From Vulcanimicrobiota bacterium (lineage in GTDB: Bacteria > Vulcanimicrobiota > Vulcanimicrobiia > Vulcanimicrobiales > Vulcanimicrobiaceae), in contig OY969579.1 in NCBI GenBank assembly GCA_963701255.1, forward strand, positions 2,669,702-2,733,701: a stretch of DNA of 64,000 nucleotides, in the 5' to 3' direction. The notes under the pieces were generated by a model, which did no database searches, had not been told where the DNA came from, and worked only from the letters and a program-made list of their open reading frames with translations. Made by a program: the position numbers and the translations under genes. Shown piece by piece: positions 1 to 64,000 of the stretch (position 1 is its first letter; each line of letters begins with the position of its first letter).

Positions 1-91
1 GCGCCGCCGAAGGTGAAGATGCGATGGCGCAGCAGCGACGGCCGATACGCGCGCTCCGCGAGTGCCGTTGCGGACGGCGGGGGCGGGTTTT

Positions 92-1537
92 TCAGGCGCC
101 GTCCTCGGCGACCATGCAAGGGGCCATCACCGCATCGCTCATCCCGTGGATCAGGCGTTTGTCGGCCGGCGCCACGGTCGCAAGAACGCCGCCGAGCCGC
201 GTTTCGTCGCCGGCCACGAAATAGTAGGGACACAGCCGCACGCGCCCGTCCATCGTCGCGACGGCGTCGCGTTTGCGGTCGAGGTAGGAGACGCTCACGC
301 GCCGGCCCTTATGAAAGCGTTGCAAGATATGCGGCGATGTTTCGAAGGCGGCGACCGCGTTCGCGATTGCATCGTGCCAGCCGTCCTTGGTCAGGTCGTT
401 GGCGATCTTAACGCCGCGCGAACCCCAGGCGAGTTCGCTGAAACCCGAAGGCTTGATGACGTAATCACGCTCGCTCTTGCCCAGCGTCTCCAGTTCGAGC
501 CAATCGCGCACCGGCGAACCGCCGGCCACCAGGCCCGTGATCGAGCCGTGCGGCGGCAGCGGCCGCGAATCCATCACCCAAGTCATTGGGAAGAGGCGCT
601 GCAAGATCGCGAAGGTGTCGCTGCCGAGTTCGCCGAGCCACAGCTTCGCGAGCGCGGGGTGATGGAGCAGCGCGAAGGTGGACTTTTCTTCGAGCTGGGC
701 CTTTGGCGGCGGCGTCATCTTGACCCGGTTGTGGCGGGCCGCATAGAGCATCAGCTCTTGTTTGGGCACGTTGAGCAGATCGAAGAGTTCGAAGTTGCGA
801 TAGAGGATATCGACCTTCGCCTCGCGCCCGTCGGCATGGCGGACGAAGAGCGCCTCTTCGGTGAAAATGATGTCTTGCGGTTCGCAGACGAGCGCCTCGG
901 CGGTGCCGCGTTCGTTCATGCGCTCAGCCAGCCAGCGCAGTTCGTTGCGATAGTCGCCGGATTCGTCGGAGACGACGATCGCGACGGCCGGGCGCTCGAC
1001 CTGCGCCGTCGCCGCCAGCATCGCCGCAAAGCCGTCCGCCATGCCGTCGGTTTCGCCGACGGTATCGAACCCCAGCTCGCAGTACGCCCGCGCCATCGCA
1101 GCGACGAATCCCATCCCGCCCGGAATCGAATCGAGTTCGCTGGCGATGAATCCGCCGCTCTCGGTGAGGATGAGATCGGGGCGAATCACGCGGGGAACGT
1201 CGCTCTTGAAACGATTCTGGCGCGCCAACCGCACGATGAAATCGGGCTTCCCGCGGTCGAGATAGTCGGCGATGAAGTCGGGAGCACTGCCGCGCACGCT
1301 GCGCGCGTAGAGCGCCGAGACCGCGCGATAGAATGCCAGCAGATGCGGTCCCAGTGCCGTGATGCGCTCGACCGTCGCCGGCGCGAGCCGAAACGGTTCC
1401 GGCGAGACCCGCCACGCGATGCTCGGGACTTCGCCCGTTTCGCCCGCGCCCCGGAAGAGATCGCCGGGAAGGTGCTCGATCACATAGCGAGCGCGCTCGG
1501 CGGGCATGAGGTCAGGATCGATCGCCGTACAAGGCAT
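92..1537 (-). CDS. circularly permuted ATP-grasp / glutathionylspermidine-synthase-like protein (family assignment tentative)
   Basis: 481-aa ORF with normal amino-acid composition. The opposite-strand ORF 62..1756 is Arg/Gly/Ala-rich shadow. Segments such as RPDLILTESGGFIASELDSIPGGMGF resemble CP-ATP-grasp proteins from memory; not search-verified. Confidence 0.55.
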   Translation of the reverse strand: MPCTAIDPDLMPAERARYVIEHLPGDLFRGAGETGEVPSIAWRVSPEPFRLAPATVERITALGPHLLAFYRAVSALYARSVRGSAPDFIADYLDRGKPDFIVRLARQNRFKSDVPRVIRPDLILTESGGFIASELDSIPGGMGFVAAMARAYCELGFDTVGETDGMADGFAAMLAATAQVERPAVAIVVSDESGDYRNELRWLAERMNERGTAEALVCEPQDIIFTEEALFVRHADGREAKVDILYRNFELFDLLNVPKQELMLYAARHNRVKMTPPPKAQLEEKSTFALLHHPALAKLWLGELGSDTFAILQRLFPMTWVMDSRPLPPHGSITGLVAGGSPVRDWLELETLGKSERDYVIKPSGFSELAWGSRGVKIANDLTKDGWHDAIANAVAAFETSPHILQRFHKGRRVSVSYLDRKRDAVATMDGRVRLCPYYFVAGDETRLGGVLATVAPADKRLIHGMSDAVMAPCMVAEDGA

Positions 1538-1575
1538 CGCTGCTCAAAACCGCGACCGTGCGATTGGGTTGCGAT

Positions 1576-1956
1576 TCAGTCGACCGGCCGAACGGGGATC
1601 GCGCCGGGTGTGAGCAGACCGCCGGCCATGCGCGTCACGCCGCCGGCGAAGCGCAGTTGCAGGTGCAGCGCGCGCGGGATGCCCAGCGGTGCGAGGTCGA
1701 CATCGTCGCCGGCTCGCGAGACGGCGGCCCCCGGGACGAGTTCGATGCTGACCTGATGGACGACGGACTTGCCGCCTGCGGCGAAGGTCTCGGTCACCCG
1801 AACCGCGCCGGCGCTCACCGGTGCACTGCAGAAGGTCGCATCGACCGCGGCTTCCGGCGTCCCGAAGTGTTGCACGACGCAACCGTTCTGAGCGCCGGCC
1901 GGCAGGGCGGAGGCGGCGCCAGCGAGCGCGACGGCGAAGACGAACGCAAGACGCAT
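1576..1956 (-). CDS. small secreted hypothetical protein
   Basis: Track ORF is 1576..2019. I prefer internal Met22 (start 1956) because MRLAFVFAVALAGAASALPAGA is a classic signal peptide and this avoids overlap with the divergent GNAT gene. No recognisable domain. Confidence 0.5.
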   Translation of the reverse strand: MRLAFVFAVALAGAASALPAGAQNGCVVQHFGTPEAAVDATFCSAPVSAGAVRVTETFAAGGKSVVHQVSIELVPGAAVSRAGDDVDLAPLGIPRALHLQLRFAGGVTRMAGGLLTPGAIPVRPVD

Positions 1957-1963
1957 ACGACTG

Positions 1964-2575
1964 ATGAACGATGACACTCGCTCGATCGTTGCGGTTCGTC
2001 CGATGCGCCGCGACGACATCGATGCGTTCGCGACCTGGGGACACTCGAACGATCCGCTCGACGCTCCCTACGACATCCCGCCGCTGGACCGGTTCGCGGC
2101 CGATTCCCTGTGGCGCTTTCTCTCGAGCGACCCGGCCACGCGGCGTCCCTATGCCGGGCTCATCGACGGCCGGTTTGCGGCGCAGCTCCTGGTGCGAGCG
2201 ACCGGCGAATCCGGGGTCGCCGATATCGGGATCACGCTCGACCCCTCGCTGCGCGGCCGGGGCTTCGGCACCCGTATCCTGCGCTCGCTCGGTCGTGAAC
2301 TCTCCGAGCGGGACGGGGTCGCCCGGCTGACGCTCGAGGTTGCGGCCTATAACCTCCGCGCGCAACGCGCGTATCGTGCGGCGGGTTTCGTTTCACGCGG
2401 GGAACGCTTCGGGCCGCCCGATCCGGGCCTCGACCTCGCGGTCCTGGCGGGCGGACCGGCGGCCGGGCGTCTCGCAGGCCACATCGCGCTCATCGAAGGA
2501 GTCTGGTGCGTCCGGATCATCCGTATGGAACGGGCGCTTGCCGCCGAAGGTCCCACCGAACACCCCTATGCCTGA
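1964..2575 (+). CDS. GNAT family N-acetyltransferase
   Basis: 203-aa ORF with the acetyl-CoA binding signature LRGRGFGTRIL followed by NLRAQRAYRAAGF. The start could alternatively be Met14 (2003). Confidence 0.75.
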   Translation: MNDDTRSIVAVRPMRRDDIDAFATWGHSNDPLDAPYDIPPLDRFAADSLWRFLSSDPATRRPYAGLIDGRFAAQLLVRATGESGVADIGITLDPSLRGRGFGTRILRSLGRELSERDGVARLTLEVAAYNLRAQRAYRAAGFVSRGERFGPPDPGLDLAVLAGGPAAGRLAGHIALIEGVWCVRIIRMERALAAEGPTEHPYA

Positions 2576-3380
2576 TATTCGTCTCATCGCCCTCGACCTC
2601 GACGGCACCCTCCTCGCGCCCGACGAATCCGTCTCCCTGCGCAATCGCCGCGCGATCGCCGACGCGCTCGGCGCCGGGATCCGGGTCGTGCTCGTCACGG
2701 GCCGCGGCCTCGACACGCCGGTTGCGATCTCGCGCGATCTTGGGTTGAACCTGCCGGTGATCTGTTGTCACGGAGCGCTGACCAAAGACTTCGCCGCCAA
2801 CAAGACCTTGGTCCACATCCCCGTGCCGCTGATCTACGCGAAACCGATGGTGGAATACGCGGAGAAGAACCAGCTCGGCATCGCGCTCTATCTCAACGAG
2901 TCGTTTCACCGCCTAACCGGCTCGCCGGTCGTGATGGCCGACATGACCGGGCCGGGCTGGCGCGAAGCGGCCTCGCTGCACGAGTTGCTCGGTGAAGCGC
3001 CGACGTTCATCCGCTTTCTGGGCCAGGAATCGGTGACCGCGATGCTGGCACGTTTCGGCGACCTGCCGCTCAATTTCCGGCTCGAACACTGGGGAGCGTT
3101 CGTCGAGTGCGCCGTGCTGAGCCGCGAGGCGTCCAAGCACGCCGCGCTGGCGCGGTTGTGCGCCGATTTTCAGATTCCGGCCGACAACGTGCTGGCCGTC
3201 GGCGATTCGCGCAACGACGTGCCGATGCTGCGCTGGGCCGGGATCGGCGTGGCGATGGGCAACTCGCTTCCCGAAGTTCGCGAGGCCGTCCGGTACGTCA
3301 CCACGAGCAACGAGCGCGACGGCGTCGCCCTTGCGATCGAACGCTTCGCGTTCCCGCAGCGCCGGACGAAGTCGGCATGA
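2568..3380 (+). CDS. HAD-IIB (Cof-type) sugar phosphatase
   Basis: Internal Met77 of track ORF 2340..3380 gives MPDIRLIALDLDGTLL (HAD motif I DxDGT). C-terminal GDSRNDVPML..GIGVAMGN are HAD motifs III/IV. It overlaps the GNAT stop by 8 nt. Confidence 0.85.
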   Translation: MPDIRLIALDLDGTLLAPDESVSLRNRRAIADALGAGIRVVLVTGRGLDTPVAISRDLGLNLPVICCHGALTKDFAANKTLVHIPVPLIYAKPMVEYAEKNQLGIALYLNESFHRLTGSPVVMADMTGPGWREAASLHELLGEAPTFIRFLGQESVTAMLARFGDLPLNFRLEHWGAFVECAVLSREASKHAALARLCADFQIPADNVLAVGDSRNDVPMLRWAGIGVAMGNSLPEVREAVRYVTTSNERDGVALAIERFAFPQRRTKSA

Positions 3381-3631
3381 ACGGCTCGCCCGCGCCCACC
3401 TATGAAGACCGCTTACGCACGATCCTCGCGGCGCGTGACTGGGAAGGGCTCCGCGAATTCTCGCGGACGCAGAACGAGATCCCCGAGGACGTCTACGTGA
3501 AAGACCGGCACTTCTGGGAAGTGCTCTTGCACAAGCTGACCGTCAACCGGTTCGATCTGCTCGGGCTGCACGACGACTCGCGCGCCTGGCTCAGCGAGCA
3601 CGGGTACACGACCGACCTCGGCGGCTACTGA
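3377..3631 (+). CDS. hypothetical protein (84 aa)
   Basis: Met91 of track ORF 3107..3631. ATGA overlap with the HAD stop and a 1-nt overlap with the moaD start, with non-shadow composition. No recognisable domain. Confidence 0.55.
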   Translation: MNGSPAPTYEDRLRTILAARDWEGLREFSRTQNEIPEDVYVKDRHFWEVLLHKLTVNRFDLLGLHDDSRAWLSEHGYTTDLGGY

Positions 3632-3876
3632 TGCGTGTCCGCGTGGTGACCTTCGCCCGCCTGCGCGAACTCGTCGGCTTCGGCGAGCGCAGCGTGGAGT
3701 GTCCGGCCGGCGCGACGCTCGACGAGTTGTGGCTCCAGCTCGCGACCGGGATCCCCGACCTGCAAGCGCTGCGGGCCTCGACGCGCTTCGCGCGCAACGG
3801 CGCGCTGGCAGCCGGCGGCACGGCGCTGCAGGAGGGGGACGAAGTGGCCCTCTTGCCGCCGGTCGGTGGCGGATGA
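3631..3876 (+). CDS. moaD: molybdopterin synthase sulfur-carrier subunit MoaD
   Basis: 81 aa of ubiquitin-like ThiS/MoaD length, ending in the diagnostic C-terminal GG (..LLPPVGGG). It immediately precedes moaE. Confidence 0.9.
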   Translation: MRVRVVTFARLRELVGFGERSVECPAGATLDELWLQLATGIPDLQALRASTRFARNGALAAGGTALQEGDEVALLPPVGGG

Positions 3877-4301
3877 TCCGCCTGCAACGTGAACCGATCG
3901 TGCTGCAGACGCTGATCGACGCGGTGCGCGACGATGCGCACGGCGCGATCGCGACGTTTCTCGGAGTGACGCGCGCGACGTCGAACGGTGATCCGCGCCC
4001 GGTCGTCGCGCTCGACTACGAGGCCTATCCCGTCATGGCCGAAGCGCAGCTCTCGCAGATCGCGGACGCCGTGCAAAAAAAATTCGGACCGCTGCGCATC
4101 GCGATCGTTCACCGGACCGGAACGGTCGCGCTCGGGGAACCGTCGGTCGCGATCGCGGTCGGAACCCCGCACCGCGCGGCCGCCTTCGCGGCCTGCTCGT
4201 ATGCGATCGATGAACTGAAGAGCCACGTCGAAATCTGGAAGAACGAACGCTACGCCGGCGGCGCGCATGCCTGGCAGGCCAATCGTGAGGCGAGCCCGTG
4301 A
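3873..4301 (+). CDS. moaE: molybdopterin synthase catalytic subunit MoaE
   Basis: Met59 of track ORF 3699..4301, with ATGA overlap with moaD. Segments GAIATFLGVTR, YEAYPVMAE and SVAIAVGTPHR..AF..C.YAID.LK..V.IWK are MoaE-like. Confidence 0.9.
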   Translation: MIRLQREPIVLQTLIDAVRDDAHGAIATFLGVTRATSNGDPRPVVALDYEAYPVMAEAQLSQIADAVQKKFGPLRIAIVHRTGTVALGEPSVAIAVGTPHRAAAFAACSYAIDELKSHVEIWKNERYAGGAHAWQANREASP

Positions 4302-5062
4302 GCGGGCTCGAACTCGCGCGGGTCAACGGACGGCGCAACGAGATCGCGGTGCTGGTCTATCCGCCGCGCCGCGCGCGCGGCATCGGGATCGTCGCCGCCC
4401 ACGGCTACTCCAGCTCGAAGCAGAATCTCGATCTGCTGTGCGCGTTCCTCGCCTCGCACGGGTTCACGGTCTACAGCCTGGATTTGCCCGGCCACAAACT
4501 CGGTGCCAGCGGGGGGACGCTGCGCGCCGTCGACGATCTGACCGACGCGTTCGCGGCCGCGGTGCGGTTCGCGCGCGAGCGCGGCGAGACGACGCTCTAC
4601 GCGCTGGGTCACAGTTTGGGCGCGACGACCGCACTCTACGCGACGGCGGTCGATCCCGGCCTCGCGGGCGTGATCGCGATCGCGACCGGCTACGGCCGGC
4701 CGCAGGCGCTCGAAGCGCTGCGCGGGCGCGGCGTGTTCGATCTGCGCTCGGGGTACGTCGTTGGGCTCTCGCTGCCGGAGATCGTGGCCGAATGGCAACC
4801 GGTGCTCGCGGCGTCGCTGCCGGGCTTGGGCGCGCGGCCCAAGCTCTTCGTGGCCGCCGAACGCGACATGATGGTCAGCCGCGCGAGCGTCGAGGAACTC
4901 GCCGCGCGCGTGCCGCAGCCGGCGACGCTGGTGACGATCCCGAGCGACCACACCTACGCGGGCGAAAACGCGCGCAACGCCGTGCTGACGTTTCTCAACG
5001 CGCTCCATCCCCGCAGCGAGGCCGTGCTCGCCGACCCGGCCGCTGCCGACGCGGCGCTCTAG
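4298..5062 (+). CDS. alpha/beta-fold hydrolase
   Basis: 254 aa with the nucleophile elbow GHSLG and a late Asp/His (IPSDHTY). GTG start in GTGA overlap with the moaE stop. Confidence 0.75.
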   Translation: MSGLELARVNGRRNEIAVLVYPPRRARGIGIVAAHGYSSSKQNLDLLCAFLASHGFTVYSLDLPGHKLGASGGTLRAVDDLTDAFAAAVRFARERGETTLYALGHSLGATTALYATAVDPGLAGVIAIATGYGRPQALEALRGRGVFDLRSGYVVGLSLPEIVAEWQPVLAASLPGLGARPKLFVAAERDMMVSRASVEELAARVPQPATLVTIPSDHTYAGENARNAVLTFLNALHPRSEAVLADPAAADAAL

Positions 5063-5063
5063 C

Positions 5064-6185
5064 GTGGCGACGCTCGCCGGCAGCGCGAACCTGCGCCGCT
5101 ACTCGCGCCATCTGCTCGTCCCCGAAGTCGGGCTCGCCGGACAGGAACGGCTGGCGAACGCGCGCGTTCTGTGCGTCGGCGCGGGCGGGCTGGGTTCGCC
5201 CGTGATCGCCTATTTGGCCGCGGCCGGGATCGGGCGGCTGGGGATCGTCGACGACGACGTGGTCGACCTCACCAACCTGCAGCGCCAGGTCCTCTACGCA
5301 ACCGGCAACGTCGGTTCATCCAAGGCGCACACGGCCGCCGCGCGCGCGCACGCGCTCAACCCGCAGATCGCCGTCGATGCGTTCGCGGTGCGGCTCGACG
5401 AGCACAACGCGCGCGACCTGGTGCGCGCCTACGATGTGATCGTCGATGCGACCGATACGTTCGCTTCGCGCTATCTCGTCAACGACGCGGCCTATCTCGA
5501 AGGGAAGCCCAACGTCTGCGGTTCGATCTTCCGCTTCGACGGCCAGCTCTCGATCTTCGGCGCGAGCGGCGGCCCGTGTTATCGCTGCCTGTATCCCGAG
5601 GCGCCGCCCGCCCATTTGGTCCCGACCTGCGCGGACGGCGGCGTGCTGGGAACCTTGGCCGGGATCGTCGGCACCTGGCAGGCCTCGGAGGTGCTCAAGT
5701 GGGTCCTGGGCATCGGCGAATCGCTCGCCGGCCGGCTGATGCTCGTCGACGCGCGGGATGCGCGCGTGCGCGAAGTGCGCATCGAGCGCGATCCGGCCTG
5801 TGCGCTGTGCGGTGAGGCGCCCACGATTCGCGAACTGCGCGCGTTACCGCAAGACGAACCGCCGCCCACCACGATCCCGCAGGTGGCGGCGGCCGAACTC
5901 GGCGCTTTGCTCGAACGGACCGGCGCGATCGTGCTCGACGTGCGGGAGCCGCACGAGCGCGCGCTCGGTACGCCGGCCGGCGCGCTCGCGATCCCGGCGC
6001 GCGAACTCGAGGGCCGGCTTCACGAACTCGACACGGCGCGCACCTACGTCGTGGCCTGCCGCGTCGGCCGGGTCTCGCGCTGGGCGGCGGAACGTTTGCG
6101 CGACGCGGGTTTCGGCCGCGTCTATCACCTCGACGGCGGCCTCTTGGCCTACGCCGCCTTCAGCGACGCCTTCGACGCATTCTGA
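5064..6185 (+). CDS. moeB: molybdopterin-synthase adenylyltransferase MoeB/MoeZ type with C-terminal rhodanese domain
   Basis: ThiF/MoeB fold with VGAGGLGS nucleotide loop and CxxC pairs (CYRC, CALC). The C-terminal rhodanese has an active-site loop, VACRVGRVS. Confidence 0.9.
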   Translation: MATLAGSANLRRYSRHLLVPEVGLAGQERLANARVLCVGAGGLGSPVIAYLAAAGIGRLGIVDDDVVDLTNLQRQVLYATGNVGSSKAHTAAARAHALNPQIAVDAFAVRLDEHNARDLVRAYDVIVDATDTFASRYLVNDAAYLEGKPNVCGSIFRFDGQLSIFGASGGPCYRCLYPEAPPAHLVPTCADGGVLGTLAGIVGTWQASEVLKWVLGIGESLAGRLMLVDARDARVREVRIERDPACALCGEAPTIRELRALPQDEPPPTTIPQVAAAELGALLERTGAIVLDVREPHERALGTPAGALAIPARELEGRLHELDTARTYVVACRVGRVSRWAAERLRDAGFGRVYHLDGGLLAYAAFSDAFDAF

Positions 6186-6198
6186 GGAACTGAGAATC

Positions 6199-6735
6199 GT
6201 GCTGCACGTACTCCCGACCCGCTTTCCCGAGGCCAAGGTGTTCGTCCCCGACGTATACGCCGACGAGCGCGGGTTCTTCAAGGAAGTCTGGTCGCGCCCC
6301 AAATACGCGGCGGTCTTCGGCGACATCCCGCAGGTTTGGGATCAGGACTCGGTCTCGCGTTCGCGGCGCGGCGTGCTGCGCGGGATGCACTACGATTTCC
6401 GGATGGCGAAACTCGTGCAGTGTCTGGCGGGCGAGATCTTCGACTGTATCGTCGATCTGCGCCGTGAATCGCCGGCCTATCTGCAGTGGGAAGGCTTTCA
6501 CTTGAGCGCCGGCAATCATCGGCAACTGTTCGTTCCGGCCGGCTTCGGCCACGGATTCTTGGCGCTGGCCGACGACGTGGTCGTGCACTATAAGAACAGC
6601 GTGCCGTTCGATGCCGCAAGCGAAGGCGCGGTGAGTTGGCGCAATCCGCGGATCGGGATCGACTGGCCGCTGAACGGCGAAGCGCCGCTGCTCTCCGCGA
6701 AAGATGCCGCGGTACCGCTCGACGCCCTCCCGTGA
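6199..6735 (+). CDS. rmlC: dTDP-4-dehydrorhamnose 3,5-epimerase family (RmlC-like cupin)
   Basis: GTG at 6199 (residue 148 of track ORF 5758..6735), 10 nt after GAGGA. Segments DERGFFKE, GVLRGMHY, VDLRRESP and PAGFGHGF match the RmlC family. The upstream part of the track ORF overlaps moeB in another frame. Confidence 0.8.
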   Translation: MLHVLPTRFPEAKVFVPDVYADERGFFKEVWSRPKYAAVFGDIPQVWDQDSVSRSRRGVLRGMHYDFRMAKLVQCLAGEIFDCIVDLRRESPAYLQWEGFHLSAGNHRQLFVPAGFGHGFLALADDVVVHYKNSVPFDAASEGAVSWRNPRIGIDWPLNGEAPLLSAKDAAVPLDALP

Positions 6736-7580
6736 TCGCGCGGCCGTTCGGCCCGACCGGAGCGAACGTTCCGATCGTCGGCCAGGGGAGCTGGAACATC
6801 CCGACCCGCGGCGCGGCCGCCGACGAGGCCAAACGCGCGCTGCGCGCCGGGATCGAATGCGGCATGGTTCACCTCGATACGGCCGAGATGTACGGCGACG
6901 GCGCCGCGGAGGAGCTGATCGGCGCGGCGATCCGCGGCCTGCCGCGCGAGCGGTTGTTCATCGTCTCGAAGGTGCTGCCGTCCAACGCGAGCTTCGCGGG
7001 GACGATCGCGGCCTGCGACCGATCGCTGGCGCGCTTGGGGATCGAGTATCTCGATTGTTACCTCCTGCACTGGCGCGCGATGACGCCGCTGCGGGAGACG
7101 ATGCGGGCGTTCGAGCTACTCGTCGCCGGCGGGAAGATCCGCGCGCTGGGGGTGAGCAACTTCAACGTCGACGATCTCGAAGAGGCGCGCAACGCGCTCG
7201 AACGCGAACCGCTCGCGTGCAACCAAGTGCTCTACCATCTGAACGAGCGCACGATCGAGGATCACGAGTTGCTCTACGCGCGCCGGCACGACATCGCGAC
7301 GGTCGCCTACACGCCGTTCGGACGCGGCGCGTACGAACGCTCGGCGGGGTATCCGGCGCTCGTCGCGATCGCAAAACGCTGCGGCGCGACGCCGCGGCAA
7401 GTCGTGCTCGCCTTCCTGGCCCGGTTCGCGGATACGTTCGTGATCTCCAAGGCGGCGAGCGCGGCGCACGCACGGGAGAACGCCGCCGCCGGCGATCTGC
7501 AACTCACGGAAGCAAACGTCGCCGCAATCGCGCAGGCGTATCCGGCCGGCCGCCGGCGTGGTGGACTGCCGTCGATCTGA
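6732..7580 (+). CDS. aldo/keto reductase
   Basis: GTG at 6732 in GTGA overlap with the rmlC stop. Segments LDTAEMYG, SKV, LEYLDCYLLHW and GVSNF are AKR signatures. Confidence 0.85.
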   Translation: MIARPFGPTGANVPIVGQGSWNIPTRGAAADEAKRALRAGIECGMVHLDTAEMYGDGAAEELIGAAIRGLPRERLFIVSKVLPSNASFAGTIAACDRSLARLGIEYLDCYLLHWRAMTPLRETMRAFELLVAGGKIRALGVSNFNVDDLEEARNALEREPLACNQVLYHLNERTIEDHELLYARRHDIATVAYTPFGRGAYERSAGYPALVAIAKRCGATPRQVVLAFLARFADTFVISKAASAAHARENAAAGDLQLTEANVAAIAQAYPAGRRRGGLPSI

Positions 7581-8695
7581 GCCTTCGCGAACGGATCATC
7601 GCCGGCGTGCGGGCCGCCGGCGCCGATGCCGTGCGCATCGCCGGCGCGGAACCGCTGGCGCAGACGCGCGCGCAGTTGGAGGCCGCGTATGCGCGCGGGG
7701 ACCTCGCAACCTGGCCGTACGATGCGGCGCACGCCCGGCGGGCAGCCGACCCGGGCTCGATCTTGGCCGCCGCCCGCAGCGTCATCTGCATCGCAGTCGC
7801 CTACGCGACGCCGCCTGCGCGACCGCGCCGCGGACGTGGCCGGGTCGCGTCCTATGCCTGGCCGGCCGATTATCATCGCCGTATGCGCGCGCTCTTGCAA
7901 ACCGTGGCCGAGACGGTTGCGGTGCTCGCCCCGGAGGCGGAGTGTGCGATCGCGTGCGATACGGCGCCGCTGGCCGAACGGGCCTTCGCAGCCCGGGCCG
8001 GCCTAGGCTGGATCGGCAAGCACACCAATCTGATCGCACCGGGACTCGGTTCGTACGTCTTCTTGGGCGAGGTCGTCACGACGCTTGCGCTCGCGCCCGA
8101 TACGCCGCTGCGAACCTCGTGCGGATCCTGTACGCGCTGCGTCGACGTTTGTCCGACGCGAGCGTTGCGCGGCGACTATACGATCGACGCCACCCGCTGC
8201 ATCTCCGATCTCACCCAGCGCACCGGCGTCATCCCGCGGGAGCTGCGCCCATTGCTCGGCGACTGGGTGTGGGGTTGCGATCTCTGCCAGGACGTGTGCC
8301 CGCCGACCCGGCGCGCCGCGCGCGATCGCACGGCCTTCGCGCCGCTCGATGCCCAAGGCGCCGCGCCGGACCTGCAGCAACTCTTGGCGCTGCGCAGCGG
8401 AACGTTCAAGCGCCGGTACGCGCCGACCGCGATGGGCTGGCGCGGCGCCGCCGTGCTGCGCCGCAACGCTGCCGTGGCGCTGGGAAACAACCTCGATCGC
8501 GCCAACGTCGACGCGCTGGCCCGAGCCTTGCGGGAGGACCCGCATCCGGACGTGCGCGCGCACGTGGCGTGGGCGCTGGGGCGCATCGGCTCGCCCAAGG
8601 CGGACGCGGCCTTGCGCGCGGCGCTCGCCGCCGAATCCCAAAGCTTGGTAATTGCTGAGATTTGCGCGGCTTTGGAACTCCGCTCCACCGGGTAG
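7577..8695 (+). CDS. queG: epoxyqueuosine reductase QueG (4Fe-4S, C-terminal HEAT-like repeats)
   Basis: Segments GLGWIGKHTNLI, CGSCTRCVDVCPT and CISDLTQ...WGCDLCQDVCP are present. The start is uncertain: CTG 7577 (a CTGA overlap with the AKR stop, mirroring the other junctions) or GTG 7607. The track ORF start 6704 is an out-of-frame overlap with the AKR gene. Confidence 0.8.
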   Translation: MSLRERIIAGVRAAGADAVRIAGAEPLAQTRAQLEAAYARGDLATWPYDAAHARRAADPGSILAAARSVICIAVAYATPPARPRRGRGRVASYAWPADYHRRMRALLQTVAETVAVLAPEAECAIACDTAPLAERAFAARAGLGWIGKHTNLIAPGLGSYVFLGEVVTTLALAPDTPLRTSCGSCTRCVDVCPTRALRGDYTIDATRCISDLTQRTGVIPRELRPLLGDWVWGCDLCQDVCPPTRRAARDRTAFAPLDAQGAAPDLQQLLALRSGTFKRRYAPTAMGWRGAAVLRRNAAVALGNNLDRANVDALARALREDPHPDVRAHVAWALGRIGSPKADAALRAALAAESQSLVIAEICAALELRSTG

Positions 8696-8700
8696 GCGTT

Positions 8701-9339
8701 ATGGTCCGGATGAGACTTTTGCTCAGCTCCCTGGCCGCACTTTGTGGTGCCGTCTTGCTGCTGGCCGCTTCCGGCGCGCCCGATCAAGACAACGTCTACG
8801 CCCGCATGCAGAAGCTCAACCCCACGCTGAAGTCGTATCAAGCCAACGTTCGCGTGGCGGTCGTGACGCACTCGTTTCCGTTCTTGAGCCCGACGCTGGC
8901 AGGAACCGTGTACTTCAAGTCTCCCGACCGCAGCGCGATCGAATTCAAAACGATTCCGGCGATCGCCAATCAGGTGAAGAAGATCGTCGCGTCGCTCGAA
9001 CCGGCCAGCGAATGGCCGCGCATCTACGACGTAACGCCGGTGAGCGACGACGGAACAACGTCGGCCTTCCGGCTCGTGCGCAAGAAGCATGGCCGGATCG
9101 ATCATGTGGACGTGACGGTCGACGACAAGACGGCGACGGTCACCGGGATGACCTATACGTACAACGACAACGGCGGCTCGATCTCGTTCAAGCAGACCTG
9201 GGACGAGATCGACGGGAATTTCGTGCTCCAGTCGCAGACCGGGAAGGTCGACATCCCGCATTACAACGCCGACGTGACCTCGACGTTCAGCGACTACCAG
9301 CTCAACGTCCCCGTTTCGGACACCGTGTTCGACGCTTAG
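8701..9339 (+). CDS. secreted LolA-like / outer-membrane lipoprotein-sorting fold protein (tentative)
   Basis: Met14 of the track ORF gives MVRMRLLLSSLAALCGAVLLLAASGA, a signal peptide. The beta-rich body resembles LolA/DUF4367-type proteins; the function is not verified. Confidence 0.5.
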   Translation: MVRMRLLLSSLAALCGAVLLLAASGAPDQDNVYARMQKLNPTLKSYQANVRVAVVTHSFPFLSPTLAGTVYFKSPDRSAIEFKTIPAIANQVKKIVASLEPASEWPRIYDVTPVSDDGTTSAFRLVRKKHGRIDHVDVTVDDKTATVTGMTYTYNDNGGSISFKQTWDEIDGNFVLQSQTGKVDIPHYNADVTSTFSDYQLNVPVSDTVFDA

Positions 9340-9384
9340 CAGGCCTGCTAAGGGGGAGGCCGCAGGGATGGCGAAGGGCGGTCG

Positions 9385-10392
9385 ATGATCGATTTACTCG
9401 CGCCGGGCGTGCTGATGGATGCGTTCAAGCGCACCATCACCTACCTGCGTATTTCGGTCACCGATCGATGTAATCTGCGCTGCGTCTACTGCATGCCCGA
9501 AGCGGGTTTGCCGTGGCTGCCCAAGGCTGAGATCCTCCGCTTCGAGGAGATCGAGCAAATCGTCCGGGCCGCGGCGTCGCTGGGCGTACGCAGCCTCCGG
9601 CTCACCGGCGGCGAGCCGCTGGTCCGCCACGATCTCCCCGACCTCGTCGCCCGGCTCGCGGCGATCGAGGGGATCGAGGACATCGCGCTCTCGACCAACG
9701 GGCTGCTGCTGGCCGAGCGAGCCGCGGAGCTGCGCGCGGCCGGGCTGAATCGGGTCAACATCTCGCTCGATACCCTGCGCGAGGACCGCTTTGCGGCGAT
9801 CGCCCGCCGCCCGGGACTCGATCGCGTGCTCGCCGGGATCGCGGCGGCCACCGCCGCGGGTCTGGCACCGGTGAAGCTCAACTGCGTCGTGATGCGCGGA
9901 ACGAACGACGACGAGGTCGCGGACTTCGCCGCGCTCACGCGCGACCATGAGATCTACGTGCGCTTCATCGAAGTCATGCCGGTTACGGACAACGCGGAGT
10001 TGCAACGGGATTCATACATCGCCGCCGGCGAGTTGCTCGAGCGTATCGCGTGCGACGGCGAGCTGCTGCCCGCAGCGGGTCCGGGCGGGAACGGCCCGGC
10101 GCGCTATTACGCCTTCCGCGGCGCGCGCGGCGCGATCGGCGTCATCTCACCGCTCTCGCACGACTATTGCGAAACCTGCAACCGCGTGCGCCTCAGCGCC
10201 GACGGCCACTTGAAACTCTGCCTCTTCGGTGACACGGGCATCGATCTGCGCACGCCGCTGCGCGCCGGTGCGACGCAGTCCGATCTCGCCGCGATCTTCG
10301 AGTCGGCGATGACGATCAAACCCGAGCGCCACCACCTGGACCTCGGCAAACCCGCCAGCGCGATGCGCGCCTTATCGGAAATAGGCGGTTAA
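9385..10392 (+). CDS. moaA: GTP 3',8-cyclase MoaA (radical SAM)
   Basis: CNLRCVYCMP radical-SAM cluster motif, a C-terminal CxxCNRxRLxxDG second cluster (CETCNRVRLSADG) and a terminal GG. Confidence 0.92.
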   Translation: MIDLLAPGVLMDAFKRTITYLRISVTDRCNLRCVYCMPEAGLPWLPKAEILRFEEIEQIVRAAASLGVRSLRLTGGEPLVRHDLPDLVARLAAIEGIEDIALSTNGLLLAERAAELRAAGLNRVNISLDTLREDRFAAIARRPGLDRVLAGIAAATAAGLAPVKLNCVVMRGTNDDEVADFAALTRDHEIYVRFIEVMPVTDNAELQRDSYIAAGELLERIACDGELLPAAGPGGNGPARYYAFRGARGAIGVISPLSHDYCETCNRVRLSADGHLKLCLFGDTGIDLRTPLRAGATQSDLAAIFESAMTIKPERHHLDLGKPASAMRALSEIGG

Positions 10393-10405
10393 GCAGCCTT
10401 CTTCC

Positions 10406-10894
10406 TCAGCCGATTTGTTTGCGGAAGAAGGCCAGCATTTTGGTGGGTTCGGGCATGATGCGAAATTCGGTGAAGCCCCAGGCGCGGGCTTGGATGATGC
10501 CGTGCTCGTTGTTCATCGGGATGCAGAACGTCAGGGTCCGGATGCGTTTCTTTTTCGCCACGACCTGGGCGTCGTTGACCAACTGCTCGAGCAGCGGCGC
10601 CGGGGCACCGGCGCGTGTCCGCAGGGATTCGATCATCGCAACGTCGACGCCGTTGGCGGCTTCGGGGTCGCTGTAGCCCGGCGGAAATTTGAACACGAGC
10701 TGAACGCTCCCGAGCAGGCCGCTTGCGTCCTCGGCGATCAAGATGACTCGCCGCCCGGCTTGCTGCTCGGCGAGCCACTTGGCGATCCGTCCCTCCCAGG
10801 CTTCTCCGGCCGCGGGCGTTCCGGTGAAGACCTTGTCGTGAACCAGCCGTTGCGCATCACGCGGCGTCGCAAATCGGATGAAAATACGGCTCAC
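10406..10894 (-). CDS. GNAT family acetyltransferase
   Basis: 162-aa ORF with normal composition and a GNAT-like core, convergent with moaA. The family call is by eye only. Confidence 0.55.
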   Translation of the reverse strand: MSRIFIRFATPRDAQRLVHDKVFTGTPAAGEAWEGRIAKWLAEQQAGRRVILIAEDASGLLGSVQLVFKFPPGYSDPEAANGVDVAMIESLRTRAGAPAPLLEQLVNDAQVVAKKKRIRTLTFCIPMNNEHGIIQARAWGFTEFRIMPEPTKMLAFFRKQIG

Positions 10895-10938
10895 TGCACA
10901 TATCGCTTAGTTGGAAAGGGGCTCGGCCCCCCTGCCGA

Positions 10939-12405
10939 ATGGGCGGCTATGCGTCCGTCGGCGGCGACTGCGATTCGGTGAGCGAACGGGCCCTCTTTTC
11001 ATTCGGGCGCGACCTGCGTTTGAGCGACCATGCCGGCCTGGCCGCGGCCGGCCGGCTGGGCGACGTCGTGCCGGTGCTGATCGTCGATCCCCTCACGACG
11101 GCGCGGCTGCGCCGTTCGCCGCGCCGGGCGGCATACTACTGCGCCGCGGTGCAGGCGCTCGACGCCGGCTTGCGCGAGCGCGGGAGCGCGCTGCTCGTCC
11201 GGCGCGGTCCCTCCGGGCCGGCGCTGCGCGCTCTGGCACGGGCGCTCGGCGCCCGCGCCGTCGGTTGGAGCGTCGCGCACGATCCCCAGAGCGTGCGCTT
11301 CGAGCGCGACGTGCAGTCGGTTCTGGAGGAGGCCGGAGTGCGGACCCTGCCGACCCACGACGCGACCGTCATCACGCCCGAGGATAGTGCCCTGATCAAC
11401 CAGCGCGGCGAAGCCTACCGCTCGTTCGCCGCCTACGTCCTGCGCTGGCGCCGTCTGGTCCCGGTCGCGCGCGAGCCCGAGGTACCCTTCGCCCGGACCG
11501 AGATCGCGAGCGAAGCGCTCCCCGATCCGGCTGAGTTCGGCGCACCCGTCCACTACGAAGGACCGGCCGGCGAAGCAGCCGCGCAGCATGCGCTGGCGGC
11601 GTTTCTGGACGGTCCGGCGATCCACTACGCCAGCGGCCGCAACATCCCGGGTGCCGACGGGACCTCACACCTTTCGGCGGCACTCTCGTTCGGCACCATC
11701 GCCGGGCGTACGGTGGTGCGCGAAGCCTCCGCGCGCCTCGGCGACCGGTTTCTCCTGGCCGAAGAACGGCTCTCGCTCAAGCTCTTCCTGCGCTCGCTCG
11801 CCCAGCGTGACTTCTTCCTGCAACTCGCCTGGTACACGGAATCGCTCGAAGAGGAACCGCTGCAGGAGAAGATGCGCGGTTTCGCTTTCGCCCGCACCCA
11901 TCCGCTGCTGGACGCTTGGCGCAGCGGCCGCACGGGCTTTCCGCTCGTCGACGCCGGGCTGCGCGAACTGCGTGCGACCGGTTGGATGCACCCGCGCGTG
12001 CGGGCGGTCGCGGCCGCGTTTCTGTGCTTCGATTTGGGCGTCGACTGGCGGGTTGGACGGGATATCTGGGATCAGTGGCTGATCGAAGACTCACCGGCGC
12101 TGGCGACCGGCAACTGGCAATGGATCGCCGGAGTCGGTGCGGACCTGGCGGCGTATCCGCGAATCTATAACCCGCTGCGGGCCGCCCGGCGCTTCGATCC
12201 CAGCGCGACCTACGTGCGGCGCTGGATCCCCGAACTCGCCGCCCAACCGGATCGCGTGATCCTCGATCCGCTCGCCGCCGGCGGCGCGCGCCAACTCGCG
12301 CTGAGCCTCTTCGGTCCGCGCGAGTATCCCGCGCCGATCCTCGATCACGATGCGGCCGCCCGCGCGTTCCTGGAACGCTACGGCCGCGAAGTGCGCGCCG
12401 GTTAA
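10939..12405 (+). CDS. phr: deoxyribodipyrimidine photolyase / cryptochrome family
   Basis: FGRDLRLSDHAGL N-terminus. FAD-binding C-terminus: TGFPLVDAGLRELRATGWMHPRVR, DSPALATGNWQWIAG, YPRIYNP, YVRRWIPEL. An alternative GTG start at 10978 is possible. Confidence 0.9.
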   Translation: MGGYASVGGDCDSVSERALFSFGRDLRLSDHAGLAAAGRLGDVVPVLIVDPLTTARLRRSPRRAAYYCAAVQALDAGLRERGSALLVRRGPSGPALRALARALGARAVGWSVAHDPQSVRFERDVQSVLEEAGVRTLPTHDATVITPEDSALINQRGEAYRSFAAYVLRWRRLVPVAREPEVPFARTEIASEALPDPAEFGAPVHYEGPAGEAAAQHALAAFLDGPAIHYASGRNIPGADGTSHLSAALSFGTIAGRTVVREASARLGDRFLLAEERLSLKLFLRSLAQRDFFLQLAWYTESLEEEPLQEKMRGFAFARTHPLLDAWRSGRTGFPLVDAGLRELRATGWMHPRVRAVAAAFLCFDLGVDWRVGRDIWDQWLIEDSPALATGNWQWIAGVGADLAAYPRIYNPLRAARRFDPSATYVRRWIPELAAQPDRVILDPLAAGGARQLALSLFGPREYPAPILDHDAAARAFLERYGREVRAG

Positions 12406-12977
12406 GCGTTCGTCGTGCGCGACTCGACGTAATCGGAGATGAACGGGACGCGCACGTCCTCGCCTTGCCAGACCTTGAACCCGTACACCACCGAGGCGAC
12501 GAATGCGACCGGGATGACGAAGGGCAGCAGCGGCCAGGCCGACATGCCGATCACCGGGATCGCGGCGATCGCCGAGAGCGCGAACCACATCCCGTAGATG
12601 CCGAAGTTGAAGCCCAACGCCTGCCAGGCTTGTTTGCGCACGAACGGCGAGTGCGAGCCGTCGAAGAGCGCGAGCAATGCCAGCGGCCAGAACGGGTAGC
12701 CGAGCGCGACGAGCGCGCGCGACTCGGGCCGAACGGCGACCGCCGCGTAGGACGGCTGCTGGTACATCGGCGGCGGGGGCGGTTGGGGCGGCGGCGCGCT
12801 CGGGCGCGGCGGAACCCGGCCGGGCAGCTCCTGGGTCCCCGCCGCGGCGTCGATGCGGGCGGCCAGGCGGCAACCGGGGCAGTCGCCGGCTTCGGAGCGG
12901 CAGGTCGCACAGATCGGTTGACCACAGCCGGAGCAGACGGTGATCGACGGTACGGCGTGATGGTAGTAGCAGTCCAC
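12402..12977 (-). CDS. B-box-type zinc-ribbon membrane protein (DUF4870-like C-terminus)
   Basis: N-terminal CxxC..CxxC..CPGC ribbon, a proline-rich linker (PPPQPPPPP), then 3-4 hydrophobic helices. The stop overlaps the photolyase stop (TTAA at 12402-12405). Confidence 0.65.
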   Translation of the reverse strand: MDCYYHHAVPSITVCSGCGQPICATCRSEAGDCPGCRLAARIDAAAGTQELPGRVPPRPSAPPPQPPPPPMYQQPSYAAVAVRPESRALVALGYPFWPLALLALFDGSHSPFVRKQAWQALGFNFGIYGMWFALSAIAAIPVIGMSAWPLLPFVIPVAFVASVVYGFKVWQGEDVRVPFISDYVESRTTNA

Positions 12978-13062
12978 GGTAGCCTCCGGTGAGATGAAAC
13001 TCTGCCTGTGCTACGGTCCGGGATGAGGCGAAGTTTCAGGCTGCGCCGAAGCGGGTGATCGA

Positions 13063-14826
13063 ATGGAACGCGGTTTGGTTTTGCGGCGGCTCCTACGTGA
13101 GGCTCACCCGTACTACAAACGCCTGGCGCTTGCGATGGTCTTGGGCTTCCTGGCCGGCCTCGCACCGCTCGCGCTGCTGCAGGTTCCCAACGTGTTTCCC
13201 CGCGTGCTCGTGTTCAAGCACGCTGCCGGCGGGACCATGGTGCCGGCCGGGATCGACGCCGGCGCGCTGTGGCTCGTGATCGGGATCGTGCTGGTCTCGC
13301 AGATCGGGGGGGCGCTGGCGGGCTACGGACAGAGCTACTTGACCGCCTGGAGCGGGCAGCGCTTGATCGCGACGCTGCGCGCGCGGCTGTTCGACCGCGT
13401 CAACCGCATGCCGCTGCTCGAGTTCGACAAATGGCGGCCCGGAGAATTCATCTCACGCTTTTCGAGCGATCTGGGGATGATGACGGACGCGGTGTCGATC
13501 TCGCTGCCGCAGATGGTGCAAGTAACCGTCACGTTTTTGGGCGCGCTCGCGGCGATGTTCTACATCGATTGGCTGCTCGCCATCGTGCTGCTCGCGTGCG
13601 CCCCGTTCATCTCGATCATCATCGGCCGGTTCAACAAATTGGTGGTCACGAGCACGCGGCGCGCGCAAGAGCGGATCGCGGATCTCTCGAGCAACCTCAC
13701 CGAAGTCTTGCAGAACGAACGGATCGTCAAGGCGTTCCGGCGCGAAGATTACGAGCGCGACCGGTTCGCGGGGGCCAACGAACGGTTTTTCGGCGCGAAC
13801 ATGAAAGTGACGCAATTCAACCAAACGCAGGCTCCGGTGATCGCGAGCGTCGTCTCGATCGCGATCTGCGTGATGGTGGCGATGACCGCGCGCGAGCTTG
13901 CGCTCGGGCGGCTCGATCCCAAAGTCGCGGTCCAGTTCTTCGTCGCGGCGGCGATGATGATCAACCCGATGAACCGCTTCTCGATCTTCCTGGGCGATTT
14001 CTCGCGCGCGCTCGTCGGCGCCGGCCGCGTCTTCGAGATCCTCGACCTGCCCGTCGAGCGCGACGACCCGCCCGGCGCACTGCCGCTGCGTAGCGTGGTC
14101 GGCGACATCCGCTTCGAGCACGTCCGCTTCGCCTATGAGGCAGGCGCTCCGCCGGTACTCGAGGACTTCTCCGCCGAGATGCGCCACGGCGAGACCGTCG
14201 CGCTGGTCGGCCCTTCGGGGGCCGGGAAGTCGACCATCGTCAACCTCGTGCCGCGCTTTTACGAGCCCCAGGGCGGGCGGATCACGGTCGACGGGACGGA
14301 TATCGCGAACGTCCGGTTGGGCGACCTGCGCAACGCGATCGCGATCGTGCCTCAGGAGACGATGCTCTTCAACGGGACGATCGGCGAGAACATCCGCTAC
14401 GGCCGGCTCGACGCGAACGACGCCGAGGTTCGCTCGGCGGCGAAGGAGGCCAATGCCGAAGAGTTCATCGCCGCGCTGCCGGACGGCTACGAGACGATCG
14501 TCGGGGAACGCGGCGTCCGGCTCTCCGGCGGCCAACGCCAGCGCATCGCGATCGCCCGCGCGATCCTGCGCGATCCGCGGATCCTGATCCTCGACGAGGC
14601 CACCAGCTCCCTCGACTCCCATTCCGAGGCCATGATCGAGGACGCCCTCGACCGGATCCTCCCCGGCCGCACGACCCTCATCATCGCCCACCGGCTCTCG
14701 ACGATTCGCCGTGCCAGCCGCATCCTTTATATTGAAGCCGGCAGCGTGCGCGAGATGGGGACCCACGAGACCCTGCTCGCCGCGGGCGGGCCCTACGCCA
14801 CGCTGCACGCGGCGCAGTTCGAGTAG
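13063..14826 (+). CDS. ABC transporter, fused permease/ATPase (MsbA-like exporter)
   Basis: 587 aa. N-terminal 6-TM domain, Walker A GPSGAGKST, signature LSGGQRQR, Walker B ILILDEATS. Confidence 0.9.
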   Translation: MERGLVLRRLLREAHPYYKRLALAMVLGFLAGLAPLALLQVPNVFPRVLVFKHAAGGTMVPAGIDAGALWLVIGIVLVSQIGGALAGYGQSYLTAWSGQRLIATLRARLFDRVNRMPLLEFDKWRPGEFISRFSSDLGMMTDAVSISLPQMVQVTVTFLGALAAMFYIDWLLAIVLLACAPFISIIIGRFNKLVVTSTRRAQERIADLSSNLTEVLQNERIVKAFRREDYERDRFAGANERFFGANMKVTQFNQTQAPVIASVVSIAICVMVAMTARELALGRLDPKVAVQFFVAAAMMINPMNRFSIFLGDFSRALVGAGRVFEILDLPVERDDPPGALPLRSVVGDIRFEHVRFAYEAGAPPVLEDFSAEMRHGETVALVGPSGAGKSTIVNLVPRFYEPQGGRITVDGTDIANVRLGDLRNAIAIVPQETMLFNGTIGENIRYGRLDANDAEVRSAAKEANAEEFIAALPDGYETIVGERGVRLSGGQRQRIAIARAILRDPRILILDEATSSLDSHSEAMIEDALDRILPGRTTLIIAHRLSTIRRASRILYIEAGSVREMGTHETLLAAGGPYATLHAAQFE

Positions 14827-14916
14827 CCTTAGCGGCAGAGGCAACCGGCGCCGGCGCGCATCCGCCGCGACGGCGGGACCTAACGCTTTCGGCCTCGTGA
14901 GCCGAAAGGAGAGGTG

Positions 14917-15351
14917 ATGGCGGATTCAATGATCTCGTTCGGGAGTACCGTACAACTCCTCAAAGACGCGACCCACGGGGCTTCTGAAACGCATAATGCG
15001 ATCGCGAACAACATCGCGAACGTGAGCACCCCGGGTTTCGCGCGTACCGATGTCTCGTTCAAGGCGGCTTTGGCCGCCGAACAAGGCGTGCCGGCCGATC
15101 CCGACCAGCTCGCGCTGAGCACCGATCAGCCCAATCAGATTCCGCTGGGCGGCGACCTTCCGGCGTTGCCCTTCGCGGTAACGAAGTCGGTCGACCATAG
15201 CGAGCAGATGCGGGTCGACGGCTCGAACGTCGACCTCGATCAAGAGATGGCCAAGCTTTCGATCAACTCGGGCTATTCCTCGATGATGCACGAATTGCTG
15301 AGCAATCAATACACGCGCATGCGCCGCGCGATTACGGAGACCAATACCTGA
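14917..15351 (+). CDS. flgB: flagellar basal-body rod protein FlgB
   Basis: ATG 14917 (GTG 14914 also possible) after AAGGAGAGG. Has the rod N-terminal motif NNIANVSTPGF and sits first in a flgB-flgC-fliE order. Confidence 0.88.
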   Translation: MADSMISFGSTVQLLKDATHGASETHNAIANNIANVSTPGFARTDVSFKAALAAEQGVPADPDQLALSTDQPNQIPLGGDLPALPFAVTKSVDHSEQMRVDGSNVDLDQEMAKLSINSGYSSMMHELLSNQYTRMRRAITETNT

Positions 15352-15863
15352 TGGGCATGTACGACTCGATCGAGGTCAGCGCGTCCGGCCTCTCGGCCCA
15401 ACGTCTCGCGATGGACGTTATCGCGAACAACCTCGCCAACGTCAACACGACGCGCACGCCCGAGGGCGGTCCGTTCAAGCGTCAGCTCATCGTGTTCGCG
15501 CAAAAACAAGAAGCGGCTTCGGCCGCCCAAACGACCACTTCGGGTGCGGCTTCGGACACCGCGACTGCCGCGGACGTGACCTCGGGCGATCCGGCCGGAG
15601 ATTTCTTCGGTGCCGATCCCTCGAAGGCGCGGGCCGGCGTGCAAGTCGTCGGCATCACGAACGACAACGGCCCCGATCGCCTGGTCTACGACCCCGGTCA
15701 CCCCGACGCCGACGCGCAGGGCTACGTGCACATGCCCAACGTCGATGTCGTCAAGGAAATGGTCGACATGATGACCGCCCAGCGTGCCTACGAAGCCAAC
15801 GTCACTGCCATCCAAGAGTCGCGCAGCATGGGCACCGCCGCCCAATCGCTGCTGAAAGCCTAG
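15351..15863 (+). CDS. flgC: flagellar basal-body rod protein FlgC
   Basis: SGLSAQR..VIANNLANVNTT N-terminus and YVHMPNV..EMVDMMTAQRAYEAN C-terminus. 1-nt overlap (TGATG) with flgB. Confidence 0.93.
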   Translation: MGMYDSIEVSASGLSAQRLAMDVIANNLANVNTTRTPEGGPFKRQLIVFAQKQEAASAAQTTTSGAASDTATAADVTSGDPAGDFFGADPSKARAGVQVVGITNDNGPDRLVYDPGHPDADAQGYVHMPNVDVVKEMVDMMTAQRAYEANVTAIQESRSMGTAAQSLLKA

Positions 15864-15868
15864 ACACC

Positions 15869-16216
15869 ATGATCGATTTCGCCGGCGCCGTCCGCACCGT
15901 GATCCCCGGGACATTCGTCCCCGACATGGGCCAGGACACGCCCAACATCAGCCCGATCCCGCCGGCCGCGGGCACGAGCGCTACCGACGGCGGTACGACC
16001 TCGTTCAAAGACACGGTCAAGAAAATGCTCAACGACGTGAACGACAAGCTGCAGACCTCGGACCAGCTCGCAACTGACCTTGCGTCCGGTAAGACGAACG
16101 ATGTCGAGAAGGTCGTCACCTCGTCGGAAGAAGCGAACCTCGCTCTGCAGTTCGCGATGGCGATCCGCACCAAAGTGCTCGACGCCTATACCGAAGTCTC
16201 GCGCATGCAGGTCTAG
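15869..16216 (+). CDS. fliE: flagellar hook-basal body complex protein FliE
   Basis: 115 aa. SFKDTVKKMLNDVN..Q...D.LA.DLASGK..D...V......EANLALQFAMAIRTKVLDAYTEVSRMQV is a typical FliE. Confidence 0.9.
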   Translation: MIDFAGAVRTVIPGTFVPDMGQDTPNISPIPPAAGTSATDGGTTSFKDTVKKMLNDVNDKLQTSDQLATDLASGKTNDVEKVVTSSEEANLALQFAMAIRTKVLDAYTEVSRMQV

Positions 16217-16244
16217 CCCCGAACCGCACCAGGCCGTTTCGACC

Positions 16245-16273
16245 AAGGCCCTCACTCGGTGAGGGCCTTTTGT
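16245..16273 (+). terminator. rho-independent terminator after fliE
   Basis: Perfect 11-bp stem AAGGCCCTCAC / GTGAGGGCCTT with a TCG loop followed by TTTGT, anchored to the fliE stop at 16214-16216. Confidence 0.75.
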
Positions 16274-16288
16274 CTGCGGGGGATCGGG

Positions 16289-17146
16289 GTGAGGCTTGGG
16301 AACCTGGGTGGCGTGAGCGATGGCGCGGGGCTCTTGGGCGGGCGGTACCGGCTCGAGGAAACGGTTGGGCACGGCGCGATGGCCGTCGTGTTCCGGGCCT
16401 TCGATACGGTGCTGGAACGGCCGGTCGCGATCAAGTATTTCCAAACCCACTTGATGCACGAGCACCTGCTCGTCGAACGGTTCCGGCGCGAGGCGCTGGC
16501 CGCGGCCCAGATCGTGCACCCCAACGTCGTCGCCATCCACGATATCGGGGCCGGCGAAGCCGGCCGGCCGTTCATGGTCATGGAACTCGTGGAGGGGCCG
16601 AGCCTTGCGGCGCTGCTCAAGGATGGCCCGCTGCCGGACCGGCGGGCGGCGCGCATCGGCGCAGGGGTTGCGCGGGGTCTGGCGGTCGCCCACGCCCACG
16701 GCTTCGTCCATCGCGACGTGAAGCCGGGCAACGTGCTGATCGCGGCCGGCAACGTCGCGAAGCTGACGGATTTCGGCCTGGTCCACTCCTCCGAGGATCC
16801 ACGCCCGAGCGACCTGACCATGTACGGGTCGATGCTCGGGTCGGCCGCCTACGTTGCCCCGGAGCAGGCCCGGTTCGGTTCGGCTTCGCCGGCCTCGGAT
16901 CTCTACGCGCTGGGCTGCACGCTCTACGAGACGGTCGCGGGAGCGCCGCCGTTCCGGGGAACCACCGCCATCGACATGGCCGTTCGGCGTCTCGAAGAAG
17001 CCCCCGAACCGATCCAGCTGCGCGCGCCCGGGATCGAGCCGTCCTTGGCCGCACTCATCATGGAGCTGCTCGTTCGTGACCCCAGCCGGCGGCGCGACGA
17101 CGCTCACGAAGTCGGCGACGAACTGGCCGCGATCGCCGGAGACTAA
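16289..17146 (+). CDS. stand-alone Hanks-type Ser/Thr protein kinase (catalytic domain only)
   Basis: Has the G-loop VGHGAMAVV, VAIK Lys, HRDVKPGN, DFG and YVAPE. No TM, PASTA or sensor domain. The start is probably GTG 16289 or 16313, because the track start 16259 lies inside the fliE terminator stem. Confidence 0.85.
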   Translation: MRLGNLGGVSDGAGLLGGRYRLEETVGHGAMAVVFRAFDTVLERPVAIKYFQTHLMHEHLLVERFRREALAAAQIVHPNVVAIHDIGAGEAGRPFMVMELVEGPSLAALLKDGPLPDRRAARIGAGVARGLAVAHAHGFVHRDVKPGNVLIAAGNVAKLTDFGLVHSSEDPRPSDLTMYGSMLGSAAYVAPEQARFGSASPASDLYALGCTLYETVAGAPPFRGTTAIDMAVRRLEEAPEPIQLRAPGIEPSLAALIMELLVRDPSRRRDDAHEVGDELAAIAGD

Positions 17147-17170
17147 AGTCCAGCCCTTCGGCGCCGAACA
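17144..17170 (+). promoter_or_regulatory. sigma28 (FliA)-type promoter candidate upstream of flgF
   Basis: TAAA(17144-17147)-N15-GCCGAACA(17163-17170), against consensus TAAA-N15-GCCGATAA (6/8 in the -10). The -35 overlaps the kinase TAA stop, 139 nt upstream of the flgF TTG. Confidence 0.5.
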
Positions 17171-17309
17171 ATAGAGTGGATGCGGCTGGACACCCTCGCG
17201 CGGGTGGAGCCGCGGTTCGACCGGATCGATTGATGGTCGGGCACGCTTGTCGCTTCGGTGCATAGCATCGAGTCGCCGGGCACCAAACACCGTGCGGAGG
17301 GTTTTTCAA

Positions 17310-18110
17310 TTGGTCAGAGGGCTTTATACGGCAGCGACCGGGGCACTAGTCGCGCAAGCCAACGTCGACACGATCGCCAATAACTTGGCGAACGCGAGCA
17401 CGTCCGGCTTCAAGCGCACGCTTCTTCAGGTCGAGTCGTATGCGAAAACGGACATCTACCGGAATCAGACCGATCCCGGTAAGCTTCCGAACGCCTACGT
17501 GAACGGCGTCCCCGCACATCAACTGGTCGGTTCGCTCGGCAGCGGTTCGTATGTCTACGACACGCCGGCGCAATTCGATCAAGGTGCGATCCAACAGACG
17601 GGCAACCCGCTGGACCTGGCGCTTTCGGGCGGCGGGTTCTTCACGGTGCGTACTCCTCAGAATCAACTCGCCTATACCCGGGCGGGCAGCTTCGTCGTTG
17701 GAGCCCAGGGCCAACTCACGACCACGCGCGGCGACGCGGTGCTCGATACCCAGGGCAATCCGGTCACGATCAATCCGCAAAACGGAGCGATTCAGATCGA
17801 CAAACAAGGCAACGTCACGCAAGCCGGGTCGCGACTCGCCCAACTCGGGATCACCGAGTTCGGGAACACGACCGCGCTGCGGCCGCAGGGCGACACGAAT
17901 TTCGTCGACACCGGCGCCAATCCGAGCGCCGCGACCGGCACGACCGTAATCCAGGGTGCGCAAGAGGCGAGCAACGCCAACGTCGTGCGCTCGATGGTCG
18001 ATCTCATCTCGAATCAACGCTGGTTCGAGGCCAATATCAAAATGATCCAAACCCAAGACTCGACGATGCAGGCCGCGATTACGACGGTCGGCCACTCGTC
18101 GTCGAACTAG
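17310..18110 (+). CDS. flgF: flagellar basal-body rod protein FlgF
   Basis: TTG 17310, 9 nt after GGAGG (17296-17300). RGLYTAATG...NNLANASTSGFK N-terminus and ISNQRWFEAN C-terminus. It is the first of two FlgF/FlgG paralogs. Confidence 0.85.
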   Translation: MVRGLYTAATGALVAQANVDTIANNLANASTSGFKRTLLQVESYAKTDIYRNQTDPGKLPNAYVNGVPAHQLVGSLGSGSYVYDTPAQFDQGAIQQTGNPLDLALSGGGFFTVRTPQNQLAYTRAGSFVVGAQGQLTTTRGDAVLDTQGNPVTINPQNGAIQIDKQGNVTQAGSRLAQLGITEFGNTTALRPQGDTNFVDTGANPSAATGTTVIQGAQEASNANVVRSMVDLISNQRWFEANIKMIQTQDSTMQAAITTVGHSSSN

Positions 18111-18123
18111 GAGCACTTCGACC

Positions 18124-18909
18124 ATGATGCGAGCCCTTTACACCTCCGCGAGCGGCATGGAGGCGCAGACCTACAACATCGACACGATCTCGAACAACCT
18201 CGCGAACGTCGGCACCACCGGCTTCCGCAAGAATATGGCGCGTTTCCAGGACTTGATCTATCAGCAGTTGAGCGCGCCGGGAACGCCCGTCGGTGCGGCC
18301 GTGGTTCCGGTCGGCCAGCAAGTCGGCTTGGGCGTCGCGGTCGGCTCCTCGGAGAAGATCTTCACGCAAGGCACGCTGCAGCAGACGGACAATCCGCTCG
18401 ATGTCGCAATCCAAGGCGACGGGTTCTTCCAAGTGGCACTGCCTGACGGCACCACCGCCTACACGCGCGACGGCTCGTTCAAGCTCGATGCAACCGGCCA
18501 GATCGTCACCGCCAACGGCTACTTCGTGACGCCGAACATCACGGTTCCCACGAACGCGACGGCCGTGCAGGTCGGCAGCGACGGGACGGTCTCGGCGACC
18601 ATCCCCGGTCAGTCGACGCCGCAAACCCTGGGTCAGATCCAGCTCGTACGATTCGTCAATCCGGCCGGCCTCACGCCGTACGGTCAGAACCTACTCCAGC
18701 AAACCGGCGCGTCGGGCGCACCGACCGTTTCGACACCGGGTCTGAACGGTGCCGGGACGCTCCAAGGCGGCTATACCGAGGCCAGCAACGTCTCGGTGGT
18801 CCAGGAGATCGTCAACATGATCACCGCGCAGCGTGCGTACGAGGCGTCCTCCAAGGGCGTCACCACCGCGAACGAGATGCTGCAAACCGCCGTCAACATG
18901 AAGCAATAA
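18124..18909 (+). CDS. flgG: flagellar distal rod protein FlgG
   Basis: MRALYTSASGMEAQ...ISNNLANVGTTGFR, GDGFFQV and C-terminal NVSVVQEIVNMITAQRAYEA. 261 aa, canonical FlgG. Confidence 0.95.
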   Translation: MMRALYTSASGMEAQTYNIDTISNNLANVGTTGFRKNMARFQDLIYQQLSAPGTPVGAAVVPVGQQVGLGVAVGSSEKIFTQGTLQQTDNPLDVAIQGDGFFQVALPDGTTAYTRDGSFKLDATGQIVTANGYFVTPNITVPTNATAVQVGSDGTVSATIPGQSTPQTLGQIQLVRFVNPAGLTPYGQNLLQQTGASGAPTVSTPGLNGAGTLQGGYTEASNVSVVQEIVNMITAQRAYEASSKGVTTANEMLQTAVNMKQ

Positions 18910-18911
18910 CG

Positions 18912-19622
18912 ATGCGCCGTTTCGTCCCGGCAATCGTTCTGGCGGCACTGGTCGCGACGTTCGCTTCGGCGAACGCGACGGCCCTGCGCGTCCAAACGGT
19001 GCCGGGCGAACGCATCGCCGCGATCGCCGATCGCATCGCCGCCAGTCTGGTGGGCGGAGCGGATCGTACGCTCACGCCCGCCTTCAAGATATTCGATCAA
19101 ACGGTCCCGGCCGGGACGGTGTCGATCCAGACCGGCGCGCCGCAGGTGAACGCGAGCTACGTCGCCGTCCCGCTCACGATCAACGTCGACGGCAAACCGG
19201 CGCGTTCGCTGGTCGCCGGCTATCGGGTAACGACGTACCTCACGACCACCGTCGCGGCGCACGATCTGTTGCCCGGCACGGTGCTCGCGGACGGCGATCT
19301 GGTCATGCAGCGCGTCGCGTATAGCGGCCGGTTAGGGACCGATCGTTCGCTATTGATCGGCCGCCAAATCCATACCACGGTGCCGCACGGAGCTCTGGTT
19401 TATCTCGAGCAGACGACCGCGGTGCAACTCGTCAAGGCCGGTCAACCGGCGATTCTGATCGTTCGCGACGGTCCGGTCTCGCTCTCGGCCGACGTCGTCG
19501 CGCGCACCGGTGGTGCGCTCGGCGAGTCGGTCAGCGTCTGGAATCCCCAGACGCAACGTGCCCTCTCCGGCGTCGTGACCGGTCCCAATATCGTCGAACT
19601 CATTCTCCCGGGGTCAATCTAG
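18912..19622 (+). CDS. flgA: flagellar P-ring assembly chaperone FlgA
   Basis: Signal peptide and a SAF/FlgA-type C-terminus (VKAGQPAILIVRDGPVSLSADVVARTGGALGESVSVWNPQT). Positioned between flgG and flgH. Confidence 0.85.
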   Translation: MRRFVPAIVLAALVATFASANATALRVQTVPGERIAAIADRIAASLVGGADRTLTPAFKIFDQTVPAGTVSIQTGAPQVNASYVAVPLTINVDGKPARSLVAGYRVTTYLTTTVAAHDLLPGTVLADGDLVMQRVAYSGRLGTDRSLLIGRQIHTTVPHGALVYLEQTTAVQLVKAGQPAILIVRDGPVSLSADVVARTGGALGESVSVWNPQTQRALSGVVTGPNIVELILPGSI

Positions 19623-20258
19623 ATGAAGAAGATATCTACGCTCGCCATGAGGCTCGCAGCCGCCGTTTTGGGCGCGACCGTACTGGCGACGGCCGGCCTG
19701 GCCACGGCCGGAACAGCCCTGGCCGACACGCTCTACGTTGCCGCGCCGCCCGCGGCCGCGCCCGGACATCCGCTTCGTTTGGTCAGCGATCACAAGGCCA
19801 GCCAAGTAGGCGATCTGGTCGCGGTCGTGTTCGACTTCAGCACCGCAGCTTCGCGGTCGTATCAATCGTCGACGGCCAAGGGCTACAGCGCGAGCCAAGG
19901 CGGCGGCCAGGGGCTCTTGAGCTTGCCGCTGCTGCGCCTGGGCGGAAGTGCCACCGGGTCGACCGCCTCGAACGCGAGCGACGCCAAGAGCGACGCCAGT
20001 TCGTTCGTTTCGTCGATGATGGCGACGGTCACCAACGTACTTCCGTCGGGTGCGCTGCAACTGGAAGGCGATCAAGAGATCTTCATCAACGGCGAGAAGC
20101 AGAAGCTCCACGTCATCGGCTATGCGCGCCCGGATGACATCGACAGCGCGGACTCGATCGCGTCGACGCGGCTCTCGAACGTCTCGGCGACGTATTCGGG
20201 GAACGATACCAAAGATCATAGGGGCATCCTGCGCAAAGTGCTGGACGTGCTCTTCTGA
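19623..20258 (+). CDS. flgH: flagellar L-ring protein FlgH
   Basis: Signal peptide, then DHKASQVGDLV, VTNVLPSGAL.LEG....INGE and ARPDDI...SI.S..LSN. This implies an outer membrane. Confidence 0.9.
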   Translation: MKKISTLAMRLAAAVLGATVLATAGLATAGTALADTLYVAAPPAAAPGHPLRLVSDHKASQVGDLVAVVFDFSTAASRSYQSSTAKGYSASQGGGQGLLSLPLLRLGGSATGSTASNASDAKSDASSFVSSMMATVTNVLPSGALQLEGDQEIFINGEKQKLHVIGYARPDDIDSADSIASTRLSNVSATYSGNDTKDHRGILRKVLDVLF

Positions 20259-21379
20259 TGAAACGATTTGCTGCTGCGGCCTTCGCCGCGACACTCATCC
20301 TCGGAGCGCTCGCTCCGCTGCGGGCGCAAGGCGTTCTGCTCAAGGACATGGTCCACGTTCAAGGCGTCACCGCCAACCAGCTCATCGGCTACGGCTTGGT
20401 GACGGGTCTGGGCGGGACGGGCGATTCGACTTCGGTCATCTCGACCTCGAAGACGATCCAGAACGTGCTCCAGAATTTCAACCTCTCGACGCTGACATCG
20501 GACTTGCGCACGCGCAACGTCGCCGCGGTCATCGTTACGGCGAAGTTGCCGCCCTTCGCGCACTCGGGCGACAACATCGACATCACGGTGTCATCGATGG
20601 GCGACGCGACGAGTTTGCAGGGCGGGACGCTCATCCTCACCGAGCTCAAAGCGGCCAACAACCTGGTCTACGCGACGGCGCAAGGCCCCGTCTCGGTCGG
20701 CGGGTTCTCGATCAGCGAATCGGGCGCCGGCAACAACTCGATCACGAAGAATTTCACCGCAGCCGGCCGGGTTCCCCAGGGCGGCATCATCGCACGCGAC
20801 ATGATCACCAACATCCAGCAGGACCCCAAGGGGTTCTCGTACGTCCTGACCACGCCGGATTACAAATCGGCGGCCCGCGTCGCCGAGGTCATCAACGGCC
20901 ACTTCGGTTCCGGTACGGCGCATGCGCTCGACGCGGAAACCGTGCGCGTGAATCTCCCCGCGCGGTATACCAACGACCCGGTGGCGTTTCTCGCCGACGC
21001 AAGTGACTTGCGGCTCGATGCGGATCAAGTCGCCAAGGTCGTGATCAACGAACGTACCGGCACGATCGTGTTCGGCGGCGACATCACCCTCGCGCCCGTC
21101 GCGATCGCGCACGGCAATCTCTCGATTACGATCGCGACGAACAATACCGCCGTGCCGGCCAACTCGTTCACGACGAATGCTCCGACCGTCAACCAGCGCA
21201 ACACGACCGTAACCGCGACCGAGGGCGGCCGCAAGTTGATCTACATCAGCGGTGCCGCGACCTTGGGTCAGGTCGTGCGCGCCCTCAACACGATCGGCGT
21301 GTCGCCGCGCGATCTGATCGCGATCGTACAGTCGCTGCGCGAGTCCGGCTCGCTCCAAGCGGATTTGGACATCATCTGA
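20258..21379 (+). CDS. flgI: flagellar P-ring protein FlgI
   Basis: Signal peptide and GYGLVTGLGGTGDS, VSSMGDATSLQGGTL, NERTGTIV and LRESGSLQADL motifs. 1-nt overlap with flgH. Confidence 0.95.
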   Translation: MKRFAAAAFAATLILGALAPLRAQGVLLKDMVHVQGVTANQLIGYGLVTGLGGTGDSTSVISTSKTIQNVLQNFNLSTLTSDLRTRNVAAVIVTAKLPPFAHSGDNIDITVSSMGDATSLQGGTLILTELKAANNLVYATAQGPVSVGGFSISESGAGNNSITKNFTAAGRVPQGGIIARDMITNIQQDPKGFSYVLTTPDYKSAARVAEVINGHFGSGTAHALDAETVRVNLPARYTNDPVAFLADASDLRLDADQVAKVVINERTGTIVFGGDITLAPVAIAHGNLSITIATNNTAVPANSFTTNAPTVNQRNTTVTATEGGRKLIYISGAATLGQVVRALNTIGVSPRDLIAIVQSLRESGSLQADLDII

Positions 21380-21381
21380 CC

Positions 21382-21741
21382 ATGTCGAACATCACGAACA
21401 CGAATGGTACCGCGGCCGCCGCAAAAGCGGCACCGCTCACCTCCGACCAGCAGCAAGCGCTCAAACGCTTGCACGCCGCCGCTCAGCAATTCGAGTCGGT
21501 CTTCGTCGACATGCTCTTCAAGGAGATGCGCAAGAGCGCGCCGCCGGTCTCCCTGACGGGCCAGACCTCGAACGCCGATGCGATGTTCACCGATATGCTG
21601 GACGAAAAGCGCTCGGAAGACATGGCCAAGACCGGTTCCTTCGGCATCGCCAAGATGCTGGAGTCTCAACTCAAGGCCTCCGTGCTCGCCAACCCGCAGG
21701 CAGCGCTCAAGACCCGCAGGCTCGGCGAGGGCGAATTCTGA
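21382..21741 (+). CDS. FlgJ-like rod-binding protein (N-terminal domain only, no muramidase)
   Basis: 119 aa. FESVFVDMLFKEMRKS...MFTDMLDEK..EDMAKTGSFGIAKML matches the rod-binding domain of FlgJ. There is no glucosaminidase or peptidase part. Confidence 0.8.
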   Translation: MSNITNTNGTAAAAKAAPLTSDQQQALKRLHAAAQQFESVFVDMLFKEMRKSAPPVSLTGQTSNADAMFTDMLDEKRSEDMAKTGSFGIAKMLESQLKASVLANPQAALKTRRLGEGEF

Positions 21742-21762
21742 TGCGGAAACGAAACGCTCCGC

Positions 21763-21790
21763 TAAAGTCGGACCCGCGAGGCTCCGACAC
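21763..21790 (+). promoter_or_regulatory. sigma28-type promoter candidate upstream of flgM
   Basis: TAAA(21763-21766)-N16-TCCGACAC(21783-21790). It shares CTAAAGT and the CCGA core with the other two candidates and ends 38 nt before the flgM ATG. Confidence 0.4.
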
Positions 21791-21828
21791 TATTCCTAGC
21801 AAGAGAGCATGGGGGAACGTCGCTAGTT

Positions 21829-22125
21829 ATGATCATCAGCCAGGCCGAGATCGAGTCAGTCGTCTCAGCCTATCGCACGTCGGCGAAGAAGAAGCGGCTG
21901 CGGGTCGACTCGATTGCATTCGATACGGCGGATTCCTACGAGGGAACCGGCGCCACGGCGATGCTCTCTGCCATGTCCAGCGAAGTGATGGCCGAACCGT
22001 TTTATCGCTCCGCGCTGGTCGCGGATCTGAGACGGCGCATCGCCGAGGGACGGTACTACGTCCCGGCCGATCAGATCGTCGAGAAATTGCTCGGGCGGCT
22101 CGTCGCCACGGCGATTCCCGGCTAG
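21829..22125 (+). CDS. flgM: anti-sigma-28 factor FlgM
   Basis: 98 aa. The C-terminal LVADLRRRIAEGRYYVPADQIVEKLL matches the FlgM sigma28-binding helices, and it lies ahead of flgN-flgK-flgL. Confidence 0.8.
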   Translation: MIISQAEIESVVSAYRTSAKKKRLRVDSIAFDTADSYEGTGATAMLSAMSSEVMAEPFYRSALVADLRRRIAEGRYYVPADQIVEKLLGRLVATAIPG

Positions 22126-22183
22126 CAGGTTTCATCAAGGACGAGTCTGCCAATGTGCGGGCCGCCGTTGGAGGACTACGTTG

Positions 22184-22666
22184 ATGGCTACCGATAGCTG
22201 GCGGAACTTCGGCGATAACCTCGTCGCGGAGAACAAGGCGCTCGCCCAGCTCGGCACGGCCACGCTGGAGTTGACGCAGGCACTCGTCGGCGGCAAGCCC
22301 GCCGACATCGAGGCCGCCGACAAGAAAGTCAACGCCTATCGCGTCGTCTTCCTGGTTGCGCACGACCGGCGCATCCAGTTGCAGACCCGCGGTTTCGGCG
22401 ATCTTGAATTGCAGAAGGTCTGCGTGTACGCGCCGGCCGCGATGCGCCGGCCGCTGGTTGCTCTTGTCAAAGACATGGAGATCCGCGGCATCGCGCTCCA
22501 ACTCACCGTTTCCAACAACAAAGCGCTCATTCTCGCCGGGCTCGAGCGCCTGCAACGCACGGTCCGCGTCATCCAAGAGTCGATGACTGAAAAACCCGGT
22601 ACCTATAAACGCCGCGGCATCGTGCCGCCACCCTCGGGAAGTGTTCTCGTGAGCCGCAAAGCATGA
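22184..22666 (+). CDS. flgN: FlgN-like export chaperone for FlgK/FlgL
   Basis: About 160-aa helical protein directly upstream of, and ATGA-coupled to, flgK. The start is ATG 22184 (or TTG 22181). The family call is mostly positional. Confidence 0.65.
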   Translation: MATDSWRNFGDNLVAENKALAQLGTATLELTQALVGGKPADIEAADKKVNAYRVVFLVAHDRRIQLQTRGFGDLELQKVCVYAPAAMRRPLVALVKDMEIRGIALQLTVSNNKALILAGLERLQRTVRVIQESMTEKPGTYKRRGIVPPPSGSVLVSRKA

Positions 22667-24894
22667 GTTTCTTCGCACTCAATATCGCCGGGAACGCACT
22701 CCAAGCGTATACCGAAGCGATGGACGTAACCTCGGACAACATTGCCAACGTGAACACGCCCGGTGCGTCGCGTCAGATCGCACAGATCACGCAGGCGCCG
22801 CCGGTCGCCGGTTCGCCCGGCTATCCCACTAATCTGAGCAATCCGGGAACCCTCGGCGAGGGGGCGCTGGTCAATTCGATCCAGCGCATCCACGAGGACA
22901 GCTTCGATGGACTCTTCCGCGGTGCAACGTCGTCATCGAACTACTATTCGGTGCAGCAGAACCAGCTAACCAACCTCCAAAATCAATTCGGCGAGCCGAA
23001 CAGCGGCGTCAACACGGCCTTTACGACACTGCAGACGTCACTTTCGGATCTGGCGTCGTCACCGACCTCGACCCCCGTACGCTCGAGCGTCATCGCGGCG
23101 GCCCAGGGCTTCGTGAGCGCGCTCAACCAATCCGGCTCGGCGATCCAGAATCAAGAGGCAACCGTCGTTTTGCAAGCGTCGTCGGTCGTCACGCAGGCGA
23201 ACGGCCTCATCGATTCGATCGCGCAGCTCAACGGCGAGATTCGCGCACAAACGGCGGTCGGCAATAACCCGAACACGTATCTCGACCAGCGCGATGGCGA
23301 TATCGACAAGCTCTCGCAATTGGTTTCGGTGACGACCTCGATTCAAGCCAACGGCTCGACGCTCGTGACCGTCAACGGCCAGGCGCTGGTCAACGACACC
23401 AAGTCGTATCATCTAGCGCCGCCGGTGATCGGCACGAACACCGACGGGACGCCCGCGTTCAAGATCGGCTTCGCAAACGATCCCAACACGGCCAACCCGA
23501 ACGCGGTTCCGCTCGGTTCGGGGCAACTCGGCGCGTATGCGGACCTGTATAACAAGAAGTTGATTCCTTACGGCGAGCAGCTTGACAATTTCGCCAACGC
23601 GGCCGCGGGCGAGATCAACCGAATCACCGAGTCCGGCTACGATGAGAACGGCGTTACCGGCACGGCCTTGCTGCAGCCGATCGTGACCACGACCGCAATC
23701 AGTGCCGCCAATATCCAAGTGGGGGTCACGAACCCCTCGCAGATCGTCGCCGGCTTCGTCACGACCGCCGCGATCACGAACTCGGCGTTGCAAGTGAACG
23801 GGTTGAACGCGGCCAACGTCACCACCGACACCGCATCGCAGCTCGACGGCAATCAGACGCTGAGCAATCCCCCTCCGGCGGCCGGCCTAGCGGGTACCTT
23901 GACCGTGACCGTCAACGGCGTGAACCAGACGTTTGCGTACAGCACGAACCCGGCCGTCAATCCGCCGGGAACGCCGCCCGCAACGCCTGGGAACGCGACG
24001 ACGATCGACCAGTTCATCACGAGTTTCAACGGCGCGCAGCTCGGCGTCACGGCATCGTACGACACGGTCGGCCAATCGATCGTCTTTGCCCGCGATCCGA
24101 ACAATACGAGCCTCGCATCGCGAGCGGCGCAACAACAGGCCGGTACGCCGACATCGCCGTCGTTCTCGATCACGGACAGCAACGTTCCGACGGTGCCGGC
24201 CCCCCAGGGCGTCGTTGCGACCTCGCTCTTGCAAGCGGTCGGTGCGACGAACATCGACGGCGTCACCCTCGACTCATCCAACGCCTACGGCCCGAGCGAC
24301 AATAGCGCGGCGAACGCGCTCATCAAGCTCTTCACATTGCCCGTCGGGGTCGGCTCGCTTCAGACGACCATCGGGTCGATCGCATCGGGCACGATCCCGG
24401 GAATCGCCACGATTACGGCACCGGCCGCCAATCCGACGGCCTACGCGACCATCGAGGTCGGCCAGCAATTGACGATCGACGCCGGCTTGCCGACTCAAGA
24501 GAACGTGACGGTCACGGCAATCGACCGGAACACCGGGAGCTTTACGGCAGCCTTCACGCAAGCGCACTTGACGACGCTTCCTCTCCCGCTCCCGCCGGCG
24601 GTTCCCTCGTCGATCACGACCACACCCACCGAAACGCTCGGCGCGGCCTATAGCTCGCTGGTCGGGCTGATGGGGCTCGATCTGTCCACCGCGACGACGG
24701 CTTCAGCGACCCAAACCAACCTCGCAAGCTCGATCGACGCGACGCGCCAGTCGGTCGACGGCATCAATCTCGACGAAGAGACCCAGAATCTGCTCAAGTA
24801 CCAGAACGCCTACGATGCGGCGGCCAAGACGATCAACGTGATCAACACGCTGATTCAAACGGCCCTCACCCTCGGCGGATCGTATTCGGCATAA
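22663..24894 (+). CDS. flgK: flagellar hook-associated protein 1 FlgK (long, 743 aa)
   Basis: The N-terminus SFFALNIAGNALQAY...SDNIANVNTPG and the C-terminus GINLDEETQNLLKYQNAYDAAAK are FlgK hallmarks. The S/T/N-rich central region is very large. Confidence 0.93.
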   Translation: MSFFALNIAGNALQAYTEAMDVTSDNIANVNTPGASRQIAQITQAPPVAGSPGYPTNLSNPGTLGEGALVNSIQRIHEDSFDGLFRGATSSSNYYSVQQNQLTNLQNQFGEPNSGVNTAFTTLQTSLSDLASSPTSTPVRSSVIAAAQGFVSALNQSGSAIQNQEATVVLQASSVVTQANGLIDSIAQLNGEIRAQTAVGNNPNTYLDQRDGDIDKLSQLVSVTTSIQANGSTLVTVNGQALVNDTKSYHLAPPVIGTNTDGTPAFKIGFANDPNTANPNAVPLGSGQLGAYADLYNKKLIPYGEQLDNFANAAAGEINRITESGYDENGVTGTALLQPIVTTTAISAANIQVGVTNPSQIVAGFVTTAAITNSALQVNGLNAANVTTDTASQLDGNQTLSNPPPAAGLAGTLTVTVNGVNQTFAYSTNPAVNPPGTPPATPGNATTIDQFITSFNGAQLGVTASYDTVGQSIVFARDPNNTSLASRAAQQQAGTPTSPSFSITDSNVPTVPAPQGVVATSLLQAVGATNIDGVTLDSSNAYGPSDNSAANALIKLFTLPVGVGSLQTTIGSIASGTIPGIATITAPAANPTAYATIEVGQQLTIDAGLPTQENVTVTAIDRNTGSFTAAFTQAHLTTLPLPLPPAVPSSITTTPTETLGAAYSSLVGLMGLDLSTATTASATQTNLASSIDATRQSVDGINLDEETQNLLKYQNAYDAAAKTINVINTLIQTALTLGGSYSA

Positions 24895-24916
24895 CCGAGA
24901 ATCACGGAGGATTAGC

Positions 24917-26281
24917 ATGCGCATCGCAACATCGACGGTATACGATCAACAGACCGCCTCGATCGACAATCTCGAGGCCCAGTACCAATCGCAGGCCAGC
25001 CAGCTTTCGACGGGCAAGTCGTTCAATGGGCCCGGCGACAATCCAACGATCGTGGGCCAAGATCTCGCCGTGCGCACGACGCTCGCCAACGAGCAGCAGC
25101 AGACGACGAACATCCAGAACGCGACCGCGCAGTTGACGACGACCGACTCCGCCCTCGCGAACCTCACCTCGCTCGTGCAGAGCGCGCGGACGTTGGCCGT
25201 ACAGGGTTCCTCGGACACGCTGTCGCCCCAGGGACGGCAAGCTCTCGGGACCCAGGTCGATCAACTACTGCAGCAAGCCGTCGCCGTAGCGAACACGAAT
25301 TACGGCGGGACCTACATTTTTGCGGGCAGCGCGCAGCCGACGACGGCGCCCGTCACGGCGCAGGGCAACCCGATCAGCGGCGTCACGTTCGCCGGAAACG
25401 AATCGTCGCAAGGACAACTCCTGTACAACGGTCAGAACTTCGCGCTCTCGACGACGCTGCAGCAAGCGTTCAACTACAACGCGGCCGACGGATCGCCCGA
25501 CGTTTTCAGCGTTCTCGCGACCCTGCGCGACACGATGAACACCGGGGATGCGACCGACCAGAGCGCAACGTCCCTCAACAAGGCGAACCAGGTCATTCAG
25601 GGTGCCGGCTCGACGACGCCCTCGACGCTGGGGAACGCGCCGCTCGCGACGCCGCTCACCGCAGATAACAGCGTGCCTGTGCCGCCATCCACCGGGCAAT
25701 ACTCGTTTCAGATCAACAGCACCGACTCGGCCGGCGTACAACACGTCGTGACCTATACGTTCCAGTCGACGGACATCATCGACGGCACGATAACGCCGCC
25801 GGCTACGCAAAGCGTCGTCGGGGCGATCAACGCCAACACCGCTGCAACCGGGATCTCGGCTTCGTTCGATGTGAAGTCGCAGCGCTTGACGCTCACCGGA
25901 GCGAACGGCTCGTCGTTCTATGTTACCGACACGCCCTCACCGGGTGCGACAACGTCTTCGAATTTTGTCGAAGCCTTCGGCTTACAGGGGCAGGCTGACT
26001 ACGCCAGCTCGCTCTCGACGCAGCTCAACAACATCGACAATGTTCTCAACGTCACGCTCAACGCACGGGCGGTCGTCGGTTCGAGAATCGACACGTTGAG
26101 TTCGCTAGGGAATCAAGTCAGTCAAGATTCGACCGATAATACACAAGTACAGTCACAGCTCGAGGACGTCAATGTCGCCTCGGCCACGTCGCAGTTTACG
26201 GCGACGCAAACGGCACTGCAGGCTGCTTTCCAGACGACCACTCGGCTCGAAGGCAAAACGCTCTTCGACTACTTGGCCTAA
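24917..26281 (+). CDS. flgL: flagellar hook-associated protein 3 FlgL
   Basis: MRIATSTVYDQ... N-terminus and a flagellin-like C-terminus (EDVNVASATSQFTATQTALQAAFQTT). 454 aa. Confidence 0.9.
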   Translation: MRIATSTVYDQQTASIDNLEAQYQSQASQLSTGKSFNGPGDNPTIVGQDLAVRTTLANEQQQTTNIQNATAQLTTTDSALANLTSLVQSARTLAVQGSSDTLSPQGRQALGTQVDQLLQQAVAVANTNYGGTYIFAGSAQPTTAPVTAQGNPISGVTFAGNESSQGQLLYNGQNFALSTTLQQAFNYNAADGSPDVFSVLATLRDTMNTGDATDQSATSLNKANQVIQGAGSTTPSTLGNAPLATPLTADNSVPVPPSTGQYSFQINSTDSAGVQHVVTYTFQSTDIIDGTITPPATQSVVGAINANTAATGISASFDVKSQRLTLTGANGSSFYVTDTPSPGATTSSNFVEAFGLQGQADYASSLSTQLNNIDNVLNVTLNARAVVGSRIDTLSSLGNQVSQDSTDNTQVQSQLEDVNVASATSQFTATQTALQAAFQTTTRLEGKTLFDYLA

Positions 26282-26296
26282 GGAATACCAAAGGAG

Positions 26297-26785
26297 ATGC
26301 TCTTGGACGCACGCCAGACCACGACCACGGTCGCGCTACCGAACTTCGGTGAGTGCACGTTTGCCGAGAGCGAGGTCATCAACTTCCCCTGGGGTCTGCC
26401 TGGCTTCGCCGATCTGCACCGCTTTTTGGTGCTCGCGAGCGCGGAACAAGCCGGCTACATCTGGCTGCAGAGCCTCGATGACACCAGCGTCGCCCTGCCG
26501 CTGTGCGATCCGTGGTCGCTCTTCGACGACTATGAAGCACCCCTGCCGCAATATGCCAAGGAGTCGCTCGGGCTCGAGAACCCCGACGACTTCTGTCTGA
26601 TGTGCGTCTGCGTCGTCGCGAAGGGAGCCGTGGAGATGACCATCAACCTGCTGGCACCCGTCGTGATCAACCTCAAGACCCGGGTCGCGCGCCAGGTGAC
26701 CCTCGAGAGCCAGCGCTACTCGCTGCGCACGCCGATCCCGCGCCGGCCCGCCGCCGAGCCTGCCTTAGAGGTCCTCTCGACCTAG
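26297..26785 (+). CDS. fliW: flagellar assembly factor FliW
   Basis: FPWGLPGF.....F.L......Y.WLQS.D....A.P..DPW.....YE and NLLAPVVIN are FliW (DUF180) signatures. Adjacent to csrA. Confidence 0.92.
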
Positions 26786-26825
26786 CCGGGCAAGGACCGG
26801 GGAACTGCCACGGAGGGCGCCCGAC

Positions 26826-27122
26826 ATGCTCGTACTCTCGCGAAAACTCAATCAGGCGATCATGGTGGGCGACAACGTCCGGATCGTCGTCGTGTCGGTT
26901 GACCGCGACCAGGTCAAGTTGGGCATCGATGCCCCCCGCGAGATCCCCGTCCACCGCTCCGAGGTGTACGAGGAGATCCAGCGCGTGAACCGTGCTGCGG
27001 CGGGTCTTCCCGCCGAACCGTCCGCCGCCCCGTCCACGACGGAGGCGGCGCCCGTGCGCCCCGGGCGCTCGGTGAATCCAGCGGCCCTGAGTCCGCGCCG
27101 GCCACCCAAGAAAAAGAGCTAA
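26826..27122 (+). CDS. csrA: carbon storage regulator CsrA with a ~30-aa C-terminal extension
   Basis: [49 protein letters not shown] is canonical CsrA. It is followed by a tail rich in Ala, Pro and Ser that ends in basic residues (PKKKS). Confidence 0.95.
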
Positions 27123-27147
27123 AGTACGGGCCGGTTTGGACCGAAAA
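27120..27147 (+). promoter_or_regulatory. sigma28-type promoter candidate upstream of flagellin
   Basis: TAAA(27120-27123, overlapping the csrA stop)-N16-ACCGAAAA(27140-27147), 6/8 to GCCGATAA. This predicts a leader of about 75-80 nt. Confidence 0.5.
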
Positions 27148-27157
27148 ACCTATGGTA

Positions 27158-27223
27158 GGGCGTCCGGATGACTCCCTCAACGAACTTGGCCATCACACAC
27201 GTGTGTCTACTTTTCATGGAGGA
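27158..27223 (+). promoter_or_regulatory. flagellin 5' leader with two CsrA-type GGA sites and a 12-nt palindrome
   Basis: Hairpin GGGCGTC-CGGAT-GACTCCC (27158-27176) puts GGA in the loop. The palindrome ACACACGTGTGT is at 27195-27206. The SD GGAGGA (27218-27223) contains GGA, 5 nt before ATG 27229. Confidence 0.5.
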
Positions 27224-27228
27224 ACCCA

Positions 27229-28509
27229 ATGGCTTCAGGAATCAGTATCGCGAACAATCTGCTCGCGAACTCCGTCTCACTCAACCTCGATAGAAACCAG
27301 TCGGCCCTGCAGACTGCCGTAACGCGGCTTTCGAGCGGCCTTCGCATCAACACCGCCGCCGACGATCCGTCGGGTCTCGCGATCTCCCAGACCCTGCAAG
27401 CGCAGGTCAACGGGTTCGATCAAGCGACTCAAAACGTCCAGAACGCGAACAACGCGGCTGCCGTCGCGGACGGCGCGCTCGCGACGACCACCGACATCCT
27501 GCAACGCATCCGCTCGCTCGCGGTCGAAGCGTCGTCCGACATCACGTCGAACAACGACAAGACCAACCTGCAGGCGGAAGTCTCGCAGTTGCTCCTCGAA
27601 GTCAACCGCGTTGCGCAAAACACGCAGTTCAACGGCTTGGCGTTGCTCGACGGTTCGCATTCGGGCTTCCAAGCGGAGCAGACCGCTTTCCTCAACGTCA
27701 CCTCGAACGCCGCTCTCGCCACCAACGGCGGCCTGGCAGTCGGTGCGACGAACCCGGGCTTGCTCGTTGCGTCCGCAGTTGCGGGCAGCGCGAGCTTCAA
27801 CACGACCGTCGGCGGCGCGCAAGGCTTCGCAGTCGGTAACACCGGTACGCTCGACGGCACGATCGAACTTCAGGTCATCAACACCGGAACGTCGATCGCG
27901 GTCCAAGAGACGTTCTTCTCCAGCTCCAGCACCGTGACCCCGGTTTCGGTTTCCGCGTCCCTGCTGGCCAACAACACGACCGCGACGACCTTCGACAACG
28001 TCTCGATCACGCTTGGTACCTTCACGACGGCCGATGTCGGCGTGACCTCGTACATCAAGATCAGCCAAAACGTCGCCGCCACCTCGAACGCCAACGATCC
28101 GGCGTTCAACTTCCAGTCCGGTGCCGATGAAGGCTCGACGATTCAAGTCGGCTTCGCGGCCAGCAACACGCAGACGCTGCGTATCTCGAACATCAACCTG
28201 TTGCTCTCGACCGCTTCGTCCCCGTCGCTCGGCGCGGAAGACGCAATCGGTCAGATCGACAACGCGCTGCAAACGCTGCTCACCCAGCGTGCGACCCTCG
28301 GTGCCGTCATGGTCCGTCTCAACGAAGACGCGGACAACGACAACACCGCGGCCGTGAACTTGCAAGCATCGGAATCCTCGATCGCCGACCTCAACGTCGG
28401 TCAGGAGACGACGCAGTTCACCCGGCTCCAGATCCTGGTCCAGGTGGGTACGTCGGTTCTGTCGCAATCGAACTCGAACGCGCAGACGGTTCTGGGTCTC
28501 TTCCGCTAA
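27229..28509 (+). CDS. fliC: flagellin
   Basis: N-terminal LSSGLRINTAADDPSGLAIS and C-terminal QRATLGAVMVRL...TQFTRLQILVQVGTSVLSQSN..AQTVLGLFR. 426 aa with an S/T-rich central domain. Confidence 0.95.
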   Translation: MASGISIANNLLANSVSLNLDRNQSALQTAVTRLSSGLRINTAADDPSGLAISQTLQAQVNGFDQATQNVQNANNAAAVADGALATTTDILQRIRSLAVEASSDITSNNDKTNLQAEVSQLLLEVNRVAQNTQFNGLALLDGSHSGFQAEQTAFLNVTSNAALATNGGLAVGATNPGLLVASAVAGSASFNTTVGGAQGFAVGNTGTLDGTIELQVINTGTSIAVQETFFSSSSTVTPVSVSASLLANNTTATTFDNVSITLGTFTTADVGVTSYIKISQNVAATSNANDPAFNFQSGADEGSTIQVGFAASNTQTLRISNINLLLSTASSPSLGAEDAIGQIDNALQTLLTQRATLGAVMVRLNEDADNDNTAAVNLQASESSIADLNVGQETTQFTRLQILVQVGTSVLSQSNSNAQTVLGLFR

Positions 28510-28530
28510 TCGCGGTAAGCAACCAAGGAA

Positions 28531-28563
28531 GAAGGCCCGCTTCGGCGGGCCTTCTTTCTTTTT
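28531..28563 (+). terminator. rho-independent terminator after flagellin
   Basis: 10-bp stem GAAGGCCCGC / GCGGGCCTTC with a TTCG tetraloop and a TTTCTTTTT tail, 22 nt after the fliC stop. Confidence 0.9.
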
Positions 28564-28586
28564 GCCCGGAAGCCGATACGTCAGAC

Positions 28587-30719
28587 ATGCCCATTCGCGT
28601 CATCTCGCGGCGTCGCGCCGCACCGCAAGCCGTTCCTTCGCGCCAACCGCAGCCCAGCGCTCCCTTGCCGTTCAACTTGCCGGCCCCGCCCGCCGGCGCG
28701 CCTCAACTCCGGCCCGGCGTAAGTCTGTGCATGATCGTGAAGAACGAAGAGCGCTTTCTGCGCGCGTGTCTGGAGAGCGTGCGCGACGCGGTCGACGAGA
28801 TCTGCATCGTCGACACGGGCTCGACCGACGGCACGCGTGCAATCGCGGAGGCCTTCGGCGCGCGGATCGTCGAGCGCCCCTGGCGCAGTGATTTCGCCTG
28901 GGCGCGAAACGAGGCGCTCTCGCTCGCGACGCGGCGCTGGATACTCGTGCTCGACGCCGACGAGACCCTGCGTCCCGAGTCGGTCACGGCGCTGCGAACG
29001 CTCGCGTCGACCCCGGCTGCGAGCGCCGGACTCTGGGTGCGCTGCTTCAACCACGTCGACGATTACAAAGGCACGGGCGCGAGTTCTCACGCGATCGCGC
29101 GCGTGTTCCCGAACGACCCGCGGATTCGGTACCGCAGCCCGATCCACGAGTTCATCACGATCGACGGACTCGATACCGGAATCGAGGCCCGGCACGCCCC
29201 GCTGGCCATCGATCACTACGGCTATCTGAGCGCCATCGTCAAAGAGCGCGGCAAAGCGGAACGAAATGTCGCGATCATCAACGCGGCGATCGAGAGCGAA
29301 CCGGGCAATCCGTTTCACTGGTACAACCTGGGCACGACCGCGCTGATCGAGAAGCGGGGTGAGACGGGCATCATGGCGCTCGAGAAAATGTACGAGCTAG
29401 TCGGCGAAGAGGCGCGCGGCTACGTGCCGAGTGCGCTCTCGTTCCTGGCCGATGCGTACATCGAAAGCCGGGGCGACAGCGAGGGCGCGCTGCGTTATCT
29501 CGAAGAGAGCCTGAAGCGCTCGCCGCGGTTTGCCAACGCGCACTTCGTCAAAGGCAAGGCACTTGCCCACGCGGGCCGGTATGAAGAAGCCATCGCCGCC
29601 TATGAGGAGTCGATCGCCGACGCGCCGTTCAATCGCGCGCAGTTCCTGGTCGATGACGAAATCAGTATTTGGAAGGCGCACTCGGAGATCGGTTCGGCCT
29701 ACGGCCGGATGGGCGACAAGGCGCGCGCGCTCGAATGGTTCGAAAAAGCGCTCGCGAACCGGCCGGGCGTCGCACCGGTGATGTCAAACCGTGCCCGCGC
29801 GCTCGAATCGCTCGGGCGCTTCGACGAAGCCGTTGCGCAATTCCGAACGAACTGGGAAACGTTCGGCGACGACTCCAGCTCGACCGAGTACGTGAATATT
29901 CTCCTGCGCGGCAATCGCTATGACGACGCTCTGGCCGTGGTCGACGAGGCGGTAGAGCGCGTTTCACCGCGCCACGCGGCGCTCTTGCTGATGACCGCTG
30001 CAGCGATCGCGGATCGCGCCGGTCAACCGGCGCGCGCGAACGCCTACGCGCTGACGGCGCTCGAGCGGGCACCGGGTGCGGCACCCGTGCTGGACGCGGC
30101 CGAGACCTATTTCCGGTCGCGTGGCGACGACGCCGCCATCGCCGCGCTCCGCGCTGCGGAACTGAACGCGCCGCTGGAGCTGCTCGAGGACTTCGCCCGG
30201 CGCTCGTCGCGCCACCTCAACGACGGCCGGTACGCCGAGGCCCTGGCGATCGCGGCCGCCGGCCGCAGCCGCTTCGGAGACGACTCGCGCCTGCTCTATG
30301 ACGCGGCGGCGGCGACCGTCGCCATGGGCGACCGAGCCCAAGCGTTGGCGCTCCTCGAACTGGTGGACGCGAGCGACTCCGGGGTGCTCGGGCGCGCCCG
30401 GTTCCTGCGGGCGGTCATCTGCGGCGATCTCGGGCGATACGATGAAGCCCTGACCGCCATCGATCTCGTGCTGGACGGGAATCCGCACCAAGTCGATGCC
30501 GTGTTAGCAAAAGGTAAATTTTTGCTCGCAGCCGGTCGCAATGCCGCGGCCGAGGCGGCCCTCCGCTCGGCGTTCGAGGTGACGCGCGATGGCCGGATTG
30601 CGGTCGATTTGGCCTCGTTGCTGCTCTCGGCCGGCCGGCTGGCCGAGGCCCAGACGGTCGCCGAAGCGGCGCTGGCTCCGGGCGCGGAGGCTCAAGTCGG
30701 GGTTCCGTTAGGCCGATAA
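28587..30719 (+). CDS. GT2 glycosyltransferase fused to C-terminal TPR repeats
   Basis: The GT-A core is LCMIVKNEERFL..CLESV...VDEICIVDTGSTDGT...WILVLDADE, followed by about 450 aa of TPR-like repeats. The first 45 aa are Pro-rich, so the start is uncertain (Met49 = 28731 is possible). Confidence 0.85.
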   Translation: MPIRVISRRRAAPQAVPSRQPQPSAPLPFNLPAPPAGAPQLRPGVSLCMIVKNEERFLRACLESVRDAVDEICIVDTGSTDGTRAIAEAFGARIVERPWRSDFAWARNEALSLATRRWILVLDADETLRPESVTALRTLASTPAASAGLWVRCFNHVDDYKGTGASSHAIARVFPNDPRIRYRSPIHEFITIDGLDTGIEARHAPLAIDHYGYLSAIVKERGKAERNVAIINAAIESEPGNPFHWYNLGTTALIEKRGETGIMALEKMYELVGEEARGYVPSALSFLADAYIESRGDSEGALRYLEESLKRSPRFANAHFVKGKALAHAGRYEEAIAAYEESIADAPFNRAQFLVDDEISIWKAHSEIGSAYGRMGDKARALEWFEKALANRPGVAPVMSNRARALESLGRFDEAVAQFRTNWETFGDDSSSTEYVNILLRGNRYDDALAVVDEAVERVSPRHAALLLMTAAAIADRAGQPARANAYALTALERAPGAAPVLDAAETYFRSRGDDAAIAALRAAELNAPLELLEDFARRSSRHLNDGRYAEALAIAAAGRSRFGDDSRLLYDAAAATVAMGDRAQALALLELVDASDSGVLGRARFLRAVICGDLGRYDEALTAIDLVLDGNPHQVDAVLAKGKFLLAAGRNAAAEAALRSAFEVTRDGRIAVDLASLLLSAGRLAEAQTVAEAALAPGAEAQVGVPLGR

Positions 30720-30748
30720 ATTGTAAAGCAAGGGAGGCGCAAACAAAC

Positions 30749-31132
30749 ATGGACGTGGCACTTTCGCAGACCGCTCCGAGCGGTTCAACGACGGATCCGG
30801 GCTCAGCCCAATATACGGCACCGGCGAGCACCCTCGCAGCGTCGTCGGCGAGTCCGGCTGCGCAGCCGGCGAGCACGCCGTCGAGCGACGCCAAAGGCCA
30901 ACTGCCGGCGGGACCGCTGCAGCCGTTTACCGGCGCCGTGTTGACCGTATTCGCCGGTCAGAATGTCGAAGTTTGTTTCCGGGTTGCCCACGATCCGAAC
31001 GAGATCGTGATCGTCTACCGCAACGCACAGACCGGCGAAATCATCAACCAGGTGCCGTCCGAATCGATTCTGCGCCTTGCCGAGTTCTTCCAGAGCCAAG
31101 CCATCGGCGCGCTCTTGGACAAAGGAGCATAA
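30749..31132 (+). CDS. flaG: FlaG family flagellar protein
   Basis: 127 aa. The C-terminal VCFRVAHDPNEIVIVYRNAQTGEIINQVPSESILRLAEF matches the FlaG pattern, and it lies upstream of fliD. Confidence 0.8.
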   Translation: MDVALSQTAPSGSTTDPGSAQYTAPASTLAASSASPAAQPASTPSSDAKGQLPAGPLQPFTGAVLTVFAGQNVEVCFRVAHDPNEIVIVYRNAQTGEIINQVPSESILRLAEFFQSQAIGALLDKGA

Positions 31133-31133
31133 C

Positions 31134-33212
31134 TTGTCCGGTTTGAGTTCGGCCACCACTTCCACGGGTGCCAGTTCCGCCTCGAGTACCGCCCTCCCAG
31201 GCAACAATACCGCGCCGATCTCGTTCCCGGGCATCGCCTCGGGGATCGACTACAACTCGATCATCCAGAAGTTGACGAGTCTGACGCTCTTGCCCGCCCA
31301 ACAGGCGCAGACGCAGATCACCTCGCTCAATGCAAAAAACTCGGAAATGATCAAGGTCAGCAGCTATCTGAGCAGCGTGCAAAACACGCTCTCAGCGCTC
31401 TCCGATCCGGCGACCTTCGAGGCATTTGCCGCCACGTCGAGCAACTCGTCGGTGTTGACCGGTACGACCGATACGAACTCGGCCGGTGCTGCCGGCACGT
31501 ACATCATCGACGGGACGCAACTTGCGACGGCGACCGCCGTGACGGGTGCCGTGAGTTCGGCGGTCGGACACAGCCTTGCCGACGTCGTTCCCGGTACGGG
31601 CGGCAAGACCGGCGACCAAGTCCCGCTGGTCGCTTCGTTTACGGCGATCGGGCCGACCAACGGGAGCGGCACGACACAAGGGACGATCACGGTCGACGGC
31701 GTGCAAGTCGCCTACAACGTCAGCTCGCAATCGCTCCAGACGATCCTCTCGAATATCACCGCGGCCGTCGCCTCCGTCGACCCGGGATTCAGCGCATCGT
31801 TCAATGCTGCAACCGACGTGGTCACGTTCGCCAGTATCGACGCGCCGATCTCGGTCGGCTCGCAATCCGACACCGGCAATTTGGCGCAAGTCCTCAAACT
31901 CGACGTTGCCCAAGTCACTAATACGCCGGTGAGCGGAACGGTGACCAGTGCCGGCCCCATCGGCGGCCTCAGCCTATCGGCTGATTTCTCCAGTACGAAC
32001 GGCGCGAACCTCATAACGCCGGTCAGCGGCGGCTCCGGTTCGTTCTTCACGATCAACGGCGTGAAGATCACGATCGATCCGACCTCGCAGAACCTTCAAG
32101 ACGTGATCAAGGCGATCAACCAGTCCAGCGCCGGCGTCGTCGCGAGCTACAATGGGATTACCAATCAAGTCACGTTGACGAACACCGCGACCGGCCCGCA
32201 GTCGATCGTGATCGGCTCTGCGAGCGACACGAGCAACTTCCTCAAGGCCGTGGGTTTGGAGGGCGCTGGAGCGACCACCACGATCGGCCAACAGGCGTAC
32301 GTGAAGGTTCAACAGCCCAACGGAACGGATCAAACATACTATTCGAGTTCGGATAATATCGCGAATGCCGTCCCCGGTATCACGCTCACCATCTCCGGTA
32401 ATTCGCCGACCGGAACGCAGACGACGCTCACCGTGTCGCAAGATCCGCAACCCGCGCTCAATGCCATCAATGCTTTCGTATCGGCCTACAACGCGGCGAT
32501 CAACGAGATCAACACCGCGTCGGCTCCGCCGGTCGTGCAGCAGACGAGTGTCAATACGACTTCATCGGCGGTGACCGCTACCAGTTCCAAGCTCGCCAGT
32601 GGCGGTCCGCTCTACAACGACCTCGTCGTCGAAGAGATGAAGAACCAACTGATCAGCTTGGTCTCCAACATCGTTCCGACGGGAAGCTCGTCGTACAACT
32701 CGCTCTCCTCGATCGGCCTGTCGCTCGATTCGACCCACAGCGTTCTGGCCGCGTCGGGGTCGACGAACAGCGCGACGTCATCGAGCGATTCGAGCGACAC
32801 CTCGAGCAGCGGTCCGATCGCGCTGCAGACCCAAGACGGAACATCCGGTTCGCTCCAAGCGCTCGACGTAGCCAAGTTTACCGCGGCGTTCGCCGCGAAT
32901 CCGACTGCCGTGTCTTCGCTCTTCAATTCCGCCGGCGGCCTCGTGTATCAGCTCGGCTCGTACCTGACGAGCACGACCGGACTGCCGACGCAATCGACGA
33001 CCGGACTGATCGGGTCGATACCACCAATCTCGCTGATTCAGACCGACGAGAACCAGGTCTCGACCCAGATCACGTCGCTTCAAGACTACATCACGACGAT
33101 CGACAACGAAGCAAACATGCAAGCCGATCTCTTACGCGCACAGTATACGGCAAGCGAGACGCTGATCGCCGGATACCAGTCGCTCCAAACCTATGTCTCG
33201 CAGTTGAGCTAA
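31134..33212 (+). CDS. fliD: flagellar filament cap protein FliD (long, 692 aa)
   Basis: TTG 31134 (residue 20 of track ORF 31077), 6 nt after AAAGGAG. Segments GIASGIDYNSIIQKL and C-terminal YTASETLIAGYQSLQTYVSQL are present, with long S/T-rich inserts. Confidence 0.9.
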   Translation: MSGLSSATTSTGASSASSTALPGNNTAPISFPGIASGIDYNSIIQKLTSLTLLPAQQAQTQITSLNAKNSEMIKVSSYLSSVQNTLSALSDPATFEAFAATSSNSSVLTGTTDTNSAGAAGTYIIDGTQLATATAVTGAVSSAVGHSLADVVPGTGGKTGDQVPLVASFTAIGPTNGSGTTQGTITVDGVQVAYNVSSQSLQTILSNITAAVASVDPGFSASFNAATDVVTFASIDAPISVGSQSDTGNLAQVLKLDVAQVTNTPVSGTVTSAGPIGGLSLSADFSSTNGANLITPVSGGSGSFFTINGVKITIDPTSQNLQDVIKAINQSSAGVVASYNGITNQVTLTNTATGPQSIVIGSASDTSNFLKAVGLEGAGATTTIGQQAYVKVQQPNGTDQTYYSSSDNIANAVPGITLTISGNSPTGTQTTLTVSQDPQPALNAINAFVSAYNAAINEINTASAPPVVQQTSVNTTSSAVTATSSKLASGGPLYNDLVVEEMKNQLISLVSNIVPTGSSSYNSLSSIGLSLDSTHSVLAASGSTNSATSSSDSSDTSSSGPIALQTQDGTSGSLQALDVAKFTAAFAANPTAVSSLFNSAGGLVYQLGSYLTSTTGLPTQSTTGLIGSIPPISLIQTDENQVSTQITSLQDYITTIDNEANMQADLLRAQYTASETLIAGYQSLQTYVSQLS

Positions 33213-33236
33213 AGCCCGAAACGTCTAGGGGAATCT

Positions 33237-33677
33237 GTGTCCACTTCGGCTGACTTCAAATATCTCGAAACCAAGATCATGACGGCGTCGAAGGAAGAGC
33301 TTACCCTCATCACCTTTGACTTCTTGATCCTCTCCGCGACCAAGGCGCTCGACAAGCTGCACAACGCGCCGCGCGATATCCAGGGGATCCACGATGAATT
33401 GCGGCGCGCGCAGCGCGCGATCGCGGTCCTCATGGGATCGCTGAACTTCGAGATCGGAGGAGAGCTCGCGCTCAACCTCTTCCGCGTCTACGAGTTCTGG
33501 CATCGCCAACTGGTGCTCGCGAATCTGCAAAAGGATTCCGAGCGCGTCGAACGGCTGCTCCCGTTCTTCAAAGAGTACCGCTATACATGGGCCGAAGCGC
33601 AGCGCTGCTTCCGGGCCGAACAGGTAAGCTCGGGGCAATCCGCCACGGCGAGCGGTTCGTTCGTCGCCGTCGGCTGA
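33237..33677 (+). CDS. fliS: flagellin-specific chaperone FliS
   Basis: GTG start. Segments TASKEELTLITFDFLI, I..L...LNFE.GGELA.NLF.VYEF are FliS four-helix signatures. Confidence 0.88.
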   Translation: MSTSADFKYLETKIMTASKEELTLITFDFLILSATKALDKLHNAPRDIQGIHDELRRAQRAIAVLMGSLNFEIGGELALNLFRVYEFWHRQLVLANLQKDSERVERLLPFFKEYRYTWAEAQRCFRAEQVSSGQSATASGSFVAVG

Positions 33678-33678
33678 G

Positions 33679-34050
33679 ATGGATCCCGCGCGCGAGATCG
33701 TCTTGCTCGTCAACGAACTGGAGCGGCTGCTGGTCGCGGCGGAGGACATCCTGGTCGAACGCGACTGGCCGGCCCTCGAACGCTCGGTGGCCGATCAACG
33801 GCGCGTGATGCACGCGCTCGAGAAGGCGATCTCGGCCACCGATGGTTCGCGGCCGGACGCATTCGACAACGAGTTGCGCATGCGGATCACCCGCAGCGAC
33901 CAGCGGCGTGCCGACCAGCTACGCCGGCTCGAGGCCTTCCGCGACGCGCTCGCCTCACGCCTGGGTGTGATGGCGCGGGCCAAAGCGATGCGCCGTGCCG
34001 CTCGGCCGATCGGCGGACCGGTCCCCGCGCTCATCAACTCGCTGCGCTAG
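33679..34050 (+). CDS. FliT/FlgN-like helical protein (hypothetical flagellar chaperone)
   Basis: 123-aa all-helical, charged ORF 1 nt after fliS. The assignment is positional only. Confidence 0.45.
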   Translation: MDPAREIVLLVNELERLLVAAEDILVERDWPALERSVADQRRVMHALEKAISATDGSRPDAFDNELRMRITRSDQRRADQLRRLEAFRDALASRLGVMARAKAMRRAARPIGGPVPALINSLR

Positions 34051-34060
34051 CGATCGCGCT

Positions 34061-34831
34061 TTAGTCGACGATCACGTAATCGAGCACGGCTCGCTCGTGG
34101 CGCTCGTGCGCGCGCGGTCCGTTTTCGTCGAACGGCACGAGCGCGTAGCGCGGACCGGGCTGCGCGACCAACATCCGTTCGTGGGCGGTCTCGGCGGGCG
34201 ATTCCCAGCGCACGGGCTCGACGACGCCGCGGTCGCGGTCGAAGTGCCCGCACCGTACCCCCGCGTGCAGCGCGACGCCGAATCCGGCCCGCCGGATGCG
34301 CTCGCAGAAGAGATAGTCTTCGTTACAGACGCGAACGCGAGCGGCACCCTCTTCGATATAGATTTGGGTCGCGAAGTAGGGGCGAGCGAGCGCCCGCAGA
34401 ACTGAGGTCCGCAGCAGAACGCAGCCAAACCCGACGGCATCGACCGGAACGATGCGATCGGTGAAGCCGGGGACGCTTCCCCCCGTCGTGTCGGCGGAGG
34501 ACCAGCGGGACGCGGCCATCGGCCGGATCCCGTCGCGCGAGTAGTAGAGCGCGCCGACGACGGCGAGCGACGGATCGAGCACCAGGGCGTCGCAAAGCGT
34601 CGTGAGTGCGTCCGGCGCAAAGGTCATATCGTCGTCGATCATCGCCAGGAAATCTGCTTGCACCGCGAGCGCCCGGCGCACGGCGAGTTCGCGCTGGGCC
34701 GGGATGAAGTTTCCGCTGACGACGTAACGGTCGAAGTCGGTGACCTCGGGCGGAAGCGTCAGCTTCGCGAGCGCGCTCAAGAACGGCTGCGTCGGCCGGC
34801 CGCCGTTGGGGAGCGCGAGCAAGAGCTTCAA
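34061..34831 (-). CDS. GT2-like glycosyltransferase (256 aa)
   Basis: TTG start in TTGA overlap with the upstream gene. Segments FLAMIDDDMTF (DxD), GFGCVLLR and EDYLFCERIRRAGF are typical of GT-A family 2. Confidence 0.75.
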   Translation of the reverse strand: MKLLLALPNGGRPTQPFLSALAKLTLPPEVTDFDRYVVSGNFIPAQRELAVRRALAVQADFLAMIDDDMTFAPDALTTLCDALVLDPSLAVVGALYYSRDGIRPMAASRWSSADTTGGSVPGFTDRIVPVDAVGFGCVLLRTSVLRALARPYFATQIYIEEGAARVRVCNEDYLFCERIRRAGFGVALHAGVRCGHFDRDRGVVEPVRWESPAETAHERMLVAQPGPRYALVPFDENGPRAHERHERAVLDYVIVD

Positions 34832-36339
34832 CCGAGTGCTCCCTCGAGGGCGGCGAGCACGGCCTTGGCCGCCGTGTCGAGTTCGGGATCGCTCTCGCGA
34901 AAGAGCGACACACTGCGCGCCAGCTTCGCGCGCAAGAAGATGCGGCTGATCGCAGCACCCGCTTGCGCGGCGTACGACGCGAGGGCGGCGGCGAGCTGCC
35001 CGCGCGCCTCCGCATCCGCCAGCGCCGCATCGCCCGGGGCCAGCCCGACGAAGAACTGCGCCGCACGCAAGAACGGGTGCGCGGATTCGTTGGCGAGCGT
35101 CCGGCCGATGAAGGCGATCTCGGCGGGCCGGAAGGCGCGCACGAGCGTCACCGCGCCGGCCGGGGCCGGCGTCAACTCGAACCGTCCGCTGCGCTCGGGG
35201 ATCTCCGGGGGGAACGGCGGCAGCGCGGCCGCGACGTTTTCCGGGATGATGGTCTTGCCGAGCCGGGAGGTGATCAGGGCTTTGGAGAGCAGCCGCTCTT
35301 GGGCGGCCAGAAAGGCCCCGATCGCGGCGGCATCGCCCTGGGCGTCGAGCGGATCGCGGGTGGCCAGGGCGTTGAGGACGAGATAGTGGGCGATCATCCC
35401 CGAGCGGCGTTCGCCGGTGAACAGCGCAGCGAGCGAGCCGTGGCGCTTGCGGTCGAGCGTGACCTGCAAGACGAACCCGCCGTGCGCCGTGCCCACCGGG
35501 CCCCGCGGGGCCGGCTCGGGCTCAGGCTCGGCTTGCGGAGCCGGTTGGAGCGCCGCGCGGATGGGCGGCGCCGGGAGCGCGGTCGTGCGGGGCGGCGCCG
35601 GCGGCAGCGTCAGCGGCGGGGGTGGTGCCGGCGGCGGTGGCGCCGGTGCAGGCGGCAGCACCGGTTCGTAGTGCTCGGCCGCCTGCGCGAAGGCTGGACC
35701 GGTGCCGGGCACTTCAGCCGGCGGCTCGAGCGCTTCTTCCTCGGTGTCGAGTTCGTAGAACGGGCGCTCCGGCTGGGCGAAGGCTTCCAGCGAGCGTTTG
35801 GCGCCCCGGGTGAGGCGCAGCGCGCGCGGACCGGCGATCCCGGCCCCGGCGTCCGCCTGCAGATAGGGGGCCAGCGTGATATCGTCGAGCCCGAGGTCGA
35901 CCGCGAAGCGCAAGACGACCGTCCGCCGTTCGCCGGGTCCCAACGCGGCCAGCGGCACACCCGCCTCGAGCAGCGCTTCGGCCACCTCGTCGTCGCGCTC
36001 CGCGTCGTTGATGCGCAGCGAGCCGGACGCTAGGCGCAAGCCTCGTGGGAGCGGGAGGATCGCCCGGAGGCCCGCCACGGGCTCGGTGCCGTCGTTCATG
36101 ATCGCCAGGCTCACGGTGACGACGGCACCGGGAATCAGACCGCTGCGCGGTTGCGCATCGAGCGTCGCCGTGAGCAGCGGGCCGCGCTCAACCGGGGTCT
36201 CCTCGATCGGCGCACCATGCGGCAGGTCCACGCTCGCCTGGCGCTGCCAGCCGAACCGCGGCGCCGGGGCGCCGATGCGCACGCGCTGCAAGTCCACCAG
36301 GCGCATATCGGCGCTCCGCTCGAAACGGTCGTCGTTCAT
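34828..36339 (-). CDS. hypothetical protein: DUF11/CARDB-like Ig-fold N-domain, proline-rich linker, helical C-domain
   Basis: 503 aa with no signal peptide. VVTVSLAIMNDGTEPVAGLRAILPLPRGL..RRTVVLRF resembles a conserved-repeat Ig fold. The linker is PPAPAPPPPAPPPPLTLPPAPP. ATGA coupling to the ATPase gene. Confidence 0.6.
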   Translation of the reverse strand: MNDDRFERSADMRLVDLQRVRIGAPAPRFGWQRQASVDLPHGAPIEETPVERGPLLTATLDAQPRSGLIPGAVVTVSLAIMNDGTEPVAGLRAILPLPRGLRLASGSLRINDAERDDEVAEALLEAGVPLAALGPGERRTVVLRFAVDLGLDDITLAPYLQADAGAGIAGPRALRLTRGAKRSLEAFAQPERPFYELDTEEEALEPPAEVPGTGPAFAQAAEHYEPVLPPAPAPPPPAPPPPLTLPPAPPRTTALPAPPIRAALQPAPQAEPEPEPAPRGPVGTAHGGFVLQVTLDRKRHGSLAALFTGERRSGMIAHYLVLNALATRDPLDAQGDAAAIGAFLAAQERLLSKALITSRLGKTIIPENVAAALPPFPPEIPERSGRFELTPAPAGAVTLVRAFRPAEIAFIGRTLANESAHPFLRAAQFFVGLAPGDAALADAEARGQLAAALASYAAQAGAAISRIFLRAKLARSVSLFRESDPELDTAAKAVLAALEGALG

Positions 36340-37310
36340 ATGCGGCGGGTGAAGAAGCGGGCGAGCAGCGATGGTCGCGAACCGCTTTCCGCGCCGGGCT
36401 CCGGACGCTGCGGCACGGGTTGGGGAGCCGGCCGCGCAGCCGGCGCGGCACGCTGCGCCGGGGCCGTCAGAGCGGCGGCGGCGGCCGGGACCGCCAGGCC
36501 GCGCGCGCGGAGCGCCGCCACGACGTGATCGACGTTGACGATCTCCGCGCTGCGATCGGCCGCCTCGCCCATCGCGCCGCGCACGACGTTCGCCAGCCGG
36601 CGCGGCAGCCCGCCCCCCGCGGCGACCACGGCTTCGAGTGCGTCGGAGGTGAAGATGCGCGCCGCCGGCGGCTTGCCGGCTTGCTCCAGCCGGTACTCGA
36701 TGAGCGCGGCCGCCGCACCCGGATCGAGCCGTTCGAGGTGCAGAAAGCGATCGACGCGATCGGCGAGATTCTCGCGCGCCAGGATGCGCGCCTCGAGTTC
36801 GGGCTGTCCGAAGAGCACGAGGTTGAGCAGTTTGCGCTGCGGGATTTGGAAATTGAGCAAGAGCCGCAAGGTTTCAAGCCCGTCGTCGCTGAGGTTTTGC
36901 GCTTCATCGATGAGCAGGACCAGCGACTTTTCTTCGAGGACGGCCGTGTCGAAGAAGAAATTCTTGATCGCGTTCTTCAATGCGGCGCTCGAACGCGGCG
37001 GCAAGCCCAGGCCGAAGACGCGACCGATCGCCAGCAAGAACTCGACGTCACTTGCGAACGTCGGGTCGAGGATTTTCCCGATCACGACGTTTTCGTCGCG
37101 CAAGAGCGACCCTTCGATATAGCCGGAGAGCAACGTCTTCCCGGTCCCGGGTGAACCGATGACGACCGTCAAGCCGCGCGACTCGGCGATCCCGGAGAGT
37201 ATGACCAGGGCGTCGCGGCGCAGTGCCGGCAACTCACAGTAAAACTGCGGATCGGCCGTGTCGAGAAATGGATCGCGTTGAAGCCCGAAGTGCTGGTAGT
37301 ACCGGCGCAT
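36336..37310 (-). CDS. ExeA/GspA-like AAA ATPase (AAA_22 type)
   Basis: N-terminal YYQHFGL..DPF, Walker A GSPGTGKT, Walker B LLIDEAQNL, and LLLNFQ....LLNLVLFGQPEL, typical of the ExeA family. The C-terminal tail is Pro/Ala-rich with no PG-binding domain. Confidence 0.8.
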   Translation of the reverse strand: MRRYYQHFGLQRDPFLDTADPQFYCELPALRRDALVILSGIAESRGLTVVIGSPGTGKTLLSGYIEGSLLRDENVVIGKILDPTFASDVEFLLAIGRVFGLGLPPRSSAALKNAIKNFFFDTAVLEEKSLVLLIDEAQNLSDDGLETLRLLLNFQIPQRKLLNLVLFGQPELEARILARENLADRVDRFLHLERLDPGAAAALIEYRLEQAGKPPAARIFTSDALEAVVAAGGGLPRRLANVVRGAMGEAADRSAEIVNVDHVVAALRARGLAVPAAAAALTAPAQRAAPAARPAPQPVPQRPEPGAESGSRPSLLARFFTRRI

Positions 37311-37353
37311 TATCGACGGGGTTTCCCCGTAGGGCGCGAAACTCTTACGGGGC

Positions 37354-39945
37354 GTGGATTATTCGATCGTCATCCCCGTTTTCAATCGAGCGGATTTGAC
37401 ACGTCAGTGCCTGGCAGCGCTGCTCCCGGCACTCGCGAACGCCGGAAACGGCGAGGTAATCGTCGTCGACAACGGTTCCGAACCCGACACGGCTGCCGTT
37501 TTGGCCGATTTCCCCTGGGTTCGCGTGATTCGAAACGACCGCAACCTCGGCTTCGCCGCAGCGTGCAACCAAGGGGCACGTGCGGCGAGCGCACGCATCG
37601 TGATCCACCTCAACAACGACACGGTCGCGCCGGGAGCATGGGTCGAATCGCTGCTCGCCCACTTCGCCGATCCCGGCGTCGGCGTCGCCGGCGCGAAGCT
37701 GCTTTTCGGGAACGGCACGATCCAGCACGCCGGCGTCGCCATCGGGGGTGCTCGTTTCGGACCCGAGGGGATCGGCCCGTTCCATATCCTCGCGCAGGCC
37801 CCGGGGGATGCTCCGGCAGCCAACCGGACGCGCGACTTCGCCGCGGTTACGGGCGCGTGTCTCGCGACGCCGCGCGCACTCTTCCTGGAACTGGGCGGCT
37901 TCGATGAATGCTACTGGAACGGCTACGAAGACGTGGACTACTGCTTCAAAGTCGGTGCGCGCGGCTTGCGCGTGGTCTACGAGCCGGCGGCGTGGTTGTA
38001 CCATCTCGAATCACAATCCGGGGTGCAGCGCAAGCGCCGGTTGATGCATAATCTGCGCGAACTCGGGGCCCGCTGGGGCGAGCGTATCCTGCCCGACACC
38101 AACCGACTCTGCGGCCTGACGGGTCTCGTGCTCCGGGAGCGTTCGGTGCGCGGCGTGGTCGCGTACGCCGCGCATCCGCTCCCGCCCGCAAGCGTGCTCG
38201 TACACGGACCCGCTCCGCCGGATGCCGCCGCCTTCGCCGCCCGCTTACGCGGCGGCTCGGTCGTTCCTGAGGCGATCGTGTGGGCGGCCGACGGTCCGGC
38301 CCCGGCGGGCTGCGAGCCGGCCGCCGATTGGTTGGGGGCGGCGCGTTCGCTCACCGAGATCCGTGCCGAGCGGTACGTCGTCTTCATCGACACGCGCAGC
38401 GTTCTGGAGGCCGAGTGGCTGGCGGGTCTGATCGACGGGGTCGAATTCGGCGACAACGTCGCGGCTGCGGCGATCGGCGAGCCAGGCCCGGTGGCGCCGT
38501 ATGCCTTGAACGCGCGCGCGACCATCGTCGCGCTGCGGCGCGTCCCGCAAGACATACGCATCGAAGCGGCCGCATCGTGCGATGATGCGCTCGCCGGTTT
38601 CACACAAGCGCTGGTCGCGCGCGGCCGCGCGCTGCGCTTGGACCCCCGCCCCGGCCGCGTCGAGGCGACCATCGCACCCGACGCAGCGCGCCTGGAAGTA
38701 CTCTCGATGCCGCTCGAGGGCGGCGCCACGCTCGCGTCGATCGTGATGCTGAGTTGGAACGCGCCCGAGTACACGGAGATCGCGATGCGCTCGATTCGGG
38801 CGAATACGCGGCCGGGTACCTACGAGGTCATCATCGTCGACAACGGCTCGGATGACGACACGATCGCGCGCCTCAAGAAGCTGACCGGCGTTCGCATCCT
38901 CTACAACCGGCGCAACTTGGGCTTCGCGCGCGGCTGCAACCAGGGGATCGCAGCGGCCCGCGGTTCGCACATCGTGCTGCTGAAGAACAACGTCTTCGTA
39001 ACGGACGGCTGGCTGGACCGCTTGCTCGAGGCGCAGCGCTTCAACCCCTGCGCCGGGGTCACGGCGCCGCGCTCGAACAACGTCGCGGGCTCTCAGCGCC
39101 TGGACTCTTCGCCCTACTCCAACGAAACCGAATTGGCCGCGTTCGCGCTGCGGCGCGCGCGTGATTGGCATCGGCGCAACTACCACACCGATCGCGCGAT
39201 CGGTTTCTGCCTGTGCATCGACCGGCGCGTGATCGACGAAATCGGCGGTATCGACGAGCGCTACGGCGTGGGCAATTTCGAGGACGATGATTTTTGCGTG
39301 CGCGTGCGGGCCGCGGGCTACGAGATCCTGGTTTGCGAAGACGTGCTGGTCCATCACTTCGGGAGCATGAGCTTCAAGGCGAACAATGTCGACCATCGCG
39401 ATCGGATGGAGCGCAACTGGGCCGTGTTCGCGCAGCGCTGGGATCTCCCGCGCGCATATCCCGTCAACGGCTACGATGCCACCCCGGCGATCGAGCGCGG
39501 CTTCGATCGCGCGCGGGATTACGTCGCATTGCCGGACGAGCGCGAAGGCGGCGCGACCCGTTTGGGGGTGAAAGGGTTAACCCTCGTCGCGATCGTCGAA
39601 CGGGAAGCGGACTGGACCGCGATCGGAGCGGTCGCGAACAACTACCTGCGCGCCCTGCGAGCCGGCGACAACGTCGTCTTGGCGATCGCCGCGCGCGGCG
39701 AACCGGACGCCGCGACGATCGCTGGGCGCCTGCGGAAGACGCTTGAGAAGTACGGCCTGGAGCCCGCCGCGGCGGCCGGCGTCATCGTCGAAGACGTCGC
39801 CGATCTGGGCGGCTGGCTCGCGCACTTCGGAACGCGGCGAGTTGCCGTGCGCGCGCACCCGGAACTGCGCGGCATGCGCGAACTCGCCGAGCGCAGTCCC
39901 AGCGCCCTTGCGCGACTCGTGCGGAGCGAACATGCGGGTTCGTGA
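37354..39945 (+). CDS. dual-domain GT2 glycosyltransferase (copy 1, 863 aa)
   Basis: GTG start. Two GT-A cores: YSIVIPVFNR...VVDNGS...NLGFAAACNQG...HLNNDT, and SIVMLSWNA...IVDNGSDDDT...NLGFARGCNQG...LLKNNVFV. The second core lacks the Asp seen in copy 2. Confidence 0.88.
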   Translation: MDYSIVIPVFNRADLTRQCLAALLPALANAGNGEVIVVDNGSEPDTAAVLADFPWVRVIRNDRNLGFAAACNQGARAASARIVIHLNNDTVAPGAWVESLLAHFADPGVGVAGAKLLFGNGTIQHAGVAIGGARFGPEGIGPFHILAQAPGDAPAANRTRDFAAVTGACLATPRALFLELGGFDECYWNGYEDVDYCFKVGARGLRVVYEPAAWLYHLESQSGVQRKRRLMHNLRELGARWGERILPDTNRLCGLTGLVLRERSVRGVVAYAAHPLPPASVLVHGPAPPDAAAFAARLRGGSVVPEAIVWAADGPAPAGCEPAADWLGAARSLTEIRAERYVVFIDTRSVLEAEWLAGLIDGVEFGDNVAAAAIGEPGPVAPYALNARATIVALRRVPQDIRIEAAASCDDALAGFTQALVARGRALRLDPRPGRVEATIAPDAARLEVLSMPLEGGATLASIVMLSWNAPEYTEIAMRSIRANTRPGTYEVIIVDNGSDDDTIARLKKLTGVRILYNRRNLGFARGCNQGIAAARGSHIVLLKNNVFVTDGWLDRLLEAQRFNPCAGVTAPRSNNVAGSQRLDSSPYSNETELAAFALRRARDWHRRNYHTDRAIGFCLCIDRRVIDEIGGIDERYGVGNFEDDDFCVRVRAAGYEILVCEDVLVHHFGSMSFKANNVDHRDRMERNWAVFAQRWDLPRAYPVNGYDATPAIERGFDRARDYVALPDEREGGATRLGVKGLTLVAIVEREADWTAIGAVANNYLRALRAGDNVVLAIAARGEPDAATIAGRLRKTLEKYGLEPAAAAGVIVEDVADLGGWLAHFGTRRVAVRAHPELRGMRELAERSPSALARLVRSEHAGS

Positions 39946-41923
39946 CGACTTCTCATGGCTGGGTCCGGCGCTCGGGGCCGGGCGATTCGCCCAACTGCGT
40001 GCCGCAGATCTGGCCGTTGCCCGGTTCGAACCCGTCTTCCGCGACAAGCGCGGCGTCGGCGTGCTCGATCTCACGTTTGCACACGCCGGCGAGGCGTTCG
40101 CGCTTTGTGCGCTGTTGGTCGATCTCGTCGCGCTTTGGACCCTCGAAGCACCGCCGCTCGTGTGGCCCGCGACGCTCGCCGCAGGGCTCGATCCCGATTT
40201 TGCCGAGGCCGTAGAAGCGCGCGTCTATCCGTGGTTGCGCACGCTCGTGCGGGGCGTCGCCTCGCCCGGCGAGCGTCTGCGCAGCTACGGCGACGAGGCG
40301 GCGTTCGAGCGGGCACGCGCGGCGGGCTGGGTCGGCGCTATCCCCTGCGGGGCCGCGATCGTCGCGATGGCGCCGTTCGCCTACGCGCGCCGCTTCGCGC
40401 GCGATGCGCAGGTTTCGATCGCGGCCCGGCACGGCGCGCTGGCCGCCGCGCTGCTGCGCGACCGCGCGCGCGCGGTGCGGCTCGTCGCCGGCGCCTCGGC
40501 GCCGGAGGTGGCGTGGTACGGCGTCGCCGACTTGCTCGCCCCGTCGGCCGCGGTCGCCGCGGCCGACGTAGCGATCGTCGACCGCGCAGCCGCGGGACTT
40601 GGGGCCGCGACGATCGTCGCACTCGACGACGTGCCCGACGGCGGCCGGACGATCGACGTGCCGCAACCGGTGCCGCTCGACAACGGCTTTACCTTCGACG
40701 CCGCCGACGCGCCGGTGGTGCGCACGTTCGGCGTGTGGGCGCGACCGGCCGCGTCGCGTGCGCCCGCGCCGGCCGTCCCCGTCGCGCGCCGCGCGCAAGC
40801 GGATGGTCTGATCGGATTCGTGCTGCGTTCCGACGCGGGCTATGCGCCCGACGCGGACACGGACGAACTGCGCGTCCTGCGCGAGCTACTCGAAATCGAA
40901 GGACTGCGCAGCTTCGTGACGACCGATCCGCGCGATCCGCAACTCGGGCAAGCCGATCTGGTGCACGTCTTTGCCGCCTACGACGACCGGCATCTCGGGG
41001 CGGCGGCCGAGAGCGCGCTGCGCGGGCGCAAGCCGCTGGTCATCAGCCTCGAACCCCTCGCCGCCTACGCGAACTGGCAAGAAGACGCCTTGCTCATCGC
41101 CGTACAGATCGGGCTCGACCGCGTCGAGCGAGCGTTCTTCTTCGAGAACTATGCCGAGCGCCGCATCATCGTGAGGGGAACGCCGTTGCTCCCCGATGCC
41201 GCGCAGGTCCAGCAGCGGCGTGAGGAATTTCTCGTGAGCGCGCGCGCGGCGAGCGCCGTCATCACGGCCGCGTGTGACGAACCGGCGCTGCTCGGCCGCG
41301 AATTCGGCCTGCCGCCGGACGGCTTGATCGCGGGCGCGATCGCGCTGGGCGGCGAGCCGGACGGCGGCGACGTGGTGAGCGCGCTCGTGCCGCCGGGTCC
41401 GTTCGTGCTCATGCACGCGCCGCTCGTGCGGCGTTCGCATCTCTTGCTGGTGCTCACCGCACTCGCCCCGCTGGACATCGACGTCGTCGTCGCCGGCGAA
41501 CCGGCCGATGTCGACACCGCGATCTCCCTGCGCGCGGGCGCGGGGCGGGAGGTTCTCTTCCTGACCGAGCCGGCGCCGGCGGTGCTTGCCGGGCTCTATG
41601 CGCGCGCCGCCGTTTACGTGGAGCCCTCGCTGCGCTCGCGCTCTCCGGCACGGCTCGCGCGCGCGGTTCGTGCCGGTGCGTTACCGCTGGTTGCGCGCGA
41701 TGGACCGCTCGCTCGTTTGGTCCCGCCGGAACTCACCTTTTCGATCAGCGACCCGGCCGAGATCGCGGCGGCGATCGGGGGTGCGCTCGCTCGCCCCGAT
41801 CGGGTCGAACGCGCCCGGATGCTTGCCGCGGCGCTCGGCGGACTCAGCGATCCCGGACGCGCGCGCGACGCAGCGCTTGCCGCCTATGCGCGTGCGGCGG
41901 CTCGATCCGCGCCGGCATCCTGA
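39932..41923 (+). CDS. hypothetical protein with GT-B (GT4-like) C-terminal half (copy 1, 663 aa)
   Basis: Met64 of track ORF 39743, overlapping the upstream stop by 14 nt. The C-terminal PFVLMHAP..RRSHLL...VVAGE...LYARAAVYVEPS...RLARAVRAGALPLVA resembles a GT-B nucleotide-sugar binding half. Confidence 0.65.
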   Translation: MRVRDDFSWLGPALGAGRFAQLRAADLAVARFEPVFRDKRGVGVLDLTFAHAGEAFALCALLVDLVALWTLEAPPLVWPATLAAGLDPDFAEAVEARVYPWLRTLVRGVASPGERLRSYGDEAAFERARAAGWVGAIPCGAAIVAMAPFAYARRFARDAQVSIAARHGALAAALLRDRARAVRLVAGASAPEVAWYGVADLLAPSAAVAAADVAIVDRAAAGLGAATIVALDDVPDGGRTIDVPQPVPLDNGFTFDAADAPVVRTFGVWARPAASRAPAPAVPVARRAQADGLIGFVLRSDAGYAPDADTDELRVLRELLEIEGLRSFVTTDPRDPQLGQADLVHVFAAYDDRHLGAAAESALRGRKPLVISLEPLAAYANWQEDALLIAVQIGLDRVERAFFFENYAERRIIVRGTPLLPDAAQVQQRREEFLVSARAASAVITAACDEPALLGREFGLPPDGLIAGAIALGGEPDGGDVVSALVPPGPFVLMHAPLVRRSHLLLVLTALAPLDIDVVVAGEPADVDTAISLRAGAGREVLFLTEPAPAVLAGLYARAAVYVEPSLRSRSPARLARAVRAGALPLVARDGPLARLVPPELTFSISDPAEIAAAIGGALARPDRVERARMLAAALGGLSDPGRARDAALAAYARAAARSAPAS

Positions 41924-41965
41924 CGAACACAAAATAATCTGACCCGATCGCCCGAAGCATAGTCT

Positions 41966-44614
41966 ATGGAGTACTCGATCATCATCCCGGTGTTCAACCG
42001 GGAGGATCTCACCCGGAATTGCCTCGCGGCACTGTTGCCGACCGTCGCCGAGGCGGGTACGGGTGAAGTCATCGTGATCGACAACGGTTCGGCGGCGGCG
42101 ACGGCGGACGTCCTGGCCGCGTTTCCCTGGGTCCGGGTCATCCGCAACGAGCAGAACCTCGGCTTCGCGGCGGCCTGCAACCAGGGCGCACGGGCGGCCT
42201 CGGGCCGCTTCCTCGTGCACCTCAACAACGACACGATCCCGCTCGCCGGCTGGCTCGCGCGGCTGCTCGCGGTCGCGCGCGAGCCGGGTGTCGGCGTGAC
42301 CGGCGCGCGCCTGCTCTACGCGAACAACCGCATCCAGCACGCGGGCGTGCTGCTCTTCCCCGCCCGCTTCGGTCCCGAGGGCGCGGGCCCGTTCCATTTC
42401 TTGATGGGCCGCCCGGCGGACACGCCCGCGGCCCTCATTCGAACGGATTACGAAGCCGTGACCGGCGCGTGTCTGGTGACGCCGCGCGAACTCTACCTCG
42501 AACTGGGCGGCTTCGACGAATCGTTTTGGAACGGCTACGAAGACGTCGACTACTGTTTTTCCGTGCGCGCCCGCGGGCTGCGCGTGGTCTACGAACCGGC
42601 CGCCGTGCTCTATCATCTCGAGTCGCAGTCGGGCGTTCAGCGCAAGCGGCGTTTGGTGCACAACGTTCGCGAACTCGCCGCGCGCTGGGGCACGAAGATC
42701 CAGCCCGACCACAATCGCCTCTGCGGCCGCACCGGATACATCCGGCGCGAAGCGTTTCGCGGTTTCAATCGCACGTTCGTCCCGCTTTCGAACCCCGCCG
42801 TCACGGTGCTCGTTCACGGCGACGCGCCGGACGACGCGGCCGCGTTCGCGGCGCGCCTGCGTGAGAGCTCACCGGCCCCCGAGACGATCGTCTGGGCCGC
42901 GGGCGGACCGGCACCGGCCGGTACCCAGGCCGCCGATGGTTCGCCGGTCGCGCTGGCGCGCGCGCTGACCGAGTCGAGAGCCGATCGCTACGTCGCGTTC
43001 ATCGATACGCGCACGGTGCTCGAACCACAGTGGCTGGGCGAGTTGATCGATTCGGCCGAGTTCTCGCAAGACGTTTGCGCGGCGACCGTCGTACCGCCCG
43101 AAGAACGCGCGGCAACGACCACGCCGCTGGGCGCCGATGCGCGCTGCACGCTGGTCGCGACGCGGCAGTGGCCGCAGGACGTTCGCATCGATCCGGCCGC
43201 GACCTCGCTCGATGCGGCGCTGGTCGATTGGACCACCCGTGCGGTCGCGCTGGGACGGGCGGTGCGCGCCGTGCCGCGCCGGATCGCCGACATCGGGCCG
43301 CCGCTCCCCGGCGAACACGAAATCTTGCGCCGGGCCGATCCCGTGCGGCTCGAAGAACTCTGCCGCACGCCGTCTTCGCTCGGCCCGGTGTTCGCCTCGA
43401 TCGTCATGCTGAGTTGGAACGCGGCGCAGTATACGAAACTCGCGGTCGAGTCGATTCGCGCCTCGGCGAGCGCTGTGCCCTACGAGATCATCATCGTCGA
43501 CAACGGCTCCGACGAGCCGACGCGCGCGATGCTCGCCGAACTGACGGACGTACGGGTCATCTACAACGACCGTAATCTCGGCTTCGCGCGCGGCTGCAAT
43601 CAAGGCATCGCAGCCGCCGGTGGGACGCACGTCGTCCTGCTCAACAACGACATCTTGGTCAACGACGGCTGGCTCGACCGGCTGATCGACGTGCACCGCC
43701 GCGATCCACTCGTCGGCGTCTCCGCGCCGCGCAGCAACAGCGTCGCCGGCGATCAACAGATCTCCGACTTCTCGTATACCGACCGCGAGGGCATGCTCGC
43801 CTACGCGGCTCGCCGCGCGAAGACCTGGCGCGGCATCCACTACCGGACGGACCGGGCGATCGGGTTCTGTTTGTGCATCGCGCGCCGCGTGATCGACGAA
43901 GTCGGCGGGATCGACGAGCGCTACGGCGCCGGCAACTTCGAGGACGACGACTTCTCGATCCGGGTGCGGGCGGCCGGATACGAGATCGCCGTCTGCGAGG
44001 ACGTGTTCATCCATCACTTCGGCAGCGCGACCTTCAAGGCCAACAATCTCGACTATGCCGCATCGATGCAGAAAAACTGGGCGATCTTCGCGGCGCGCTG
44101 GGGATTTCCGCAAGCGTATCCGGTGAACGGGTATCAAGCCGAGCCCGCCATCCGGCGCGGGTTCGTGCGTGCGCAGCACTATGTCGCGTTGCCCGTCACG
44201 GCGCAGCCGGTGCAAGCGGCGCCGCCACCCGGCAAGACGTACGGTGTCGCACTGCTCGCGATCGTGGACGGTGAAGCGGCCTGGGGCCGGATCGGTCCGA
44301 TCGTGACGAACTACGCCCGCGCGCTCGCGCTCGGGGACGACACGGTGCTCGCGCTGGCTGCACTCGAACCGATGGATGCCAACACGCTGGCGGCGCGGGT
44401 CGAACGCGCGCTGAGGAAAGCCGGCATCGCGCCTCAGGATGCGCCGGACATCGAGATCGCCGACGTGTCGGACATTGCCGATTGGCGCTCGGGCGTCTGT
44501 GCCGGGCGCACGATCGCGGTCGAGCGGGACCTGCGTTTGATCGGTTGCGACCTGCTCGACGATCGCAGCCCCAGCGGCCTGCGGCGCCTGCTGCGTACGC
44601 CGGCGGCGGTGTAA
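41966..44614 (+). CDS. dual-domain GT2 glycosyltransferase (copy 2, 882 aa)
   Basis: Collinear paralog of 37354..39945 (by eye, well over half of N-terminal residues are identical). Both GT-A cores retain NND (HLNNDT, LLNNDILV). Confidence 0.88.
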   Translation: MEYSIIIPVFNREDLTRNCLAALLPTVAEAGTGEVIVIDNGSAAATADVLAAFPWVRVIRNEQNLGFAAACNQGARAASGRFLVHLNNDTIPLAGWLARLLAVAREPGVGVTGARLLYANNRIQHAGVLLFPARFGPEGAGPFHFLMGRPADTPAALIRTDYEAVTGACLVTPRELYLELGGFDESFWNGYEDVDYCFSVRARGLRVVYEPAAVLYHLESQSGVQRKRRLVHNVRELAARWGTKIQPDHNRLCGRTGYIRREAFRGFNRTFVPLSNPAVTVLVHGDAPDDAAAFAARLRESSPAPETIVWAAGGPAPAGTQAADGSPVALARALTESRADRYVAFIDTRTVLEPQWLGELIDSAEFSQDVCAATVVPPEERAATTTPLGADARCTLVATRQWPQDVRIDPAATSLDAALVDWTTRAVALGRAVRAVPRRIADIGPPLPGEHEILRRADPVRLEELCRTPSSLGPVFASIVMLSWNAAQYTKLAVESIRASASAVPYEIIIVDNGSDEPTRAMLAELTDVRVIYNDRNLGFARGCNQGIAAAGGTHVVLLNNDILVNDGWLDRLIDVHRRDPLVGVSAPRSNSVAGDQQISDFSYTDREGMLAYAARRAKTWRGIHYRTDRAIGFCLCIARRVIDEVGGIDERYGAGNFEDDDFSIRVRAAGYEIAVCEDVFIHHFGSATFKANNLDYAASMQKNWAIFAARWGFPQAYPVNGYQAEPAIRRGFVRAQHYVALPVTAQPVQAAPPPGKTYGVALLAIVDGEAAWGRIGPIVTNYARALALGDDTVLALAALEPMDANTLAARVERALRKAGIAPQDAPDIEIADVSDIADWRSGVCAGRTIAVERDLRLIGCDLLDDRSPSGLRRLLRTPAAV

Positions 44615-46611
44615 TGAAGACGACCCGGTACTTTCCCGAGTTCGGGCTGTGGCGCGATCCAGCCCTGCTGCGCGCGCTGGTGACGCCGGCGACGCTGCTC
44701 AGCGCCCGCTACGAACCGGTCTTGCGCGATCTGATCGGATACGGTTCCCTCGATTTGACGTTCGGCGCCGGCGAGGCCCTGTGCACGGTCGCAAACGTGT
44801 TGATCGATCCGGTGCCGCTCTCGGTGCGCACCTCCCAATCGCTGGTGTGGCCGGCGTTCGTCGTCGCCATCATCGAGGAAGACATCCTCGAGGCGATCGA
44901 GGCGACGGTCTTGCCGTGGCTGCGCATGCTCGCACGCGGCCGCGCGCTTGCGAGCGAGGAGATTCGCCACTACGGCGACCCGGCGCCGTTCGAGCACGCG
45001 CGCGCGCTCGGACTCTTCGGAGCGGCACCGTTCGCCCACAGCCTGCCGCGGCTGGCTCCGCTGGTCTACGCGGCGCGCTTCGCCGCGGGCGCGCGTGTCT
45101 ACATCGCCGCGCACGACACGGCGACGGCCGTCGCGGTGATCCGTCCGCACGCTGCCGCGATCGCTGAACGGCCGCAAACGGGCGCCGACGCGGCGTTCGC
45201 GCGGCGCTGGTTCGCGCTGCCGGAGCCCGCCGGCGACGCCGGGCCGTACGATCTGGTCATCGCCGAGCAGGCGGAGGATGTTCTCCCGGGTGCACGCACC
45301 ACGATCGTGCTGCACGGCGGCGAGTCGCTGCCGGGCGCGCGCACGGTCCTGGTCCCCGAGCCGGTTCCGCTCGACGTGCTCTTCACTTTTGATGCGGCCG
45401 ATGCGCCGGCCGTCGCGTCGTTCGCGGTCATCGCACATCCGCTAGCGGCCGTGCGTCCCCGGCGCGTCGTGGACGCGCCGGTAGCGGGCGGCGGTTCGGC
45501 CGGTTCGATCGTCTTTGCGTTGCGCGACGACGCGCGCTTCGCACCCGACGCGGACACCGATGCGATCGACGCCTTCGCCGAATGGCTGCGTGCCGAAGGT
45601 CTCCGGGTCGCAGTCGCGGCCGGGCCGGCGGATCCGGCGCTCGCGGGCGCCGATCTCGTACACATCTTCGGCGCGTTCGGCGACCCTCACGTGCGAGCAT
45701 ACGCGGATTCGGCGGCGGCCGCCGCCGTGCCGTTCGTGCTTTCGTGCGAACCGTTCTCGGAGCTGACGATCTGGATGGAAGACACGCTGCCGACCGCGAT
45801 TCGGGCACCGCTCGACGACCTGGGACTCGACTACTACTTGAGCAAATTCGAGCAGCGGGCGCTGATCATCGACGGTCTGGTCCCCGAGGCATCGCCCGAA
45901 CAGCTCGCCGCGATCGACCAGCGCTTTCTCCCCGCGGCAGTTGCTGCCGCCGGGATCATCGTCTCGAGCAACACCGATCGCGCGCGCGTTCGCGAACGGT
46001 TTCCCGCGTTGCCCGAGGCGGCGTTCACCGTCGCTGCGCTGCCGGCCGGGGCCGAGCCGGCCGAGGACGATATCGCGGCGATCGTTCCCGATCGCCCGTT
46101 CGTGCTCGTCCATGCGCCGATCATCCGGCGCAGCAACCTGTTGTTCGCGCTCTGGCCGCTGGCGCGCGCGGGGATCTTCACGGTCATCGCGGGCGAGGTC
46201 GTCGACGTCAACCTGCTCACGCAATTGCGCCGCATCGGCGGCGAGTCCACGCTCATCCTAACCGATCCCGCCCCCGGCGTCGTCGCCGCGCTCTACCGGC
46301 GCGCGGCCGTGTGGCTCGACGCGAGCGCGCGTCCGGCCGGCACGGCACGGCTGATGCGCGCCGCGCAGTGCGGCGCGCTGCCGGTCGTCGCCCGCACGTC
46401 GCCGTTGGCCGAGCTGACCGCACACGATGCGCCCGTCTTCGAGTTCCCGCTCTTCGACTCGCTCGCCGGCGCCGTGCGCAGCGCGTTCGCGTGTTCCGAT
46501 GCGCCGGCCCGCGCGCGACGGATCGCCGAACGCCAGGCAGCGGCGTACGAACCCGGCGCGGCGTTTCGCGCCGTGGTCGCGCTGTATGCGGGTGTGGGAG
46601 CGCGTGCCTGA
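44614..46611 (+). CDS. hypothetical protein with GT-B-like C-terminal half (copy 2, 665 aa)
   Basis: Met45 of track ORF 44482, 1-nt overlap (TAATG). It is a collinear but more diverged paralog of 39932..41923 (shared blocks FTFDAADAP, FAPDADTD, ADLVHIFGA, PFVLVHAP..RRSNLL). Confidence 0.65.
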   Translation: MKTTRYFPEFGLWRDPALLRALVTPATLLSARYEPVLRDLIGYGSLDLTFGAGEALCTVANVLIDPVPLSVRTSQSLVWPAFVVAIIEEDILEAIEATVLPWLRMLARGRALASEEIRHYGDPAPFEHARALGLFGAAPFAHSLPRLAPLVYAARFAAGARVYIAAHDTATAVAVIRPHAAAIAERPQTGADAAFARRWFALPEPAGDAGPYDLVIAEQAEDVLPGARTTIVLHGGESLPGARTVLVPEPVPLDVLFTFDAADAPAVASFAVIAHPLAAVRPRRVVDAPVAGGGSAGSIVFALRDDARFAPDADTDAIDAFAEWLRAEGLRVAVAAGPADPALAGADLVHIFGAFGDPHVRAYADSAAAAAVPFVLSCEPFSELTIWMEDTLPTAIRAPLDDLGLDYYLSKFEQRALIIDGLVPEASPEQLAAIDQRFLPAAVAAAGIIVSSNTDRARVRERFPALPEAAFTVAALPAGAEPAEDDIAAIVPDRPFVLVHAPIIRRSNLLFALWPLARAGIFTVIAGEVVDVNLLTQLRRIGGESTLILTDPAPGVVAALYRRAAVWLDASARPAGTARLMRAAQCGALPVVARTSPLAELTAHDAPVFEFPLFDSLAGAVRSAFACSDAPARARRIAERQAAAYEPGAAFRAVVALYAGVGARA

Positions 46612-46613
46612 TC

Positions 46614-47369
46614 GTGGCTCTGCAAACACTCACCCTGATCGTGATCGTCGGTCCGTCCGCGGACGGGTTGCGCGTGACCCTGGACGGGATCGCGGCGACG
46701 GTCACGCAGGTTCCGTATCAAGTACTCGTGGCCGGCAACGGGACGGCCCTCGACCAGTCGGTGTTGGCGGGCCTGCCTTTCACGGCGACGATCGTGCAAA
46801 GTCCGGCGCAGGTTGCGCCGGGGGCCTTCCTCAACGCCGTATTGGCGCATGCGAAGGGCGACGTCGTCAGCTTCTTGCCGGCCGGCGTTCGGCCCGAGCC
46901 CTGGTGGACGGTGGGGGTCTTCGAGTTGCTCGAACGTGCGGACGTCGGTGCGGTCGCGCCGCGCATCGTCGATGAATCGGGCGAGCAAATCGTCGGCACC
47001 GGGATCGTCGCGTTTGACGGCGTGCTCGTTCCGCGGCTGGCCGGATTGGCGCGCGATGCGATGGGAGCGCTCGAGCCGAGCGCGCTCTTTTTCGCGCCGT
47101 CGACGGGGTTATCGGTCAAGCGCGAAGCGTTCGACCGGATCGGCGTCTTCGACGCAGGCTTCGAGCGGACGCTCTTCGATCTCGACTGGACGTTGCGGGC
47201 GCGCACGAGCGCGCTGGCGATCGTCTACCGGCCGGACGTGACGATGCGCAGCGACCGGCCGATCGGCATCGGACCCGCCGCGCACACGACCGCGGACGCG
47301 CGGCGCTTTCTCGACCGTTGGCAAGCGGCCTTCGGCACGGCACTCGATGCGCAGCGGTTCGTGCCGTGA
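46614..47369 (+). CDS. GT2-like protein with degenerate DxD region (251 aa)
   Basis: GTG 46614 (residue 345 of track ORF 45582), 2 nt after the upstream stop. It has a GT-A-like layout (LIVIVGPS..., GDVVSFLPAGV where LDxD is expected, GLSVKREAFDRIGVFD). Confidence 0.6.
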   Translation: MALQTLTLIVIVGPSADGLRVTLDGIAATVTQVPYQVLVAGNGTALDQSVLAGLPFTATIVQSPAQVAPGAFLNAVLAHAKGDVVSFLPAGVRPEPWWTVGVFELLERADVGAVAPRIVDESGEQIVGTGIVAFDGVLVPRLAGLARDAMGALEPSALFFAPSTGLSVKREAFDRIGVFDAGFERTLFDLDWTLRARTSALAIVYRPDVTMRSDRPIGIGPAAHTTADARRFLDRWQAAFGTALDAQRFVP

Positions 47370-48514
47370 AGATCGCCGTCTTCGACGATTTCGTCCCGCA
47401 CCTGGATCTGGGCGCAGGCTTGCCGCGCGCGAACGCGCTGGTCAACGAACTCGCGCAGCGCTGCGAACGCGTCGCGTACTTTGCGATGCATGGACCGGCC
47501 GGTGAAACGACGCCCGAGCAGTGGTACCGGGATATCGACCGGCGCGTCGAGATTTCGATCCCGCCGCTGCCCTACGATTGGACGCCGACCTTCGAGGGCT
47601 TGCGGGCCGGCGGCTTCGACGTGCTCTGGATCAGCCGTCCACCGAATATGCGCACGCTGCTCGCGAGCCTGATCGCGCGGCCCGATCTGCGCGCGGCGTT
47701 CACGATCGTCTACGATGCCGAAGCCCTCTACGCTCCGCGCAGCGTTCAACTACGCCGGCTCGAAGGCCGGCCCGTGCCGCCGGAGATCGAACGCGGCTGG
47801 CTCGAAGAAGAGTTCTTCCTGGCGCGCCAGGCGGATCTGGTCGTTTCGGTGAGTCCCGGTGAGGCGCACGCGCTGCGTGAGGGGACCCAGCGCGAGGCCT
47901 TCGTGCTGGGCTTCACCTCGCTCCCCGATCCGACACCCGCGAGCTTCGCCCAGCGCCGTGACTTCGGCTTCGTCGGTCCGCTGCGCCGGGTGTCGCCGAA
48001 CGAAGATTCGCTCCTGTGGTACGGCGCGAACGTGCTGCACGAGGTTGCCGCGCGCACGCAAGCGCGGCTGCGCGTCGCCGGTGCGCTCGATTCGCGCTTG
48101 TTTGCGATCTACGCGGGTCCGCAGGTCGAGCTGCTGGGAAAACTCGACGATCTGCGGCCGTTCTTCAACGCGATGCGCGTGTTCATCGCGCCGACGCGTT
48201 TCGCCGCCGGCTTGCCGCAAAAGCTCATCGACGCGGCGAGCGCCGGCGTGCCGATCGTCGCGACCTCGTTGCTTGCCGAGGAACTCGGCTGGACGCACCG
48301 CACCGAACTGCTCGTGGCCGACGATGCCGCCGCGTTCGCGGACGCGTGCGTGGCACTCTACACGGACGCGGACCTCTGGCAGCAGCTCCGCGAGACGGCC
48401 TGCCGCCGGATCGCGCAAGCCTACGGAACGGGTTGCTTCGCGCGGGAACTCGACGTGGTCCTGGGCGCGCTCATGGCTCGTCCGCCGCGCTGTACGGAAC
48501 CGGCTCGAACGTAA
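47366..48514 (+). CDS. GT4-family (GT-B) glycosyltransferase
   Basis: GTG 47366 in GTGA overlap. The C-terminal FVGPL...N.DSLLW......VELLGK.DDLRPFF...RVFIAPTRFAAGLPQKLIDAASAGVPIVAT is the GT1/GT4 donor-binding motif. Confidence 0.8.
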   Translation: MKIAVFDDFVPHLDLGAGLPRANALVNELAQRCERVAYFAMHGPAGETTPEQWYRDIDRRVEISIPPLPYDWTPTFEGLRAGGFDVLWISRPPNMRTLLASLIARPDLRAAFTIVYDAEALYAPRSVQLRRLEGRPVPPEIERGWLEEEFFLARQADLVVSVSPGEAHALREGTQREAFVLGFTSLPDPTPASFAQRRDFGFVGPLRRVSPNEDSLLWYGANVLHEVAARTQARLRVAGALDSRLFAIYAGPQVELLGKLDDLRPFFNAMRVFIAPTRFAAGLPQKLIDAASAGVPIVATSLLAEELGWTHRTELLVADDAAAFADACVALYTDADLWQQLRETACRRIAQAYGTGCFARELDVVLGALMARPPRCTEPART

Positions 48515-50960
48515 CCGCCGGCACGGGAAACCAGAGCGGCGTCGCGCTTCCGCCGGCTTGGTGTTGCGCGAACCGTTCGCGCCAATAGACGCGCGATTTC
48601 TCGACCCAGGGCTGACCCTCGATCGGATGCGTTCGATAGAGCAGTTCCAAGGTCCCCAGCGTCTCGTCGCCGCGCGCGGAGCTGTACTGGGTCTTGTCGG
48701 CCCGTCGATACGTTTGCACGATCGTCGGCCGGTTCACATAGATAAGCTCGCCCTGCTGCATGAAACGCATTGCGAGTTCGTAGTCGGCCATCGCGCCGAG
48801 CGCCTCGTTCCAATTGCCCGTCGCGGCCAGGTCGGCGCGCCGGATCAGCATCGCCGGCGTCGCGACCGCGTTCATCGAGTACATCGAACCGACTTCGGCC
48901 GGCCGGTCGTTCTCCAGACTGTAACCCATGATGTCGTAGCCACCTTTTCCGTCGGCGAGCAGGTCTACCGCGAGCATCCCGCCGTGCGCGAAGACGGCTC
49001 CCGTGCGCTCGAGCGCGCCGACGCAACTGCCGATGTGCTCGGGCAGGTAGGCGTCGTCGTCGGCCAGGTAGGCGATGTATTCTCCGCGCGCATCGCGCGT
49101 GCCGAGATTCAGCCCTGGATTGACGCCGAGATTCTCTTCCGAGTTCAGCACGCGTGCGCCCGGGACGGCCTCGACGATGTCATCGACCAGCACCCCTCCG
49201 TTGCGTACGACGATGATCTCGATGTTGCGATAGCGCTGGGCCGCGACCGACTCGAGCGCCCGTCGCAAGAAATTGCGCCGGTTGCGTGTCAACAGCACGA
49301 CCGACACGAGCGGTCCGTCGAGCGCGATCTCGTCGAGGTAGGCGCTCATGCGATGCGCGAGCGCAGCGGGGCCGATGCGCCGCGGAGAGAGCGGCCCCAG
49401 CGTGTACTTCTCGACGCCGACGGCGGCGGCGACCGAGAGATGATCCCACGGATCGTAGACGCCGATGCGGTCGAGCCACTCGTCGGCCCCGCTCGTCGAT
49501 GCGACGACCAACGGTATTCCCAAGCGCGCGAGCGCGAGCGCGGCGGCGGGCGATTCGGGATCACCATCGACGCACAGCAGCGCGCGGCCGAGCGCCTCGG
49601 CGGCCCCGGAGAGCTGCACGACGCTGACGTTTGCGCCGGGAAGGGTGCCGCCGGCGCAGACGACGATGACCGGGCGCCGTTCGTAGTGCAAACCCATCAG
49701 CACGACGGTGAGATCGTCGAGTTGCAGGTCCGGCGCCCAAACGACGATTGCGTCGCGATGCTGCGCCGCAACGATCGTCGCCGGGACGCGCTCGTCCCGC
49801 GGCGGATCGATCGTCACCGCCGGCAGCAGAAAACCCAGCGCCACCTGGACGCGCTCGATCTCGCGTAGCGATCGTACGCGCAAGCACGCGCGCTCCTTGA
49901 CCGCCTGCGCGACCGTCTGACGGTCCATCGTCGCCGCCGGCGCGAGTTGCGCGCAGCCGCCCGTGATCCGATCGAACGGTTCGCGGCGCAGATCGTACGA
50001 CGCGGCGAGATTCCAGGCCGTGCGGCCGAGTTGCCGCGCCGTCGCCGCCCGCCCATCGAGCGGAACGATGAACGGAACGGCGCCGGCGGCCGGTTCGCGG
50101 GGGCGTGCCGGGGCGTCGTTCCAGCCGGCCTCGATCGCGGCCCGCAGCGATCCCAGATTGACGGGATCGAAGGCGCGCAAACCGTCCAGCTCTTCGAGCG
50201 CGCCGTTGGTGAACGCAACCGCAACCGCATGGCCGCGGGCGGCAAACGTAACGGCGGGGCCGCCGTCATACGCGTCGACGACGATGACCAGCCGCGCGCG
50301 AGCCAAGAGGTCGGATGCCCCGGCGAGCGGCGCGAACGTGACACCCAAACCGTCGAGCTGCCCGGCGCGGCAGATGACTGCCGCCGGCCGCTTCGCGAGT
50401 ACCAGGGCGACGGTTTCGAGCGCCAGCGACCGCGCGTCGAGGTGCGGCGCCCAGACCACCACGAGGTCGCGCGTGGTCCCCGCCGCTGCGGGCGGAATCC
50501 AACTCGCCGGGCCGCCGAGCACACTCACGCGCTGATACGAGATCGCGGGCAGCAGTTCGCGCAGGCGGCGCAGTTCCCCGAAGGAGCGTAGCAGCAGCGC
50601 GTCCGAGGCCAACAGGAAATCGCGCAGCACGCGCAGCTCGGAACCGCGCTGCAGCTCCGGCGTGGCGCTAATGATCTCCGGTCGCAGCGATTCGGCGGCG
50701 AGTGCGTCGAGCGCCGCGATCTGCTCGTCGAGCGTGCCGCTTGCGAAGACGCCGAGCGCGCGGCGGCGGACGTAGTCCGCGCGCAGATCGGCGAGCATCG
50801 GGGAACCGAAAAATGTCCCACCGGCCAGGCGCTCGTCGGCGGCCGCGCGCAATGCGCCGGCGAAATTGCCCTCGTCGGCGACGATGGCGCCGGCACCGGG
50901 CGGGAGCGACGCCGACCAGAGGCGAGCACGCTCGCCGAAGACACGTATTCCGGTAGGCAT
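48471..50960 (-). CDS. large multidomain glycosyltransferase (829 aa): two repeated Rossmann-like modules plus a C-terminal GT2 domain
   Basis: The GT-A core is VSVVLLTRNRRNFLRRALESV..QRY.NIEIIVV.NGG...YIAYLADDD. There is an internal repeat (LVVVWAPHLDARSL.. vs AIVVWAPDLQLDDL..). The opposite + ORF 47859..49868 is Arg/Asp-rich shadow. Confidence 0.8.
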   Translation of the reverse strand: MPTGIRVFGERARLWSASLPPGAGAIVADEGNFAGALRAAADERLAGGTFFGSPMLADLRADYVRRRALGVFASGTLDEQIAALDALAAESLRPEIISATPELQRGSELRVLRDFLLASDALLLRSFGELRRLRELLPAISYQRVSVLGGPASWIPPAAAGTTRDLVVVWAPHLDARSLALETVALVLAKRPAAVICRAGQLDGLGVTFAPLAGASDLLARARLVIVVDAYDGGPAVTFAARGHAVAVAFTNGALEELDGLRAFDPVNLGSLRAAIEAGWNDAPARPREPAAGAVPFIVPLDGRAATARQLGRTAWNLAASYDLRREPFDRITGGCAQLAPAATMDRQTVAQAVKERACLRVRSLREIERVQVALGFLLPAVTIDPPRDERVPATIVAAQHRDAIVVWAPDLQLDDLTVVLMGLHYERRPVIVVCAGGTLPGANVSVVQLSGAAEALGRALLCVDGDPESPAAALALARLGIPLVVASTSGADEWLDRIGVYDPWDHLSVAAAVGVEKYTLGPLSPRRIGPAALAHRMSAYLDEIALDGPLVSVVLLTRNRRNFLRRALESVAAQRYRNIEIIVVRNGGVLVDDIVEAVPGARVLNSEENLGVNPGLNLGTRDARGEYIAYLADDDAYLPEHIGSCVGALERTGAVFAHGGMLAVDLLADGKGGYDIMGYSLENDRPAEVGSMYSMNAVATPAMLIRRADLAATGNWNEALGAMADYELAMRFMQQGELIYVNRPTIVQTYRRADKTQYSSARGDETLGTLELLYRTHPIEGQPWVEKSRVYWRERFAQHQAGGSATPLWFPVPAVTFEPVPYSAADEP

Positions 50961-51020
50961 GGGTCGGAGATACGCAGCCGCCGATACGGCCCCCCTGCAA
51001 GCAGGCGCTTCAATTAAGGT

Positions 51021-51617
51021 TTGTTACCACAGCGGTCGAATCTGATTGATGTGGATGCCATCGACAGCTATCTCGACGAGGTCACGGCTGCAATACGCGC
51101 GATCTCGCGTTCCGACGTGCGCGCCGTGGTCGACGCGCTCGAAGCGGTCTGGGCAGCCGGTGCGACCACCTATGTGATCGGCAACGGCGGCAGCGCCTCG
51201 ACGGCCTCCCACATGATGAACGATCTCTCCAAATTCACGATCGTGACGGGGAAGCGCCGGTTCCGGGCCGTTGCCCTGACCGATAACGTGCCGCTGCTGA
51301 CCGCGGTCGGCAACGATCTCGACTACGCCGAAATTTTCGTCGAGCCGTTGCGCAATCTCGGCCGGCGCGGGGACGCGCTCATCGCGATCTCCGGCTCGGG
51401 CAACTCTCCCAACGTCGTGCGTGCCGTCGAGTACGCGCGCGCGACGGGGATGACGACGATCGGCCTGTGCGGTTCGCCCGGTGGCAAACTCGCGGCGCTG
51501 GCCGACTTGCGCATCATCGTCCCCGCCGACCGCATCGGGCAACAAGAAGACGGACACCTCATCCTCAATCACGCGATCGCGACGGCGTTGCGCGAACGCA
51601 TCGATCGCGCAGCCTAG
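51021..51617 (+). CDS. gmhA: SIS-domain sedoheptulose-7-phosphate isomerase GmhA-like
   Basis: GNGGSASTASHMMNDL, AISGSGNSPNV and GLCGSPGGKL are GmhA/SIS motifs. The TTG start at 51021 is uncertain. Confidence 0.8.
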   Translation: MLPQRSNLIDVDAIDSYLDEVTAAIRAISRSDVRAVVDALEAVWAAGATTYVIGNGGSASTASHMMNDLSKFTIVTGKRRFRAVALTDNVPLLTAVGNDLDYAEIFVEPLRNLGRRGDALIAISGSGNSPNVVRAVEYARATGMTTIGLCGSPGGKLAALADLRIIVPADRIGQQEDGHLILNHAIATALRERIDRAA

Positions 51618-51618
51618 A

Positions 51619-52626
51619 ATGAAGCGCGCGGTCGTCACGGGTGCCGCCGGTTTCATCGGGAGCCATCTGGTCGACCGCTTGATCGGTGCGGGCGTCGAGG
51701 TCGACGCGATCGATAACCTCTCGACCGGACGGCGGGCGAACCTCGCGCAGCATGCCGGGAATCCGGCGCTGCGCTTCCACGAAGCCGATATCAACGACGG
51801 CGCTGCCCTCGCGACGATCTTTCCCGGCGCCGAGGCGATCTTTCATCTTGCCGGCCTGGCCGACATCGTGCCCTCGATCGAACGGCCCGCCGACTACTAC
51901 CAGGCGAACGTCACGGGAACGTTCACGGTCATGCAGGCCGCGCGTGCGGCGAACGTCCCACGGGTCGTCTACGCGGCGTCCTCGTCGTGCTACGGGATCC
52001 CCGACCGCTTTCCGACGCCGGAGACGGCCGAGGTGCGGCCGCAGTACCCATATGCGCTCACCAAGTACCTGGGCGAGTGCATCGTGATGCACTGGGGTGC
52101 GGTCTACGGGATCGCGACCTCGGCGCTGCGGCTCTTCAACGTCTACGGGCCGCGTTCGCGCACGTCCGGAACGTACGGCGCGGTGTTCGGTGTGTTTTTG
52201 GCGCAGAAACTCGCGCACAAGCCTTATACGGTCGTCGGTGACGGGACGCAGACGCGCGACTTCACCTACGTGACCAACGTCGCGGACGCGTTCGTGCAGA
52301 CGGCTCGAGCACCGCTGGGCGGCGAGATCATGAACGTCGGATCGGGCAACACCTACAGCATCAACCGGCTCGTCGAATTGCTCGGCGGCGAGGTCACCTA
52401 CATCCCGAAACGTCCGGGCGAGCCCGACAAGACGTTCGCCGACGTGGCGAAGATCGAACGGCTGCTGGGCTGGCGCGCGCGCGTCCCGTTCGAACGAGGC
52501 GTCGCGACGATGCTCGAGCACATCGATGCCTGGCGTGACGCGCCGGTCTGGGAGCCGGGCTCGATCGCTCGCGCCACCAGCGATTGGTTCACCTATCTCG
52601 GGCGCGAAGCGGAGGTCAAACGATGA
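51619..52626 (+). CDS. NAD-dependent epimerase/dehydratase (extended SDR)
   Basis: Met47 of track ORF 51481. Has VTGAAGFIGSHL, a YxxxK (YALTKY) and the length typical of UDP-sugar 4-epimerases or NDP-sugar 4,6-dehydratases. Confidence 0.85.
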   Translation: MKRAVVTGAAGFIGSHLVDRLIGAGVEVDAIDNLSTGRRANLAQHAGNPALRFHEADINDGAALATIFPGAEAIFHLAGLADIVPSIERPADYYQANVTGTFTVMQAARAANVPRVVYAASSSCYGIPDRFPTPETAEVRPQYPYALTKYLGECIVMHWGAVYGIATSALRLFNVYGPRSRTSGTYGAVFGVFLAQKLAHKPYTVVGDGTQTRDFTYVTNVADAFVQTARAPLGGEIMNVGSGNTYSINRLVELLGGEVTYIPKRPGEPDKTFADVAKIERLLGWRARVPFERGVATMLEHIDAWRDAPVWEPGSIARATSDWFTYLGREAEVKR

Positions 52627-53630
52627 GCACGGTATTCGTCCCGGGCGGCGCGGGCTATGTCGGCGCGGTCCTGGTGCCCAAACTCCTGGCCCGCGGCCAC
52701 CACGTGCGCGTGCTCGATACGTATGCCTACGGGCACGAGCCGCTCGCGCCGTTCGCGGGGGCCGCAAACCTCACTCAGATCGAGGGCGACATGCGCGATC
52801 TGGATCTGGTCCGGCGCAGCCTGGCGGGCTGCGATGCCGTGGTGCACCTGGCATGCATCTCCAACGACCCGTCGTTCGAGCTGGATCCTGCGCTTGGAAA
52901 ATCCGTCAACTACGATTGTTTCGCGCCGCTGGTCACGGCGGCCAAGCGCGCCGGCGTGCGGCGCTTCATCTATGCTTCCTCGAGCAGCGTCTACGGTCTG
53001 AGCCCCGCGGCCGACGTGCGTGAAGACCATCCGCTCATGCCGTTGACGGACTACAGCAAGTACAAGGCGCTGTGCGAGCCGATCGTGCTGGCCGAGCAGA
53101 GCGCGGATTTCACCGCCGTCGTCATCCGTCCGGCGACGGTGTGCGGGTACTCGCCGCGCATGCGCTTCGATCTGAGCGTCAACATCCTGACCAACCACGC
53201 CGTCAACCGGCGCAAGATCCTCGTGTTTGGCGGCGTGCAGACGCGGCCCAACATCCACATCGAAGACATCACCGACCTGTACACCGATCTGCTCGACGAG
53301 CGCGACGAGTTGATCGCCGGCGAGATCTTCAACGCCGGCTTCCAGAATCGCTCGATCGCGGATTTGGCGGAGATCGTCCGCTCGGTCGTGACGCACGAAT
53401 TCCCGGGCGGCGCACCGATCGCGATCGAGACGCAGCCGACCGACGACCTGCGCTCCTATCACGTCAACTCCGAGAAGATCGACCGGGTCCTCGGATTCCG
53501 GCCGCGTCACACGATCGAAGACGCCGTGCGCGATCTGTGCCGCTCGTTCCGCGCCGGCCGCTTCCCGAACAGTCTCGAAGACCGGCGCTACTTCAACGTC
53601 AAGTTGATGAAGGAGACGGCACTCGCGTAA
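52623..53630 (+). CDS. NAD-dependent epimerase/dehydratase (second extended SDR)
   Basis: Met14 of the track ORF, ATGA overlap. Has VPGGAGYVGAVL and a YSKYK catalytic YxxxK. Confidence 0.85.
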   Translation: MSTVFVPGGAGYVGAVLVPKLLARGHHVRVLDTYAYGHEPLAPFAGAANLTQIEGDMRDLDLVRRSLAGCDAVVHLACISNDPSFELDPALGKSVNYDCFAPLVTAAKRAGVRRFIYASSSSVYGLSPAADVREDHPLMPLTDYSKYKALCEPIVLAEQSADFTAVVIRPATVCGYSPRMRFDLSVNILTNHAVNRRKILVFGGVQTRPNIHIEDITDLYTDLLDERDELIAGEIFNAGFQNRSIADLAEIVRSVVTHEFPGGAPIAIETQPTDDLRSYHVNSEKIDRVLGFRPRHTIEDAVRDLCRSFRAGRFPNSLEDRRYFNVKLMKETALA

Positions 53631-54090
53631 GCGCCTGCACGAACGGGTCGTCCGCGGGGAGCGGGTTCCCGTCCTTCTCGATGCGGCCGCCGAGCGGAGC
53701 GTGCTCGAGCGCGAACGCGATCGCAATCGTATCCTCGAAGCGCGGAAGGTCCGCCGCGCTGCGCAGGACGGTCTCTTCGAGCGCGGCGTGCAGCGTGCAC
53801 CCCGCTGCGAGGACGCGCTCGTAGACGGCCAGCCGCTGCTCGCGTTTCTCGGGCAGCATGAACATGCTGAAGAAGATGATCCCCCCGAGCTTGGGGAGTT
53901 CGTCGAGCAGCGTCGCCAGGATCATGTACGAACCGCGCATGGCGTACTCAGTGAGGCTGAGCTTGAACGCGAGACCGTTGCGCTGCGCGTAGGTCCGCAC
54001 GACAAGGTTCTGCACGCGTTGCGGATACAACGTCCCGCGCACCGGCCGGCTCGCGATGTAGCCGCGAAAGCCGTCCCGTTCTTCAGACAT
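53599..54090 (-). CDS. small conserved carbohydrate-cluster protein (possibly the LIC12192-type 'sporadic carbohydrate cluster' family)
   Basis: 163 aa. FRGYIASRPVRG...PQRVQNLVVRTYAQRNG is recalled as that TIGRFAMs-type family. It pairs with the adjacent 2OG oxygenase; not search-verified. Confidence 0.4.
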   Translation of the reverse strand: MSEERDGFRGYIASRPVRGTLYPQRVQNLVVRTYAQRNGLAFKLSLTEYAMRGSYMILATLLDELPKLGGIIFFSMFMLPEKREQRLAVYERVLAAGCTLHAALEETVLRSAADLPRFEDTIAIAFALEHAPLGGRIEKDGNPLPADDPFVQALTRVPSPSST

Positions 54091-54886
54091 CGAAACCGCC
54101 CGGCAAGCGGTAGTTCATCCCGATCCGGGAGGCGGCGCGCAGCGTGATCGGCTCGAAGAAGTCGCCGAGCGCTTTGTCCGAGTACGGCGTGAAGAGGCCC
54201 TTGAAGCGCAGGTTCATCGACCAGCGAGCCGTCGACTCGGCGTTGACCCGGTTGCCGTGCATCAACGTGTGCGTGAAGAGCAGCACATTTCCATAGGGGA
54301 TCTCGAGCCAATGCAATTCGCGTTCGACGGCGCGGAAGAACCCCTCCGTGCCGGCTGCGGCGAACTCGTGCAGGCGGTCGCGCCAGCGTGCGTCGGCTTC
54401 AGGCGGCAAGAGGAACATGCTCTTGGAGCGATAGCAGTCGACCAACGGGATCCACAAAACGACCTCGAACGGCGAATCCTCCGACCAGACGTCGGAGTGC
54501 AGCGGCAAGAGCGAGCCCTCGTCGCCGGGCAACTGGATCGAGAGACCGACCCCGCGTTGCATCGCGAGTTCGTTCCCCACCAGCGATTCGAGCAGCGGCC
54601 GCCCGCACGCGAAGTAGGCTTCACGAAACCACGGCTGCGCCAGCAACTGCTCGATCAGATGCAGCCGCAACCCGTTGAGCCGGGCGGGTTCGACGTGATC
54701 CCCGATGGTATCGAGAAAGCGCTGCGGATCGTCACCGGCCGGCAGTTCGAGCCAGGCCGCGGTCTGCGCGACGAGCGTGTCGCGGATGCGGTCGAGCGCC
54801 GTGCGATCGATCGCCGGCGCGATGATATAGCCGTCGCGCAGGAAGGCCCGTTCGAGGTCACGTTCGGCGGCGGTCGAAAAGCTCAC
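54083..54886 (-). CDS. 2OG-Fe(II) oxygenase (PhyH-like), carbohydrate-cluster type
   Basis: 267 aa. There is an HxD at LPLHSDVW and a distal His at HTLMHGN, then R..MNLRF. 8-nt overlap with the downstream small gene. Confidence 0.65.
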   Translation of the reverse strand: MSFSTAAERDLERAFLRDGYIIAPAIDRTALDRIRDTLVAQTAAWLELPAGDDPQRFLDTIGDHVEPARLNGLRLHLIEQLLAQPWFREAYFACGRPLLESLVGNELAMQRGVGLSIQLPGDEGSLLPLHSDVWSEDSPFEVVLWIPLVDCYRSKSMFLLPPEADARWRDRLHEFAAAGTEGFFRAVERELHWLEIPYGNVLLFTHTLMHGNRVNAESTARWSMNLRFKGLFTPYSDKALGDFFEPITLRAASRIGMNYRLPGGFDV

Positions 54887-54925
54887 CGCAAATCACTACG
54901 AAAGGTACCGCTAATTCCCTACAGG

Positions 54926-55528
54926 CTGCGGATCGGGATCGACTTCGACAACACGATCGTCGACTACGACGCGCTGTTCGTCCGAACCGCGCGCGAGCGC
55001 GGGCTGATCGGGCCCGGCGTCGCGGGTGGAAAGCAAGGGGTGCGCGATGCGATTCGCTCCGGAAGCGGCGGCGAGGCAGCCTGGATGCTGTTGCAGGCCG
55101 ACGTTTATGGCGCACTCATCGAAGGCGCGCCGGCTTTTGCCGGCGTCCATGACTTCGTGCGGACCGCTCGTGCGCAGGGCGCCGAACTGTTCGTCGTGAG
55201 CCACAAGACGCCGTACGCGGCGGCTCGGCCGGCGGGCGTGCAGTTGCACGATGCCGCGCGCGCCTGGCTCGCAGCGAGCGGCCTGGTAGGCCCCGATGCG
55301 CTCGCAGCCGGCGACATCTATTTCGAGCCGACGCGCGAACGGAAGATCGCGCGCTTGCGGTCGCTGGGCGTGGGCCTGGCGATCGACGATCTGCGCGACG
55401 TCTTCGAGCACCCGGATTTCCCGCCCGAGGTCGAGCGCTGGCTGTTCGATCCGCACGGCGGCGCGACGGCAGGTCCGTGGCGCGTCTTCCCGAGTTGGGA
55501 TGCGATGCGCGCGGCCTTGCACCGATGA
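54926..55528 (+). CDS. HAD-superfamily phosphatase (GmhB-like role possible)
   Basis: HAD motif I IGIDFDNTIVDY and a later SHKT and IDDL. No ATG, GTG or TTG is available upstream, so the start is proposed at CTG 54926 (ATT 54914 is an alternative). The N-terminal part of the track ORF is antisense shadow. Confidence 0.65.
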   Translation: MRIGIDFDNTIVDYDALFVRTARERGLIGPGVAGGKQGVRDAIRSGSGGEAAWMLLQADVYGALIEGAPAFAGVHDFVRTARAQGAELFVVSHKTPYAAARPAGVQLHDAARAWLAASGLVGPDALAAGDIYFEPTRERKIARLRSLGVGLAIDDLRDVFEHPDFPPEVERWLFDPHGGATAGPWRVFPSWDAMRAALHR

Positions 55529-56508
55529 GCGACCATGCGGCGATCGCCCGGCTTGCCGAACGGCTGGCCGGCGTGCCGGTGAGCGGCGTCCGTAACGCGC
55601 GCGGCGGCGGGAACAACGAAGTCTTCCGGATCGATACCGCGCGCGGTCCGTTCGCGCTCAAACGCTATCCGCAGCCCGATCCGCGCGACCGGTTGGGTCA
55701 CGAATACGAAAGTTTGACGTTCCTGCACGAGCGCGGTGAAACGGCCGTCGCGGCGCCGCTGGCGGTCGACCGGGCGGCCGCGGTCGCACTCTACGAGTGG
55801 ATCGACGGTGAGCCCGTGCGCCCGGACGTTGCCGCGGTCGATGCGATGCTGGGGCTGGCCGCGCGCCTGCATGCCGCCGGACGCGATCCTGCTGCGGCCC
55901 GGCTGCCGCCCGCGACGGAGGCCGTCCGGCAGGCGGCGGATCTGAGCGCGCAGATCGTGCTGCGGCTCGAGCGTCTCGAGGTGGTCGCCGTCCACGAGCC
56001 CGAACTTGCGATCTTCCTCGGCGAGCGTTTCGGGCCGCTGTGGGAGCGGCTGCGGCCCGCGCCGGGAGCCGTGACGCAGCCGGGTATCCCGACGCTCTCG
56101 GCGTCGGACTTCGGGACCCACAACATGCTGCGGCGACCGGACGGTCGCTTCGCCTTCATCGACTTCGAGTATTTCGGCTGGGACGATCCCGTCAAGCTCG
56201 TGTGCGACGTGATTTGGCATCCCGCGATGGCTCTCGAACGCTTGCTTGCGCGTCAATTCTTGGACGGCGCGGCCGATATATACCACGATGACCCTTTGTA
56301 TCCGGACCGCTTGCGAGAGTGGTTTCCGCTCTTCGGACTACGCTGGGCGTTGATCGTGCTGAACGAATTCGTGCCCGAACTCTGGGAGCGGCGCCGCCGG
56401 GCCGGAGCAGCTCTTCCGTGGTCGCAAGTCAAGACGCAGCAACTCGCCAAAGCGCAAGCCTTGGTGACCCGTGCCGCGCTGGGAATGGAACCTGTGTGGA
56501 CGTCGTAA
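55525..56508 (+). CDS. aminoglycoside/choline-kinase-family phosphotransferase (APH-like)
   Basis: Met17 of the track ORF, ATGA overlap. Has an early FALKRY Lys region and the catalytic block SDFGTHNMLRRPDGRFAFIDFEYFGWDDP. Confidence 0.75.
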   Translation: MSDHAAIARLAERLAGVPVSGVRNARGGGNNEVFRIDTARGPFALKRYPQPDPRDRLGHEYESLTFLHERGETAVAAPLAVDRAAAVALYEWIDGEPVRPDVAAVDAMLGLAARLHAAGRDPAAARLPPATEAVRQAADLSAQIVLRLERLEVVAVHEPELAIFLGERFGPLWERLRPAPGAVTQPGIPTLSASDFGTHNMLRRPDGRFAFIDFEYFGWDDPVKLVCDVIWHPAMALERLLARQFLDGAADIYHDDPLYPDRLREWFPLFGLRWALIVLNEFVPELWERRRRAGAALPWSQVKTQQLAKAQALVTRAALGMEPVWTS

Positions 56509-57326
56509 CCCGAGCGCTCGACGAGCGCTCGATCGCCCTGCGTGAATCGATCGTGGATGCGCTCGTCGGCGGCCGCCGCGGCCATGTCGGCGCGTCGTTT
56601 TCGCTGGTCGAGATCTTGCGCGTGCTCTACGACAACGTCATGCGTTACCGGCCGCACGAACCGCACTGGGACGACCGCGACCGTTTCATCTTGAGCAAAG
56701 GTCACGGTTGTCTGGCGCTTTACGCGCTGCTGGCCGACAAGGGCTTCTTTCCGGCCGCGGAACTTGCGCTGCAATGCACCCCCGGCGCGCTGCTGGGCGG
56801 TCATCCCGAGACACGCATCCCCGGCGTCGAAGCTTCGACCGGGGCGCTCGGCCACGGGCTCTCGATCGGCGTCGGCATCGCGCTCGCGACGCGCATGGCC
56901 AAACGCTCGAGCCGCGTGTTCGTCGTGACGGGCGACGGGGAACTCGACGAAGGCTCGGTTTGGGAAGCGGCCCTGAGCGCGGCAAAGCACAAGCTCGACG
57001 GGTTGACCCTGATCGTCGACTACAACAAACTCCAATCGTACGGGCGGGTGAGCGACGTGCTGCCGCTCGAACCGCTCGGCGAAAAGTTCGCCGCGTTCGG
57101 ATTCTCCGTCGTCGAAGTCGATGGGCACGACGTCGCGGCGTTGCGAGCCGTGCTGGGTGACCTGCCGCGCGAGAGCGGCAAACCTACGGCCGTGATCGCG
57201 CATACCGTCAAGGGCAAGGGCGTGCCGGTCGCGGAGCACAACCCGCTCTGGCACCACAAGGCGAGCTTCGATGCCGCGAGCGGTGCCGAGCTGCGTGCCG
57301 CGTTGCGCGAGATTTCACATGCGTAA
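56496..57326 (+). CDS. transketolase, N-terminal (TPP-binding) subunit
   Basis: GTG 56496. GGHVGASFS, ILSKGHG, TGALGHGLSIGVG and VVTGDGELDEGSVWEA are transketolase PP-domain motifs. 276 aa, the split form. Confidence 0.88.
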   Translation: MDVVTRALDERSIALRESIVDALVGGRRGHVGASFSLVEILRVLYDNVMRYRPHEPHWDDRDRFILSKGHGCLALYALLADKGFFPAAELALQCTPGALLGGHPETRIPGVEASTGALGHGLSIGVGIALATRMAKRSSRVFVVTGDGELDEGSVWEAALSAAKHKLDGLTLIVDYNKLQSYGRVSDVLPLEPLGEKFAAFGFSVVEVDGHDVAALRAVLGDLPRESGKPTAVIAHTVKGKGVPVAEHNPLWHHKASFDAASGAELRAALREISHA

Positions 57327-58257
57327 GGCGGCGATCAACGCGGTCTACGCGCTTGCCAAGCGCGATCCGCGCGTCGTGTTCATCGGCTCGGATCTGGGCG
57401 CCGGTGTGCTCGACGAGATGCGCACGTCCATGCCGGAACGATTCTTCATGGAAGGCGTCTCCGAGGCGCACGTGATCGGCATGGCCGCGGGTCTGGGGAT
57501 GAACGGCTACGTGCCTTACATCAACACGATCGCGACCTTCCTGACGCGCCGCTGCTACGAACAGATCGCGATCGATCTGTGCTTGCACGACATTCCGGCG
57601 CGCTTGATCGCGAGCGGAGCCGGCACGGTCTATGCGCCGCTGGGCCCGACGCACATGGCGGTCGAGGACATCGCGATTCTGCGCGCATTGCCGAACATGG
57701 CGATCGTGGCGCCGGTCGACGCCGCTGAGATGACGCGCCTGATGGATGCCTCGCTCGACTGGCCCGGCCCGCTGTATATCCGTGTCGCCAAAGGCGGCGA
57801 CCCGGTCGTCTCGCGCCCCGATCTGCCGTTTGCGATCGGCAAGGCGATCCGGCTGCGCGAACCCGGCGAGGTCCTCTTCGTCTCGACCGGGATCGCAACG
57901 ACCCGGGCCTTGGCGGCCGCCGAACGGCTCGCGCAAGCCGGCGTAACCGGCGGCGTGTTGCACATGCATACCATCAAGCCGCTCGACGTAGCGGAGTTGC
58001 TGGCCGCCGCCGGCGATGCCGAACTCGTCGTGACGGTCGAAGAACATACCCGCATCGGCGGGCTCGGCAGCGCGGTTGCCGAGACGTTCGCCGACGAAGG
58101 GATCGCGCAGCCGCTGTTGCGCCTGGGTTTGCCGGACGCGTTCTCGCACGACTACGGCAATCAAGACCACGTCCTGAACCTGGCCGGACTCTCACCGGCA
58201 GCGATCGCGGCCGGCGTGCTGGCTCGCCTCGCGCGGCGTCCCGTGGGGGTTCGCTGA
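57319..58257 (+). CDS. transketolase, C-terminal (pyrimidine-binding) subunit
   Basis: Met17 of the track ORF, 8-nt overlap. Has RFFMEGVSEAHVIGMAAGL, GPTHMAVEDIAILRALPNM and EEHT.IGGLGSAV. Confidence 0.88.
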   Translation: MRKAAINAVYALAKRDPRVVFIGSDLGAGVLDEMRTSMPERFFMEGVSEAHVIGMAAGLGMNGYVPYINTIATFLTRRCYEQIAIDLCLHDIPARLIASGAGTVYAPLGPTHMAVEDIAILRALPNMAIVAPVDAAEMTRLMDASLDWPGPLYIRVAKGGDPVVSRPDLPFAIGKAIRLREPGEVLFVSTGIATTRALAAAERLAQAGVTGGVLHMHTIKPLDVAELLAAAGDAELVVTVEEHTRIGGLGSAVAETFADEGIAQPLLRLGLPDAFSHDYGNQDHVLNLAGLSPAAIAAGVLARLARRPVGVR

Positions 58258-58258
58258 G

Positions 58259-58921
58259 ATGCGCGTCGATCTGATCGGCTCGATGCACGCCGCTACCAAG
58301 CGCGACTACGTCGCGCGCGTTGTCGATTTCGACAAGGCCGCGTGTGCCGAAGTCGCCGGGCGTTTCGCGGCCGACTACTGGGACGGCGAACGGCAATACG
58401 GCTACGGCGGCTATCGCTACGACGGGCGTTGGGCGCCCTTCGCCAAGCAACTCGTCGCGCGCTACGGGCTGCGCGCGGGGCACCGCGTGCTCAACGTCGG
58501 CTGCGGAAAAGGCTTCTTGCTCCATGAACTGCTGGCCGCCGTGCCGGGCCTCGAGGTCGCCGGAATCGACGTCTCGAGCTACGCGCTCGAGCACGCCACG
58601 GACGAGGTCCGGCCATACCTCACGCTCGGCGACGCCGCGCGGCTCCCGTATGCGGACGGAGCCTTCGACCTCGTGATCTCGCTCGCGACGCTTCACAATT
58701 TGCCCTTGCCGGAGCTGTGGGCGGCGATCGCCGAGATCGAGCGCGTCGGCAGCGGTTCGGCGAAATACCTGATGGTCGAATCCTACCGCGACGAACGCGA
58801 GAAGGCGAACCTGCTGTATTGGCAGTTGACCTGCAAGAGTTTCTACTCCGTCTCGGACTGGGAGTGGTTGTATCACCGCATCGGCTATCGCGGCGACTAC
58901 GACTTCATTTTTTTCACATGA
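58259..58921 (+). CDS. class I SAM-dependent methyltransferase
   Basis: Motif I VLNVGCGKGFLL, then a post-I acidic residue and FDLVISLATLHN. Confidence 0.8.
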   Translation: MRVDLIGSMHAATKRDYVARVVDFDKAACAEVAGRFAADYWDGERQYGYGGYRYDGRWAPFAKQLVARYGLRAGHRVLNVGCGKGFLLHELLAAVPGLEVAGIDVSSYALEHATDEVRPYLTLGDAARLPYADGAFDLVISLATLHNLPLPELWAAIAEIERVGSGSAKYLMVESYRDEREKANLLYWQLTCKSFYSVSDWEWLYHRIGYRGDYDFIFFT

Positions 58922-60456
58922 TGCAAACAGGGGCACCGGAACTCGTCAAGATACTCGAGCTCGCCGATCTCGGGGTTCGCATCGCGGCCGAACGCGCGGC
59001 GGGCAAGCGCATCGTGCACGCGCACGGCGTGTTCGACCTGCTCCATCCGGGGCATATCCGCCATCTGGCCGAGGCGAAGAGTCTGGGCGACCTCCTGGTC
59101 GTTACCTTGACCGAGGACAAGCACGTCAACAAGGGGCCGAACCGGCCGGCGTTCCCGGAGGCGCTGCGGGCCGAATCGATTGCGGCGCTGGCCTCGGTCG
59201 ACTTCGTCGCGATCAACCGCAGTGCGTCCGCGATCCCCGCGATCGATCTGCTCCAGCCGCACGTGTACGTCAAGGGATCCGAGTACAAACACGCGGCCGA
59301 CGATCTGACCGGCAAGATAACGGATGAAGAAGCGGCCGTTCGCGCGCACGGCGGTTCCATCGCCTTCACCGAAGACGTCGTATTCAGCTCGTCGGCATTG
59401 CTGAATCAGTATCTGCCGTCCTATCCGCCGGACGTGCAGCAATATCTGCGCGATATCCGGGAACGCTACACGGCCCGCGACGTGATCGATTATCTCGACC
59501 TGCTCGGCGAGATGCGCGTCATGGTCGTGGGTGAGACGATTCTCGACGAATACGTCTACTGCGACCAGATGGGGAAATCGGCCAAGGACCCCGTCCTCGC
59601 GATGCGCCACAAGTCCACCGAGATGTACGCGGGCGGCGTGCTCGCCGCGGCCAACCACCTGGCGGACTTCTGCAAGTCGGTCGAGGTCGTGACCTATCTC
59701 GGCGCCGTCGACGGCCAGGAGAAATTCGTCCGCGAACACCTCAAACCCAAAGTTCGCTTGAGTCCGATCTACAAGGCCGACAGCCCGACGATCGTCAAGC
59801 GCCGGTACGTCGAGGCGACGTTGCTCACCAAGATGTTCGAGGTCTACGTCATCAACGACGACGAACTCGACGCCGAGCACGAGGCGGACCTGTGCGCCTT
59901 GCTCGACATTCGCCTGCCCGGAACCGATGCGGTCATCGTCGCCGACTTCGGCCACGGGCTCCTGACGCCGGCCACGAAAGTGCTGCTCGCCGAGCGGGCC
60001 AAGTTTCTCGCAGTCAACACGCAGATCAACGCGGCCAATATCCGTTTCCATGCGATCTCGAGTTATCCGCGCGCCGACTACGTCTGCATCAACGAAGGCG
60101 AGTTGCGCCTGGACGCACGCAGCCGCTACGGCAAGATCGGCGATCTGGTCGCCGGTCTCTCGAAGAAGGTCGATTGCAGCCGCTTCCTCGTGACGCGCGG
60201 CAAGTCCGGGGTCAGCTACTTCGACGGTGACGCGCAGGCCGAGTCGCCGTCGCTCACCACCAACATCGTCGATCGCATCGGCTCCGGCGACGCCGTGCTC
60301 GCCATCACTTCGGCGTGCGTCGCGGCCGGAATGCCCGCCGACCTCGTCGCCTTCGTCGCCAACGTCATCGGCGCGCAGAAAGTCCAGATCATGGGGAACA
60401 AGGACTCCGTCGGCCGCGTGGCCACGCTCAAATTCATCGAGGCACTCCTGAAATGA
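58918..60456 (+). CDS. bifunctional nucleotidyltransferase (cytidylyltransferase fold) plus PfkB-family sugar kinase; HldE-like with swapped domain order
   Basis: Met68 of the track ORF, ATGA overlap. N-terminal HGVFDLLHPGHIRHL (HxGH) and a C-terminal PfkB anion hole VDRIGSGDA. Confidence 0.8.
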   Translation: MMQTGAPELVKILELADLGVRIAAERAAGKRIVHAHGVFDLLHPGHIRHLAEAKSLGDLLVVTLTEDKHVNKGPNRPAFPEALRAESIAALASVDFVAINRSASAIPAIDLLQPHVYVKGSEYKHAADDLTGKITDEEAAVRAHGGSIAFTEDVVFSSSALLNQYLPSYPPDVQQYLRDIRERYTARDVIDYLDLLGEMRVMVVGETILDEYVYCDQMGKSAKDPVLAMRHKSTEMYAGGVLAAANHLADFCKSVEVVTYLGAVDGQEKFVREHLKPKVRLSPIYKADSPTIVKRRYVEATLLTKMFEVYVINDDELDAEHEADLCALLDIRLPGTDAVIVADFGHGLLTPATKVLLAERAKFLAVNTQINAANIRFHAISSYPRADYVCINEGELRLDARSRYGKIGDLVAGLSKKVDCSRFLVTRGKSGVSYFDGDAQAESPSLTTNIVDRIGSGDAVLAITSACVAAGMPADLVAFVANVIGAQKVQIMGNKDSVGRVATLKFIEALLK

Positions 60457-61136
60457 CCACCGCCCGCACGATCGGACCGGAATTCCAAGATCATCTCGAC
60501 GGCCTGGCCGGCGCGGGACCCGTCGAACTCGGGCCCTCCGCGAGCCATCTCTGGCGCACCGATCCGCGGCGCATGCCGATCGTCCTCGCACGCTACAAGT
60601 TCGTGGCGAAGATGCTGGCCGGGAAGCAACGCGCGCTCGAAGTCGGCTGCGGCGACGGTTTTCAGATGCGCGTCGTGCTGCAAGCGGTCGAATCGGTTCA
60701 CGGCGTCGACTACGATCCGAGCTTCATCGATTGGGCCGTGAGCCACGCGGCCAAGGAGAAGCTCAACGCGACGTTCTCGGTGTGCGATGTGATCGCCACG
60801 CCGCCGCCGGGGCGCTACGACGCGGCCTACTCGCTGGACGTCATCGAACACATCCCGCTCGAACACGAAGCGGCGTTCCTGGGGAACATCGCGAGCGTCT
60901 TGCCGGCCGACGGCGTCTGCATCGTCGGCACGCCGAACATCACGGCCGGTGCCTACGCCTCCAAGTGGAGCAAGGCCGGCCACATCAACCTCAAGTCGGC
61001 GGACACGCTGCGCGCGGCGATGGCCCAGCATTTCAGCAACGTCTTTTTGTTCTCGATGAACGACGAGGTCGTGCACACCGGGTTCGCGCCGATGTCCCAC
61101 TACCTGCTCGCCATGGGAGTCGGCGTCCGCCGCTGA
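60453..61136 (+). CDS. class I SAM-dependent methyltransferase
   Basis: Met47 of the track ORF, ATGA overlap. Has ALEVGCGDGF motif I and YDAAYSLDVIEHI. Confidence 0.8.
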   Translation: MTTARTIGPEFQDHLDGLAGAGPVELGPSASHLWRTDPRRMPIVLARYKFVAKMLAGKQRALEVGCGDGFQMRVVLQAVESVHGVDYDPSFIDWAVSHAAKEKLNATFSVCDVIATPPPGRYDAAYSLDVIEHIPLEHEAAFLGNIASVLPADGVCIVGTPNITAGAYASKWSKAGHINLKSADTLRAAMAQHFSNVFLFSMNDEVVHTGFAPMSHYLLAMGVGVRR

Positions 61137-61140
61137 GATC

Positions 61141-61917
61141 GTGGACCTGGGACTACGCGGCAAGACCGCGCTCGTGACGGCCGGGAGCCGCGGCATCGGC
61201 CGCGCCTGTGCGCTTGCGCTGGCGGCCGAAGGCGTGCGGGTCGCGGTGTGCGCGCGCACGGCCGCGGATGTCGCAAACGTCCTGGAGGAACTGGGCGGTG
61301 AGGCCGCGGGTCATCGCGGTTTCGTCTGCGATCTGCTCGAGAGCGATGCACCCGTGCGGCTCGCACGTCAGGTGGTAGAGCAATTCCAAGCTCTCGATAT
61401 CGTGGTGCACAACTTGGGCGGAACCCTCTCCGTGCGCGGGATCGACGTCCCCATCGCCGATTGGCGGCGCGTCTTCCGTGCGAATTTCGAGGTTGCCGTT
61501 GAGATCAACGGCGTCGTGCTCCCCGCGATGCTCGAACGCAAGAGCGGGCGCATCATCGCAATCTCGTCGCTCGCCGGCGACGAACACCAAGGTGCGCTCC
61601 CCTACGCGGCGGCCAAGGCCGCGCTCAACGCCTACATCCGCGGGCTCGGGCGCGAGTTGGCCAAGAGCGGCGTCGTCGTTTCCGCCGTATCGCCCGGTAC
61701 CGTGCTCACCGAAAACGGCGTCTGGGATATTCGCCGGCGCACCGACCCCGAATCGGTCGAGAAGTACATCGCGGAGAAGCTCCCGGCCGGTGCGTTCCAG
61801 CGCCCCGAGCGCATCGCGGACATCGTCGCCTTTCTCGCTTCGGAGCGAGCAACCGAATTCACCGGATCCGTCCTGGCCGCCGACGGCGGCCAGGGCCGGA
61901 GCTTCGTCGCCCCATGA
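61141..61917 (+). CDS. classical SDR oxidoreductase
   Basis: GTG start. Has TAGSRGIG (TGxxxGIG), NNLG-like HNLGG, and S...YAAAK catalytic residues. Confidence 0.85.
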   Translation: MDLGLRGKTALVTAGSRGIGRACALALAAEGVRVAVCARTAADVANVLEELGGEAAGHRGFVCDLLESDAPVRLARQVVEQFQALDIVVHNLGGTLSVRGIDVPIADWRRVFRANFEVAVEINGVVLPAMLERKSGRIIAISSLAGDEHQGALPYAAAKAALNAYIRGLGRELAKSGVVVSAVSPGTVLTENGVWDIRRRTDPESVEKYIAEKLPAGAFQRPERIADIVAFLASERATEFTGSVLAADGGQGRSFVAP

Positions 61918-61963
61918 AGCCCGATCGACGTTTCACAACCGGGCAGCCCCAGAAAGCTCAGCC

Positions 61964-63007
61964 ATGACTCCCGAAGAGTTCAAAGCACAAGTCCTCCAGT
62001 TGTTCTTCCAAGACATCCACAAGCTCGAGCAGAACAACTATTCTCCGGAACGTTTCAGCTATGACGGGGTCGACCGGTCCGCGCTCTTCGACGTTACGAA
62101 GCACGCCGCGTACCTCGACTGGTTCATCCAGCAGTACCGCAACGTGTTCGACGGGTGCGTGCGACTTGCCGACCAGGAGTCACGCAACCTGTACGTCGAT
62201 GTCCTCCGTTACAAGCTCGTCGGGCATCTCCACAAGCGGATCAATACCCCGGTCGCCGCAATGGGCGAAGAGACGGCCAGGTTGCTCGAAGCTTTTCCCG
62301 GGACGGAGTCTTCGATCGAGACCAGCGGAATGTTCGGCAAACTCCGTCACTATGACGGCTATTGGAAGGACGTCCACTATACGGTCGACACGTTGAAGAA
62401 TGCGCTGACGAGCACGCTGGTCTACCGGCAATATTACTTCGAGCGCAACGGGGTGAGCATCCAGCCCGAAGCCGGCGACTTCCTCATCGAGGGCGGAGCG
62501 TGCACCGGGGATACGGCTGCCGTGTTCTCACGTTCGGTCGGACCGGGCGGTCGAGTCTACGCATTCGATCCGGTTCAGGACCACATCGACGTGTGCCGAG
62601 CGAATTTCTCCCGGCCCGGCTACGAGAACGTCGACATCCTCCCCTACGGGTTGGGGGACCGGACGATCGAATGCGCACCGATCCGGCTCGACACGTACTC
62701 ACCGGGCTTTCGCTCGGCCGCCCATGCGGTACCCTTGGCGAAAATCGATGACTTCGTCGCGAACGGCCGTATCGAGCGAATCGACTTCATCAAACTCGAT
62801 ATCGAAGGCTCGGAGATGGCCGCCCTGCGCGGTGCCGAGCAATCGATTCGGAGGTTTCGTCCGAAGCTCGCCATCTCGGTCTATCACAATCCGAACGACT
62901 ATTTCGAGATCGCTCAGTACATCGACTCGCTCGGACTGGGATACAAGCTCTACCTCGACCACTACACGATCTGGGATGAAGAGACCGTGCTCTACGCGCG
63001 CGCATGA
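61964..63007 (+). CDS. FkbM-family methyltransferase
   Basis: Met163 of track ORF 61478. GDFLIEGGACTGDT, IDFIKLDIEGSEMAAL and KLAISVYH are FkbM signatures. Confidence 0.8.
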   Translation: MTPEEFKAQVLQLFFQDIHKLEQNNYSPERFSYDGVDRSALFDVTKHAAYLDWFIQQYRNVFDGCVRLADQESRNLYVDVLRYKLVGHLHKRINTPVAAMGEETARLLEAFPGTESSIETSGMFGKLRHYDGYWKDVHYTVDTLKNALTSTLVYRQYYFERNGVSIQPEAGDFLIEGGACTGDTAAVFSRSVGPGGRVYAFDPVQDHIDVCRANFSRPGYENVDILPYGLGDRTIECAPIRLDTYSPGFRSAAHAVPLAKIDDFVANGRIERIDFIKLDIEGSEMAALRGAEQSIRRFRPKLAISVYHNPNDYFEIAQYIDSLGLGYKLYLDHYTIWDEETVLYARA

Positions 63008-64000
63008 CCATGAACTCGAAGCGTACGCTGATCGTCCTGATCCATTGCGGTCATCCCAACGACTACGAGGTGGCCAAGCCCAAGCGGCGGTCGCTCGCTG
63101 AATTCGGCTTTTCGATGGTCGATCTCTCGATCAACGATCCGGGCGTCGTGGGCAAGCTCAACGCGCTGTTGACCGAACGCCGCTCCGAGATATTTTGCTT
63201 TCTCAGCGATAACTACTACGGGGCCGGGATCCGCGCGGGCGAGCAGCTCCTGCACCGGCTGACCGGGATTCCGATCGTCTTCTTTCTGCACGATCATCCG
63301 CTCTATTTCTTAGGCCATCAGTCCCCGGCGCTCGAAGGCGGCATCGTGTTCGCACCGGGTCCAGACTTGCTCGACTTCGTCGCCAAGTATTATCCCGCCG
63401 ACACCCTCGGTGTCGTCAACAGTGCCTTTTCGCTGCCGCCGTATGCGCTGGGGGAACCGCGCTACGAGGAGTTCGTCTCCCGCAAGAACATGTTGCTGTG
63501 CCCGATGAATCTCGCGGTCGGAGGATTGACCCTCGACGGTCTCTGGCGGCAACTCAAAGAGCTGCCGTCCGTGCGGCGTGACTTTGCGCTGCGGCTGACC
63601 GAGACGGCGTTGACCGACTGCCTCACGCCCTTGCACGTCCATGCGGAGGCGCTGGCCCGGGCCGCCGGCCCGGGGCGTAACGAACTCGTGCTCTCCGACC
63701 AATTGCTGGTACTCAATTTCATCAAGGCCTGGCGCCGCAACGCGATGGTCCGGGAACTGATCGACCTGCCGATCTTGGTCAGCAGCGAATATGTACCGGC
63801 GGATCTGGAACTCAAGTATCCCCAGAAGTTCACGCTCTTTACGATGGAACAGACGACGCCGCTCTATCCCCAGTACCGATTCGTGCTCAACTCGTTTCCG
63901 CTGCTGACTTCTGCGCTGCACGAGCGCGTCATCAACGGCCTCTACGGGAATTCCGTGCTCGTCACCGACCCCAACGTGACCATGACGGAACACTTCGCCG
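63004..64000 (+). CDS. hypothetical protein, 3'-truncated by window end (not in ORF track)
   Basis: My own translation from ATG 63004 (ATGA overlap with the FkbM stop) reads MTMNSKRTLIVLIHCGHPNDYEV... with no stop up to 64000. It has G/C-rich third positions and normal composition. The listed - ORF 63310..63993 is its shadow. Confidence 0.7.
   Translation, partial: MTMNSKRTLIVLIHCGHPNDYEVAKPKRRSLAEFGFSMVDLSINDPGVVGKLNALLTERRSEIFCFLSDNYYGAGIRAGEQLLHRLTGIPIVFFLHDHPLYFLGHQSPALEGGIVFAPGPDLLDFVAKYYPADTLGVVNSAFSLPPYALGEPRYEEFVSRKNMLLCPMNLAVGGLTLDGLWRQLKELPSVRRDFALRLTETALTDCLTPLHVHAEALARAAGPGRNELVLSDQLLVLNFIKAWRRNAMVRELIDLPILVSSEYVPADLELKYPQKFTLFTMEQTTPLYPQYRFVLNSFPLLTSALHERVINGLYGNSVLVTDPNVTMTEHFA

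What the first reader, a model, noticed from the sequence alone, without database searches (positions are those of the whole stretch)
37354..46611. Tandem duplication of a two-gene GT module with asymmetric divergence
The module is gene A (GT2-linker-GT2-tail, about 870 aa) plus gene B (about 665 aa, unknown N-half and GT-B-like C-half). It occurs twice head-to-tail (37354-41923 and 41966-46611). The A copies are strongly conserved along their whole length, while the B copies share only scattered blocks. In A copy 1 the second GT-A core reads LLKNNVFV where copy 2 has LLNNDILV, so the Asp of the metal/donor-binding motif is lost. This suggests sub- or neo-functionalisation, for example one module adding a different sugar or acting as a scaffold.
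Basis: seen in the sequence. Interest (0 to 1): 0.62.

Follow-up and report, generated by a model that had tools for sequence, protein, structure and literature searches.

The report
Two old sugar-transferase modules beside flagellar genes
Two diverged copies of a two-gene sugar-transferase module really do sit head to tail in a flagellin-glycosylation island of an uncultured Eremiobacterota bacterium, but the "lost catalytic aspartate" that made the finding interesting is a systematic error in this genome assembly.

Summary
The tandem A-B/A-B arrangement is real. A1/A2 are 58% identical and B1/B2 42% identical, both collinear over their full length. Independent metagenome contigs span every junction.

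The main claim fails. At window 38989 the assembly reads AAC (Asn), but eight of eight independent peat, bog, moss and soil metagenome assemblies read GAC (Asp). The differences from the window shared by all runs laid (four in the first four runs) all lie in the context C-A-ACGTC (true GACGTC). CAACGTC is also strongly strand-asymmetric across the genome. This points to a systematic G>A assembly error, and the Asp is intact.

The weaker conservation of B than A is the normal rate difference between the two families, not an effect of duplication.

The copies are not recent. Each type has closer orthologues in other organisms (A1 70%, A2 76%). Equally related relatives carry only type 1 or only type 2 next to the same neighbouring ATPase gene.

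In 11 other genera a single A-B pair lies inside the filament operon (fliC, GmaR-like GT2-TPR, A, B, fliD). The module therefore most likely extends the O-glycan on flagellin.

B is a family with no Pfam or NCBIfam match: an N-domain of unknown fold plus a GT-B fold that lacks the EX7E motif.

The parts
37354..39945 (+). A1: 863-aa protein with two GT2 (GT-A) domains, a middle domain and a tail; type-1 lineage
   Evidence: Pfam PF00535 twice. 58% identical to A2. Nearest orthologues are P0024/P0028 at 70%.
38983..38991 (+). Codons K544-N545-N546 of A1, the family's NND metal/donor motif. Base 38989 is an assembly error (true G, giving Asp546). K544 is a real polymorphism.
   Evidence: 8 of 8 metagenome assemblies read G at 38989; 1 of 8 reads C at 38985. 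LLNND is invariant in 114 of 114 homologues.
39932..41923 (+). B1: 663-aa partner protein (N-domain without database match plus GT-B fold); start overlaps the A1 end by 14 nt
   Evidence: 42% identical to B2. 62-63% identical to the B of L044/L045. Tree.
41924..41965 (.). 42-nt spacer between module 1 and module 2
   Evidence: Sequence. Spanned by independent contigs X1 40491-42277, X2 41682-42290 and X3 40615-42055.
41966..44614 (+). A2: 882-aa two-GT2 protein; type-2 lineage with canonical LLNND
   Evidence: Nearest orthologue is P0006 at 76%.
44614..46611 (+). B2: 665-aa partner protein; start overlaps the A2 stop by one base (TAATG)
   Evidence: AlphaFold model pLDDT 88, pTM 0.89. Its C-terminal part (about residues 295-665 by the model's secondary structure) matches GT-B enzymes PglA, MshA, BshA and PimA, E 1e-11. 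No Pfam or NCBIfam hit.
46614..47369 (+). Small GT2-like protein following B2 in the same operon
   Evidence: Sub-threshold NCBIfam hits to MftF-like and rhamnosyltransferase families. Homologue follows B in L042, L049 and L050.
47318..48514 (+). GT-B glycosyltransferase (Glyco_trans_1_4); start codon uncertain
   Evidence: Pfam E 2e-20.
27229..28509 (+). Flagellin (fliC), 22% Ser+Thr; the presumed acceptor
   Evidence: Flagellin_N and Flagellin_C. S+T fraction.
28587..30719 (+). GmaR-like GT2-TPR protein; presumed initiating flagellin O-glycosyltransferase
   Evidence: GT domain matches PDB GmaR 22ao, E 2.7e-34. GT2 plus TPR Pfam hits.
30749..33677 (+). flaG, fliD, fliS. In other genera A-B sits between the GT2-TPR gene and fliD.
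   Evidence: Pfam. Synteny in 11 genera.
34061..37310 (-). Divergent trio (small GT2-like, 503-aa protein without family match, AAA22 ATPase). Its ATPase end is the fixed left border of the A-B site. Base 37132 is another CAACGTC error (Leu60 should be Ser).

Best explanation
The region holds two anciently diverged copies (type 1 = A1-B1, type 2 = A2-B2) of a translationally coupled two-gene glycosyltransferase module. The module belongs to the flagellin O-glycosylation island of an Eremiobacterota bacterium from peat, bog and moss habitats.

Proposed mechanism (inferred):
- The GmaR-like GT2-TPR enzyme puts the first sugar on Ser/Thr of flagellin in the cytoplasm.
- Each A protein then adds up to two further sugars, using its two intact GT-A domains.
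- B works with A, either as a third, atypical transferase or as an acceptor-binding partner.
- Two non-identical modules give a longer or more varied glycan than the single module of most relatives.

Proposed history (inferred):
- The single ancestral module lay between the GT2-TPR gene and fliD.
- In one lineage it was copied to the far side of the divergent ATPase trio, and the original copy was lost.
- It then duplicated in tandem, at or before the time the window lineage split from its nearest sampled relatives.
- This genome keeps both copies. Relatives kept only type 1 or only type 2.

The apparent loss of the catalytic Asp in A1 is not biology. It is one of roughly 750 estimated G>A assembly errors at CGACGTC in this genome. 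All four GT-A domains carry the family's full motif set.
For: Shown:
- Full-length paralogy and intact frames.
- The junctions are confirmed by independent assemblies.
- 38989 = G in 8 of 8 runs. All shared differences lie in one heptamer context. Genome-wide strand asymmetry z = 12-13. The corrected residues match the orthologues, while a control CAACGTC site at 39079 that the runs confirm as A matches Asn in the orthologues.
- DNGS, NND, ED(D)D and HxxGS motifs are kept in both domains of both A proteins.
- Synteny flgK-flgL-fliC-GT2TPR-A-B-fliD-fliS with a single A-B occurs in 11 other genera. In a 401-genome phylum sample A is found in 87 genomes, all of one family.
- Relocated single modules: L043, and G036, whose A-B is followed by an epimerase and whose contig begins at A so that upstream is unseen. 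A likely intermediate is G191, with a truncated A at the old site plus A-B at the new one.
- Type-1-only relatives are L045, L049 and L050. L047 has a type-2 module directly beside the ATPase gene with no type 1 between (its contig ends inside B). All are about equally related to the window: ATPase N-terminus 81-83% identical.
- Orthologue identities of A1 (69%) and A2 (76%) are in the range of the flanking proteins (72-84%). This fits vertical descent of both types.
- The A and B trees are congruent.
- Stop/start overlap of A and B is seen in every locus whose gene coordinates were read: the window, L042, L043, L044, L045, L046 and L047.
- The GT2-TPR protein matches GmaR at E 2.7e-34.
- No transmembrane-like segment in A; in B the only hydrophobic peak is a strand of the modelled GT-B C-lobe.
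- NDP-sugar synthesis and methyltransferase genes lie next door.

Precedent: in C. difficile type B flagellin, GT1 adds GlcNAc and the single protein GT2 adds two rhamnoses (PMC5207246).
Against: - No glycan, flagellin mass or enzyme activity has been measured. The acceptor, the donors and the order of action are all inferred from gene order.
- The trees do not resolve whether types 1 and 2 are sisters. For A, the AU test does not reject monophyly (p = 0.45). For B, it is borderline rejected (p = 0.048), and B1 groups weakly (89/85) with the single-copy L043-type B. That would push the split deeper and require more losses, or lateral exchange.
- B lacks both glutamates of the GT4 EX7E motif, yet it has many conserved polar residues. 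Its catalytic status is open.
- The raw reads of the window's own assembly were not available. A private real variant cannot be excluded formally.
Confidence: 0.62

Rival explanations
1. Lateral cassette gain. Types 1 and 2 are diverged versions of the same single module that evolved in different Eremiobacterota lineages. The window lineage captured a second version by recombination into the variable slot between B1 and the small GT2 gene.
For: - The slot between B and the next gene is variable. L049/L050 hold two unrelated minus-strand ORFs exactly where the window has A2-B2.
- The B tree places B1 nearer the single-copy L043-type B than B2, and monophyly of type 1 + type 2 is borderline rejected (p = 0.048).
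- Only 1 of 87 A-carrying genomes has the tandem form.
Against: - A2 is 76% identical to the A of L047, whose ATPase gene is as close to the window as those of the type-1 relatives (81-83%). Both types therefore look vertically inherited since that split.
- No mobile-element genes, repeats or composition shift mark the slot.
- The A tree does not reject type 1 + type 2 as one clade (p = 0.45).
Confidence: 0.25
2. One reading: a lineage-specific tandem duplication followed by catalytic death of the second GT-A domain of copy 1, which now acts as a scaffold or changed-specificity subunit.
For: - The window's letters read LLKNNVFV, where 114 homologues have NND.
- K544 is real in most populations.
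- Type 1 has the longer stem branches.
Against: - Asp546 is present in 8 of 8 independent assemblies. The A at 38989 has the signature of a systematic error.
- The rest of domain 2 is conserved (64% identity to A2, dN/dS about 0.35).
- The copies are not each other's closest relatives.
Confidence: 0.03
3. A-B does not act on flagellin. It acts on another acceptor, such as a lipid-linked or cell-surface polysaccharide or an S-layer protein, and is merely co-located with flagellar genes.
For: - The GT2 domains hit polysaccharide-type families below threshold (EpsD, rhamnosyltransferase, chondroitin synthase).
- In this genome the modules lie outside the filament operon.
- G385 has A-like genes in a non-flagellar context.
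Against: - In 11 genera A-B lies between the flagellin-specific GT2-TPR gene and fliD, inside the filament operon.
- No membrane segment and no flippase, polymerase or initiating phosphotransferase gene were found among the neighbouring ORFs scanned.
Confidence: 0.08

Closest known systems
Clostridioides difficile type B flagellin glycosylation locus (GT1, GT2, GT3; PMC5207246)
   Same: The genes lie directly after fliC. One initiating transferase acts first. A multi-activity GT2-family protein then adds two further sugars. The locus content varies between lineages.
   Different: No detectable orthology was established here. The C. difficile system has no B-type partner protein and no tandem module pair. 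Its glycan is known, whereas here nothing has been measured.
GmaR, the Listeria monocytogenes flagellin O-GlcNAc transferase (GT2 domain plus TPR; PDB 22ao)
   Same: The neighbouring GT2-TPR gene (28587-30719) matches the GmaR GT domain at E 2.7e-34 and has the same GT2-then-TPR order.
   Different: GmaR is the likely counterpart of the initiating enzyme, not of A or B. A matches GmaR only at the generic GT2 level (E 9e-5).
Two-GT-A-domain enzymes such as chondroitin polymerase K4CP (PDB 2z86)
   Same: One polypeptide carries two GT-A domains, each with its own donor-binding motif. There is a weak sequence match at E 9e-7.
   Different: K4CP polymerises a free polysaccharide. A has an extra conserved middle domain and a tail, and it is always paired with B.
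GtfA-GtfB (Gtf1-Gtf2) O-GlcNAc transferase complex of streptococcal serine-rich adhesins (PDB 5e9t)
   Same: A protein-glycosylating enzyme is paired with a GT-B-fold partner that lacks canonical catalytic residues. The B profile weakly hits Gtf2 (E 0.065).
   Different: The hit is not significant. In that system the catalytic partner is also GT-B, whereas here it is GT-A. B keeps many conserved polar residues and may be an enzyme.
GT4-type GT-B glycosyltransferases (PglA, MshA, BshA, PimA)
   Same: The C-terminal part of B (about residues 295-665) has this fold (Foldseek E 1e-11) and a GGSxG loop at the equivalent first strand.
   Different: Sequence identity is 10-16%. Pfam GT-B models match only below threshold. 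Both EX7E glutamates are replaced (G/P/S at position 574; Arg at 582 in 78 of 110 members). B has an extra 290-aa N-domain with no significant structural match.

Membership tests
Glycosyltransferase family 2 (GT-A fold), for both domains of A1 and A2 | Match to Pfam PF00535 above the gathering score in each domain | tested here: met
   164 and 180 bits with two stretches each, against a cut-off of 23.3.
Glycosyltransferase family 2 (GT-A fold), for both domains of A1 and A2 | Nucleotide-binding DNGS Asp, DxD-type Asp (NND in this family) and ED(D)D acidic motif all present | tested here: met
   All are present in domain 1 of both proteins and in domain 2 of A2. In A1 domain 2 the NND Asp reads Asn in the window but Asp in 8 of 8 independent assemblies.
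Recent tandem duplicate pair | The two copies are each other's closest relatives | tested here: not met
   A1 is closest to P0024/P0028 (70%). A2 is closest to P0006 (76%). B1 is closest to the B of L045 (63%). B2 is closest to P0126 (50%). Each type forms its own supported clade.
Flagellin glycosylation island | Glycosyltransferase genes embedded in or adjoining the flagellin/filament operon, conserved across relatives | tested here: met
   fliC-GT2TPR-A-B-fliD occurs in 11 genera. In the window the modules adjoin the same operon beyond the ATPase trio.
Flagellin glycosylation island | Flagellin actually carries a glycan that depends on these genes | not testable with these tools
   The lineage is uncultured and no proteomic data were examined.
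GT4-type GT-B glycosyltransferase, for B | GT-B two-Rossmann fold | tested here: met
   The AlphaFold model (pLDDT 88) gives Foldseek probability 1.00 and E 1e-11 to PglA, MshA and BshA.
GT4-type GT-B glycosyltransferase, for B | EX7E motif in the C-terminal lobe, and a Pfam GT-B model above threshold | tested here: not met
   Among 110 family members the two Glu positions are G/P/S and Arg (the placement of the motif rests on my knowledge of GT4). Pfam hits are only at E 0.003-0.02, below the cut-offs.
GtfB/Gtf2-like non-catalytic GT-B partner, for B | Significant sequence or profile similarity to Gtf2 | tested here: inconclusive
   Profile versus PDB gives E 0.065 over 100 residues.
GmaR-like flagellin O-glycosyltransferase, for the neighbouring GT2-TPR gene | GT2 domain homologous to GmaR, followed by TPR repeats | tested here: met
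   E 2.7e-34 to PDB 22ao over residues 40-238. Multiple TPR Pfam hits.

The most novel reading that the evidence does not exclude
A and B form a previously undescribed heteromeric flagellin-glycan machine. A two-GT-A-domain enzyme is translationally coupled to a GT-B-fold protein that has a fold-unassigned N-domain and a non-EX7E active site (conserved GGSxG, DADTD, His350, His500, Arg579/582). Stacking two non-identical machines in one operon is how this lineage builds a longer hetero-oligosaccharide on its flagellin. The real, polymorphic N544K change beside the metal-binding Asp of A1 may tune donor or metal use.
Probability: 0.25. Interest if true: 0.5.

Novelty: new variant of a known kind. 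Interest (0 to 1): 0.3.

Why it matters
For the scan, the main lesson is technical. This single-contig genome carries an estimated 750 or so strand-specific G>A errors at CGACGTC. Any 'lost Asp', 'lost Gly' or similar call that falls on a CAACGTC site in this genome needs checking. Another note on this window already builds on the false NNV change.

Biologically, the locus documents a flagellin glycosylation system in the almost uncultured phylum Eremiobacterota. It has a GmaR-like initiator and an uncharacterised A-B elongation module. The module's copy number, position and type vary between close relatives. This is the same kind of surface-glycan diversification seen in the flagellin islands of Pseudomonas, Campylobacter and C. 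difficile. The B family (about 160 clusters at 50% identity) has no database model and would be a reasonable target for structural or biochemical work. None of this is surprising enough to rank high.

Tried and rejected
- dN/dS of the two modules (Nei-Gojobori): dS is about 1 and is probably compressed by the GC3 bias. It only shows purifying selection (omega 0.2-0.6), not a date.
- DNA-level comparison: 68.7% identity across A only, with B barely detectable. There are no flanking repeats or other signs of a recent event.
- The search for related loci with the full B alignment failed because no stretch was conserved enough. The N-domain alignment gave only 5 loci.
- Fold search of the B N-domain alone: only weak resemblance to Rossmann-type methyltransferases (E >= 3e-3, TM about 0.3). 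This was rejected as an assignment.
- G384's two A copies turned out to be two whole flagellar loci, most likely a mixed bin rather than a duplication.
- Modelling A1 domain 2 to look for a compensating acidic residue was dropped, because the Asp is not lost.
- Restriction-site avoidance was considered as a real cause of the CAACGTC sites. It was rejected because the change is always the same base on the same strand. 1591 GACGTC sites remain in the genome. Run X4 differs from the window at these four sites only over 10.6 kb.
- A literature search for flagella or glycosylation in Eremiobacterota found nothing relevant.
Full report
**What is at the coordinates.** The window has 60-72% G+C. Between 37354 and 46611 lie four + strand genes:
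- A1, 37354-39945, 863 aa
- B1, 39932-41923, 663 aa; its ATG lies 14 nt inside the end of A1
- A2, 41966-44614, 882 aa
- B2, 44614-46611, 665 aa; TAATG overlap with A2

.

A1 and A2 align end to end at 58% identity. B1 and B2 align end to end at 42% identity, E 1e-118. The paralogy is therefore collinear over the full length for both genes, not limited to generic motifs. Each A has two Pfam GT2 domains. B has no Pfam or NCBIfam match. The 3.33-Mb single-contig genome has no other copy of either gene.

**The 'lost Asp' is an assembly error.** In an alignment of 115 full-length A homologues, the second-domain motif LLNND is invariant except in A1, which reads LLKNN. I laid Logan contigs of public metagenomes on the region.
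- In the first four runs (peat, bog, moss and soil, from four studies), every contig over 38989 reads G, not A. This turns AAC (Asn546) into GAC (Asp).
- Four further runs agree, giving 8 of 8.
- Over 10.6 kb the only differences shared by all four runs are 37132, 38455, 38989 and 39670. Each is window-A versus G, and each lies in the identical context C-A-ACGTC, so the true sequence contains GACGTC. The three of these inside 38300-39800 recur in the four further runs.
- Run X4 differs from the window at these four sites and nowhere else.
- The three sites in A1 all change Asn to Asp, which is the residue in A2 and in both nearest orthologues. The site in the ATPase gene changes Leu60 to Ser, the residue in a homologue.
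- A fifth CAACGTC site (39079), which the metagenomes confirm as A, has Asn in the orthologues.
- Genome-wide, CAACGT and AACGTC are the two most strand-asymmetric hexamers (z = 13 and 12). CAACGTC occurs 1300 times against 551 for its reverse complement.

This is the signature of a systematic, strand-specific G>A consensus error at CGACGTC. A methylated motif in a long-read assembly is the likely cause, though I could not test that. Asp546 is intact. The Asn-to-Lys change two residues earlier (K544) is real in seven of eight populations and is Asn in the eighth.

**The tandem arrangement is real.** Independent contigs span:
- the ATPase gene into A1 (X4, 36900-40344)
- B1 into A2 (X1 40491-42277, X2 41682-42290, X3 40615-42055)
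- A2 into B2 (X1 42256-45443, X4 41882-45130)
- B2 into the next gene (X3 45037-47500)

.

**The A-versus-B asymmetry is ordinary.** Across 18 orthologous A/B pairs from other loci, B is always far less conserved than A. The regression is B = 1.28 x A - 29, with a residual sd of 2.7. At A = 58% it predicts B = 45%, and the paralogue pair shows 42%. Nei-Gojobori estimates give dS of about 1 for both genes, with omega 0.2-0.6, which indicates purifying selection throughout.

A different asymmetry does exist, between the two modules. The type-1 clade has longer stems than type 2 in both trees (A 0.37 versus 0.16, B 0.61 versus 0.23). Type 1 has also replaced 7 of 217 family-conserved columns of A, against 3 for type 2. 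Four of the seven lie in the middle domain (T373A, D386N, C389A, H400D).

**Context.** Upstream lie flgK, flgL, flagellin, a GT2-TPR protein, flaG, fliD, fliS and a FlgN-like gene. A divergent trio follows, ending in an AAA22 ATPase gene whose start faces A1. The GT domain of the GT2-TPR protein matches PDB GmaR at E 2.7e-34. From my own knowledge, GmaR is the Listeria flagellin O-GlcNAc transferase. Downstream of B2 come:
- a small GT2-like gene
- a GT-B gene
- an 829-aa GT2 gene on the opposite strand
- dehydratase/epimerase genes
- a sugar-modification operon with a split transketolase, methyltransferases and a cytidylyltransferase-kinase

.

Homologue names place the organism in Eremiobacterota, among Velthaea/Baltobacteraceae-type lineages.

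**Relatives.** In 11 other genera of the same family a single A-B pair lies inside the filament operon, in the order flgK-flgL-fliC-GT2TPR-A-B-fliD-fliS. In a 401-genome sample of the phylum, A occurs in 87 genomes, all in this one family. Only this genome has two full tandem copies.

In a sub-lineage the module sits where it does here, beyond the ATPase gene:
- L043 and G036 have a single copy followed by sugar-synthesis genes (dTDP-sugar and methyltransferase genes in L043, an epimerase in G036). The G036 contig begins at A, so its upstream side is unseen.
- G191 has a truncated one-domain A at the old site plus A-B at the new site, which looks like an intermediate.

Among the closest relatives (flanking proteins 72-85% identical):
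- L045, L049 and L050 carry ATPase | type-1 A-B. In L049 and L050 the same downstream genes as the window follow, but two unrelated minus-strand ORFs occupy the place of A2-B2.
- L047 carries ATPase | type-2 A-B, with no type 1 in between. Its A is 76% identical to A2 and its B is 58% identical to B2 over the 139 residues available.
- L042 has type-2 B followed by the same downstream genes as the window.
- The ATPase N-terminus is 81-83% identical to the window in all of these.

**Trees.**
- A1 groups with P0024/P0028 (support 100/100). A2 groups with P0006 and L042 (99/97). The relation between the two clades and the remaining relocated-type sequences is an unresolved polytomy.
- B gives the same clades, with B1 weakly (89/85) nearer the L043-type B.
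- The AU test does not reject type 1 + type 2 as one clade for A (p = 0.45). It is borderline for B (p = 0.048).

The split is therefore clearly older than the divergence of this organism from its nearest sampled relatives. Both types show orthologue identities like those of the flanking genes. I therefore favour an ancestral tandem duplication with reciprocal loss in relatives. Lateral cassette gain is the main rival.

**What B is.** An AlphaFold model of B2 (pLDDT 88, pTM 0.89) shows a GT-B fold in its C-terminal part (about residues 295-665). It matches PglA, MshA, BshA and PimA at E 1e-11 with 10-16% identity. The 290-residue N-domain modelled alone (pLDDT 74.5) has no significant structural match.

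A profile search of 1.84 billion representatives finds 161 clusters at E <= 1e-30, mostly full-length proteins of about 650-670 aa. In 110 aligned members, the conserved residues are:
- N-lobe: G293-G294-S295-x-G297, R304, D306, D312-A-D314-T-D316, E328-G329, D347 and H350
- C-lobe: F496, H500, R506, N508, Y561, D569, G576, R579, R582 and G587

The two positions that correspond to the GT4 EX7E glutamates are G/P/S and Arg (the motif correspondence is my inference). A profile search against PDB sequences gives only a marginal hit to the non-catalytic Gtf2/GtfB (E 0.065). B is therefore either an atypical enzyme or a binding partner, and this remains open.

**Mechanism (inferred).** Flagellin (22% Ser+Thr) would be primed in the cytoplasm by the GmaR-like enzyme. 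The A-B module would then extend the glycan. The two intact GT-A domains of A could add two sugars, as the single GT2 protein of C. difficile type B does (PMC5207246). Translational coupling of A and B in every locus whose gene coordinates were read suggests a complex. Two non-identical modules would lengthen or diversify the glycan. The genome has three flagellin genes, so substrate partitioning is also possible but untested.

**Verdict.** The feature that drove the interest score is an artefact. What remains is a real variant of a known kind of system, the flagellin glycosylation island. It contains an uncharacterised A-B module family and shows clear cassette-level variation among close relatives.

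Noticed in passing
window 37132, 38455, 38989, 39670; whole genome G000: Systematic, strand-specific G>A error at CGACGTC. CAACGTC occurs 1300 times against 551 for its reverse complement, which gives an estimate of roughly 750 wrong bases genome-wide. In coding regions they cause false Asp-to-Asn (GAC to AAC) and similar changes. Any residue-level oddity in this genome that falls on CAACGTC should be distrusted.
   Followed up: yes
That supporting point is void. Its own observation was not rechecked here.
   Followed up: partly
L054 (G191:C11:90000-109999), 14542-16281 and 3602-7704: One relative has a truncated, one-GT2-domain A without B at the ancestral site between GT2-TPR and fliD. It also has a full A-B beyond the ATPase trio. 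This looks like an intermediate in the relocation of the module.
   Followed up: partly
L050 6374-8343 and L049 about 11425-13523: In the closest type-1 relatives the slot filled by A2-B2 in the window holds two minus-strand ORFs of about 330 aa. One has a weak GT4 N-domain hit and the other has no family hit. The slot between B and the small GT2 gene is a variable cassette site.
   Followed up: partly
window 38110-38720 (A1 residues about 253-455) and the same part of A2: The so-called linker between the two GT2 domains has family-conserved Thr, Asp, Cys and His residues. They read T373, D386, C389 and H400 in A1 numbering and are conserved in >= 90% of 110 homologues. It is probably a functional domain. 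Type-1 proteins have replaced all four.
   Followed up: no
window 38983-38985: The Asn-to-Lys change (K544) at the first position of the NND motif of A1 domain 2 is a real within-species polymorphism: Lys in 7 sampled populations and Asn in 1. The position is Asn in 114 of 114 homologues.
   Followed up: partly
window 45490-46611 (B2 residues 293-665) and all B homologues: The B family has a strongly conserved acidic DADTD motif just after the GGSxG loop of the GT-B N-lobe. It also has conserved His350, His500, Arg579 and Arg582 in place of the EX7E glutamates. This may be an unusual active site.
   Followed up: partly
L053 (G385:C1:1806000-1825999): Two A-like genes without the tail (40-43% identity) lie 6 kb apart among other GT genes. 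No flagellar genes lie within the 20 kb fetched around them. The two-GT2 architecture is therefore not strictly tied to flagellar loci.
   Followed up: no
L058 and L057 (G384): This genome bin contains two complete, diverged copies of the whole flagellar filament locus on different contigs. It is probably a mixture of two strains rather than a duplication.
   Followed up: partly
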